DNA of 64,000 nt, from assembly GCF_036365525.1 (NCBI RefSeq), contig NC_090404.1, positions 1,426,001 through 1,490,000 on the forward strand. Direction: 5' to 3'. The notes under the pieces are model-generated. The model was not told where the DNA came from and did no database searches. It worked only from the letters and a program-made list of their open reading frames with translations. Below are positions 1-64,000 of the stretch, piece after piece (position 1 is the first letter of the stretch; every line of letters starts with the position of its first letter). The stretch comes from Heterodontus francisci. Its lineage: Eukaryota. Both the position numbers and the translations under genes were made by a program.

Positions 1-3000
1 CACTGTCCTGGGACTACCCACCCATTTAATCACCTTCCACAGTCCATGTACAATCCACACTGTCCTGGGACTACCCACCCATTTAATCACCTTCCACAGT
101 CCATGTACAATCTACACTGTCCTAGGACTACCCACCCATTTAATCTCCTTCCACAGTCCATGTACAATCTACACTGTCCTGGGACTACCCACCCATTTAA
201 TCTCCTTCCACAGTCCATGTACAATCCCCACTGTCCTAGGACTACCCACACATTTAATCTCCTTCCACAGTCCATGTACAATCTACACTGTCCTGGGACT
301 ACCCACCCATTTAATCACCTTCCACAGTCCATGTACAATCTACACAGTCCTGGGACTACCCACCCATTTAATCTCCTTCCACAGTCCATGTACAATCTAC
401 ACTGTCCTGGGACTACCCACCCATTTAATCTCCTTCCACAGTCCATGTACAATCTACACTGTTCTGGGACTACCCACCCATTTAATCTCCTTCCACAGTC
501 CATGTACAATCTACACTGTCCTGGGACTACCCACCCATTTAATCTCCTTCCACAGTCCATGTACAATCTACACTGTTCTGGGACTACCCACCCATTTAAT
601 CTCCTTCCACAGTCCATGTACAATCTACACTGTCCTAGGACTACCCACCCATTTAATCTCCTTCCACAGTCCATGTACAATCTACACTGTCCTAGGACTA
701 CCCACCCATTTAATCTCCTTCCACAGTCCATGTACAATCTACACTGTTCTGAGACTACCCACCCATTTAATCTCCTTCCACAGTCCATGTACAATCTACA
801 CTGTCCTGGGACTACCCACCCATTTAATCACCTTCCACAGTCCATGTACAATCTACACTGTCCTGGGACTACCCACCCATTTAATCACCTTCCACAGTCC
901 ATGTACAATCTACACTGTCCTGGGACTACCCACCCATTTAATCTCCTTCCACAGTCCATGTACAATCTACACTGTCCTGGGACTACCCACCCATTTAATC
1001 ACCTTCCACAGTCCATGTACAATCCACACTGTCCTGGGACTACCCACCCTTTTAATCTCCTTCCACAGTCCATGTACAATCTACACTGTCCTGGGACTAC
1101 CCACCCATTTAATCTCCTTCCACAGTCCATGTACAATCCACACTGTCCTGGGACTACCCACCCAGTTAATCACCTTCCACTGTCCATGTACAATCTACAC
1201 TGTCCTGGGACTACCCACCCATTTAATCTCCTTCCACAGTCCATGTACAATCTACACTGTCCTAGGACTACCCACCCATTTAATCACCTTCCACAGTCCA
1301 TGTACAATCTACACTGTCCTGGGACTACCCACCCATTTAATCACCTTCCACAGTCCATGTACAATCTACACAGTCCTGGGACTACCCACCCATTTAATCA
1401 CCTTCCACAGTCCATGTACAATCTACACAGTCCTGGGACTACCCACCCATTTAATCTCCTTCCACAGTCCATGTACAATCTACACTGTCCTAGGACTACC
1501 CACCCATTTAATCACCTTCCACAGTCCATGTACAATCCACACTGTCCTGGGACTACCCACCCATTTAATCTCCTTCCACAGTCCATGTACAATCCACACT
1601 GTCCTGGGACTACCCACCCAGTTAATCACCTTCCACTGTCCATGTACAATCCACACTGTCCTGGGACTACCCACCCATTTAATCTCCTTCCACAGTCCAT
1701 GTACAATCTACACTGTCCTGGGACTACCCACCCATTTAATCTCCTTCCACAGTCCATGTACAATCCACACTGTCCTGGGACTACCCACCCATTTAATCAC
1801 CTTCCACAGTCCATGTACAATCCACACTGTCCTGGGACTACCCACCCAGTTAATCACCTTCCACTGTCCATGTACAATCTACACTGTCCTGGGACTACCC
1901 ACCCATTTAATCTCCTTCCACAGTCCATGTACAATCCACACTGTCCTGGGACTACCCACCCATTTAATCACCTTCCACAGTCCATGTACAATCCACACTG
2001 TCCTGGGACTACCCACCCAGTTAATCACCTTCCACTGTCCATGTACAATCCACACTGTCCTGGGACTACCCACCCATTTAATCTCCTTCCACAGTCCATG
2101 TACAATCTACACTGTCCTGGGACTACCCACCCATTTAATCTCCTTCCACAGTCCATGTACAATCCACACTGTCCTGGGACTACCCACCCATTTAATCTCC
2201 TTCCACAGTCCATGTACAATCCACACTGTCTGGGACTACCCACCCATTTAATCTCCTTCCACAGTCCATGTACAATCCACACTGTCTGGGACTACCCACC
2301 CATTTAATCACCTTCCACAGTCCATGTACAATCCACACTGTCCTGGGACTACCCACCTGTTTAATCTCCTTCCACAGTCCATGTACAATCTACACTGTCC
2401 TGGGACTACCCACCCATTTAATCACCTTCCACAGTCCATGTACAATCTACACTGTCCTGGGACTACCCACCCATTTAATCACCTTCCACAGTCCATGTAC
2501 AATCCACACTGTCCTGGGACTACCCACCTGTTTAATCTCCTTCCACAGTCCATGTACAATCTACACTGTCCTGGGACTACCCACCCATTTAATCACCTTC
2601 CACAGTCCATGTACAATCTACACTGTCCTGGGACTACCCACCCATTTAATCACCTTCCACAGTCCATGTACAATCTACACTGTCCTGGGACTACCCACCC
2701 AGTTAATCACCTTCCACTGTCCATGTACAATCCACACTGTCCTGGGACTACCCACCCATTTAATCACCTTCCACAGTCCATGTACAATCTACACTGTCCT
2801 GGGACTACCCACCCATTTAATCACCTTCCACAGTCCATGTACAATCTACACTGTCCTGGGACTACCCACCCAGTTAATCACCTTCCACTGTCCATGTACA
2901 ATCCACACTGTCCTGGGACTACCCACCCATTTAATCACCTTCCACAGTCCATGTACAATCTACACCGTCCTGGGACTACCCACCCATTTAATCACCTTCC

Positions 3001-4350
3001 ACTGTCCATGTACAATCCACACTGTCCTGGGACTACCCACCCAGTTAATCACCTTCCACAGTCCATGTACAATCTACACTGTCCTGGGACTACCCACCCA
3101 GTTAATCACCTTCCACAGTCCATGTACAATCTACACCGTCCTGGGACTACCCACCCATTTAATCTCCTTCCTCAGTCCATGTACAATCCACACTGTCCTG
3201 GGACTACCCACCCATTTAATCTCCTTCCACAGTCCATGTACAATCCACACTGTCTGGGACTACCCACCCATTTAATCTCCTTCCACAGTCCATGTACAAT
3301 CTACACCGTCCTGGGACTACCCACCCATTTAATCTCCTTCCACAGTCCATGTACAATCCACACTGTCCTGGGACTACCCACCCATTTAATCTCCTTCCAC
3401 AGTCCATGTACAATCCACACTGTCTGGGACTACCCACCCATTTAATCTCCTTCCACAGTCCATGTACAATCTACACCGTCCTGGGACTACCCACCCATTT
3501 AATCTCCTTCCACAGTCCATGTACAATCCACACTGTCCTGGGACTACCCACCCATTTAATCTCCTTCCACAGTCCATGTACAATCCACACTGTCCTGGGA
3601 CTACCCACCCATTTAATCTCCTTCCACAGTCCATGTACAATCCACACTGTCTGGGACTACCCACCCATTTAATCTCCTTCCACAGTCCATGTACAATCTA
3701 CACCGTCCTGGGACTACCCACCCATTTAATCTCCTTCCACAGTCCATGTACAATCCACACTGTCCTGGGACTACCCACCCATTTAATCTCCTTCCACAGT
3801 CCATGTACAATCCACACTGTCCTGGGACTACCCACCCATTTAATCTCCTTCCACAGTCCATGTACAATCCACACTGTCCTGGGACTACCCACCCATTTAA
3901 TCTCCTTCCTCAGTCCATGTACAATCCACACTGTCCTGGGACTACCCACCTGTTTAATCTCCTTCCACAGTCCATATCCAATCTACACTGTCCTGGGACT
4001 ACACACCCATTTAATCACCTTCCAAAGTCCATGTACAATCTGCACTGTCCTGGGACTACCCACCCATTTAATCACCTTCCACAGTCCATGTACAATCTAC
4101 ACTGTCCTGGGACTACCCACCCATTTAATCACCTTCCACAGTCCATGCACAATCTACACTGTCCTGGGACTACCCACCCATTTAATCACCTTCCACAGTC
4201 CATGTACAATCTACTCTGTCCTGGGACTACCCACCCATTTAATCACCTTCCAAAGTCCATGTACAATCCACACTGTCCTGGGACTACCCACCCATTTAAT
4301 CACCTTCCACAGTCCATGTACAATCTACACTGTCCTGGGACTACCCACCC
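1..4350. repeat. 57-bp minisatellite array (~76 copies, runs off the window start)
   Basis: Unit cactgtcctgggactacccacccatttaatc(a/t)ccttccacagtccatgtacaatc(c/t)a repeats continuously. It produces the 19-aa periodic ORFs in the track. Confidence 0.98.
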
Positions 4351-5597
4351 GTTTATCCCCTTTCACATACTATGTACACTCTCCCCATCATCAACTGTAC
4401 CCATTGTATTTAATCGTCTGAGGAAAATCTCTGTCGAAAAGCTCCCCGACTGCCAAATACAATCAAAGAAATCTCCTGAATAATCATCAATCCTCACATC
4501 TCCATCAAGAATGTGTCTGGATCATTCCCCCCTGACAGGATCCATTCTGTCCCTTGCAGTACTGATTATCTCTATCAGAACCTGCCCCTGAACTACTGGA
4601 ATAATAATATTCACCCAGCTCCTTCCTTCAGTTCTGTGCTTACATTCCAGTTGAATAATTTGTTTATAACTGGATTGTGGATGGTTGTTTATATCCTAAA
4701 GCTGTGGATCAGTTGAAAGCAAGTTGTATTCCACAAATCCGAGCATTTAAAACCCCACCTCTCAACATGATTTTTATCAATTTAAACTGAATTTCGAATT
4801 CTCAGACTGGTGGGATTTATGAATTTACTGGATTAATCCAGGCTTCTTGATTCCGGGTCCGGTAACACAACCACTGCAGCACTGCACCCCATTGTGAGGA
4901 ACACTGTCCATTACATCAACCCTTGTCAAACATACTGGGGAAAAGATCCCACTCTCCTTAAATCCCATCAGTAATTGGTTAGTCGAACTTGGGGCAGCCT
5001 CAGTGAACCCTGGGCCAGGCTTCACAACACAGCCTAAAGGGAAACAGGATGGAAAACACAGGAGGTGGGACATTCCAGGCTGGGTATCACAGGCAGCTTA
5101 GAAACTCCAGCCCAGTCAGGGAAACATTTAGAGTGCGGTTTCTATCAATCATTGCTGCTGGAGTGAGTTTAGTTTAGTTCTGGGTGACTGTGTGTTGCTG
5201 CTTGTTGCTGATAAGGACTCTGTCTAAACAGGCGTTTCCGCTGTTGATCTTGAGGACAGCAGTGACCGGTTCTGTGAGCAAACCACTGACCTGTGTCTGG
5301 GTGGGTGATCGGTAAAAGGTACCTCTTCCTCCTGATTCTGAACCCCGGCACAATTCTGCAAATCAGTAACAGCTACTGGAAATTCAACAGTGAAATTGTA
5401 ATGGGGAATGTTCCACATAATAATGAACCTATTTGGAGACTCGCACATCTTATATAAATAAATACATAATGAGAGAATGAGCGAAAGAGAGAGAGAAACA
5501 TAGATGTAGATAGACAGAATATTACCTTGGACAGTGTTACTGGTATGTGTGTGTGTGATACACGGGCTGATCAGTGATAAGTAACATTCACACCACA

Positions 5598-6475
5598 TAA
5601 ATGCCAGGCAATGACCATCCCCAACGAGGGAATCTATACATATGGATGTAAATGGAATAGTTTAGGTCAGATGGTTTCACAGGTCGGCGCAACATCGAGG
5701 GCCGAAGGGCCTGTACTGCGCTGTAATGTTCTATGTTCTATGTTCTAATCATCTGCCCTTGACATTCAATGGCATTACCAAGACTGATTCCCCCATCATC
5801 AACATCCTGGGAATTACTATTGACCAGAAACTTAATTGGATTAGCCATGTAAATACTGTGCTACAAGAGCAGGTCAGAGGCTGGAAATTCTGCTGCAAGA
5901 AATTCACCTCCGGACACCTCAAAGCCAGTCCACCAACTACAAGGCAGAAGTCAGGAGTGTGATGGAATACTTGCATGGATGAGTGCAGCTCAAACAACAC
6001 TCAAGAAGCTCGACGCTATCCAGGACAAAGCAACTTGTTTGATCAACACCCTAACTACCACTTTAAACATTCACTCCCTCCACCACCGGTGCACTGTAGC
6101 AGTAGTGTGTACCATCTACAAGATGCACTGCAGCAATTCACCAAGGCTCCTTCGACAACACCTTCCAAACCTGCGACCTCTACCACCTAGAAGGACAAGG
6201 GTAGCAGATGCATGGGAACACCACCACCTGCAAGTTCCCCTCTAAGTCACACACCATCCTGACTTGGAACTATATCGCCGTTCCTTCACTGTCGCTGGGT
6301 CAAAATCCTGGAACTCCCTTCCTAACAGCACTGTGGGTGTACCTACCCCACATGGACTGCAGCAGTTCAAGAAGGCAGCTCACCACCACCTTCTGCTCAA
6401 GGGCTATCTGGGATGGGCAATAAATGTTGGGCTTGCCAGCGATGCTCACATCCCATAATAGAATATTTTAAAAAA
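5598..6475 (+). mobile_element. Degenerate LINE 3' fragment (CR1/L2 group) with a small nested CR1-type 3' end at ~5635-5745
   Basis: Broken RT C-terminal peptides (INILGITIDQKLNWISHVN, TLKKLDAIQDKA, SFTVAGSKSWNSLP) and an A-rich tail. Homologous copies lie at 19330-20087 and 62297-62870. A (ttctatg)n tail is at 5728-5745. Confidence 0.8.
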
Positions 6476-6479
6476 CACC

Positions 6480-6770
6480 TACTGTTACTGTTGCAAATAC
6501 AGTACTAATACTTTAGACAGTATTCCTGGTGTGGGTGTGATACAGAGACACCCTGTGATGTTACTGCTGTAGGTACAGTCCTGATACTTTAGACAGTGCT
6601 CCTGGTGTGGGTGTGATACAGAGACACCCTGTGATGTTACTGCTGTAGGTACAGTCCTGATACTTTAGACAGTATTCCTGGTGTGGGTGTGATACAGAGA
6701 CACCCTGTGATGTTACTGCTGTAGGTACAGTCCTGATACTTTAGACAGTATTCCTGGTGTGGGTGTGTTA
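6480..6770. repeat. 76-bp tandem repeat (~3.5-4 copies)
   Basis: tacagagacaccctgtgatgttactgctg recurs at 6541, 6617 and 6693. Confidence 0.9.
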
Positions 6771-7029
6771 TTCAGACATCTGATGGTGTAGCTGGAGCAG
6801 GTCATTCTACCCATGGTGCATATGCTCTTGTCAATGGGAACAGTCAATTGATGCTCACCTTTCCTTGTTATTTTATCATCATGTACACCTATCACATATC
6901 CTTTGTTACAGTCCAGATCTGCCATAGATCCCTTCCCAGGTTCAATATCAGTAATCACATTGAGTCATCTGACCATCTTGTTATGAAGGTAGTTGGCTCT
7001 CACTGTTGAGTATCTACATTAGAGCATTA

Positions 7030-9170
7030 AAACATCAGAAATAGGAGCAGGAGGAGGCCATTTGACCGTTCAAGCCTGCTCCACCATTCAATATGATCAT
7101 GACTGACCTTTTACTTTCCTGCATTATCTCAATATCCCTTAATCCCCTCAGTAGTCAAAAATCTATTGATCTCTGTCTTGAATATACTCAATGACTGAGG
7201 GGTAGAGGATTCCAAAGATCCACAACCCTTTCAGTGAAGAGGTTTCTCCACTTTTCAGTCCTGAATGGCTGACCTTTTATTCTGAGACTATGTCCCCTAG
7301 TTTGTGACTTCCCAGCCATGGGAAACAGCCCCTCAGTATCTACTCTATCAGGCCCCTTAACAGTCTTATATATTTCAATGATATCACCTCTCATTCTTCT
7401 GAACTCGAGGGTAGATAGGCCCATTCTACTCAATGTCTCATAGGACAATCCCCTCATCCCTGAAGTCAATCTAGTGAACCTTCATTGCACTCCTTCCAAG
7501 ACAAATATATCCTTCCTTAGGTAAGGAGACCAAAACTGTACACAGTACTTCAGGTGTGGCCTCACCAAGACCCTCTACAATTGCAGTAAGACTTCTTCAC
7601 TCTTATACTCCAATCCTTTGTACTTAAAGCCAAGATACCAATTGCTTTCCCAATTGCTTGCTGCACCTGCATTTCAACTTTCTATGAATTGTGCACAATA
7701 ACTCCCAGGTCCCTCTAAATAACAACATTTCCCAGTTTCTCACCAATTAAATGGTATTCTGCTTTACTATTTTTTCTTCTGAAGTGGATAACTTCACACT
7801 TCCCCACATTATGTTCCATCAGCCAAATTCTTGCCCAATCAGTTATTCTGTCCATGTCCCTTTGCAGCCTCTTTGTGTCCTCCTCACCGCTTACTTTTCC
7901 ATCTAACCTTGTATCATCAGTAAACCTGGATATATTACAATCAGTCCCCTCATCTAAGTTATTTACATAGACTGTAAATAGCTGAGGCCCAAGCACTGAT
8001 CCTTCTGGTCTCCCTGCAACCTGAAATGACCCATTTATTCCTACTCTCTGTTTTCCGTTCATTAACCAATCCTAAATCCATGTTTACCCCCAATCCTATG
8101 AATCCAACCTTTGTGTAATAATCTCTCATGTGGTACCTTATCGAATGCTTTCCGAAAATCCAAATATACTACATTCACTGCTTCCCCCTTATTTACCCTG
8201 CAAGTTACGCCCTCAAAAAACTCCAGCAGATTTGTTAAACACGATTTCCCATTCATAAATCCATGTTGACTCTGCTGAATCATATGATGATTTTCTAAGT
8301 GCTCTGTTATCACGTTCCTGATAATAGATTCTAGCATTTTCCCTAATACTGATGTCAGGCAATTTGGTCGACAGCTCCCGGTTTTCTCTCTCCCTTGTTT
8401 CTTGAATAGTGAGGTTATGTTTTACTGCCTTCCAATCCATGGGAACCGTTCTAGAATCGAGGAAATTCTGGAACATTAAAACCAATACATCCACCATCTC
8501 TACAGCTACCTCTTTTAAAACTTTAAGCATGCAGGCCATCAGGTCAAGGGGATTTGTCGATTTTTAATTTGCATTAATTTCTCCGGTACAAATTCTTTAC
8601 GAATAATAATATCCCTAAATTCCTCAACTAGACACTTGGTTCCCCACTACTTCCAGAATGTATTTTTGTCTTTGACCCTGAAGACTGACTGATACAAAGT
8701 ATTTGTTTAATGTCTCTGCTGGTTCCTTATTTCCTGTTATAATTTCTCCCGTCTCTACCTCGAAGGTACTCATGTTGATTCTTGTTAATCTCCTTGTGAC
8801 ATAACTGTGGAAACTGTAACAATCTGTTTTTGTGTCTTTTGTTAGTTTACTCTCCTATTCTGTTTCTTTTTGTCAATTTCTTGGTCATCATTTCTACCCA
8901 ATCCTCAGGCTTACTATTCTTTTTGGTAACATTATAAGCCTCTTCCTTTAATGGAATACCATCTTTAATTTCTCTTGTCAGCCATGGTATGCCCACTTTT
9001 CCCTTTTTTTAGTCTTTACTGGAATGTATATTTGTTGCATATTATGAATTAACTCTTTAAATGTTTGCCATTGCTTATCTACCATCATATCTTTTAATCT
9101 ATTTTCCCAATCTATCTGAGCCAACTCACCCCCATACCTACATAGTTTGCTTTGTTCAGATTTAAGATCT
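7030..9170 (-). mobile_element. Degenerate CR1-type LINE ORF2 (RT region and 3' end)
   Basis: Minus-strand peptides SQHGFMNGKSCLTNLLEFFE, VYLDFRKAFDKVPH, GSVLGPQLF, FTDDTRL and TRGHSLRI, split by frameshifts. Confidence 0.92.
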
Positions 9171-9262
9171 ACTCATACCATAGGAAGACCTGAGGTTGTA
9201 ACAGTGATATCCCCTTGTGAACCACACCCGACACTCATGACCTTCGTGCCTGTATCACCTCA

Positions 9263-9625
9263 GCCTTGGCTCAATGGTATCACTCTTGACTCTGACTCAG
9301 ATGGTTGAAGTCCCACTCCACAGAATTGAGCCCATAATCTCGGCTAAAACTCTCAGTGCAGTCCTGAGGAAGCATTGCACTGTCAGAGGTGCTGTCTCTG
9401 GGATGAGATGTTAAAGTGAGGCCCTGTCTGGCCAGTCAGGTGGATGTAAAAGAGCTGGGGCGTTCTCCCAGTGTCCTGGGCCAACATTTATCCCTCAAAC
9501 AACATCATTAAAACATCATCTGGTCATTTTATCTCATTGCTGTTTGTCGGATCTTGCTATGTGCAATTTGTCTCCGAGCTTTCCTACATTGTAACAGTGA
9601 CTATACTTTAAAAAATACTTCATTG
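9263..9625 (+). mobile_element. tRNA-derived SINE (DeuSINE/SacSINE-like)
   Basis: tRNA-like head (tggctcaatggta) and core cagtgcagtcctgaggaagcattgcactgtcagaggtgctgtc. Reverse-strand relatives at ~38905-39290, 40050-40390, 43955-44120, 50075-50535 and 53345-53660. Confidence 0.7.
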
Positions 9626-11489
9626 GCTGTGAAGAGGTTTGGGATGTCCTGAGGTTGTGAAAGCCACTCTGTGAATGCAGGTTACCATGAAGGGAGGTGA
9701 AATAAAAACAGAAAATTCTGGAAACACTCAGAAGGTGAACTTTGATTTGTGAGTTAGAATCATAGAACCATGCAGCACAGAAGGAGGCCATTCAGCCTGT
9801 CGTGTCTGTGCTGGATCTTAGTCCCACATCCCTGTTGTTTTTCTGTAATCCTGTAAGTTCCTCCTCCTCAAGTAGATATCCAATTCCCTTTTCCAATTAT
9901 TTATGGAATCAGCTTCCAGCACCTTATCAGGTAAAGAGTTCAGATCCCAACAACTCTCAAAGTGAAAACATTTCTCCTCATCTCCCCTCTCGATCTTTTG
10001 CCAATGATTTTAAATCTATGGCCTCTGGTTATTGACCCACTCACCAGAGGGAACAGTTTTTCTCTATCTATCCAATCAAAACCTCTCCCCATCTGTTAGG
10101 GCACCTCTTAACCTTCTCTGTTCCAACAACAACAACAACTTGTCTTTATATAGCACCTTTAATGTAATAACACACTTCCAGCTGCTTCACAGGAATGGTA
10201 TGTAATGAAATTTAACACCAAGCCACATCAGGAGATATTAGGTGGGATGACCAAAAGTTTGGTTAAAGACTTAAGTTTTAAAGAGTGTCTGAAAAGAGGA
10301 GAGAGTTAGAGAGTTTTATGGAGGGAATTCCAGACCTTCCAAGTCAACAGCCTAACTTTCCCAACTTCTCCTCAGAACTGAAGTCCCTCATCACTGGTAA
10401 CATCCTGGTAAACCTCCTCTGTATTCTTTCTCAGGTCTTTACACCTTTCCTGAAGTGTGGTGTCCGGAATTGTGTTTCCAGCAGCATTTGGCTGCCCACC
10501 TGACTGAGGAACCTTCGGTTTTCAAAAGCCCGACTGACCCTCGTGGTGTCTGTGTTCTGTTACTAAAAGCTCTGCATCAAAAGACCTGCTCCTCTCACAG
10601 ACTGACAGAGATCAAAGGGGTTTCTAACACAATGGTGAGAGGTGTCTGACCCAATATCCAGACAAATGTAAAACTTATTGTCTAGATACTGGGAGAGACA
10701 ACTCATGATCAGTATATAATCCACCTTCCATCTGAATATCTCTGTTTTTATTCATTCTCGGGATGTGGGTGCCGCAGGCAAAGCCAGCATTTATTGTCAG
10801 TCCCTAATTGTCCTGGGAATGTGATGGGCCTTTGTCTTGAATCACTAGCAGTGATTTTATACAAACTGAATGGCTTGCTCGTTCACTTCAGAGGCAACCA
10901 GGTTGGTGTTGGGACTGGAGTGACGTGGAGGCTGGACTGGGGAAGGGCGGCAGGTTCCCCAAAGGGAGTTAGTGAACCAGTTGGAATTTTAATGATAATT
11001 TTACGGCTTTGCGGTCACTTTTACTGATTGAGTTTTTTATTTCCAGATTTGGTTTTGAACTGAATTCAGTTTTTCAAAGTGCTGTGGTGCGATTTGAACT
11101 CACATTCTCTGGGTTATTAATCCAGGCATCTGGTTTACTGGTCCAATAACAGAATCCGACACTCAATGGTCTACACCTTGCTCTGAAAAATCACAGTGAT
11201 AAAAGTAACTCTTTCCCCTAATCTTTCTTCATCAAAAATGGTCAAAATCCAGAAACAATAAATTCTCCCTCAAAACACTTCCCGATTAGGCCCCTCATGT
11301 GAGAACCTGATGTCTCACTCAGAAAAGACAAGAACTCCTCTCTCGGTGTGCTGCCCTAACAGATGACCCTCCTAGACCCCCAAAGCCCACAAGTGCCATG
11401 GAATTCTGTCCCAGAGATGTGCGACCCCTGAGTCTGACGAGCCTGGCTCACAAAATCCCACAGATTTCATGGACTGCTGTCCCAGAGAT

Positions 11490-13556
11490 AGCTGTACACT
11501 GACTAGTGTCTCTTAGTCTCTCCCACTCAGGGTGATATCTGTACACTGACTGGTGTCTCTCAGTCCCTCTCTCTCAGGGTGATATCTGTACACTGACTGG
11601 TGTCTCTCAGTCCCTCTCTCTCAGGGTGATATCTGTACACTGACTGGTGTCTCTCAGTCCCTCTCTCTCAGGGTGATATCTGGACACTGACTGGTGTCTC
11701 TCAGTCCCTTTCTCTCAGGGTGATATCTGTACACTGACTAGTGTCTCTTAGTCTCTCCCACTCAGGGTGATATCTGTACACTGACTGGTGTCTCTCAGTC
11801 CGTCTCTCTCAGGTGATATCTGTACACTGACTGGTGTCTCTCAGTCCCTCTCTCTCAGGGTGATATCTGTACACTGACTGGTGTCTCTCAGTCTCTCTCT
11901 CTCAGGGTGATATCTGTACACTGACCGGTATCTCTCAGTCTCTCTTTCTCAGGGTGATATCTGTACACTGACTGGTGTCTCTCAGTCTCTCCCTCTCAGG
12001 GTGATATATGTACACTGACTGGTGTCTCTCAGTCCCTCTCTCTCATGGTGATATCTGTACACTGACTGGTGTCTCTCAGTTCCCTCTCTCTCACGGTGAT
12101 ATCTGTACACTGACTGGTGTCTCTCAGTTCCCTCTCTCTCAGGGTGATATCTGTACACTGACTAGTGTCTCTCAGTTCCCTCTCTCTCAGGGTGATATCT
12201 GTACACTGACTGGTGTCTCTCAGTCTCTCCCTCTCAGGGTGATATATGTACACTGACTGGTGTCTCTCAGTCCCTCTCTCTCAGGGTGATATCTGTACAC
12301 TGACTGGTGTCTCTCAGTCCCTCTCTCTCAGGGTGATATATGTACACTGACTGGTGTCTCTCAGTCCCTCTCTCTCAGGGTGATATCTGTACACTGACTG
12401 GTGTCTCTCAGTCCCTCTCTCTCAGTGTGATATCTGTACACTGACTGGTGTCTCTCAGTCCCTCTCTCTCAGGGTGATATCTGGACACTGACTGGTGTCT
12501 CTCAGTCCCTCTCTCTGGGTGATATCTGTACACTGACTGGTGTCTCTCAGTCCCTCTCTCTCAGGGTGATATCTGTACACTGACTGGTGTCTCTCAGTCC
12601 CTCTCTCTCAGGGTGATATCTGTGCACTGACTGGTGTCTCTCAGTCCCTCTCTCTCATGGTGATATCTGTACACTGACTGGTGTCTCTCAGTTCCCTCTC
12701 TCTCACGGTGATATCTGTACACTGACTGGTGTCTCTCAGTTCCCTCTCTCTCAGGGTGATATCTGTACACTGACTGGTGTCTCTCAGTTCCCTCTCTCTC
12801 AGGGTGATATCTGTACACTGACTGGTGTCTCTCAATCTCTCCCTCTCAGGGTGATATATGTACACTGACTGGTGTCTCTCAGTCCCTCTCTCTCGGGGTG
12901 ATATCTGTACACTGACTGGTGTCTCTCAGTCCCTCTCTCTCAGTGTGATATCTGTACACTGACTGGTGTCTCTCAGTCCCTCTCTCTCAGGGTGATATCT
13001 GTACACTGACTGGTGTCTCTCAGTCCCTCTCTCTCAGGGTGATATCTGTACACTGACTGGTTTCTCTCAGTCCCTCTCTCTCATGGTGATATCTGTACAC
13101 TGACTGGTGTCTCTCAGTCCCTCTCTCTCAGGGTGATATCTGTACACTGACTGGTGTCTCTCAGTCCCTCTCTCTCAGGGTGATATCTGTACACTGACTG
13201 GTGTCTCTCAGTCCCTCTCTCTCAGTGTGATATCTGTATACTGACTGGTGTCTCTCAGTCCCTCTCTCTCAGGGTGATATCTGTACACTGACTGGTGTCT
13301 CTCAGTCCCTCTCTCTCAGGGTGATATCTGTACACTGACTGGTGTCTCTCAGTCCCTCTCTCTCAGTGTGATATCTGTATACTGACTGGTGTCTCTCCGT
13401 CCCTCTCTCTCAGGGTGATATCTGTACACTGACTGGTGTCTCTCAGTCCCTCTCTCTCAGGGTGATATCTGTACACTGACTGGTGTCTCTCCGTCCCTCT
13501 TTCTCAGGGTGATATCTGTACACTGACTGGTGTCTCTCCGTCCCTCTCTCTCAGGG
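11490..13556. repeat. 47/48-bp minisatellite array
   Basis: Unit gggtgatatctgtacactgactggtgtctctcagtccctctctctca repeats ~44 times. Confidence 0.98.
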
Positions 13557-13583
13557 TTACCTGTCAAATAAATAATTAGAACA

Positions 13584-15165
13584 AAGTGTGACTGGATCTT
13601 TAATCCGGATCTCATTGCATAGTGTGACTGGATCTTTGATCCGGATCTCATTGCAAAGTGTGAATGGATCTTTGATCCGGATCTCATTGCATAGTGTGAC
13701 TGGATCTTTGATCCGGATCTCATTGCATAGTGTGAATGGATCTTTGATCCGGATCTCATTGCAAAGTGTGACTGGATCTTTGATCCGGATCTCATTGCAT
13801 AGTGTGACTGGATCTTTACTCCGGATCTCATTGCAAAGTGTGACTGGATCTTTGATCCGGATCTCATTGCAAAGTGTGACTGGATCTTTGATCCGGATCT
13901 CATTGCAAAGTGTGACTGGATCTTTGATCCGGATCTCATTGCATAGTGTGAATGGATCTTTGATCCGGATCTCATTGCAAAGTGTGACTGGATCTTTGAT
14001 CCGGATCTCATTGCAAAGTGTGACTGGATCTTTGATCCGGATCTCATTGCAAAGTGTGACTGGATCTTTGATCCGGATCTCATTGCATAGTGTGACTGGA
14101 TCTTTGATCCGGATCTCATTGCAAAGTGTGACTGGATCTTTGATCCGGATCTCATTGCAAAGTGTGACTGGATCTTTGATCCGGATCTCATTGCAAAGTG
14201 TGACTGGATCTTTGATCCGGATCTCATTGCAAAGTGTGACTGGATCTTTGATCCGGATCTCATTGCAAAGTGTGACTGGATCTTTGATCCGGATCTCATT
14301 GCATAGTGTGACTGGATCTTTACTCCGGATCTCATTGCAAAGTGTGACTGGATCTTTGATCCGGATCTCATTGCATAGTGTGACTGGATCTTTACTCCGG
14401 ATCTCATTGCAAAGTGTGACTGGATCTTTAATCCGGATCTCATTGCATAGTGTGACTGGATCTTTAATCCGGATCTCATTGCAAAGTGTGACTGGATCTT
14501 TAATCCGGATCTCATTGCAAAGTGTGACTGGATCTTTAATCCGGATCTCATTGCAAAGTGTGACTGGATCTTTAATCCGGATCTCATTGCAAAGTGTGAC
14601 TGGATCTTTAATCCGGATCTCATTGCAAAGTGTGACTGGATCTTTAATCCGGATCTCATTGCAAAGTGTGACTGGATCTTTAATCCGGATCTCATTGCAA
14701 AGTGTGACTGGATCTTTAATCCGGATCTCATTGCAAAGTGTGACTGGATCTTTAATCCGGATCTCATTGCAAAGTGTGACTGGATCTTTAATCCGGATCT
14801 CATTGCAAAGTGTGACTGGATCTTTAATCCGGATCTCATTGCAAAGTGTGACTGGATCTTTAATCCGGATCTCATTGCAAAGTGTGACTGGATCTTTAAT
14901 CCGGATCTCATTGCAAAGTGTGACTGGATCTTTAATCCGGATCTCATTGCAAAGTGTGACTGGATCTTTAATCCGGATCTCATTACAAAGTGTGACTGGA
15001 TCTTTAATCCGGATCTCATTGCAAAGTGTGACTGGATCTTTAATCCGGATCTCATTACATAGTGTGACTGGATCTTTAATCCGGATCTCATTACAAAGTG
15101 TGACTGGATCTTTAATCCGGATCTCATTACAAAGTGTGACTGGATCTTTAATCCGGATCTCATTA
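13584..15165. repeat. 36-bp minisatellite array
   Basis: Unit agtgtgactggatcttt(g/a)atccggatctcattgca(a/t) repeats ~44 times. It explains the 12-aa periodic ORFs on both strands. Confidence 0.98.
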
Positions 15166-15269
15166 TTGCTGCTGATCTGCCACCTGTTGTCTAATAAATA
15201 ATTTGAAGAGAACAGGAGACATTATCCCAAATCGCTACACCTGTGACGAGACTGCGAACAATCTTTTAA

Positions 15270-17785
15270 ATGTGATTGCTGATAGTGGAATGGGACAGCT
15301 GATGAAGTGCCAACAAGAGGGAATAAGTTCTTGGACCTCATGCTATCTAACAATACAAGCTTATTCACAAGAGTGTCTGTAGAACCAGAGATTAGTGACC
15401 ATTCAGTCATTGTATCTGACCTCTTTTGTAAATATAGGAAAAAGGCCAAGAGGAAAATCTTTATTAGAAACAGAACTGTCAAGGAAGGAATAAGAAAACA
15501 TCTTCAGAATTTTAGTAATTGCTACCTTGTCAATTTAATTTCATTGTCAATGCATGAAAAATGGGACACACTGCGAAATGCCTTGACAGAAGCCATGGAT
15601 AAATAAGTACCATCCAGGTTCTCATCCAATAGGAGAAACCTCTCCTGGTTCCATAGAGAGCACTGTAGGCCATGCAGAAGGAAACAGCGTCTTTACAATA
15701 AGTCTAAGAGGTTTGTGGATAAAGAGGACGGGAAAGAATTCAAAACCTGCCAGAAAAAAAGTAAAGAAGGCTTGCAACAAAGCAAGGAAAGATTATTTTT
15801 CTGTTCTGATGAAGGGTCACTGACCCGAAACGTTAACTCTGCTTCTCTCTCCACAGATGCTGCCAGACCTGCTGAGTGTTTCCAGCATTTCTTGTTTTTA
15901 TTTCAGATTGCCAGCATCTGCAGTATTTTGCTTTCATTAAGATTATGTTTCTGGGTATCTTACAATCTCTATTAAGGAGAATCCCAAGAGCTTGTGGTCA
16001 TTCATTAAGAAAATCAAAACGGAACAGGTGGAAGCTTCAGATCTCAAAATAAACAAAATATGTGATTGTAAAAGTAAAGCAGAAGCATTAAGTGATTAAT
16101 TTTCCAGTGTGCTTACTCCAGAATATTTCACTCACATACCCAGTTGGGATGCCGAACATATCGGAATTCATTATCAGCAAAGAGGGTGTTTTGAAATTGT
16201 TGCAAAAAATAAATTCAAATAAAGATCCAGATGAACTACCTTCTTGGATCTTAAAGTTAGCAGCTGATGAACTGGCTCTAATATTGATCAATCTCTTTCA
16301 AGAGTCAATCACCATCGGCTACTTACCTGCCCTGTGGAAACAAGCTAACATCTGTGGCATATTCAAACAAGGGGATAAAAGTCAGCCGGAACACTGTAGA
16401 CTGGTTGCAAACAGCATCATTAGCAAATTGATTGACCATATCTTTCATTCTCAGGTCATGATGCATTTTGAAGCTCACAACATTCTGGTAGATAGTCAGC
16501 ATGGTTTTCAGTCAAAAAGATCTACTGAAGCACAGCTTTTACCAGCTGTCAGTAACCTCGTTCCAAGTCTCGAAAAGATGAAACTACTCACATGGCAATA
16601 CTGGATCTCTCAAAAGTTTTAGACAAAGTTCCTCATGAAAATCTCTAGATCAAATTCCACTACCATGGAGTCGGGGGACATTACTAAATTGGATCCAGCA
16701 ATTCCTAACCAACAGAAGACAAAGAGTGGTGTGTGATGGGGAATCATCCTCTCCTAGAGATGTCCTCTCTGGAGTGCCCCAGGGAATGGTGTTGGGACCC
16801 TTACTCTTCCTGACATACATAAATGTTCTTCCCAACAAGTTAAAAAAACAGGCTGTGACTATTTGCAGGTGGTCTATGCATCAGGGAAAACTCTAGATTA
16901 TATTACCTCTTCGCAAGATGATCTTCTGGAATTGCAAAATTGGCAGGACCAATGGGAGATGGCATTCAACATCAAAAAAATGCTCTGTCATGTACATTAC
17001 CAACAAAAAGGACCCAGCAAAAGATAGCTTTAAGTTCTCTAAACAAATTCTCCAACAGGTAGATACACAACTATAGCTGGGGGGGGGGGGGGGGGGGGGG
17101 GGTTCATCTTAAAAGCAATCTTCAATGGGGATTCCACATTCAGCAGATAACATCCAAAGCAAAGAGGGTTCTTGCAACAAAAATATCAGAGTTACAGCTT
17201 ACCAAATATTCGTTCGGCCAGTCCTGGAGTATGCAAGTTGTGTGTGGGATCCTTACATGGCAAGAATAGAAGTAAGATTGAAGCTTTCTAAAGAGATGTG
17301 GCACAATTCTGCACGAATCAATATGGGAAATACACCAGTGTCACATCTTTGATCGACGATTTGGAATGGGAATCACTACAGCAAAAGAGGGAGAAAAGTA
17401 GATTGGTCACGTTCTATAAAAGATGGAATGAACTAATGGGAATTGACAGAAACAAGTACCTAGTGCCCTCTGGCAATGACAAAACACTGGGTAGCCATCC
17501 ACATAAACTCCAAAGTCCATTTATTTCCCAGATAGCGTATCAACAATCTTTCTTTCCAAGAACAATCCCATAGTGAAACAAGCTGCCAAAGGAAAATAGT
17601 GGCAGTCCCAACACTGGGAATTTTCAAGATCCATCTTTAGATCATCTCCCTTTATAAGTTCTTCATTATCAGACTACCCCATATCAGCGGGTCATGTAAG
17701 ATTTAGCTCGCGCTAACCACATTCATAACATTGGCGGAATACAGATGTTAGTCTGTGATACCTAAATAACCAAAGCAGAAGCAGC
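15270..17785 (+). mobile_element. Degenerate CR1-group LINE (APE C-terminus, RT and 3' end), distinct from the other CR1 copies here
   Basis: Peptides PTRGNKFLDLMLSN...ISDHSVI, LWKQANICGIFKQGDK, SQHGFQSKRSTE, SGVPQGMVLGPLLFL, VRPVLEYASCVWDP and SFFPRTI. Ends in gcagaagcag about 200 bp upstream of the IgW ATG. Confidence 0.88.
15804..15938 (+). mobile_element. Short Penelope-type terminal-repeat fragment with a minimal hammerhead-like motif, inserted in the LINE
   Basis: Flanked by a ~15-bp direct repeat aagattat(t/g)tttctg (15789 and 15939). Contains ctgatga-agggtcactgaccc-gaaacgtt. Confidence 0.7.
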
Positions 17786-17799
17786 ACTGAAATCACTGC

Positions 17800-17985
17800 T
17801 GGAGGCGGGGACAGGAAGCTGTGCCTCTGCTTTCAGTGGGTGGAGCTGCTGTTTAAACTGTGGGACCCTCACTCACTCACTCACTCCGCTTCCCTATTTA
17901 AACAGCACTGACTCCAGATCCAAACAAAGCCGCCCTGAAGCAGCCGATTTCTGGTCTGTCTGAGTCTGGGTGAATACACAGGGCG
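17800..17985 (+). promoter_or_regulatory. Putative IgW VH promoter and 5' UTR (no octamer)
   Basis: TATA-like tatttaaa at 17895-17902, with GC-box and Ets-like ggaggcggggacaggaag upstream. No ATGCAAAT seen, consistent with shark VH promoters. Confidence 0.55.
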
Positions 17986-18031
17986 ATGGGGATTGCTCCT
18001 TATCTCTGTGTCCTTCTGGCCTGTCTAACCG
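17986..18031 (+). CDS. IgW: IgW heavy chain leader exon (MGIAPYLCVLLACLT-G)
   Basis: ATG, hydrophobic signal peptide and phase-1 donor G|gtgagt. A 120-bp intron follows, ending at acceptor ttaacag|. Confidence 0.93.
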
Positions 18032-18151
18032 GTGAGTGGTCCCGCAGCTTTATTCCCTCACAGTGCGGCTGCTTATTCGCAGACTCTTTAACCCTCTGTT
18101 TAGACAACGGGTTTATTAAAGTGAACTCTTCTTTTTCTCTTTTATTAACAG

Positions 18152-18463
18152 GTGTCCGGTCCAATATCGTGTTGACCCAGCCCGAGTCAGCTGTGAAAAA
18201 GCTCGGGGAGTCTCACAAACTGTCCTGTACAGTGAGTGGGTTCGATGTCAATGGTCATCACATGAACTGGGTGAAACAGGTCCCCGGGAAAGGGCTGGAG
18301 TGGTTAGTTTGTTACAGGAAAGGACATGGCATTATCTCCGCGCCAGGAATTCAGGGTCGAATCACTTTTTCAACAGAAGCTTCTACCAGCTATATTGAAA
18401 TTCCTAATCTGACAGCCGACGACACTGCCATGTATTACTGTGTGCGATGGTACCCTGGGATGG
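18152..18463 (+). CDS. IgW: IgW VH exon, apparently germline-joined to a D segment (VD)
   Basis: GVRS-NIVLTQPESAVKKLGESHKLSC...MNWVKQVPGKGLEWLV...DDTAMYYCVR has the canonical Cys/Trp/Cys and an IgW-type framework. 16 extra nt (tggtaccctgggatgg) lie between CVR and the heptamer. Confidence 0.95.
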
Positions 18464-18502
18464 CACAGTGTGAGAGATGGGGGCTCCCTCCATTCAAAAA
18501 CC
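18464..18502 (+). promoter_or_regulatory. 23-bp-spacer recombination signal sequence
   Basis: cacagtg (18464-18470), 23-nt spacer, tcaaaaacc (18494-18502). Confidence 0.95.
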
Positions 18503-18717
18503 TGCCACATGAAAGCTATTTAAACTGGACTCTTCAGATGATATCACCGGCTTTTACCTCATGTCCAGTGGATATCAATCAGATCCTGATTCAATAAAAT
18601 CCGGGTGTGTGAACAACTTTCTTTGAAGATATTAGTTGAAAGAGGGAAAATGCAGCGAGTAACAGCTCTGGGATGTAGGACTGAAATGTCGCTGGCAAGG
18701 CCAACATTTATTCCCCA

Positions 18718-18935
18718 TAATAAAAACAGAAAGTATTGGAAATACTCAGCAGGTGGTGAGAGAGAAGCAGAATTAAGGTTTCAGGTCTGTGACCTTTCAT
18801 CAGAAATGGCAAAGGTTAGAAATGTAATAGGCTCTGAGCAAAAGGGAAGGGGGAAGAAGAAGAAAAGGTCTGTGATCGGACAGGAGAGATTAAATGGCAA
18901 AAGGCAAAGGGAGTAGTAATAGTAGTAAAAGAGAA
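18718..18935 (-). mobile_element. Penelope-type repeat fragment, same family as 15804-15938
   Basis: Reverse strand reads ctgatgaaaggtcacagacctgaaaccttaattctgcttctctctc...ctgctgagtatttcc...ttctgtttttatt. Confidence 0.65.
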
Positions 18936-18936
18936 T

Positions 18937-19225
18937 GGCTGGAATTTTATGTTGGACTGGGGGGTCCTAAGTCAACCTCCCACTGCTGGTAATACACCAG
19001 CGGCAATGGGAGGAGGCCCCTAAGTGGCAATTAATTAGCCACTTAGGGACCTTAATTGGCCTGGGACGGGTGGGCCGTTTCTCACCACCACCGCCGGTAA
19101 AATTGCAGCCGGAACGGGAAGGTGACAGGAACGGCACCCCTGCCACCCATTCAATTTTAAAGCCTCCCCCTCACTTCAAGCCTGCTCCTGCGGTTGGGGG
19201 GCGCGGGAGGGATAAAACTCCAGCC
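18937..19225. mobile_element. MITE with terminal inverted repeats (possibly PIF/Harbinger-like)
   Basis: TIRs ggctggaattttat / ataaaactccagcc and an internal palindrome taagtggcaattaattagccactta. Confidence 0.7.
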
Positions 19226-19329
19226 ATAGCATTTGTCCAGAGAGAGTGTTAATGGCAGAATAATGAACAGCTCTGTCCGAAAGCAAAAATATGAAAAACT
19301 AGTTTAAGACTGGAACATGGTTTAAAAAA

Positions 19330-20087
19330 TAATCAAAATGGCAAGTAACATTCAGGCCACTCAATTGCCAAGCAAGGACTATCTCCAAGAAGAGAGAATC
19401 TAAACATCTCCCTTTAACATTCAATGGCATTACCATCACTGAATATGCCACTATCAACATTGACCAGAAACCAAACTGGAGCATCCACATAAATAGTGGC
19501 TACAAGAGCAGGTCAGAAGCTGGGAATTCTGCAACTCACTTCCTGACTCCACAAAGCCTGTCCACCATCTACAAGGCACAAGTCAGGGGTGTGATGGAAT
19601 ACTCTCCACTTGCCTGGATGGGTGCAGCTCCAACAACACTCAAGAAGCTCGACATCATCCAGGACAAAGCAGCTCGCTTGATTGGCACCCCATCCACAAA
19701 CATCCACTCCCTCCACCACCACGCAAAGTGTGTAGCATATATAAGATGTACTGCAGCAACTCACCATGGCTCCCCTAACAGCACCTTCCAAACCCGCGAC
19801 CTCTTCCACCAAGAATGACAAGGGCAGCAGATCCATGGGAAAACCACCACCTGCAAGTTCCCTTCCAAGTCACACACCATCCTGACTTGGAACTATATCA
19901 CCATTCCCTCACAGTCACTGGTTCAAAATCTCGGAACTCCCTAACAGCACTGTGGGTGGACCTACACCAGATGGACTACAGCGGTTCAAGAAGGCATCTC
20001 ACCATCTTCTCAAGGGCAATTAGGGATGGGTGACAAATGCTGACCTTGTCAACGATGCCCACATCCCATGAAATGAATTCAAAAAAA
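19330..20087 (+). mobile_element. LINE 3' fragment (same family as 5598-6475)
   Basis: MEYSPLAWMGAAPTTLKKLDIIQDKAARLIG, a shared 3' end and an A tail. Confidence 0.85.
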
Positions 20088-20207
20088 CAAACACTGCACC
20101 CCAAACTATCTCCAGCTTGAATCAGAGAGCAGGATTTGTTCACTTGTAGCAGTGTCAGTGTGGTTTAATGTGAAGTGACTGGGCTCAGTGACCGTGAAAG
20201 GGGAGGA

Positions 20208-20235
20208 GGTTAATGTACGGGTGTGTATCACAGTG
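20208..20235 (-). promoter_or_regulatory. 12-bp-spacer recombination signal sequence 5' of the J exon
   Basis: Nonamer ggttaatgt (20208-20216), 12-nt spacer acgggtgtgtat, heptamer cacagtg (20229-20235). No nonamer fits at 22/23 spacing. Confidence 0.88.
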
Positions 20236-20295
20236 TCTATAATTGGGGTATACTTGATTACTGGGGCAGCGGAACTTTTCTGACCGTGACTTCAG
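20236..20295 (+). CDS. IgW: IgW JH segment, apparently germline-joined to a D segment (DJ): YNWGILDYWGSGTFLTVTS
   Basis: WGxG motif, LTVTS end and phase-1 donor G|gtaaga. G-rich D-like 5' part tctataattggggtata. Confidence 0.93.
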
Positions 20296-20639
20296 GTAAG
20301 ACAAACTTCTCAATCCCTTCCTTATCTAATATTTTCCTTAATTTGTGTTATTCGTGAGTTTACTAATTCAAGTGTGATGTATGATTCACCTGAAACCAGT
20401 GAGAGATTTAGAACAATTATATGATTCTATCTGAGACAGGCGTATTTCTTTAGAGTCAGGAATATTCCCAGTAATTGGAGCTGGAATCTGATAACTGGAT
20501 GTACTATCAAGGGTTAAGATTTAACCCCACAGAATCGATTATCAGAATCGAATAAAGATTCCAGGATATGTTTAATATGTTCTGCTGGATCCAGATTCTA
20601 GTTTTCAGGACATTTGCTCTGTTGAGGCAGGTTTGATCA

Positions 20640-21100
20640 TTTTTGGATTTTAGGACATTTGCAGGTGGGTTAGGATTTTGTCAAAACACATCATCCAATA
20701 GTGTTGCGATTTAATAATTGATGTTACAGTTGTTTAAAGTTTTATTTTAACATTGCTGGAACAGCTTTTTGGTGTAAACAGAATATGTTCCATGTTTCAC
20801 TTGATAATTTAGTGAGCATGGAGGGTAAATAGTTTGTCCAGAGTGAGAAACAGGGATTGTGTTTATTAAAAAATGCCTCACCCTAACAAGCTTGCAGCAT
20901 AAACCAGTGAGCTGTCTGTACAGACAGGAAACAGGCTGCATGTGGAATAAGATCGTATTTGATTGTGCTTTGACAATAGTTGTTTAACTATCTGTGGTGG
21001 GCGAGCTCAGTGCGAGAGAGTTTAAATCATATCTCCCTCTGAAAGCTCAGCTCGAACTGGACCCACATTCAGGGCTTTAGAAGTGAAAGGGTTTCTGTGC
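20640..21100 (+). promoter_or_regulatory. Possible intronic enhancer region
   Basis: Non-repetitive-looking DNA just 3' of J with clustered E-box, Ets and octamer-like motifs (catttgcaggtgg, ggaaacagc, caggaaacagg). Motif evidence only. Confidence 0.25.
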
Positions 21101-21139
21101 AGTTGAAATTGTTCTCGGGTGATAACAGCATTCGATCTG

Positions 21140-21590
21140 TTAATTGTTAATTTAATGGTATCAGACTTTTCTGTTCATTGCTTTGAAGAAATTTAGATGA
21201 GTAAGAGACGACTTCATTGAAACATAAGATTCAGAGGGGTCTTGACAGGGGGATGTGGAAAGGATGTTTCCTCTTGTAAGAGAATCTGGAACGAGGAGGT
21301 CACTGTTCAAAAATAAGGCATCGCCCATTTCAGACAGAGACAAGGAGAAAATTTTCTTCTCAGAGGGTTGTGAGTCTTTGGAATTCTCTTCCTCAAAAGG
21401 TGATGGAGGCAGAATCGTTGAATATTTTTAAGCCAGAAGTAGACAGATTCTTGATAAGCAAGGGGGTGAAAGATTATTGGGGTTAGGCGGGAATGTGGAG
21501 TTGAGGTTACAATCAGATCAGCCATGATCTTGTTAAATGGTGAATCAGGCTCAAGGGGCCAAGTGGCCTGCTCCTACTCCTAATTCGTTT
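21140..21590 (+). mobile_element. CR1-type LINE 3' fragment
   Basis: Degenerate LRRDFIETYKI...TRRSLFKI-type 3' ORF2 sequence and a 3' UTR complementary to the end of the 7030-9170 copy. Confidence 0.75.
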
Positions 21591-22099
21591 CAATGTTTAC
21601 AATTATTGGATTAAAACATTCGACGAGGAAATTTCATATAAATATATTAACTCACTGATGATTAAATATCACTGAGTGTAAGTCCAATGAGCAGGAATAA
21701 GATCTCATATTGCAGTGTTATTGGAACAAGATTTAACATTCAGGCAGTTCTGGCTGCTCCTTTTAATGGAGACAGGACCCCGAATGAAAGTAATGAGACG
21801 ATCCTTTTTCAGGTGCAGGTTTATGGTTAGTTCAAGGTAAAAGAGCTTCAATTGACATCTCAAACCCTGCTGGGGTGGTAGAGCAAGGGTTTTGTGAAGG
21901 ATATGATATTCTCCAAATATTTCTGGGAATGGTGAAATTCTCCCGTGTGTTATACATAAACTATTTTTCTGCATTTGATCGAAATTCGTTTCTTTCAACA
22001 ACATGATTAACTAAATTAATAAAAGATGGCTTCAATAGAGGAACTTCACTCATTCAGGTGAGCGTTACAAAAAGCACATAGTAAACTTTAATTACACCT

Positions 22100-25000
22100 G
22101 GAACCATAGAAACCTTACAGCACAGAAACAGGCCATTCAGCCCATCGTGTCTGCGCGACTGGAAAAAAAACTAGCCGCCTATTCTAATTCCACCATCCAG
22201 CACCTGGTCTGTAGCCTCGCAGGTTACAGCACTTCAGGTGTATGTCCAAGTACCTTTTAAATGAGTTGAGGGTTTCTGCCTCCACCCCTGTTCCGGGCAG
22301 TGAATTCCAGACACCTACCACCCTCTGGGTGAAAAAGTTCTTCCTCATGTCCCCTCTAATCCTTCTACCAATCACCTTAAATCTGTGCCCCCTGGTAATT
22401 GACCTCTCCACTGGGGGAAACAGGTCCTTCCTGTCTACTCTATCTAGGCCTCTCATAATTTTGCACATCTTAATTATGTCACCCCTCAGCCTCCTCTGTT
22501 CGAAGGAAAACAACCCTAGCCGATCCAATCTTCCCTCATAGCTGCAACTTTCAAGCACTGGTAACATTCTTGTAAATCTCCTCTGTACTCTCTCCAGAGC
22601 AATTATGTCCTTCCTGTAATGTGGTGACCAGAACTGTCTGCAATACTCCAACTGTGGCCTATCCAGTGTTTTATACAGTTCCAGTTTTACATCCCTGCTT
22701 TTGTATTCTATACCTTGGCCAATAAAGGAAAGCATTCCATATACCTTCTTCACCACTCTATCTCCCTGCCCTGCCACCTTCAGGGACCTGTGGACATGTA
22801 CTCCAAGGTCTCACTTCTTCTACCCTTCTCGATATCCTCCCGTTTATTGTATATTCCCTTGCTTTAGAAGCCTTCCTCAAATGCATTACCTCACAATTCT
22901 CTGGATTCAATTCCACTTGCTACTTTTCCGCCCACTCCACCAAACCATTGATATAATTCTGGAGTCTACAGCCATCCTTTTCACTATCAACTACACGGCC
23001 AATTTTTGTGCCATCAGCAAATTTCCCAATCATGCCCCAATCATGCCACCCACATTTAAGTTCAAATCATTAATATATACCACAAACAGCAAGGGATCCA
23101 ACACTGAGCCCTGTGGAACGCCACTGGAAACCACTTTCCATTTCCAAAAATGTCTGTCGACCATTATCCATTGTTTTCTGTTATTGAGGCAATTTTGGAT
23201 CCAACCTGCCACATTCCCCTGTATCCCATGGCTTTCATTTTAGTGACCAGTTTTCCATGTGGACCTTGTCAAATGCCTTACTAAAATCCATGTAGACCAC
23301 ATCCACTGCACTACCCTCATCAATCCTTCCTGTTATTTCCTCAGAAAATTCAGTTAAGTTAGTAAGACACAACATTCCCTTAACAAATCCATGCTGACTA
23401 TCCCTGATTAATCTTTGCCTTTCGAAGTGGCAGTTTATCCTGTCTCTCAGAATTGATTCTAATAATTTGCTCTCCACTGAGGTCAGACTGATCGGCCTAT
23501 AATTATTTGGCCTATCCCTCGCATCCTTTTTAAACAATGGTACAACATTCACAGACCTCCAATCGTCTAATATCTCACCTGTGTCTAGTGAGGATTTGAA
23601 AATGATCCTCTGAGCATCCGCTATTTCCTCCCTGGCTTCCTATAACAGCCTGGGATGCCATCCATCCGGCTCTGGTGATTTATCCACTTTCAAGGATGTC
23701 AGACCCAGGGTTGTCCAACCTTTTCAGTTGTGGGGGGAGCCATATTACAATTTTGTCTTACATGGGGGGCCGACGAGACAATTTTGGAAAGATAAAGGCA
23801 TTAAAAATTTTCCTTACTATTAATCAAAACAACAACAAATTGTGCATTTTTGTGAAGAAGCTTTAAATGAGAAGATTGATTTATTGACTTACTTTCTCAT
23901 CACTATATTGAAAACTGATACCTGGCATTTTTTTGCTTGCACAAGTAGTCAATGTTTGCCCGCACACTTGTAGCAATGCGGAGTATAGATAGCCATCTGT
24001 CGGGAGTGATCTCGATCTGCCTGCTGTCTCTCCCTCTCCCTGTGTTGCCCCCTCTCTGTGTCATCCTCATTCTGTGTCCCCCTCCCCTCTGTCCCCCCTT
24101 TCTCTGTGACCCCTCTCTCTATCTGTGTGTGTGTCTCTCTCTGTCTGTCCTCCTCTTTCTCTCTGTATCCATCCCTCTCTGTCTCTCTGTCCTCTCTCTT
24201 TCTGTCCATCGCCCCTCTCTCTGACAGTTGCAGGGAGTGGGAGCATTCAGCACCGCATTTGTATGGTTGGTCAGTTTGTTTAAAAACATTGTGCTGTCAG
24301 TTTCACAGCTGATAACTGCTGAAGCAGCAACGCGCTTCCCACCTTCGGACAAATTTGGCGTTTTCCGGCAGGCTTTTTAAAAAAAAGTTGGAAAACCCCG
24401 AATCTGTCCGAAGGTGGGACGTGCGTTCCTGCTTCAGCAGCTGTCAGCTGTGAAACTGACAGCGCGATTTTTTTTTAAAGCCAGTGTGCAAGAAGAAGAC
24501 AATGTGAAATTTATCATCTCCAATCATGGACCCCTAGTGAGGATGAGGAACGGCCCCATACAGTTTACACCCGCAGGACGGAACCTAGCCTGTGGGAAAT
24601 ATGTTGGACAACCCTGCTCTAGTTCTTCCTCTCATTATGCTTATCGTAACTAATATTTCACAGTCTTCCTCTTCAACTACAATGTCTGCATCATCGCTCT
24701 CTGTGAAGATAGAGACAGTACTCATTAAGAACCCTGCCCACGTCTTCTGATAGGCCCTATCCTTTCCTTAGTTATCCTCTTGCTCTTAATGTACTGATAA
24801 AACATCTTTGGGTTTTCCTTGATTTTACCTGCCAATATTTTTTCATGTCCTCTCTTTACTTTCCTAATTTCCTTTTTACTTCACCCCTGCACTTCCTATA
24901 CTCCTCTAGGCTTTCTAAAGTATTTAGTTTTTTGTGACGTTATAAGCTTTCTTTTTCTGTTTTATCTTACCTTATATGTGTCTAGATAACCAGGGGGCTC

Positions 25001-25335
25001 TAGATTTGGCAGTACCACCCTTTTTCTCAGTGGGTACATGTCTACACTGTGCCTGTAGAATCTTGCTTTTGAATGCCTCCCACTGGTTTGCCACTGATTT
25101 TCCTTCAAATAGCTGTATCCAGTCCACCTTCGCCAGGTCACCTCTCAGCTTCGTAAAATTTGCCTTTCCCTCAATTTGGAACTTTTAATTCTAATTTTGT
25201 CCTTTTCCATAATAATGTTAAATCTAACTGTATTATGGTCACTATCTCCAAAATGATCACCCAGTGCTACTTCATCCACTTGCCTTGCTTCATTTCCTAA
25301 GACTAAATCTAGAATTGCTCCCCATCTTGTCTATG
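22100..25335 (-). mobile_element. Degenerate CR1-type LINE ORF2, interrupted by a hAT element
   Basis: NYRPISLTSV, SQHGFVKG, MDFSKAFDKV, SGVPQGSVLDPLLF, RPQLEYC and LERVQRRFTRM. Confidence 0.92.
23706..24616 (-). mobile_element. Non-autonomous hAT (Charlie-like) DNA transposon
   Basis: Perfect 14-bp TIRs cagggttgtccaac / gttggacaaccctg. Minus-strand remnant LSILRIATSVRANIDYLCKQK resembles a hAT transposase C-terminus. No clean 8-bp TSD. Confidence 0.8.
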
Positions 25336-26502
25336 TACCTGGACTCAGGGTAGAAATTTGTCTCAGACTGTGGTGCAAACCGGATGGTATTAGGTGGGCT
25401 GCCTTTTCCTAATCCCACTGTCTGCAATGGAACAGAATATCAGGCGCTGGGTAGAACTGGCAGGCGATCCCATACCACCCGTGATGAATTTCTAACCCAC
25501 AGTGTTTGATTCTAACATGGGCTGTGTGGTGGGGAACATCACTGAGCACAAACACTGATGGGTTAATTAACTGGAGTAAAACACTTCTGTCTGTGTGATT
25601 CCAATGCACATTCTTCTTTTCCAGAAAGACGTTAAAAATATTCCCTGTGTCCGGATGATTTTATACATGATTTTTGCAGCAGTTATTGTTCAGCATCTTG
25701 TCTGGATTTTCTCACTAGGATCCCCTTCCTTCCTTTCTTTCTTTCCTTCTGGTCTTTTATCCTTCTTTCTTCCACTTTCTTTCACTCCTTATCTTTCTTC
25801 CATTCAGTTTTTCCTTTGTTTTTCATCTTTCGTTCTCTCCCCTTTTTTATTTCTTGACCTCTTTCTTTCACTCTATTTCTCTGTGTCCTACAATGTCAAT
25901 AGAACAGTTCTACCAGCTATCGGGGTAAAGCTTGAACAGTTCTGGAAAGATGTTGAAAGGATTAGTTCAGTGTGAGTGGCAAGGGGTGGAGTAGGATGTC
26001 AGTGCTGTAATGTAATTTACTATTTGAGGCCTATTCCAGTATAATGCAAAGTCGCAATCAGCATTGAACCAATTGTTAATATAATTGTTTAATAACAGTT
26101 TAATTGGTTAGGATTAAAGCGGTTTTAGTTTGTTCTTCCTGGGGGGGTGGGGGAGGGAGGGGGGGTGTGGGTAAGAGGTTCTTAAAATTCTGAATACATT
26201 GAGAAATTAGGTGGAGGGCAAAAGTGAGCAAATTCAAAGCACGATTGTGTCACACATTACAGGCCAATCAGCCTGATGGTGGTGGAGGTGGGGAAATTTT
26301 TAGAAACAGTAATCAGGAGAAAATTTATGGAAACATTATTTACACAGCGTGTTGTTGTGATCTGGAATGGACTTTCTGAAATGGTGGAAGAAGCAGATTC
26401 CAAACCATCATCTAGAATGGTGCAATTAGTTTCTGGTGATATTGTACATTGACATTTCATTTCACATTCCACTTGATTTAGTTTACAATTGACATCAGTT
26501 TG

Positions 26503-27203
26503 GAAAACTCCCTCTACACTGTCCATCAAACACTCCCAGGACAGGTACAGCACGTGGTTAGATACAGAGTAAACTCCCTCTACACTGTCCATCAAACACT
26601 CCCAGGACAGGTACAGTACGGGGTTAGATACAGAGTAAAGCTCCCTCTACACTGTCCTCATCAAACACTCCCAGGACAGGTACAGTACGGGGTTAGATAC
26701 AGAGTAAAGCTCCCTCTACACTGTCCACATCAAACACTCCCAGGACAGGTACAGTATGGGGGTTAGATACAGAGTAAAGCTCCCTCTACGCCATGGTTGT
26801 CCAACATCTGGCTCGGCAATGTAAACTATACCCGGCTGTTCCTCCTACTTGTTGAGTGGTTTCTGCCCTCAGCCATTTGCTTTGTCCTTTCCTTGAATCA
26901 GAATTTCAAACTTGGCTCTGCTTAAAAAAAAAACAGGGTTAGATACAGAGTAAAGCTCCCTCTACACTGTCCTCATCAAACACTCCCAGGACAGGTACAG
27001 TACGGGGTTAGATACAGAGTAAAGCTCCCTCTACACTGTCCACATCAAACACTCCCAGGACAGGTACAGCACGGGGTTAGATACAGAGTAAAGCTCCCTC
27101 TACACTGTCCCCATCAAACACTCCCAGGACAGGTACAGTACAGGGTTAGATACAGAGTAAAGCTCCCTCTACACTGTCCCCATCAAACACTCCCAGGACA
27201 GGT
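26503..27203. repeat. 69-bp satellite, left part
   Basis: Unit gggttagatacagagtaaagctccctctacactgtccccatcaaacactcccaggacaggtacagcacg, interrupted at 26791-26933. Confidence 0.97.
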
Positions 27204-28758
27204 TTGACTGTTGCTTGATTGGAGGTGCTGACTGCTGATTGCAGCAATGAGCCTCAGCTGGCAGTGCTGGTGACAGTTGGAGGTTGCAGAGATGGAGAGA
27301 GGAGTTACACTGAGCAGAGGGAAAGCTTGAACAACAACTTCAGTTGGAAACAAGACTTGGTTTGGAGGTGGGTTCTGAACAGAAGTTTGCTTTGCTTTGG
27401 ACTGTTGGGGGAGGAACAAGTGGCCGGAACAAGAAGGGGTGGGGCTGCCAATTCTGTAGGGTTGTCTGCTGCTGCAACAAGGACACAGGGAAGCTCCCTC
27501 CCCATCCCAATTGCCCAGCCTGGGTCAGCTGAAGCTGCCCGGTAAAAGAGACAGAAGGGGAAAGCTGGTGCCTGGGCAGCTTCAGCTGACCCAGGTGAAG
27601 ACGCCTCCCCCAACCAGAAGACTGGAAAACCAAGAGTGCTGGCAAAGACTGTTTTAAGTGTGCTATGTACACCACATCCTGAGAGAAAGTCATCCCTTAC
27701 AGCCTGTTTTTCCCTCTCCTCTATACCGTCAGCCTCTCCCCTAACCTGTTATTTGTTTTTTTAATTCAGTATCTCTTGTGAATCTTTCATTTTTTTCAAT
27801 TTGCAAGTCTACCACTCAGGGTGGGTTCATCACCGGTGGCGGGGCCCTCTACTACCTTTGCAGCTGCAGCCTCTGTGGCTGCCCATTTAGTCCCTTCACC
27901 CTTTAAATTAATAACATCCATCCATGGGGTGAAGAGCTATCCCCACCCCAACATGTCCATTGAGGCCTGCGTAAAGGCAATGGCCGAGGTTGTTGGCCCC
28001 TCGGCCATTGTAGCAGCCTGGAAGATGTAAGGGAAGGCTGTGTTCTTCTTGAAGACTGGGTGGGCAGTGTCCCTGGCCTTGAGTCAGGGGCTCACTGTGG
28101 GGGGGACCTTCCGGTCAGTGGACCCTCTGGGGGCCACTGCGCAGTGGATCATGTTATCAAACAACCCGCACTTCATTCCCAGTGAGATCCTCCTCCCCCA
28201 TCTGCATCATCTGGGGGAGGTAAGGTCAGGGATCACCCCAGTCCTGCTCGGTCTTTGGGAGAACAGCCTCCGGCATGTCTACTCCTTCTGCCACCAGCTC
28301 TTTATGCAACCGGTGCGGGAGGAGGTCTTGGAGGGCCATTTCATGAGTCACATCACCCCTATTTCTAGTGGGGTGGCTATTTTGTTGGTCCCAACTTTTC
28401 AGCCGGAGATCTTGGGGGTCAAGGAGCTTGTGCCGGGCTGCTTACGCACCTCGTCGCTCGCCTGAGTAGTGTGCCGTTCCACTTTGTGAATGTGTACATG
28501 CCCAGGCCCGGTGTGTTGCAAGCACGCTTCTTTGAAGAAGTTTCCGTTCTCTTGAGCTCTATCGACAGTGGCGAGTGCATCATCCTCGGGGGGGATTTTA
28601 ACTGTACCCTTGAGGTGAGGGATCGCTCCGGTCCCCAGCGTGGCCAAGCGTCGGTGGAGAAGTTGAGGGGACTGATCAGTTCCCTCAACTTGGTGGATGT
28701 CTGGCAGAATCTCCACCCCGACTCCAGTGCCTTCACCTGGAGGTCTGGAGGAGGAAGG

Positions 28759-29738
28759 TGTTACGACCACTTAAATATAGACAAGGATTATTAAGATCAG
28801 CACACGACATTCCTTTTTCAGTTCCTGTCAAAGCTCCCAATCAAAATATATGATTCTGATTGTGGTGGGACCAATGAACTTTTAATTCAATCTCTTGACT
28901 CCACAGATCGGCTAACATATAATTTAAAACTTTCCAAATTAAAGAAAGACCCAGCCAAATTGTGCCATCTATTAACCCCTGAATGAAGCTAACCAAACCA
29001 GTGTCTTTAAATCAATAAATTAACTCTTTAATTAGCAGAACTAAATTCTTAAGCACTATGAAGATATAAACAACATTTCAAATAGAAAAAATTAGAGTCC
29101 TTGCAAATTTAGTCCAATGTTGCCTGAAGTCCTCACAGAATGATACTTGACGTCTTCACAGAATGTTGCTTGAAGTCCTCACAAAATGTGGCTTTCCTTC
29201 TCCAGCAAATTTCAACAATTAACGACTTGCAAATACTTTCAACAGAATCAATCTGACTTTAGAGATTTTGAGGGATAAAAGATTGTCACAGTCTAACTTC
29301 CCTTTCTTCAATTTAAATTACCAGAGAACTCTGTTTTGGCTTGACTTTTTTTTGAATTTTGAGAGATAATAATTAAACAGGCTAAAATCCTCTTCCTTCA
29401 ATTTAAATGGTTGAGAGTTCTTTTTCCAGGTGCTGTCATCACAGCTGTGTCTTTATGTCTTTGTCTGTGTCTCCTGTTAGAACAAACTGTCTTCAACTAA
29501 AGGCCAGTTCAAAATTGAATTGTAACAAATGTATCGCATGAGACTCACTCCCAGTGGCTGTATCTATGTTAACGAGAATGCACCCTTTAAATCGCAGTCT
29601 CCAAATGGCTGTTTCTAAGGCAACGAAAATGCACCTTCCTATAACTCCTGAGGCTTGCTGGTCCTTAAAGCAATACTGATCCCTTGCAAGCCTTAAAGGC
29701 AAACCGCATATTCCGAAAAAGACTACAAGGCCATGACA
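28759..29738 (-). repeat. 3' LTR of the Gmr1-like element
   Basis: tgttacgacc...ggccatgaca; long direct repeat of 33757-34641, adjacent to the PPT. Confidence 0.9.
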
Positions 29739-32700
29739 CCTCCGCCCCTAGCGGAATGAAACACCATTCCTGAAATACGTTTCATTACAATGGGTAAAAA
29801 AAATACAAATTGAAAAAATGCTAACGCATTTTTTTCACGCATTTACAGATGTACACATTTGTAAAAAAAAATGTTTAGACTACAGCAACAAGTTCCACCG
29901 GAACATTTCGACTTTAAATTTTCAAATATTTGTCGCAATTAATCCATTTCAAATTTCCAAGCATAGTCTTCCAATTGCTTTGTATTTTCCTTCCAAGTGT
30001 TCCTGTTGTCCATCACCTCAGCCAGGTGAGCTGCACAGCTAGGAGCACTGTCCATTACTGGGCTCACTATTCTCTGAGAAGTTTCTCAAGTACCCCTTGA
30101 CCTATGTGGCCTCACGTGACACTGGAAAACTCTGTCCGGTGTAACAGAAGCTGATTTTTTCTTACCCTGGGGTGTCAAAGGAATTTGACAGTATCCTTCC
30201 AACACATTTGTCTCTTTAAGACACATTGTGTTGCCCACTCTGTCCATACAGTCCTTTAAATGAGAATTTGGATTGGAGTCTGCCTTCTTTACCACAGTGA
30301 ATTTTCTAGAGTCTATGCAAGTTTGAGTTGTCCCACCAGGTTTAGTCACCAAGACCATCTGTGAATTCTAGCTGTCCTGACTAGTTTCATCTAAGCTGCC
30401 CTTCAGCATGTATTGTACCTCTGCTTCTACTCGGGCCTGGATCTAAGCTACAAGGATGTTGTTTTAAAGGAATGTCTCCCCCTATACCCAGCTCATGTGT
30501 GACTAAGGTTGTACATCCTGGCTTATCCCTACAAACTTTTTGAAACGTTGTGAAAACCCTGGTTAGAACTTCACGCTGTTTTGCCTCTAAGTGTAAAAGC
30601 CTATTGTTTAATTTTCCTAGCCGTTCTGCATTCGCTAATGGGATAGTTGGAGGTTCAATCTGAGAATTCCCTAGGCCTACTTCTGCCTCATCCTCACTAT
30701 CCTTTTCCTTCTCCACAGTCCCGATTACCTGACATACCTGTACTGGCTTATCCTCCTCCCTGCGGTAATATGGTTTGAGCAAATTAATGTGACACACCAG
30801 TTCTTCATCCGGCGATCAGGGGTGTCAATCAAGTAATCTACCTTACACACTCTTTTGATCACTCTATATGGGCCACTGAACCGTGTTTTCACTGGTTCTC
30901 CCTGTGACGGTAACAACACTAATACCTCATCCCCTGGTTTTATGGTAGGTTGTGGTTTTCCCACCGTTTGACAGATGTGGCATGCCCTACAAAATTGTCT
31001 CACATCCTTTGTAAGACCTGGCCAGTAATAATGTTTGCTTACGTGTGATTTGGTTTTCCAAATTCCCCTATGTCCTGAAAAAGGAATGTCGTGTGCTAAC
31101 CTTAATAATCCTTCTCGATATTTAGGTGGTACCACTATATGTTCAACAACTGTCCAGTCTTTGTCAACAGGTCTATGAGGCAGTCTCCACTTCCTCTTCA
31201 AAACCTCGTTTGAAATATAATAGCCTTCCGGAATTCCTTTCACCTCAGCTTCTGACTATTCTCTCTGCATATGAGTTAGTCCCCGAAGCTTACAGTCAGA
31301 AGTTTAGGAACTGACGCAGATTGACTGGGCAGTCAATCTGCCCAGTCAATCTCCGTAAGTTCCTAAACTTCTGACGGTAAGCTTCAGGGACTAACTCATA
31401 CGCAGAGAGAAGAGCAGTCTGTGCTATTTGGTAGATCTCTGGATCAGCTTGCTGTGCTGCAATGTTAGATGTTCTGTTAAACATCTCATTTGGATTATCT
31501 AAATCCCCAAATAAGGTTTCAGATGCCTGACTATCTATTTGTGGTGCCCCTTTTAGCTCCGACAATGGATCCTGTTTAGCCATTGCTCGGATAACGACAC
31601 ACAGGAAATATTCTCAGAACTTGCCCCTGTAATTGCTCCGTTTCCTTCATTTCACTTGGTTCCTCTGTAACCATAGGAAAAAATGATATTTTTGATCTAG
31701 CCAAATCATTTCCTAGGTGTAGATCAATTCCCTTTACTGGTAAACTATGGACAACACCTACAGTTACTATCCCCAGTTATTAAGTCACTCTCTAGGCATA
31801 CTTTATACAAAAGTACGGGTATACACACACCCTGCCAATTCCATTAAATAAAACTTTAGCGTTCAAGGCGCTATGAGTTGGAAACCTCATATTTTTCCCT
31901 AGCAAGAGTGTTTGAGCCGCTCCTGTATCCCTGAGTGTAATGATAGGTTTTCCTGCCTCAGTTACGGGATACGGAGTTACTCTTCCCTTTGACAAAAAAT
32001 CATTATAACTCTCAGGTATTTTATTCTTAACCTCTACACTCCTCTTAGTTTTAGTATCTGGTTTCACATTCACAGCTATCGTTAAAGCTATAGCCTGGTC
32101 TGCTACACTCTCAGTCAGAGTCTATTCCTCTGCAATAACTTTGCGTACCCCAACAAGTGCTATGGGTTTACCTTGCAATTTCCAACACTCTGAACGAAGA
32201 TGACCTGTTTTGTCACAATGATAACACTTTGGCTTGCGAACCTCACTTCTACCCTCAGCACCTTCCTTTCTGACCTGAGGAGGTGATCCTGGGGCGTTTC
32301 CAGCTGTACCTTCCTGTCCCCGGCTACTTGCCTTCCTTTCACTCTCCCACTTTCTATCCTTCTCGGGTTTATGGGGGTGATGGACAAAATAGGTTGGCTT
32401 ATTCACAAGCTCAAAATCATCAGCAATCTCTGCTGCTTGCCTAGCTTTCAAAACTTTCAGGTCATCTATATGATTTCTCACTACTGAAGGAATGGAGTTT
32501 TTAAACTCTTCTAAGAGAATCAGTTCTCGAAGGTATGGTATATGTGGTTTCTATCTTTAATGCCCGTATCCAACGGTCAAAATTCATTTGCTTCACCCTC
32601 TCAAATTCTAAATATGTCTGCCCAGTCAATCTCCATAAGTTCCTAAACTTCTGACAGTAAGCTTCAGGGACTAACTCAAACGCAGCGAGAATAGCCTTTT

Positions 32701-33756
32701 TTGCCATCTCATTATCTGCAGAAGCCTCTTCAGAAAGCATGGCATAAGCTTCATGAGCTCTGCCTACCTGCCTGCCCTGCATGAGCAATGTCCAGCTTTC
32801 TTTTGACCATTTCATCTGTTTGGCTATTTTTCAAAAGATAAGAAAAATGCCTCTACATCCCTTTCCTCGAACTTAGGAAGAGCCTGTATAAATGTAAACA
32901 ACTTCTAGTTGGGTCTTGATCTAAATTCAGATTCTTCCTGACCCAAATTTTCCCTGGATTTAAGACTACCCCTTTGTCTTAGTTCCATCACTTTTAGCAT
33001 AAATTCCCTCTATTCTCTTTCACTCCCTCTCTGAAGTTCAAGTTTTCTTATTTCTTTTTCTGCATCACGTTTTTTTGTTTCTTTTTCCTGCTGAAGCTCC
33101 AGTTTTTTCATTTCTAACTGAATCCTAGCCAATTCCACTGCATCAGTCTCAGACCTATTAACTTCATGTCTCTCATATGCCCTTACTTGTTCCTCGTATC
33201 GCCCTTCATCTGTATTACCATCATCATCATCTTCTTCTACCAATTCCAGATGTTCGGCTATTATTTCAATTATCTCTGCATTTTTGGCACCTGATTTCAA
33301 TTCTAACCCCAATTTCGCTGCCAATTCTTTTAATTTGTTCTTGGCTAAAGTTATCAAGTCACTCAGGGAAACATTCTGCTTTCCCAAAAACTCTGCTACA
33401 ACCACTAATGTCATAACAATGGTGTAGACTGTACCTTATTGGATAAGAGACCTGGTTCTTTGTAATTGGTTCAGATTTAGATCCCAACAATCAAGTTTCC
33501 AATTGATAAGATCCCAGACTCGAGAGCAATTAATCTGATGCCAAACGCAAAACTCCAATTTAAATATGTTATCCCAGAGACGAGTAATTACTATGATTCC
33601 AAATGTGAGCCCTCCAGATTAGTCAGATTCTGATCCCAGACACGAGCCACCGAATTAAATGATTCAACTGTGAGTGAGTCCCCAATTAAGATATGATTCA
33701 AATCCAGAAACCCAAGTAATATGAGATTCAAATATTGAGTGAGCCCCCAATTAATA

Positions 33757-34641
33757 TGTTATTCAAATCCTGTCGCTCCACAGATCAGCTAACATATCAT
33801 TTAAAACTTTCCAAATTAAAGAAAGACCCAGCCAAATTGTACCATCTATTAACCCCTGAATGATGCTAACCAAACCAGGTGTCTTTAAATCAATAAATTA
33901 ACTCTTTAATTAGAAGAACTAAATCCTTAAACACTATGAAGATATAAACAGCATTTAAAATAGAAAAAAATTAGAGTCCTTGCAAATGGAGTCCAATGAT
34001 GCTTGAAGTCCTCACAGAATGTTGCTTGAAGTCCTCACAGAATGTTGCTTGAAGTCCTCACAGAATGTTGCTTGAAGTCCTCACAGAATGTTACTTTCCT
34101 TCTCCAGCGAATTTCAACAATTAAGGACTTGCAAACACTTTCAACAGAATCAATCTGACTTTAGGGTTTTTGAGAGATAAAAGATTGTCACAGTCTAACT
34201 TCCCTTTCTTCAATGTAAATTACCAGCGATTTCTGTTTTGGCTTGACATATTTTAGAATTTTGAGTGATAATAATTAAATAGACTAAAATTCTCTTCCTT
34301 CAGTTTAAATGGTTGAGAGCTCTTTTTCTTGGTGCTGCCATCACAGCTGTGTCTGTATGTCTTTGTCTGTGTGTCCCGTTAGAACAAATTGTCTTCAACT
34401 AAAAGCCAGTTCAAAATTGAATTGTAACAAATGCATGGCATGAGACTCACTCCCAGTGGCTGTATCTATGGTAACGAGAATGCATCCTTTCAATCGCAGT
34501 CTCCAAATGGCTGTTTCTAAGGCAACGAAATGCACCTTCCGATAACTCCTGAGGCTTGCTGGTCCTTAAAGCAATACTGATCCCTTGCAAACCTTAAAGG
34601 CAAACCGCATATTATGAAAAAAAAACTACAGGGCCATGACA
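33757..34641 (-). repeat. 5' LTR of the Gmr1-like element (lacks ~120 bp near the PBS end)
   Basis: Aligns to the other LTR from ctccacagatc onward and carries extra 23-bp gcttgaagtcctcacagaatgtt units. Confidence 0.88.
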
Positions 34642-37341
34642 AGGGTCCCGATTTGGCCGCCTCCACATTTCACAGGCTTCTATGTGGCTGGTGCCGTGCT
34701 CGGACCAGCACCTGGTGTAAGAGGAGCTCGCTGCGCACGCGGGCAGGGTCCCCATACTGGCACTTTATCAACTGGCTGCTGGACGACGAGCGATTCCGGG
34801 ACTCGTTCTGTCAATTCTGGGCTGACTGGAGAAGGAAGTGGGGGGCCTCACCTCCTGGAGACTATTGGCGGCCCATCTCACTGCTTAATGTTGGCTACAA
34901 GATTCTGTCCAAAGTCATAGCCAGTCGAGTCAAGTCTGCTCTGGAGTTGGTGATCCACCCCGATCAGATCTGTACTGTACCCGGCAGAAAGATCTCTGAT
35001 AGACTCGTCCTGGGGAAAGCCTGCTGACCGGGGAGATGCCCCTCTTGTGGCGCAAGGGTGGTCATAGTCCTGCTGCCAAAGAGGGGCGATCTCCGCCTGC
35101 TTAAAAACTGGCGTCCGGTCTTCCTCCTCAGCACGAAATGCAAGATCTTTGCCTGGGCTATGTCTACCCGCCTGGGCTCCGTGCTGGCCCACATGATTCA
35201 CCCTGACCAGTCCTACACGGTCCTGGGCCGGTCCATCCAGGACGACATCCACCTGGTCCGGGACCTGATCTATTTTTCCCAGCGGACTGGTCAGTCGGTC
35301 GCCTTTTTCTCCCTCGATCAGGAGAAGGCGTTCGACAGGGTGGATCACGAATACCTTTTCGGGACTCTGCACGTATTCGAAATTGGGTCCGACTTTTATA
35401 CGCCGCCGCAGAGTGTTTGGTAAAAGTTAATGGGTCCTTGACAGCGCCCCTTCGTTTTGGGAGAGGAGTGCGTCAGGGAAGCCCCATGTCTGGCCAATTG
35501 TATACCATAAGCATGGAGCCCTTCCTGTGCCTGTTTCTCAGGAGTTTGACAGGTTTGGCTCTGCTTGGACCAGGCATGTGGGTCGTCCTATCGGCTTACA
35601 CTGATGACATGCTCCTCATGATCACAGATCCCGTTGACTTGCTGAGGATGTTAGAGTGCCAGCAGACCTTTTCTGCCGCATCCTCCGCGAGGATCAATTG
35701 GGAGAAATGTTCCGGTCTCCTGGTGGGTCAGTGTTGGGTGGACTCCCTGCTGGAGGAGTTGACACCTTTTGCGTGAAGCACCACGCACCACCACTATCTG
35801 GGACTCTACCTTAGCCCCGTTGAGGAAGCCTGGCCGGCAAACTGGCAGGAGTTGGAGGCAAAAGTCACCACTCGGCTGGGGCGCTGGACTGGATTGCTCC
35901 GAGTGCTTTCCTACAGTGCTGATCATAGACCAACTAGTGGCCTCGATTGGTCACTTTGACCCCACCCTCTGCGTTTTCCACCAAGATCCAGAAGAAACTC
36001 GTCAATTTCTTCTGGGGCAAGAGGAAACACTGGGCCCCTGCCGCAGTCCTGAGTCTCCCGATTGAGGAGGGCGGCCAGTCGCTGGTGTGCATCCGCATCC
36101 AGGCTGCGACTCTCCACCTTCGGACCCTGCAGAGATACCTGTACATCGAGCGTCTTCCCAGATGGTGTGCAGTGGCGACGTATTTTTTCCACCAGAGGCA
36201 CTGCCCCCAAGACAACACGTAGCTCCCGGTGGAGAACGTTAACCACTCCTCTCTGAGGGAGTTGCCTGTCTTTTACTGGGATCTATTCAGATGGAACATG
36301 GTTGCCTCCAGTCAGGGTGCTCCTCCCACCGGTGGAGGAGAACACCTCGGCTGTCTGGCTCGGGGAATGGACGAATGGGCGGAGCAGTAGCCGAAGTCCC
36401 CAGGACACCCCTCACTGCAGGTAACAAGGGAGCTCGGGAGCGCAGAGCAGATCCGGCTGAGTGGACCCCCTGCTCGGCTGGAACTGCTCATCGGACCCAG
36501 GCCCCTAAACCCTCCTCGGGAACCGGTCCCGCACAACCCGAGCTGCCTTATGGAAATGCCCCCTATGCCATTCCAAACGGCACGGAGGGATTTCCTGTAT
36601 GGGCTGCTCCTGTACACTCTCCACTTCCTCACCCTTGTCAGCCGCCCGGACACGCCCTGGCAGTCCATGTTACCATCTGGCGGCAAGAGGAAATCCCAGG
36701 TCCCTCCGTGCGGGAGCCCTCCCCCTTTACATCAGGGACATGGGGTGGAGGGTGCTGCACAGGGCAGTCCCGTGCAATCGACTTTTAAGTAGGTTCACGG
36801 ACTCCCAGGTCGCCTGTAATTTCTGCGGCCTGGACGAGTCCATGTTCCATGTATATATATGGAGTGTGCGAGGTTGCAGCCCCTCTTTGAGTATTTGAAG
36901 GGGCTGCTCCTCACGTTTTGGCTGCACTCCAGCCCCATGCCCCTAATCTTTGGGCACCCGGTGTGGAGAGGGTGGGCCGGGAGGAGGATCTCCTCATCTG
37001 TCTGCTCCTTGGCCTGGCTAAGGTGGCAATTCACAGGTCCAGGCTACGGGCCGTCCTGATTGCCTGCCCCTCTTCGGAGGTTACGTTCACGCCCAGGTGT
37101 CCCTGGAAAAGGAGCATGCGGTGTCCGCCGGTACGCTTGAGGCCTTCTGCGACCGGTGGGCACCGCAGGGACTGGAGTGCATTGTCGACGCCGAGAATGG
37201 CATTTTAATTTGAGTTTTGTTTATTTAATTTGATTTTAATAAAGAGTTTATAAAATGTATAAAAGGGGGGCCTGAGGAATAAAGGCCCCCTCGACAAATT
37301 ATACATAAAAGGGGCCTGGGGTTTAAAGGCTTTGAAAAAAA

Positions 37342-38459
37342 TGGTGTTAGATACAGAGTAAAGCTCCCTTTATACTGTCCCCATCAAACACCCCCAAAAG
37401 AGAAAAAGAAAAAAAAAAGGGGCTAGATACAGAGTAAAGCTCCCTCTACACTGTCCCCATCAAACACTCCCAGGACAGGTACAGCACGGGAGTTAGATAC
37501 ATAGTAAAGCTCCCTCTACACTGTCCCCATCAAACACTCCCCAGGACAGGTACAGCACGGGGGTTAGATACAGAGTAAAGCTCCCTCTATACTGTCCCCA
37601 TCAAACACTCCCAGAACAGGTACAGCACGGGGGTTAGATACAGAGTAAAGCTCCCTCTACACTGTTCCCATCAAATACTCCCAGGACAGGTACAGTACGG
37701 GGTTAGATACAGAGTAAAGCTACCTCTACACTGTCCCCATCAAACACTCCCAGGACAGGTACAGCACGGGGGTTAGATACAGAGTAAAGCTCCCTCTACA
37801 CGGAAAAAAAGGGGGAAAAAAAAAAGAAAAAAAAAACGGGGGAAAAAAAACGGGGTTAGATACAGAGTAAAGCTCCCTCTACACTGTCCCCATCAAATAC
37901 TCCCAGGACAGGTACAGTACAGGGTTAGATACAGAGTAAAGCTCCCTCTACACTGTCCCCATCAAATACTCCCAGGACAGGTACAGTACGGGGTTAGATA
38001 CAGAGTAAAGCTCCCTCTACACTGTCCCCATCAAATACTCCCAGGACAGGTACAGTACAGGGTTAGATACAGAGTAAAGCTCCCTCTACACTGTCCCCAT
38101 CAAATACTCCCAGGACAGGTACAGTACGGGGTTAGATACAGAGTAAAGCTCCCTCTACACTGTCCCCATCAAATACTCCCAGGACAGGTACAGTACAGGG
38201 TTAGATACAGAGTAAAGCTCCCTCTACACTGTCCCCATCAAATACTCCCAGGACAGGTACAGTACGGGGTTAGATACAGAGTAAAGCTCCCTCTACACTG
38301 TCCCCATCAAATACTCCCAGGACAGGTACAGTACAGGGTTAGATACAGAGTAAAGCTCCCTCTACACTGTCCCCATCAAATACTCCCAGGACAGGTACAG
38401 TACGGGGTTAGATACAGAGTAAAGCTCCCTCTACACTGTCCCCATCAAACACTCCCAGG
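37342..38459. repeat. 69-bp satellite, right part, with poly(A) interruptions
   Basis: Same unit as 26503-27203; period 69 (gggttagat at 37922, 37991, 38060). Confidence 0.97.
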
Positions 38460-40543
38460 TTTGTTACTTCTGGACACATGTAGTTCTACAGGTTTGAAAG
38501 CAAACTGCTGCAGTTTGATACCAAGCCTCAAACAAATAGAAAGTTTAACCCAGAAGGTCAGAATGTCTGAGGTCCTAATTGTGGGAATCTGCATGTCTGT
38601 TATTGCGTGAAAGAAAGACAAGATTTGCTGAATTTCAATACTTTCTAACACTCAGTGATGGAATGAATACATTTTGCCTTATTTGTGAAGTCAGTGACAA
38701 GTCTGGGTTGGATTAGGAACAAATGTGTTTTATATTTCTGATGTTTTATTGAGCTTTACTTTTCAAGCTTTTAGTTTATCACCCAAGGAAGTGCTGAGCT
38801 TATTCCATATCATTCTTTATCATCCAACTGGGTTAGATATCAAAACACCCTTGTTCTATTAACCAACATTGATAGTCATGCATTACAAGTGGTTGTGAAA
38901 GAAAGAACTTGCATTTCTACAGCACCTTTTATGATCTAGGATGTCCCTGAGTGCTTTACAGCCAATGAAATACTTGTGAAGTGTTGTCAGTGTTGTCATG
39001 TAGGGAAAGTGTCAGCCAATTTGTGCACAGCAGGATCCCATGAACAACAACATGAAAATGGCCAGATAATCTGTTTTTAGCGATGTTGGTTGAGGGATAA
39101 ATATTGGCCAGGACATCAGGGAGTCAGTTTAATGTCTCATCCAAAAGACAGCACCTCCCACAGTGTAGCATTCCCTCACCACTGCACTGGTATGCTCGTG
39201 TAGATTTTGTCCTCAAGTCTCTGGTGTGGGACCTGAACCCACAGCTATCTAACTCCAAGGAATGAGTGTGAGCACTGAGCCACAGCTGAATGGGTGACTA
39301 CTGTCCGTTTTACATCACCCAAAATGAACATTATCTCATTCCTCTCTGCCAAAGGAAAGAACACCAGGCTGCTTAATCTTTCCCCCCATACTCAACTTCC
39401 TGGATCTGTATCACAGTAAACTCTCCTGGACCAGAATGTCCTCTGCCACGACTGGATGATCCAGAATTTCACACAGATCTCCACATGGAGTTTCACCAAC
39501 CAACAATACAATGGGGGGTGAATTTGGTGAAGGCTGTAGCAGAATTCAGGAGATAACAAATACCTGTCCAGACTTTCTATCCCACTGACTCCAATAGGAA
39601 AGAGAATGGGACAGAGAGTAACCCAGGCTGCTGATTCACTCTCAACTGATTTACACAATCACCCAAGACCAGTTTCACCCCCAGTATCTTTTTATAAATC
39701 TAGCTCTCTGCTGATACAGCCAAGCTCGTGTTTAGCCTCTTTACAGCAGCAACATGCTGAGTCTCAGGGATTTATCAAAGTTATCCCCTAGATCCATTTC
39801 CTGATCACCACGTCACAACACCGTTTGATCCGCAATGAATTACACTTACCGTCCACTGGTCCCACGATGTAAATGATGTTGACTGATATTATCAAACCAC
39901 CCACACTGGAAACGCTCAGCACCTCAGACAGCATCTGTGGAGAGAGAAACAGAGTAAACACTTCAGGTCGATGACTCTTCATCAGATCTCTTTTATTCAG
40001 ATTTCCAGCACCCACAGTAGTTTGATTTTCTTTTACTGTTTATAAAAAAAGGGCTTGAATTGATACATCGCCTAGCATAACTGCAGTGCTTCCCAAAGGG
40101 CTTCACAGCCAATGAAATGCTTTTGAAGTGCAGTCACGATTATAATCTAGGGAAACACGGCAGCCAATCTGTACACAGCAAGATCCCATAAAGCAACGAG
40201 GTAATGACGAGATGCTCTGTTTTAGTGATGTTGGATGAGGAATGAATATTGGCCAGGACACTGGGGAAAACACCCCTGCTCTTATTCGAAATAGTGTCGT
40301 AGAATCTTTTACATCCCACCTGAGAGGAGAAAGACGGCACCTCTGGCACTGCAGCACTGCCTCAGCACTGCACTAGAGTGTCAGTCTGTGATATCTCATT
40401 AACAGTTTCCAGGCTTGCACTCTGAAATCCAGCTTTATTTTCCTCATTCACACTGCTTTCCTTTCTTGTATAATAGGTACATTCAAGGAGGTTCTTTCTC
40501 CAGAAAACAACATTTTGGAAGACAGTATATGAGTAATTTCAGG

Positions 40544-41487
40544 TGTCATGCAGGCCCCCACCTGTCAAGAATGAGGCATATTAATTTTGCCAGATGAACA
40601 TTGATTTTAAACTGTTACTGGAGTAAAGAAAGAACTTGTTAAAAAAAACCACAATGGACCCCTGGCTGGAAATACATTTTTGCATATTTACACCCTGTGC
40701 TTAAAAGGGACCAAGGACCATTTCCTGACACATTCAACCCACAATGGACTTTTGATTACCAGACGTTGAAGGTGGAGGAGCTTGCATTCCAGGTTGACCG
40801 CTAAGATGGCCGTGTACGCAAACGGGCATGGTCACATCAGCTAGTCACATGACTAACCTGCTGGGCCACCTGAATTTTTTTTAAATTTGAACTTGCCACA
40901 GAGTTTTGAACTGAGAAAGCTGTTTGCCCCGGTTTGAAAAGATTTCTCCTGCCTTGGCTCTCCATCTCTTTCTCATGGAACTCCAAAGCCCACTGAAGAC
41001 ACATGAACCTCAAAGGGAGGAAAGTCTCTTACATTGAACAGGGTTTAAGAAGAATACTGGGCCCCAACGAAAAGCAAGACCTACCTACAATCAAAAACTC
41101 TACAGCGAGCTCAAAGCACAGTAACAGTAAAAAAAAGACCCTTCAGAGACTGCCTCAAACTTTTCACTTTATTTTTCTTCTGCTCTTTTCTGTCCCTGTT
41201 TGCATGTGTGTATCACACATGCATGCTAGCATGGGCGTGTTGGGTATCCGTAGGAGTTAACCAAATTAGAGTTTAAGTAAATTTAATAAAAATTTCAACG
41301 TTTCTTCTTTAAACCTAAGAAAGCCTGTTTGTGCTGGTTTCTTTGCTTTATAATTGGAAAGAGGTGAACAAGGATTCACCAAGGGGGAGCTAAAAACACA
41401 GTGTGTTTAAAATTAAACCCTGTTATAGTAAGACCAGGTGAAGACTGAAAGGGAACCTCTAGACTACTTTCTCACCTGGTCGTAACA
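40544..41487 (+). mobile_element. Solo LTR (Gypsy/Gmr1-like termini)
   Basis: tgtcatgc...ggtcgtaaca with a perfect 4-bp TSD cagg (40540-40543 and 41488-41491). It splits a repeat whose uninterrupted relative is at ~53070-53345. Confidence 0.88.
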
Positions 41488-44240
41488 CAGGATGAATGTG
41501 TGGTGAGTGTAGCATGTTTGGGAAGAATTGAGGAAGTTGAATCTATGGTTTCCAAAGCTCTCCAGCACTGAGATTTCCTCACCACATGTCTGGGTCTGTT
41601 GTAGACTAATCGATAGAGATTGATTGCTATGATTAGTCCATAACTCCGTTCTCGTATCACATCTACCAGGATGGCAAAAGGCCATCTCAATGGACCTTGG
41701 TCATTTTTTGGTCCAGTAATTTCTATGTTCCTAAGCCGCTCATGTTTATGAAAAATAGCAAGGTTCCTAAGACCAAAGATAGCTTTATATCCCTTTCATG
41801 AGCCATTTCAAACCCATCAGTGTGTTTCCAGATTGTCGATCTGGCATCATATCTGACGGTTACTGTTCAGTGACACTTTACCTATGGCACGGATTGGTTT
41901 GTGTGGCTGTTTAACAGAAGCTGTATTACCAACAGCCAGAATTAGATTGTGCCACACCAGTAAATTACCAGTTAGTTTTAACCTGAGTAATCTAGAAGGA
42001 TTGAGAAAGAGAAACAAATTCTCTCTTCTGCTCTCCTTTCTATCCCTGTGAATCACGTGCATTAACCCAATAGTGCAAAATTCTTGTAAAACTATCAAAA
42101 TTGTTAACTATGAAAAGGATGTTTAACCATACAGCTGTAAATGTTAACCATTTTGTTAAATCAAGTCCATTGTGATTTGCAAGCTTTCTGTCTTCTCCCT
42201 GAAAACAAGATTTCAACAATATATCCCCTACTTCTTGAACAAACCTGTGTGTAAAGTAAATATTTGATCATTCTGCTACTCCCTTGACTGCAAATTCCAG
42301 AGTCCCACCTTATTTTTTCTTGTTTTCAGTCTGCTCACTTTATAATCACTGTATTATATCTGAAATCTGTCTGTCATTGCTAATGATCTTGCTCTCATAT
42401 ATTGGTTCCCTCAGCTTCTCCAATTTTAACTACCATTGTTTTTCCAGCCACTTTTTCAGTTCTGCAGGGCCCTTACATGCTCTTGGCTTTCTACTGACCC
42501 TTTTAACATAACTCATCATTAGGGAACTGACTGGATTGGGCACAACATTGCTTTCACACCCTGTCCAATGTACCAGTCCATTGAAGCCAGTGGAGAGTAA
42601 TATTGGGATAGGTGTAAAACCGGTGTTCCACTGATCCTGCAGCTTTCCCGCCCGGTGAGTTCGGTTAAAGTTGCCCAACGTTGACCTTTGCATTGGCCTC
42701 CATTTCCCATCCATCCACTGTAGTTTGCCCCCACTGAATTCCCATTATAGCCTCATTAATAATTCCTGAACTTCCCTCTACCTTTCCACTGAGAATCTCC
42801 AAACTATTCATTGGCCTTTGTTGCTTCTTTAACTGATCTCACACTTACTCCTGCAATCTTGCAGCACAGAAGGAGGCCAGTCCTTTCTCTCACACTCTAG
42901 TGAACTGGTCTATTCGGATCACCGCATGTAAACAAGTCCTCAGCTTTGGCCTCAACTATCAAACCTTGTCCCTTACTGAAAACAAAAAAAACGGAATAGC
43001 CAATGAGCACATTAGATGTTGAGGAGAAAATGGAATAAGACTGCAATCCTGCAAAACCTCTTACTGTCTCTTCATCGTCCTTTCTCTGTCTGATACTTGC
43101 TCTCTTTCTCTCTTACCCTCTGTCCTTTCTCTCACACTCCTTTCCTTTTCTGTCATTCTCCATCTCTATCCCTTTCTCTCTGTTACTCTCTCCATCTCTA
43201 ACCTGCACAACCTCTACATTCATTTGCTCCTCAGTTTTTGATCATTTTTCCTCCACCTACACCTCAGTCAAAATCTGGGAATTGAATCACATGTAACATT
43301 CTGTTTTTTAACATAGCTCTCTGTACAGTTAAACTATTCCCCTCGTATCCTCGCCCTATGTCCAGTTCAGTAACAATAGCCATTGATTGCCTTCTTACTT
43401 TATTGTCCTTGACCTCACTGTACCTCCACCACCTCAGCTTAAATTTTCTTTTTAATTTCTTATGCCTGTGTGGCTGGTATTTATTACCCATCTTTAGGTG
43501 CCCTGAGGTACATTAAGAGTCAGTCATGTGGTTGTGGGACTGGAGTCACATGTAGGCCCAGCCCAGGGAGGATTGGCAGGTTCCCTTCCCTGAAGGACTT
43601 TATTGAACCAGTTGGGATTTTTACCGCAATCCGTCAGCTTCTCCCAATTATTTTATCTGGTGCCAGTCCAGATAAATCACCTGATTTAATTGGTCTCAAT
43701 TTGCCATGGTGGGATTTGTACTCACCACTTCTTACACAATGTATTCTTCTGGGTCCTATTTCCTTTCTTACCCATATTACAGTTCCCTCCAGATTATATA
43801 TATCACTCGTGTAGACTCTGTGGTATTTTAATCTCAAACAATGTCACCTCTAAACAAGTCTTTGTGATTTGAATAATTCTGGTATCAAACTGTTCCATTT
43901 CTGTGAATTGTCATCTGGTGCTAACAGTCCGATGGGAAACATTAATGGGTTTAGGAGGACAGACAGGGTCTGAAAGATGGCAGCTCAGACAGTGGAACAC
44001 TCCCTCAGTACTGCACTGGAGTGTCAGCCAAGAATATGTGCTCAATTTTCTGCAGTGAACTTGAAGCCACAACCTTCTGAGTTAGGGGCAGGAGTGAAAC
44101 CAACTGAGCCACATCTGAGAATAGAAACTCTAAACTTCTTGTGTAACAGTGCACTTGTTTTCAGAAATGGCTGCTTTTTTATATATAACAAAATGCATTT
44201 GTTTACTGGACTTATCTGTGTGCATCTATTTATGTTTCAG

Positions 44241-44561
44241 TTACCCAGTCTGTACCATCGGTCTACATCTCCAACCCTTCCTGTGGCACAAGCTCCAACC
44301 AAGATGAGATAAGCCTCCTCTGCCTGGTCAAGGACTTTCAGCCCGGCAGCATCAGTCAGACATGGTCCAGTGACAGTGGGGCCATTTCCACTGGAATCAA
44401 GAAGTATCCGGCAGTCTTGGGGAAGAATATGAAATACACAATGAGCAGTGTGCTCAAAGTCTCTGCGTCCGATTGGAATTCCAATAAGGTCTACTACTGT
44501 AAAGCAGGGTACAAGTCAAATGACATGGTGGCAGCTCAGACCCGAAAACCTCAACCTAAAC
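44241..44561 (+). CDS. IgW: IgW CH1 exon (missed by the ORF track)
   Basis: tttcag| acceptor. (V)[106 protein letters not shown]. Donor C|gttagt; 321 nt, phase 1-1. Confidence 0.95.
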
Positions 44562-45653
44562 GTTAGTACAAGACATTATTTGCCATTTCAAACTGCACTG
44601 GTGTTGGGGGGTGAAAGCAGACAAGGAACCTTCACCAGCCAGTGTAGGAAGTTGTTGCACAATAGACCTGAATGAATTCATGTGCTCATGTATTGTAACC
44701 CTGTATCCCAGCAGTGCTGCTGGTAACAAAACAAAGGACAAAGAGAAATCACATGAAATTGGACAAAGGCAGGGACACAATATCATCGGAACTGCATTTT
44801 CCGCCTGTGATATAACAAGCCCGATATTCAGTCCTACTGAAGTCAATGAAACTGAATATCAGACTGAGTGTAAAATAGGTGACCGATGCCATACCACCTG
44901 AATTACATTTAAACCCATGTCCAATTTTAGAGCCTCCCCCTGCACCCCACCCCCCCCACCCCCGCTCCCGCCATCCCATCCACCACTCCTCCATTTCCAC
45001 CCCAACTCCCAATCAGTTCCTGGTTCAGAGCCATTCAGCACATCGCACCAGTGCCAATATTATCAGAGGTATCAAATCAGTCCCACTCCTCTGCTATTTC
45101 CTCACAGCTCTGCAAATTTTTCCTGTTCCAAATATTTATCCAAATCCCTTTTGAAAAATACCAGTGAATCTGATCCACCAGCCTCTTTCAGGCAGTGCAT
45201 TCCAGATGTGTTTACAAAGAGAAACCCACCTACCAGTTATCTTAAATCTGTGATTATCAATCCTGCCACCAATGGGAAACAGTTTTTCCCATCTACTGCT
45301 ATACATGAGGAGACATGAACACATGTAGGCCAGTCAGCTCCTTGACTTTGCTCCATCAGTCAATTCAATCATGGCTGACCTATACCTCAGCTCTATTTAC
45401 TCCCCTTTGCTCCATATCAGTGTAGAATGGGATACTCTGCTTGGCAGACCACAGGTATACTGCCAGCTCTCCCAATCCCCACACTCTCCAGCAGTCAGGA
45501 CAGTTCTTATCTTGGCAGCCTGTTCACAGGCAAACTAGCATCATTAGGAAGGGGTTGATATCGTAATGGTTACTCTAGATGTTGAAGGAATGGATTACAT
45601 CTTTGCTGCGATCAAAACAATTGTATAATCTGAAATATTGCAATGTCTTACAG

Positions 45654-45959
45654 CTCAAGCTCCGAAGCTCATTCCCCTTGTTCCATCCCTGGAGGTTGTC
45701 TACAATCAAACTACTGCCGTCCTGGGCTGTGTAATATCCGGATACTCTCCTGACAGTGTACAGGTTTCCTGGAAGAAAGCCAGAGTGGATCAATCAGGTG
45801 TTGTTCTCCATTCCAAACAGAGAAGTGACTCTACCTTTGAAACGGTCTCTTACCTGACAGTGCCTGTGGTGGAATGGACCACAGGGGTTGTCTACACCTG
45901 TGAAGTGTCTCACGCAGATTCGAACTTCAATGACAGGATCAGCATGAGGTACCGAGACG
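45654..45959 (+). CDS. IgW: IgW CH2 exon
   Basis: ttacag| acceptor. QAPKLIPLVPS...AVLGCVISGYSPD...VSWKK...YTCEVSH...MRYRD. Donor G|gtaagt; 306 nt. Confidence 0.95.
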
Positions 45960-46704
45960 GTAAGTGGTGTCTGAGGGTGTAAAAAGAATATACTGTCAGT
46001 AATTCAGAGGCTCGCCCTCAATTTGTGAATCACTGTCCCTAATACCGCCCTTGTTGGAAGAGGAAAGATGTTTAGTATTTTGTGTTTTGATATTGAACCA
46101 CCACTCAAAGAGTGTAATTTTAACTAAGCTCCGTGCGGGGAACTCCTGGGACCGGGTTGGCTGCTTATTTACACCTTCATCCAATTTTACTCTCTATGAC
46201 TTCAATGGAAAGGAAAAAGAGGACAAGGTGTGAAATGGTCCATCTGATACCGTCCTATCAGATCCCGTCCCATCTGATACCGTCCCATGTGATACTGTCC
46301 CATCTGATACCATCCACAGTTCAAATCACCTCCGACCTGTTCCTTTTCTACTGCCTCCCAAATGTTGTTTTATGAAAGAAATCTTTCCAATTTTGCAAAT
46401 GAATGAATTTCCATGATCTGCTTCCACCATCTCCAGAGGGAGCCTGTTCCATAGACTGATCACTCGCTGAACTCTTGGCTCCCTATATTAGTTTTGCATT
46501 GATCCCACTCCCCCTTCAAGTACATGAAGTGTCCTCTGGCCCTACTATTCTGGACAAGGTGAACCAGCTTCTCATCGTCTACATGATCCTAAAAATACAG
46601 GATGGAGCAGAGTTCAGCAGCCGTGCGGAGCTCCTAATTTCCCAGCACGGGGGAGGGGAGGTGAAATTGTATAACACTTAAATCTGCAACTCTTCCAATT
46701 CCAG

Positions 46705-46877
46705 GTGGAACCGTAAATCTTCCTGTTCCGGGTGGAAACACTCCCTGCACTTGTCCTCCTTGCTCTTGTTCTGGGTGTATGCCGAAGCTTGTTTACCAGA
46801 CTGACCTTAATGTGACCCTTGAAAATGGAGGCCAGCTCCAATATAACTGTCACCAACAAACGTGCAAAATAAAGTGA
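46705..46877 (+). CDS. IgW: IgW short-form Cys-rich secretory tail exon (missed by the ORF track)
   Basis: ttccag| acceptor, phase 1. (G)GTVNLPVPGGNTPCTCPPCSCSGCMPKLVYQTDLNVTLENGGQLQYNCHQQTCKIK* has 7 Cys and an NVT sequon, and resembles the known skate IgX / shark IgW-short tail. Confidence 0.92.
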
Positions 46878-47929
46878 TTGGTTGTGAATGGAATTGGCCG
46901 TTGAATTTTATTACAAACCATTTGGTAGGTTTAAATCCAGCCCATGGTGTCTGTCTGGGTGAAAGTGTAAACAGTGTGAGAAGTTACAGCCCGAGCTTGG
47001 GTTCCTCACCCAACCCACTCCTTGTATAAATGGTCATTTTCTTTTTGTGACCTGTGGTGGATCAGGTTGAATAGGGTCTCGGCCACACCACTTGACCATC
47101 ACCTCTCAGGACTGACTCTAGTTGACAAAAATTGGAAGCCTCTTTGTTACCCAGCGAGGCCGTGGGGTTGGGAGGTGGTGATGGAGGAGGCAGGGTGATG
47201 AGAAATATCACATTGATCCAGTAACAGGGAGGATTAACCCTCAATGATGTTTGTCCTGAGGCAAATTGATGATTTAGGACACAAAGATTTAACTGGTGCC
47301 ATGAACGACCTGGTAGGTTTTGGATAAAAACTCTGATCAGCAGAAACAGAAAGAGTTCCCTTCACTCCCCAAACCTAGGTACTGATGTCAGCAGGGGGAG
47401 GTGGTGGCAGTGTAGTAGAATATCACTAGATTAGTAAACCAGAGCCCCAGGCTAATGCCCTGGAGAAATGGGTTCAAATCCTTCCACGGCAAATAGTGAA
47501 ATTTGAATTCAATTAATTAAAAAACAAATCTAGTGGTGACCATGAAACAATTAATGATTGTTGTAAAATCCCATCTGGTTCACTAATGCCCTTCAGGGAA
47601 GGAAATTTGCCATCTGTACCTGGTCTGGCCGACATGTAACTCCAGACCCACAGCAATGGGGTTGACTCTGAAATGGCCTAGCAAGCCACTCAGTTGTATT
47701 AAACTGGTACAAAGTCTAAAAAGAGGAATGAAACTGGATGGACCACCCAACCTCGGTACTGGAAACGGCAAACCCAGCCCTGTTGACCCTGCAAAGTCCT
47801 CCTTACTAACAACTGCGGGCTTGTGCCAAATTTGGGAGAGCCGTCCCACAGACTAATCAAGAAACACCCCTGACATATTATACTCATGGAATCATACCTT
47901 GCAGACAATGTCCCAGACCCACCAAGTTC

Positions 47930-49190
47930 ACGGGCAGGAGGCATCTGTTCAAAAGGGACGGGTTACATCCAAAGAGGACTGGACCAATGTCATCACAGGG
48001 AGGTTCACTGGTGTCATTGGGAAGGGTTTAAACTAAATTGGAAGGGGCCTGCGCACCTGCATATCAAAGTAGAAAAGAGGAATAATGTACATAAAGGAGT
48101 GGGAGTCTTGGATAGTGCTCGAGAAGGAAGTAGTACGACATCAGATAGAAGCTGACAAAAAAAAAGGAAGATGAAGAATACAAAGACAGGTTTAGAAAAC
48201 ATGTATGTAACGCACAAAGTGTGGTGAATAGGGAAGATAAACTACACGTGCAAATAGCCATGTGGGAATATGATGTCGTGGTAATAACAGAAACGTGGCT
48301 TAAAAATGTTGCGACTAGACATTGAATCGTCAAGGATAGAAAGTGCTCAGAAAAGATAAGGAAGGAAAAAAGGAAGATGGTGTGACAGCACTGTTTAGGG
48401 AAGATATTGTAGTGTTGAAAGGAGAGGATGTCCTTGAGTGGGCAAGGACGGAATCCATTTGTTTAGATTTGAGAAGCTAAAAGTGTATGATCACACTACT
48501 GGGGAGGGGATTCTATTGGCCTCCGAATTGTGAGAGAGAGACAGAGGAGCAAATCTGCAGGAAAATCACAGAAATGTGCAAGAACAATAGAGTGGTGATA
48601 CTGGGGGGCTTTGATTACCCAAATATTGATTGGGATCATGTTAGAGTAAAGGGAAAGGAGCAGGAGGAATTTCTGAAATGTGTTCAGGAGAATTTCCTTG
48701 ACCAGTATGTTTTTGTCCAACCAGGCTGGATTTAGTGCTGAGGAATGAGATGGGCCAAGTGGACAAAGTGTCTGTGGGAGAACACTTGGGGATGAGTGAT
48801 CATCGTATCATAAGGTTTAGATTAATAATGGAGAAGAGCAAAGAACAATCGAAAGTAAAACTTCTAAATTGGAAGAGGGCTAACTTGAATGGGATGAGAG
48901 GGGATCCAGCCAGGGTAAAATGGAACCAAAGTTTGACAGGAAAAACTGTAACGAAACAAAGGATGATCTTTAAGGAAGAGATATTTCAGGTATAGGTTGG
49001 GTACATTCTAACAAGTGGGAAAAGCAGGGGAACAAAAGCTAGGGTTCGTTGGATGACGAAGGAGACAGATAATATGATGAAACAAAAAACAAGGGTGTAT
49101 GATGCACATCAGGTGAAATCTTCAAGTGAGAACCAGGCCAAATAAGTTGAGGGGAAGTGAAGAGGAAAATGAGACTGGAAAAGATCAGAC
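47930..49190 (+). mobile_element. Degenerate CR1-type LINE (endonuclease region)
   Basis: YDVVVITETWL, VVILGGFDYPNIDW, FLKCVQENFLDQYV and HLGMSDHRIIRF. Confidence 0.85.
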
Positions 49191-49299
49191 AGGCTGTTGA
49201 AGGTAACAGAGATAGGGAGAGGTGAGGCCATCGATCCACGGCCCCACACGGGGGCTGCAAGTAAACAAGCATTTATTCAGCTGTTTCTTTTGCTGAGCA

Positions 49300-49336
<37 letters not shown>

Positions 49337-49820
49337 GTCCATTTCACAAACTGGACATTGCATTTTATTAACATCACCACATCTAAATGTCACTCAGCCC
49401 CACAATTCAATTGCAGTCCCCAGTGAGGATCTATTGGTCACAGTTGTGACAAACTGATTCAAAACAGATCTGGTGGGTTCCAGATGCTCTGATTATGTTT
49501 TCTCAATCAAAACATAAAAGCTAAGAAATTCAAGATAACTTTTAAATAACCCTGGGATTTTCTAATGTTCAATTTGCTACAAATTTAGCTGCAGTATCGC
49601 TTGATCCAATATCAGCCCAAGATATTATCTATTATAAAGGATTCTGTCTTCACCTTCCATCACATCATCTTTTTTATTCATTTCATGGGATGTGGGCATC
49701 ACAGGCAAGGCCAGCATTTGCTGCTCATCCCTAATTGCCCCTGAGAAAGTGAAGGTGCTGCCTTCTTGAACTGCTGCAGAGCATCTGGTGCAGGTACACC
49801 CATAGGGCTGTTAGGGAGCC

Positions 49821-49935
49821 AGTTACTACCTAACTGTGAGTACAGAGGAGTGAAGGAAGGGTTCAATCTTCAACTGCACAGTGTCTCATCCACCCTCCAA
49901 CTACAAAACCAGCAAGGAGGTGAACAATGTCCAAG
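49821..49935 (+). pseudogene. Decayed 3' third of an Ig constant exon (probably IgW CH4)
   Basis: SYYLTVSTEE*RKGSIFNCTVSHPPSNYKTSKEVNNVQ-G|gtagga shows the C1-set E/F/G strand pattern. The conserved Trp codon is TGA (49851-49853). The 5' part is replaced by a repeat fragment at ~49670-49820. Confidence 0.88.
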
Positions 49936-50901
49936 GTAGGATCCTGGGCCTGACTCCAATATTAATATCATTTGTCCCGATGGCTATAAACTCAATTAGG
50001 TCCAGACAAGTTCAAAACGTGCAGTAATGTAGTGGTTCTGTAAGTGGACTAGAAATCCAGAGGCCTGGACAAAGAAAGAAATAATAGCATTTTTGTTGCA
50101 TCTTTCACATCCTCAGGACATTCCAAAACACTTGACAGCCAACAAAGTATTTTTTTGAAGTGCAGTCACTATTGCAATGCAAGGAGCGCGTCAAATAATT
50201 TGTGTACAAGGTCCCACAGACAGCAATATGATGATGACCAGATAATCTGTTTTAGTGTTGTTGAATTTGAGATAAATCTTGACCAGGCCACGGAGGACAT
50301 CTCCCCTTCCCTCTTTTGAATCATGGCCATAGGATCACTTTGGTCCACCTGAGAAGGCAGAGTAGGCCTTGGTGTAACATCTCATCTGAAAGACGGCAGG
50401 TCTGACAGTGATGCACTCCCTCAGTCCTGGCTCCGGGTACGCGGTCTTGATTATGTGCTCAAGTGTCTGGAGTGGAGCTTAAACACACAACCTTCCGACA
50501 CAGAGGAGAGGGCCCTACCAATGAGCCAAGATTGACAGGTACAGTTCATAATCCTGAGAACTGAGTTCAAATCCCACCGAGGCAGTTTGAGAATTTGAAT
50601 TCAGTTTGAAAAGTAAAAATTGGAAATAGAAAGTTGGTTTCAATAAAAGTGACCATGAAGCTGTCGGATGGTCATAAAAACCCAACTGGTTTGTGAATGT
50701 TCCTTTGGGAAAGGATACCTGTTGCCTTTACCCTGGTGGTTCTAGTCCCATACCACTGTGCTTGACACATAACTCCCCTCTGAAGTAGCCAAGCTAACCA
50801 CTCAGTTGTATCTCTGGAGATGAGCATGAAATGCCAGAATTGCAAGTGAAGCCGACATCCCATTATGGAATCAGAAAATAATATTGTAATATTTCTCCCA
50901 G

Positions 50902-51222
50902 ATGAATGTTTGGACACTGGGATCTCGGTCATCTTAAGCAAGCCTCTTTTTGAAGAGATCTGGAGGAACAGGATGGCGACAATTCTTTGTGAGGTACTTC
51001 ATGGTGATTTAGAGGGGGTCAGGGTAACCTGGCAGGTGGATGGAAGTGAGAGAGAAGATGGAGTGAAGACTCAGGGTCCCGAGAGGATTGGAGATAAAGA
51101 CGTGATCTTCAGCAGACTGACGGTCCCTGCTGCAGAGTGGGAGAGTGGGGTTGAGTATTTGTGTTTGGTGGAGGACAAGAGTTTGCCAACGCCGGAGAAG
51201 AGGTCAATCAGGAAAGCTCAAG
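50902..51222 (+). CDS. IgW: IgW penultimate constant exon (CH5-type)
   Basis: ctcccag| acceptor. (D)ECLDTGISVILSKPLFEEIWRNRMATILCEV...VTWQVDG...EWESGVEYLCLVEDKSLPTPEKRSIRKAQ. Donor G|gtacgt; 321 nt. Confidence 0.95.
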
Positions 51223-52351
51223 GTACGTGTGGATGGAACTGTGAGTCTGTTCTTAGCAAATGAAGTGATTTATTAATATCTAACAGTAAGCTGTTTAATC
51301 CGGGGTGTCAGACTGTGTTAAAGACCAAGAGATGTGCAAACACTGCCAAGAAATAGATCAGATAAAACCTCAAATCACCACAACAGCCTCACTCCAAATC
51401 ACACTGACTCCCATGGAATCAGTTCACGGTTATGGAATAAACAGAGAGGGATTAGCAGCTTTCACAACATTAGAAAGATCCCGAGTCAAGTCAGCCATTG
51501 GAATGGTGAGGGAGATCGTCTGTCTGAGGAGTAGGTTGAAGCCGAGCAAATCCATTAAGAGGAAGGGGAGATGAAGCAGACACCACAGGACGAGAATAAT
51601 CCCTGAAGCCTAACTCTCAACAACAGTAAGCAGGGGCTGGGAAGTGGATCTCTGATGTTTCTCATAGAATCATATAACACAGAAGGAGGCCATTCAGTCC
51701 ATCACCCCTGGGCCAGCTCTTTGAAAGAGCTATTCAATAATCTCACACCCGATCTACTCTTCCCCAATAGCCTTGCAGTTTTCTCTCTTTCAACCAGATA
51801 TACAATTCCCTTGTGAAAGTTGCTATTTAATCTGTTTCCACCACCCCCTTTCAGGCAGTGCTTTCCAGATCATCAGAACTCGCTGAGCAAAAGAAGATTC
51901 TCCTCTCTTTCCCTCTGGTTGTTTTCCAATTCTCTAAAATGACTGCCCTCTATTTACTGACTCTCGTACCAGTGGAAACAGTTTATCCTTATTTATTCCA
52001 TTAAAATCCCTCACGATTTTAAGAATTTTGATTAAATTGATCATTCAAAGAACAGTCCATCGCCATTAAACGTTAGGACACTCTTTCTGCAGAGTCCCAG
52101 TTGTTCACTGGCTCCAAATGTTTAAACTGAACAAGTTATTCTCACTGGTTATAAAATCAGCATGATTGAAGATTCCATCCCATGCACCCTCTACTCCAAC
52201 AATGAACAAAATGAGAAATGCTTTTAGTTTCTGATATAGGAGGGGTTCTTGGGGATGCAAAAGTTCCTAGGTTTGTAGAAGAATAGAACATGTTAGGTAA
52301 ATACAGGATGAGTGAAAGACTCAGTCTAACCCAGGTTGTCTCTGTTTCCAG

Positions 52352-52734
52352 TTGATGTTCAGACTCATCCTCAAGTCTACCTCCTCCCCCCTTCACCACA
52401 TGAGATGGAGACGGATCAGACGGCAACCCTGGTTTGTCTGGTCACCGGATTCTCCCCCGCAGAGATCTACCTGGCCTGGATGGCCAATGACACGCTTCTG
52501 AAGTCAGGGTTTGTGAACCAGCCAGTGACCGAGGATGGCAGAAGTGGCTGGAACTCAGGCAGTCAGTTGACAGTCTCTGCAGAGGAGTGGAACAGCGGCA
52601 CCACTTATTCCTGTGTGGTGGGACACGAGTCAGTCACAACCAGTTTGTTCAGAAGCATCAATAAATCTCATAACAAACCCACCTTGGTCAATGTCTCACT
52701 TGTTCTAACTGATAGCTTTAAATCCTGTTCATAA
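52352..52734 (+). CDS. IgW: IgW terminal constant exon (CH6-type) plus long-form secretory tail
   Basis: ttccag| acceptor. HPQVYLLPPS...ATLVCLVTGFSPAEIYLAW...YSCVVGHES...INKSHNKPTLVNVSLVLTDSFKSCS*, a mu-like tailpiece with an NVS sequon and penultimate Cys. Confidence 0.96.
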
Positions 52735-52876
52735 CATCTACTGATTCAATCAATCACCTATTTCTCTAATCCCTGTAAATGTATGGTTAACCCAACCAGA
52801 GGATTGTTGTGATCGCTATGAAATCTCTCTTCTGGCAGTAACTGAGGAAAAAAAATATCCATTGATCAAATTAGAC

Positions 52877-52882
52877 AATAAA
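52877..52882 (+). terminator. Poly(A) signal for the long secretory mRNA (second AATAAA at 53024-53029)
   Basis: AATAAA about 140 nt after the stop codon. Confidence 0.6.
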
Positions 52883-53784
52883 CATCCTTTTCTCCAAATG
52901 TCTGAATGTCCAGAGTTCTTTTTGAAACCTTCTTGTGCTGTGTTTGAGCAAGTGTGAAACTTGTATGGGACCCCATGAAGGGTTAAATGTATTAGTAAAT
53001 TGTTAATGTACTGATCCAATTTCAATAAACGAGATGTGAAAAGGTTTTAGTTTTGGGTGTTCATTATTGCTGTGTTTTGGGAGACAGTAAATGAGAAACT
53101 TGGGACATGAGGTGTGGGGGGTGTAGCATGTTTGGGAGGAACAGGGGACTTTGGACCTACAGTTTCCAAAGTTCTCCACCACTGGGATTTCCTCACTGCA
53201 TGTCTGGGTCTGTTGTAGATGAATCAATAAGAGATTGATTGATATGATTAGTTCACAACTCCATCATCATTGTATCACACGAATATCAGGATGGCAGAAG
53301 GCAAACTCGATGGACTTTGGTCATTCATTGTTGAGCAATTTCAGTTTGTGCAAAGCAAGATCCCACAATAAGAGCTGTGAGAATGACCACATCATCTGTT
53401 TTTAGATGTTTGTTGAGGGATTAAATGTTGTCTCAGGACACTGTGGAGAATTCCACTGCTTTTCTTTTAATAACGCTGTGGGATTATTTACATCCACCTG
53501 AGGGGCCATTATTTAACGTCTCATCTGAAAGACAACACCTGACAGTTCAGCACTTCCTCAGTCCTCCACTGGAGTGTCGACCTAGATTATGGGCTGAAGT
53601 CTTTGGAGTGGAACCCATAACCTTCAGACTCAGAGGCAAACATGCTCCCCACTAAGCCACCTGTGTCAGGTGAGGGATGTCCCTGTTTGAGGTGCTCAGG
53701 CACCTCGGTGCTGCTCAACCAGGTGTGGATGGATGAGGTTGAATGAAAGAAGTCGTGTGTTTAGACACTGGTCACTTTTCTAAA

Positions 53785-55408
53785 AGATGCCAACATCATC
53801 ACCCTCTATAAAAACAAAGGTGACCGCGGTGACTGCAACAACTACCGTGGAATCTCCCTGCTCAGCATAGTGGGGAAAGTCTTTGCTCGAGTCGCTCTGA
53901 ACAGGCTCCAGAAGCTGGCCGAGCGCGTCTACCCTGAGGCACAGTGTGGCTTTCGTGCAGAGAGATCGACTATTGACATGCTGTTCTCCCTTCGTCAGAT
54001 ACAGGAGAAATGCCGTGAACAACAGATGCCCCTCTACATTGCTTTCATTGATCTCACCAAAGCCTTTGACCTCGTCAGCAGACGTGGTCTCTTCAGACTA
54101 CTAGAAAAGATCGGATGTCCACCAAAGCTACTAAGTATCATCACCTCATTCCATGACAATATGAAAGGCACAATTCAACAAGGTGGCTCCTCATCAGAGC
54201 CCTTTCCTATCCTGAGTGGTGTGAAACAGGGCTGTGTTCTCGCACCCACACTTTTTGGGATTTTCTTCTCCCTGCTGCTTTCACATGCGTTCAAATCCTC
54301 TGAAGAAGGAATTTTCCTCCACACAAGATCAGGGGGCAGGTTGTTCAACCTTGCCCGTCTAAGAGCGAAGTCCAAAGTACGGAAAGTCCTCATCAGAGAA
54401 CTCCTCTTTGCTGACGATGCTGCTTTAACATCTCACACTGAAGAATGCCTGCAGAGTCTCATCGACAGGTTTGCGTCTGCCTGCAATGAATTTGGCCTAA
54501 CCATCAGCCTCAAGAAAACGAACATCATGGGGCAGGATGTCAGAAATGCTCCATCCATCAATATTGGCGACCACGCTCTGGAAGTGGTTCAAGAGTTCAC
54601 CTACCTAGGCTCAACTATCACCAGTAACCTGTCTCTAGATGCAGAAATCAACAAGCGCATGGGTAAGGCTTCCACTGCTATGTTCAGACTGGCCAAGAGA
54701 GTGTGGGAAAATGGCGCACTGACACGGAACACAAAAGTCCGAGTGTATCAGGCCTGTGTCCTCAGTACCTTGCTCTACGGCAGCGAGGCCTGGACAACGT
54801 ATGCCAGCCAAGAGCGACGTCTCAATTCATTCCATCTTCGCTGCCTTCGGAGAATACTTGGCATCAGGTGGCAGGACTATATCTCCAACACAGAAGTCCT
54901 TGAAGCGGCCAACACCCCCAGCTTATACACACTACTGAGTCAGCGGCGCTTGAGATGGCTTGGCCATGTGAGCCGCATGGAAGATGGCAGGATCCCCAAA
55001 GACACATTGTACAGCGAGCTCGCCACTGGTATCAGACCCACCGGCCGTCCATGTCTCCGCTATAAAGACGTCTGCAAACGCGACATGAAATCGTGTGACA
55101 TTGATCACAAGTCGTGGGAGTCAGTTGCCAGCATTCGCCAGAGCTGGCGGGCAGCCATAAAGACAGGGCTAAATTGTGGCGAGTCGAAGAGACTTAGTAG
55201 TTGGCAGGAAAAAAGACAGAGGCGCAAGGGGAGAGCCAACTGTGCAACAGCCCCAACAAACAAATTTCTCTGCAGCACCTGTGGAAGAGCCTGTCACTCC
55301 AGAATTGGCCTTTATAGCCACTCCAGGCGCTGCTTCACAAACCACTGACCACCTCCAGGCGCGTATCCATTGTCTCTCGAGATAAGGAGGCCCAAAAGAA
55401 AGAAAGAA
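53785..55408 (+). mobile_element. 5'-truncated RTE-clade LINE with an uninterrupted RT reading frame
   Basis: Open frame to 55348 (AFIDLTKAFD, GVKQGCVLAP, LLFADD, C-terminal CSTC...H..RC), an (aaag)n tail, and an 11-bp TSD ac(t/a)tttctaaa at 53774-53784 and 55409-55419. Confidence 0.95.
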
Positions 55409-55792
55409 ACATTTCTAAACCAATGGTTTAGTGAAACGTCTGTCTGTCAATACCAAACTAAATCTCACTTATAACACTTGACCAATAAGCTATCCTGTGG
55501 AAAACTGTAGTTAATATATCGCAATGACAGAGGGCTCTGTAGCAATGAGGCTGGAAGATCCCCTCATGTTTGCACACTGACCATCACTGGATTACTTCCC
55601 GTTATTACATTACAGTGATCCATCAATCGCAGGCTTTCACATCCCATTTGGTCCCTCACTCACTCACATCACCGCTCAGAAGAGTTTATGTCATTGAGCA
55701 GATGAGGCCATTGCTGTATCTGGTGACTCCTTTGAATTTAAAAGTTCATTTAATGCAGCCTCAGAAAATCTTATGTTGATGACAACTTTATA

Positions 55793-56140
55793 TTTTTTAT
55801 TTATTTATTTAGAGATACAGCACTGAAACAGGCCCTTCGGCCCACCGAGTCTGTGCCGACCAACAACCACCCATTTATACTAATCCTACATTAATCCCAT
55901 ATTCCCTACCACATCCCCACCATTCTCCTACCACCTACCTACACTAGGGGCAATTTACAATGGCCAATTTACCTATTGATTTGCAAGTCTTTGGCTGTGG
56001 GAAGAAACTGGAGCACCCGGCGGAAACCCACGCGGTCACAGGGAGAACTTACAAACTCCGCACAGGCAGTACCCAGAATTGAACCCGGGTCGCTGGAGCT
56101 GTGAGGCTGCGGTGCTAACCACTGCGCCACTGTGCCGCCC
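55793..56140 (-). mobile_element. HE1/V-SINE-type tRNA-derived SINE
   Basis: Reverse strand begins gggcggcacagtggcgcagtggttagcaccgcagcctcacag with A/B boxes and ends in (taaa)n. Confidence 0.85.
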
Positions 56141-56743
56141 CATAGAAGCAGAGAAGCAGAAAGAACAACATTTTTCAAGTTACAATGCATCTCATCCTGG
56201 CTGCAGGGATAATCTGAGAGTGCTTCATAATCAATGGGTTTGTTTGTCGGTCACTGACTGTTAATGAAGCCAAGGAGCCGGCAACCCGTGTTTGAGTTGA
56301 TAGGTTGGATAACACAACAGGGAAATGAAGAATCAAGGGGAGACGGAAGGACTGAGGTTTTGGAAGTGACTTAATGTCCATCTGGTGTTTGTTTGTGCAT
56401 AAGTTTGAGAGTATCAGTGAGTGAGACAAAGAGAGGGAGAAATTACGAGAGCAACAGTAAAATAGAGAGAGGGGGACAGAATATGTGAGATAGAGGGAAG
56501 GAAGTGAGAGAGACAGAAAGACAGAGACAAAGAGGGAGACAGAACCAGAGAGAGAGACAGACTGAGAAAGCGACAAAGACAGACAAGATAGAGATAAAGA
56601 CTGTCTAATGATTCACTGCCCCCAGTGCTGCTCCATCATAACCTCCTCCCTCGCTGTATCATCTTCAAACTATTGCGATGTTGTTGACCTTCAGGAAATG
56701 TCCACAGTAAACTTTAACAACCCCAATTTCTCATTTCTTTCAG

Positions 56744-56877
56744 ATAACCTTTCAGACCTGGAAGGGAAGGAAGAAGCGGGAGATTGGGATGGAGACGACA
56801 ACGTGCGAGCAGTCACTGCCTTTGCCATTCTGTTTATTCTAAGTTTCCTCTACAGTACCTTTGTTACTGTTGTCAAG
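56744..56877 (+). CDS. IgW: IgW transmembrane exon TM1
   Basis: ctttcag| acceptor. (D)NLSDLEGKEEAGDWDGDDNVRAVTAFAILFILSFLYSTFVTVVK gives an acidic spacer and the CART motif. Donor AAG|gtaatc. Confidence 0.95.
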
Positions 56878-57254
56878 GTAATCAGACTTTTAACTATCAA
56901 ATGAACAACAACACAGACATCCTAAAAAGAGCCAGTGATTACCTTCAATTTATCACCACATCTTATTATCTGACTCTGAGATTCCAACTATCACATTAGG
57001 AACAGACGAACAGTGCAGTGAGGAGCCCTTCACAGCCACTGGGACTTTGAAGCTTTTCTCTTCACCTGTCCCGAGGACCTCGATACACCACAGAAGGTCA
57101 GACCACCACTCTTTAGGCCCCATCTCCCAGAATAAGGACAGATCACCTGTCCTTTATACACCCAGCATAAGGACAGACTGCTTGTCCTTTCAGACCCAAC
57201 TTCAACGATAAGAACAGAACATTTATCCTTCAGTGCGCATGTCAATGAATAAGG

Positions 57255-57440
57255 TCACACGGCATGTCCTTTAGGGTCCATCTCCCCGAATAGGGTCAGA
57301 CTGCCTGTCCTTTAGGGTCCATCTCCCAGAATAGGGTCAGACTGCCTGTCCTTTCAGGTCCATCTCCCAGAATAGGGTCAGACTGCCTGTCCTTTCGGGT
57401 CCATCTCCCAGAATAGGGTCACGTCGCTTGTCCTTTACGG
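57255..57440. repeat. 41-bp tandem repeat in the TM1-TM2 intron
   Basis: gggtccatctcccagaatagggtcagactgcctgtccttt repeated ~4 times. Confidence 0.85.
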
Positions 57441-57500
57441 TTACACTACCTGTTCTACTGTGGCACACACAAGCATCTTACTCTGCTGTCTGTATTACAG

Positions 57501-57512
57501 GTTCAGCAATGA
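57501..57512 (+). CDS. IgW: IgW TM2 exon (VQQ*), 3' UTR to AATAAA at 57850-57855
   Basis: tattacag|GTT CAG CAA TGA; phase 0 matches the TM1 donor and gives a short KVQQ cytoplasmic tail. Confidence 0.8.
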   Translation, partial: VQQ

Positions 57513-57949
57513 CCAGCTGATGCACGCTGCTCACATTCAGACCTGTCAAGATGTGAATTGTCCAGAAGTGTCCCCGTGATATTTGGGAATGGGACCTTTC
57601 CATTGCGCACTGGGAAATGTTCAGCGACTGCACTGCAACAGCTCATTCTGGCAGATGAAACTTCAGATGGACTGGGGGAGATTAAGAGAGAAAGGGGTGC
57701 AGGGGAGGGGGGAGGGAGAGAGGAGGGGGAGGGAAATGGGGGAGAGGAGGAGCATGGGAACAGGGGAAGGGAATGGGAGGGGATTATTGCCTGCAGCTTT
57801 TTTTAACAAGTTTTTCACTGATGTAAAAGTTTTTGTTTGAGACTAAATCAATAAAAACCAAAAAGTGAAATGAAATATGCTGTGGTGTGAAGGGGGGGGG
57901 GGGGGATGAAACTAAGGGAGACTGAGTACAGTCATTGGGCAAATATACC

Positions 57950-58450
57950 CAAGGATCAGATATTGGAGGAGATTTACAGTCCCATGTATGATCAAATTCC
58001 CCAAAGTAGTTATTGCAGAATATACCCCAGGAGCAGATATTGGAGGAGATTCACAGTCCCATGTATGAGTGAATTCCCCCAAGTACAATTATTGGGGAAT
58101 GCACCACAGGAGCAGATATTGGAGGAGATTCACAGTCCCATGTGTGAGTGAATTCCCCCAAGTACAGTTATTGGGAAATGCACCACAGGAGCAGATATTG
58201 GAGGAGATTTACAGTCCCATGTGTGAGTGAATTCCCCCAAGTACAGTTATTGGGAAATGCACCACAGGAGCAGATATTGGAGGAGATTCACAGTCCCATG
58301 TATGAATGAATTCCCCCAAGTAGTTATTGGGGAATGCATACCAGGAGCAGATATTGGAGGAGATTTACAGTCCCATGTGTGAGTGAATTCCCCCAAGTAC
58401 AGTTATTGGGGAATGCATACCAGGAGCAGATATTGGAGGAGATTCCCAGA
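57950..58450. repeat. 79-bp tandem repeat, with diverged relatives to ~59030 and at ~60830-62290
   Basis: gagcagatattggaggagatt recurs at 58031, 58110, 58189 and 58268. Confidence 0.9.
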
Positions 58451-59059
58451 CCTATGTATAAGTGAATCTCCTGAAGTACAGGTAACAGGTTTGAGGATTT
58501 TGCTGGAGTCAACAGGGAAATAGACCCAGGACCTGACATTGGGAGAGAATCTTAGTAACAAAATTTGAGGGAATACACAGCTGTATATTCACAGGAGTGT
58601 TTCAGCCCAGGATCTGATATTGGGGGAATGTTTCCTAGGAACAGATATTGGAGTGATTTCCAGTCCCAGGCATGAAACAATTGCCCCCCAAGCACATTAA
58701 CTGGGGGGAGAAGACCCCATGAACAGATGTGGGGTGAAATCACAGTCCCATCGACCAAGTACAAAGAGTAAGGGAATGCGTCTGTGAACCATAAAAGATT
58801 CCTAGTCGCATGTACGAGAGAATCCACACCTGAGTACAAATAGTGAGGGTATGGACACTAGGGGCATATATTGGGGAAAGTCCCAATCTAATGTATGAGG
58901 GAAATGTCCCCATCATGTACAGTCTTTGGGGAATACACCATGGGACCAGAAATTGGGGGAGATTCCAACTCTCATGTATGATGAAATGCCCCCCGCATAC
59001 TGGTGAAAATGATGGTTCCTCTGGGGAGTGCAACCAGAGCCAACTCCATGCACCATGGT

Positions 59060-60280
59060 TGGCTCAGCTGTATGAGGGTGCAGGAGCAAGATTGGCAAAG
59101 CAATAGTCATAGAGGATGCTATAGTTAGGTGAATAAACAGGCGTTTCTGTGGCTACAGACATGAATTCAGGATAGTATGTTGCCTCCCTGGTGCCAGGGT
59201 CAAGGGTATCACTGAGTGGCTGCAATGCACTCTGTGGGGGCAGGATGAACCGCCAGCATTTGTGACCCATGTTGGTATCAATGACATAAGAAGAATGAGG
59301 GATGAGGTCCTGCAGACAGCTTTTAGGGTTTATTTATTTATTTTTTATTTAGAGATACAGCACTGAAACAGGCCCTTCGGCCCACAGAGTCTGTGCTGAC
59401 CAGCAACCACCCATTTATACTAATCCTACATTAACCCCATATTCCCTACCATTCTCCTACCACCGACCTACACTAGGGGCAATTTACAATGGCCAATTTA
59501 CCTATCAACCTGCAAGTCTTTGGCGGTGGGAGGAAACCGGAGCTCCCGGCGGAAACCCACGCGGTCACAGGGAGAACTTGCAAACTCCGCACAGGCAGTA
59601 CCCAGAACTGAACGTGGGTCGCTGGAGCTATAAGGCTGCGGTGCTAACCACTGCGCCACTGTGCCGCCCCTAAGGTTCTAGGAAAGAAACTAGCAAGGAG
59701 GACCTCCAAAGTAGTAATCTCTGGATTACTCCTGGTGCCATGCGCCAGTGAGTATAGAAATAGGAGGGTACAGCAGATGCATGCGTGGCTGGATAGATGG
59801 TACAGGAGGGAGGGCTTTAGATTCCTGGGACATTGGGATCAGTTCTGGAGGTGACAGAAAAGACATGGTTTGTTTTCCTTAGAGCAGAGAAGGCTGAAGG
59901 AGGACATGATTGAGGTATACAAAATTATGAGGGGCATACATAGGGTAGATAGGAAGAAACTTTCTCCCGTAGTGGAGGTGTCAATAACCAGAGGGCATAG
60001 ATTTAAGGTAAAGGGCAGGAGGTTTAGAGGGGATTTGAAGAAAAATCTTTTCACCCAGAGGGTGGTTGGAATCTGGAACACACTGCCTGCCTGAAGGGGT
60101 GGTAGAGGCAGGAGACCTCACAACAGTTAAGAAGTATTTAGATGAGCACTTGAAATGCCATAGTACACAAGACTACGGGCCAAGTGCTGGAAATTAGATT
60201 AGAATAGATAGGCTTGATGGCTGGCACGGACACGGTGGGCCGAAGGGCCTGTTTCTGTGCTGTATAACTCTATGACTCTA
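59060..60280 (+). mobile_element. Internally deleted CR1-type LINE (esterase-like ORF1 remnant and 3' end), interrupted by a SINE
   Basis: CCLPGARV / HVGINDI / VVISGLL-type remnant, then FSLEQRRLKEDMIEVYKIM...TRGHRFK and a (tctatgac) tail. Confidence 0.75.
59328..59670 (-). mobile_element. HE1/V-SINE-type SINE
   Basis: Closely similar to 55793-56140. Confidence 0.85.
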
Positions 60281-62296
60281 TGCCACCAACCTCACTTGGA
60301 ACATTATTGCCGTTCCTTCACTGTCACTGGGCTAAAAGCCAGAAACTCCCTTCCTAACAGCACTGTGGGTGTACCTACACCACATGGACTGCAGCAGTTC
60401 AAGAAGGCGGCTCACCACCTTAAGGGCAATTAGGGATGGTCAACAAATGCTGGCCTTGCCAGCGACACGCACATCCCATGACAGAATAAAAAAATCCTGG
60501 TACAAAGTCTTCAGAAAAGATGGGAAAGGAAAGAAAGGAGCAGGAGTGGAAGTATTGATAAAAGAGAACATTACAGTGCTGGAGAGAGAGGGTGTCCTAG
60601 AGGGGTCAAGGGCAGAATCTATTTGGTTAGAGCAAAGAAACAATAGAGGTACCATTACACTGCTGGGTGTATTCTATAGGCAGCCAACTAGTGGGAAAGA
60701 TATAGCAGAACAAATTCTCAAGAGAATTACAGAGCGGTGCAAAAATTATAAAACTGTTTCAATGGGGGACTTTAATTATCCTAACATGGACTGGGATAGT
60801 AATAAAGTAAAAGGGAGAGAGGGGGATAAACCCAAGAGCTAGATACTAGATCAGGATATCCCAGGATAAGATATTGGGGACATCACCCAACACAAAAAAT
60901 TTGGAAATAACCCAACTGCATAGTCATAGGTGGAATATGAGCTAATTTTCTGCCAAACTTGTTCATTGCTGGAACAAAATCTAGAACAGGAAAATATCAC
61001 AGGACAATTGGAGCAATTTCACAATCCTAAGTATGAAGGAATTCTCTCCAGTACAAGCATCGGGAGAATATACGCCAGGATCATCTATTGGTTTAGATTC
61101 CCAGTCCTGCCCATCTGTGTAGCCGCCCCCCCCCCAGTTGAGTCATTGAGTGAATACAGCCCAGGACCGGATATTGGGGAATACATTCCAGCAGCTAATA
61201 TTGGGGAAATATACCCCAGGACACTGCAGATATTGGGGGAGGGCAATTCCCAGTCCCATATGTGAGGGAATTCTACCCACTCCAGTAATGTAAATAGGGA
61301 ATAGCCTTCCCTCTCTTGCTCTATTCCTCTCTATAATATCATCCTTCAATCCACTTCCTCCTATGCTCTCTCCCACCCTGTATTATTCTCCTTCCCTCCA
61401 ATTCCACTCAATCTCCATTTTATCCTCCTCCCCCCCTATTTCCTCCTCTCTCTATCTCTCTCTCCCACTCTATAATACTCTCCTTCTGGCTATCACAGCA
61501 GTCTGTGTAATAGGCAGCAACAGCATTGTTTCCCAGGTGACAGAGTCTGCTATTGAGTAACCAGAACCCCCTCCATCCTCATAATTCACCTGTCTATAAA
61601 CCCAATATAAGAGAGGAATTAATGGTGACCTTACACCCTCCATTGCTCACAATTAAGACCCCAACCTCTGCTTCATGTTTTGTGTTTTTTGCTTTTCTCC
61701 TGCCAGCCGATTGCCCAGGCAGTCAGTTTATACAAAATACAACCAGCCTGTGAGTGTCAGCATCTGTCCCTGTGCAGAGTTGGTTAGGGAGGGAGATGTG
61801 AGGATATACTCCAGGACCAGACATTGTGGGAGATTTCCAGTTCCAAATATGAAGAAATCCATGCCAGTACGAATATTGGGAAAATACACCACAGGACGAG
61901 ATATTGCTGGGAATACATCACAGAACTGGATATTTGGACAGATACCGAGGCCCATGTATGAGCTCCTCAACTACATTATTTGGTGGAATACATCCAGGAT
62001 CAGATATTGGAGAATACATGCCATGACCTGATAATGATTTCTAGTAACTAGAAAATCTATTACTCGATTTCTAGTTCCATGTAAGTGGGAACTCTGCCAG
62101 GTACAGCCATTGAGGAAAACACCCAAGCACCAGATATTTGGGGAATGGACCCCAGGACCAAATTTTGGGGGAATACATCACAGGGGAAGATATTGGGTAA
62201 GATTCCCAATCCCAGTTAGCAGGGAATGCAACCTCTGCCGCCCCATATTCATTGGTGAAATGCAGGAAATTGGTGAAATAAGACCAGGACCAAATT

Positions 62297-64000
62297 TTTT
62301 TATTTGTTTCATGGGATGTGGGCATCATTGGCAAAGCCAGCATTTGTTGCCCTTGAAAAGGTGGTGCTGAGCTGCCTTCTTGAACCACTGCAGTCCATCT
62401 GGTATAGTCCACCCCAGTGCTGTTAGGGAGGGAGTCCCAGGATTCTGATCCAGTGACAGTGAAGAAACGGTGATATATTTCCAAGTCAGGATGGTGTGTG
62501 ACTTGGAGGGGAACTTGCAGATGGTGGTGTCCCCATGCATCTGCTGCCCTGGTTCTTCTTGGTGGAAGAGGTTGTGGGTTTGGAAGGTGCTGTTGAAGGA
62601 GGCATGGTGAGTGCGGTGCATCTTGTAGATGGTACACACTGCTGCCACTGTGCGTCGATGGTGGATAGAATGGATGTTGAAGGTGGTGGATGGGGTGATC
62701 ATCAAGTGGGTTGCTTTGTTCTGGATTGTGTTGAGCTTCCTGATTGTTGTTGAAGCTGCACTCATCCAGGCAAGTGGAGAGTATTCCATCACACTCCTGA
62801 CTTGTGCCTTGTTGATGATGGACAGGATTTGGGGAGTTAGAAGGTCGGATACTCACCGCAGAATTCCCAGCCGACTAGACCTTGTACTCACCAATCTATC
62901 TGTCGTAGATGCATTTGTCCATGACAGTATTGCTAGGAGTGACCACCACATGAAAACAAAGTCCCATCTTCACAGTGAGGATACCCTCCATCGTGTTGTG
63001 TGGTACTACCACTGTGCTATATGGGATAGATTCAGAACAGATCTACCAGCTCAAAACTGGGCATCCCTGAGGTGCTCTGGGCCATTAGCAGCAACAGAAT
63101 TGTATTCAAACACAAACTGTAACCTCTTGGCCTGGCATTTTCTCACTCGAATATTACGATCAAGCTCAGGGATCAACCCAGATTTAATAAAAAGTGCAGG
63201 AGAGCATGCCAGGAGCAGCACCAGGCATACCCAAAAATGAGGTGTCAACCCAATGAAGCTACAAGACCGGACTACACACATGCCAAACAGCAGAAGATGC
63301 ATACAACAGACAGAGCTAAGCAATCCCACAACCAACGGATCAGATCAAACCTCTGCAGTCCCGCCACATCCAGTCCTGAATGGTAGTGGACAATTAAATA
63401 ACCAACAGGAGGAGGAGGCTGCACAAATATCCCTATCCTCAATGATGGGGGAGCCCAGCACTAGAGTGCAAAAGACAAGTGGATGATCCATCTGGGCCTC
63501 CACCTGTGGTCGCCAACATCACAGCTGCCAGTCGTCAGCCAATCCGATTAATTCCGTGTGATATCAAGAAACAGCTGAAGGTACTGGATACTGAAAAGGC
63601 TATGGGTCCTGACAACATCCCAGCTACAGTACTGAACGCTTGTGCTGCAGAACAAGCCACGGCCCAAGCCCAGTTGTTCCAGTACAGCTACAACACTGGC
63701 ATCTACTTAACATTGTGGAAAATTGCCCAGGTACATCCTGTATATCCTATCCACACAAAGGACAGATACAATCTGCCAATTACCACACCATCAGTCTCCT
63801 CTCAATCAACAGCAAAGTGATGGTAGATGTCGCTGACTGTACTATCAAGGGCCAGATAAATAGCAACAACTTGCTCACCGATGATCAGTTTGGGTTCTGC
63901 CAGGGCCATTCGGCTGCTGACCTTGGTCCAAACGTGGGACAAAAGAGCTGAACTCAAGAGGTGAGATGAGAGTGATTGGTCTGGACAGCCAGGCAGCATT
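62297..64000. mobile_element. LINE (CR1/L2 group) pieces in opposite orientations: 3' end on - (62297-62870), mid-ORF2 on + (62873-64000)
   Basis: Minus strand MEYSPLAWMSAAST. Plus strand LDLVLTNL...SDHH, KAMGPDNIPA, WKIAQVHPV and QFGFCQGHS. Confidence 0.8.

What the first reader, a model, noticed from the sequence alone, without database searches (positions are those of the whole stretch)
26503..38459. Candidate satellite-targeting retrotransposon: repeated poly(A) footprints at one position of the 69-bp unit
Seen: the Tx1 element's A tail (37335-37341) is followed by tggtgttagatacag. Three further A tracts end at essentially the same position of the unit: 26924-26933|cagggttag, 37396-37418|ggggctag and 37803-37850|cggggttag. 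The last is compound (A-tract ggggg A-tract cggggg A-tract cggggttag), as if hit several times. Established: several Tx1-clade families are sequence-specific for tRNA/snRNA arrays or microsatellites. Inference: a Tx1 family nicks this shark satellite just before (c)ggggttagatac, and the bare A tracts are extreme 5'-truncated insertions. This would be a host-repeat/parasite pair I do not recognise as described.
Basis: partly seen in the sequence, partly recalled or inferred. Interest (0 to 1): 0.72.

Follow-up and report, generated by a model that had tools for sequence, protein, structure and literature searches.

The report
Shark LINE hits one satellite base
A decayed Tx1-type jumping gene, an unrelated 134-base piece and two further runs of A all rejoin a 69-base repeat at the same base or next to it, and the same kinds of junction are common in short-read data of a matching species, so the element's enzyme likely cuts this one site: a new target for a group already known to aim at repeats.

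Summary
Confirmed: the four A tracts rejoin the 69-bp unit at phases 1, 1, 2 and 1 (chance 5e-5 if independent, 1.5e-3 for three events). They hold all 4 of the window's A10 runs; 9 kb of other arrays hold no run of 7 or more A. The element is an old, broken Tx1-clade LINE.

In Illumina data of a matching species (not this locus), 43 of 146 reads at the family's 3' end align on toward the satellite site. Another 143 reads show satellite-A run-satellite scars, so such scars are not assembly artefacts as a class.

One tract tails an unidentified 134-bp insert. One is likely the second tail of a 3' transduction. The compound tract is one scar probably duplicated locally. About 70% of 3'-end reads stay unresolved and no enzyme test exists.

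Satellite-targeting Tx1 families, trans cargo, poly(A)-only insertions and 3' transduction are each published; I found no paper on this shark pair. This scan reported the same system on other pieces of this genome. New member of a known kind.

The parts
26503..26789 (+). 69-bp satellite, about 4.2 units, ending at unit phase 32
   Evidence: TRF; unit split; phases
26790..26923 (+). 134-bp unidentified insert (likely 3' end of a non-Tx1 poly(A) RNA copied in trans)
   Evidence: no significant second match in the window; no Rfam match over it; no Pfam match for two open frames; no look-alike in scan notes
26924..26933 (+). A10 tail of that insert; satellite resumes at phase 1
26934..27203 (+). 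69-bp satellite, 3.9 units, ending at phase 63 at the Tx1 5' junction
27204..28758 (+). Tx1 5' part: presumed 5' UTR, ORF1 remnant (assigned by eye, no Pfam hit) and part of the APE endonuclease (28316-28758), with a large deletion between them
   Evidence: translation; Exo_endo_phos E 2.3e-4, below the curated cut-off; 39% to Xenopus Tx1 ORF2 residues 76-212
28759..34641 (-). Nested, decayed Ty3/Gypsy LTR retrotransposon interrupting the endonuclease; LTRs about 90% alike
   Evidence: self-BLAST 28899-29738 vs 33776-34641, 90.2%; SCAN, zf-CCHC and Integrase_H2C2 hits; TG...CA ends
34642..37213 (+). Rest of Tx1 ORF2, broken by frameshifts and stops: RT (35007-35911) and C-terminal zinc knuckle; 34866-35012 is an RT piece of another LINE family
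   Evidence: RVT_1 E 8e-15 and 7e-13, zf-RVT weak at E 0.004; 56-62% to Xenopus Tx1 ORF2 over the RT pieces; foreign piece 22 of 49 aa identical to the element's own matching stretch
37214..37341 (+). Tx1 3' UTR and A7 tail; satellite resumes at phase 1
   Evidence: family reads end in a long poly(A) at this point (loose end at 37330)
37342..37395 (+). 54-bp satellite piece, the most diverged 69/70-bp-type unit here; likely carried with the element as a 3' transduction
   Evidence: 6 of 53 mismatches to the window majority, against 0-4 in the other 20 uninterrupted full-length units
37396..37418 (+). A-rich tract 2, likely the second (true) tail of the Tx1 insertion; satellite resumes at phase 2
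   Evidence: two-tail pattern as described in PMC4859970
37419..37801 (+). 69/70-bp satellite, about 5.5 units, ending at phase 34
37802..37850 (+). Bare compound A/G tract (period 14, 3.8 copies); satellite resumes at phase 1
   Evidence: TRF; similar compound fills in short-read contigs
37851..38459 (+). 69-bp satellite, 8.8 near-identical units (98%)

Best explanation
Four poly(A)-ended interruptions rejoin this 69-bp satellite at one base or next to it, likely because the endonuclease of a Tx1-clade LINE family nicks the bottom strand opposite that base and its reverse transcriptase then copies a bound poly(A) RNA from the nick. Shown: the shared 3' junction; a Tx1-type ORF2; and, in a matching species, the same junction for other family copies and for bare A scars. 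Inferred: the enzyme is the agent. The second strand is likely cut about 30-35 bases further on, giving the usual 5' junction at phases 30-34. The 134-bp piece is likely a foreign RNA copied in trans. Tract 2 is likely the tail of a read-through RNA that carried 54 bases of satellite from a parent copy. Tract 3 is likely one abortive insertion later duplicated by slippage or re-priming. The window's own copy is dead and old, so younger events would have been made by relatives elsewhere in the genome.
For: Phases 1, 1, 2, 1; native AAA runs unused. No A run of 7 or more in 9,073 bp of other arrays. Tx1 clade: 63% identity to Xenopus Tx1 ORF2 over 65% of a 189-aa query. Run X17, organism A: 43 of 146 reads covering 37323 align on through 37331-37335. 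The satellite is at least 0.023% of letters read, so this is a roughly 900- to 90,000-fold excess over chance, depending on the background assumed. 5 of the 8 X1 contig pieces shown run from the 3' UTR to 37360-37370, and one organism-B contig spans 37203-37395. 143 reads sit in six listed satellite-to-A-run joints, against a depth of about 645 at the A run. The letter after the A run is C in 336 of 655 reads. 6 of the 10 satellite-to-A fills shown leave the unit at phase 30-33 (read by eye), matching the window's 32 and 34. Control: contigs aligned across 37345 versus 37370 are 108 vs 128 (capped) in organism A, 15 vs 42 in B, and 7 vs 124 in D, whose Tx1 relatives leave the reference near 37180.
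Against: 103 of the 146 reads at the 3' end are not shown to reach the satellite. 46 end in a long poly(A) whose far side is not displayed and 57 are unaccounted for, so 'most copies' is not proven. That the 43 reads reach the satellite, and not only the A7, is inferred. X1 contig 3 stops matching at 37341 with 48 letters left, and one organism-B contig leaves at 37258 into other sequence. The contigs shown are biased to long matches. Both references carried the A7 at phase 1, so A tracts at other phases were not counted evenly. No run holds this locus (best share of words 0.34), so these four tracts were not checked in reads. The Tx1's own 5' junction is at phase 63, not 30-34. The putative duplication around the 134-bp insert differs next to the junction. 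A duplication length in a tandem array is only defined modulo 69.
Confidence: 0.7

Rival explanations
1. The site is a general hot spot (a nick- or break-prone structure in the G-rich part of the unit) used by several retroelements; this Tx1 family is one client and need not be the agent of the scars or of the 134-bp insert.
For: Only 43 of about 645 reads at the A run are shown to carry this family's 3' end. An earlier scan note reports Penelope-like insertions at one spot of a 69-base repeat in another shark (e1-9954330; not checked, and not shown to be the same site).
Against: Organism D has the satellite but few such junctions (7 vs 124 contigs), which points to a lineage-specific agent, not to the DNA alone. 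Tx1L endonuclease nicks almost only its own target in vitro (PMC1950540 passage).
Confidence: 0.12
2. The 'bare' scars are not empty: they are polyadenylated satellite transcripts, cut 10-25 bases after the AGTAAA in each unit and pasted back at the target site, so what looks like a 30-35-bp duplication is RNA-derived.
For: AGTAAA lies at phases 16-21 and is a used poly(A) signal variant peaking 10-25 nt upstream of cleavage (PMC8773104). Scar exits at phases 30-47 overlap that window.
Against: The 134-bp insert also leaves the unit at phase 32 on its 5' side, where polyadenylation cannot apply (n = 1). Several fills carry a few non-satellite letters before the A run. The unit has no clear U/GU-rich downstream element (by eye). 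This reading still needs a targeted nick.
Confidence: 0.1
3. No targeting: one parent Tx1 copy happened to land in the satellite and its read-through RNAs spread the 'tail plus satellite' junction to random places.
For: The window itself shows the two-tail pattern of a 3' transduction (37335-37418), so some junctions are inherited and not independent.
Against: After tract 2 the satellite resumes again at phase 2. The 134-bp insert and the bare scars carry no Tx1 sequence yet use the same site, with satellite on both sides.
Confidence: 0.05
4. The tracts are assembly or sequencing artefacts, or slippage of native A runs.
For: These four tracts were not seen in reads of this individual. Tract 3 is low-complexity.
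Against: The same geometry occurs in raw Illumina reads (78 reads with 54 distinct starts at one joint) and in short-read contigs, compound A-G-A fills included. Native AAA runs are at other phases.
Confidence: 0.03

Closest known systems
Tx1L of Xenopus laevis (ORF2 = UniRef YTX2 entry, P0024), inserting into Tx1D
   Same: APE-RT-zinc knuckle ORF2; 63% identity in the RT segment; insertion at one site of a repeated target; endonuclease shown sequence-specific in vitro (PMC1950540, PMC1919474 passages)
   Different: The target here is a 69-bp tandem satellite, not a DNA transposon; no enzyme test; this copy is broken
Target-specific Tx1 families: Keno (U2), Kibi and Koshi (microsatellites), crocodilian Tx1-Mar, and families labelled 'Sat' in Kojima 2015 Fig. 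3 (PMC4494074)
   Same: Preference for one repeated target; Tx1-Mar is inferred to mobilise other RNAs (SINEU) into the same target
   Different: Different target and host group. I saw only the figure legend, so I do not know which satellite-targeting families it names, and no tree with them could be built
Human L1 by-products: poly(A)-only insertions, processed pseudogenes and 3' transductions (PMC4859970 Table 1 rows 120-124 and Fig. 2 legend)
   Same: Bare poly(A) insertions, foreign RNA cargo, two-tail transductions
   Different: L1 nicks T-rich TTTT/AA sites all over the genome; here the junction is a fixed non-T-rich site and the apparent duplication (about 30-35 bp) exceeds the 4-20 bp given for L1

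Membership tests
Tx1-clade non-LTR retrotransposon | ORF2 with N-terminal APE endonuclease, RT and C-terminal zinc knuckle | tested here: met
   Pfam (RT above cut-off; APE and zf-RVT weak, fragments); tblastn with Xenopus Tx1 ORF2 maps residues 58-212 and 491-1289 in order, with gaps, plus the extra foreign piece
Tx1-clade non-LTR retrotransposon | RT closest to Tx1-type proteins | tested here: met
   The only hit named as an element among the best 120 of 334 is Xenopus Tx1 (63%); most others are unnamed turtle proteins
Tx1-clade non-LTR retrotransposon | Placement in an RT phylogeny with named Tx1 families (Keno, Kibi, Koshi, Tx1-Mar) | not testable with these tools
   Only Tx1L came back with a label; Repbase is not held
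Tx1-clade non-LTR retrotransposon | 3' poly(A) tail | tested here: met
   A7 at 37335-37341; 46 family reads end in a long A run
Target-specific Tx1 family | Independent copies at the same base of one repeat | tested here: inconclusive
   At least 43 of 146 reads and 5 of 8 shown contigs join the site, far above chance, but 103 of 146 reads are unresolved and some junctions may be inherited
Target-specific Tx1 family | Consistent target-site duplication | tested here: inconclusive
   5' exits at phases 32, 34, 55 and 63 in the window; 6 of 10 shown fills at 30-33; defined only modulo 69
Target-specific Tx1 family | Endonuclease nicks the target in vitro | not testable with these tools
   Needs a bench assay
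3' transduction (tract 2) | Two A tails with source-locus flank between them | tested here: met
   A7, 54-bp diverged satellite piece, A-rich tail
3' transduction (tract 2) | Source copy with the same diagnostic flank found elsewhere | not testable with these tools
   No genome held
Poly(A)-only insertion (tract 3) | A tract without element sequence at the nick site | tested here: met
   37802-37850 holds only A, G and two C
Poly(A)-only insertion (tract 3) | Empty allele or orthologue without the tract | not testable with these tools
   No listed run holds this locus

The most novel reading that the evidence does not exclude
The satellite and the LINE feed each other. The repeat is the enzyme's cut site and also carries a poly(A) signal variant (AGTAAA), so read-through and satellite RNAs get tails, are copied back into the same base, and thereby grow arrays and seed new landing sites: a vertebrate satellite that expands by site-specific retrotransposition of its own RNA.
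Probability: 0.15. Interest if true: 0.75.

Novelty: new member of a known kind. Interest (0 to 1): 0.5.

Why it matters
It adds a probable new target to the Tx1 clade. Bare A scars and foreign cargo at the same base suggest an APE-type enzyme that is strict about DNA but loose about RNA. That makes a natural test case for how such enzymes choose sites and where target-primed reverse transcription aborts. The junction is common in one species and rare in another that has the satellite, so gain or loss of targeting can be dated across sharks. Each ingredient is already known from other animals.

Tried and rejected
No assembly was held, so no genome-wide table could be made. The satellite motif gave 0 matches in viral, metagenome and prokaryote collections. 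No RNA holder was listed for the element; this says nothing on expression.

The 134-bp insert stays unidentified. None of 6 weak Rfam matches in 26400-28000 overlaps it, Pfam gave 0 families for two open frames, and scan notes had no look-alike. It was not searched against the large protein database.

Rejected: expansion of native A runs (wrong phases). Rejected: L1-type priming at a T-rich site (the site is not T-rich on the cut strand). Three separate hits for tract 3 are not preferred: they would need 5-6-bp duplications, against about 30-35 elsewhere, and the tract is a period-14 repeat.

A tree with named Tx1 families was not built, for lack of labelled sequences. PMC8010645 'minisatellite' refers to MHC codons, not this repeat. 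The 2026 retrocopy preprint links Tx1 to non-mammalian retrocopies but had 0 occurrences of 'satellite' or 'target site'.
Full report
Observation. The region holds a 69-bp satellite in three blocks (26503-26789, 26934-27203, 37342-38459), broken four times by sequence that ends in an A tract. Numbering the unit from the C of CGGGG-TTAG, the satellite resumes at phases 1, 1, 2 and 1. Four independent ends within two adjacent phases have a chance of 4.6e-5. If two of them are one event, three ends give 1.5e-3. All 4 A runs of 10 or more in the window lie here, and six other arrays totalling 9,073 bp have no A or T run of 7 or more. The unit's own AAA runs are at phases 19-21 and 45-47, so these are not slipped native runs.

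The element. 27204-37341 is a decayed Tx1-clade LINE. RT fragments hit RVT_1 (E 8e-15, 7e-13); the endonuclease and zinc knuckle hit weakly. Among the best 120 of 334 relatives, the only one named as an element is Xenopus Tx1 ORF2 (63% over 65% of the query). A stingray protein reaches 75%, which fits, but does not prove, a shark or ray source. The copy is dead: it has frameshifts, deletions, a 147-bp RT piece from another family (22 of 49 aa identical to its own matching stretch) and a nested LTR retrotransposon whose LTRs are 90% alike. The Tx1 insertion is therefore older than an insertion that has itself decayed by about 10%.

The tracts are four different things. (1) 26924-26933 tails a 134-bp foreign piece that starts at phase 32 and that I could not identify. 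(2) 37335-37341 is the Tx1 tail; its 5' junction is at phase 63. (3) 37396-37418 follows that tail after 54 bases of satellite with 6 of 53 mismatches, against 0-4 in the other 20 uninterrupted full-length units. Two tails with flank between them is the described anatomy of a 3' transduction (PMC4859970), so tracts 2 and 3 of this list are likely one event. An earlier scan note prompted this reading. (4) 37802-37850 is bare, leaves the unit at phase 34, and is a period-14 repeat.

Outside evidence. No genome was held and three collection scans were empty. Public runs share at most 0.34 of the element's words, so they hold relatives, not this locus. In raw Illumina reads of organism A (X17), 146 reads cover 37323. 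Of these, 43 align on through 37331-37335, 46 end in a long poly(A) whose far side is not shown, and 57 are unaccounted for. I infer that the 43 reach the satellite, since they cross several mismatches. Of 8 X1 contig pieces shown (1,226 not shown), 5 run from the 3' UTR to 37360-37370, 1 stops at 37341 with 48 letters left, and 2 end before the junction. The satellite makes up at least 0.023% of letters read, so a 29% share is about 900- to 90,000-fold above chance, for a genomic background of 1% to 100% of this capture library.

Bare scars are real as a class. 143 X17 reads fall in six listed joints that go from satellite back to the A run, against a depth of about 645 there; the largest joint has 78 reads with 54 starts. 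The letters between were not shown for X17, so some may hold short cargo. In X1, 10 of the 12 fills shown (62 not shown) are satellite-to-A-run. By eye 6 of them leave at phase 30-33, and one is a compound A-G-A fill like tract 4; similar fills appear. The letter after the A run is C in 336 of 655 reads. Organism D has abundant satellite but 7 contigs aligned across 37345 against 124 at 37370; organism A has 108 against 128 (capped) and B has 15 against 42. Limit: both references carried the A7 at phase 1, so other phases were not sampled evenly.

Mechanism. Best reading (0.7): a family endonuclease nicks the bottom strand at phase 1, reverse transcription starts on a poly(A) RNA, and the top strand is cut about 30-35 bases on. 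Full copies, foreign RNAs and aborted tails then share one 3' junction. The junctions are shown; the enzyme's role, the second cut, trans mobilisation and the transduction are inferred. Rivals are a general hot spot (0.12), scars being tailed satellite RNA (0.10; AGTAAA at phases 16-21 is a used poly(A) signal variant, PMC8773104), inheritance from one parent copy (0.05) and artefact (0.03).

What is known. Many Tx1 families prefer a target, and a 2015 phylogeny lists satellites among the targets and infers trans mobilisation of SINEU into the Tx1-Mar target (PMC4494074; passages and section 15, figure not seen). Tx1L endonuclease is specific in vitro (PMC1950540, PMC1919474; passages). Poly(A)-only insertions and transductions are listed for human L1 (PMC4859970; passages with table rows). 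PMC3747384, PMC8010645, PMC8773104 and bioRxiv 10.64898/2026.06.26.734816 were seen as passages. Kojima and Fujiwara 2004 and Christensen 2000 were not seen and are cited through those papers. Six searches found no paper on this shark pair; Repbase and subscription journals were not searched. The scan's own notes report this system on several other pieces of the same genome; they are leads, not support.

Verdict. Real, and likely a target-preferring Tx1 family with a new satellite target: new member of a known kind, interest 0.5.

Noticed in passing
window 28759-34641 (-): The nested LTR element has a SCAN-like hit beside its zinc knuckle and places integrase ahead of the RT-like frame (RT read by eye), an order I recall for Gmr1-like Ty3/Gypsy elements; the label comes from memory.
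   Followed up: partly
window 34866-35012: A 147-bp RT piece of a different LINE family sits inside the Tx1 copy where the linker between endonuclease and RT is deleted; a template switch or break repair is possible.
   Followed up: partly
window 26497-26501 and 38459-38463: The same 5-mer (GTTTG) lies at both outer edges of the whole satellite block and also at the Tx1 5' junction; chance or microhomology, untested.
   Followed up: no
window 26619-26757 and 26934-27071: A two-unit variant pattern is repeated on both sides of the 134-bp insert, so the duplication there could be about 170 bp instead of 32.
   Followed up: partly
window 37296 (runs X1, X17): Some family copies end about 40 bases earlier, then show the A run and the same satellite site (3 contigs, 3 reads): a second 3' end using the same target.
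   Followed up: no
window 53765-55348 (+): A 527-aa open frame with RVT_1 (E 1.6e-33) and DUF6451, only about 27% like Tx1 ORF2: another LINE family.
   Followed up: partly
window 1-4382, 11487-13557, 13582-15164, 57925-58481: Further homogeneous tandem arrays of 57, 47, 36 and 79 bp, none with an A tract; used only as a control.
   Followed up: partly
window 46878-52734: An earlier scan note places an IgW gene here, which would fit a cartilaginous-fish source; not checked.
   Followed up: no
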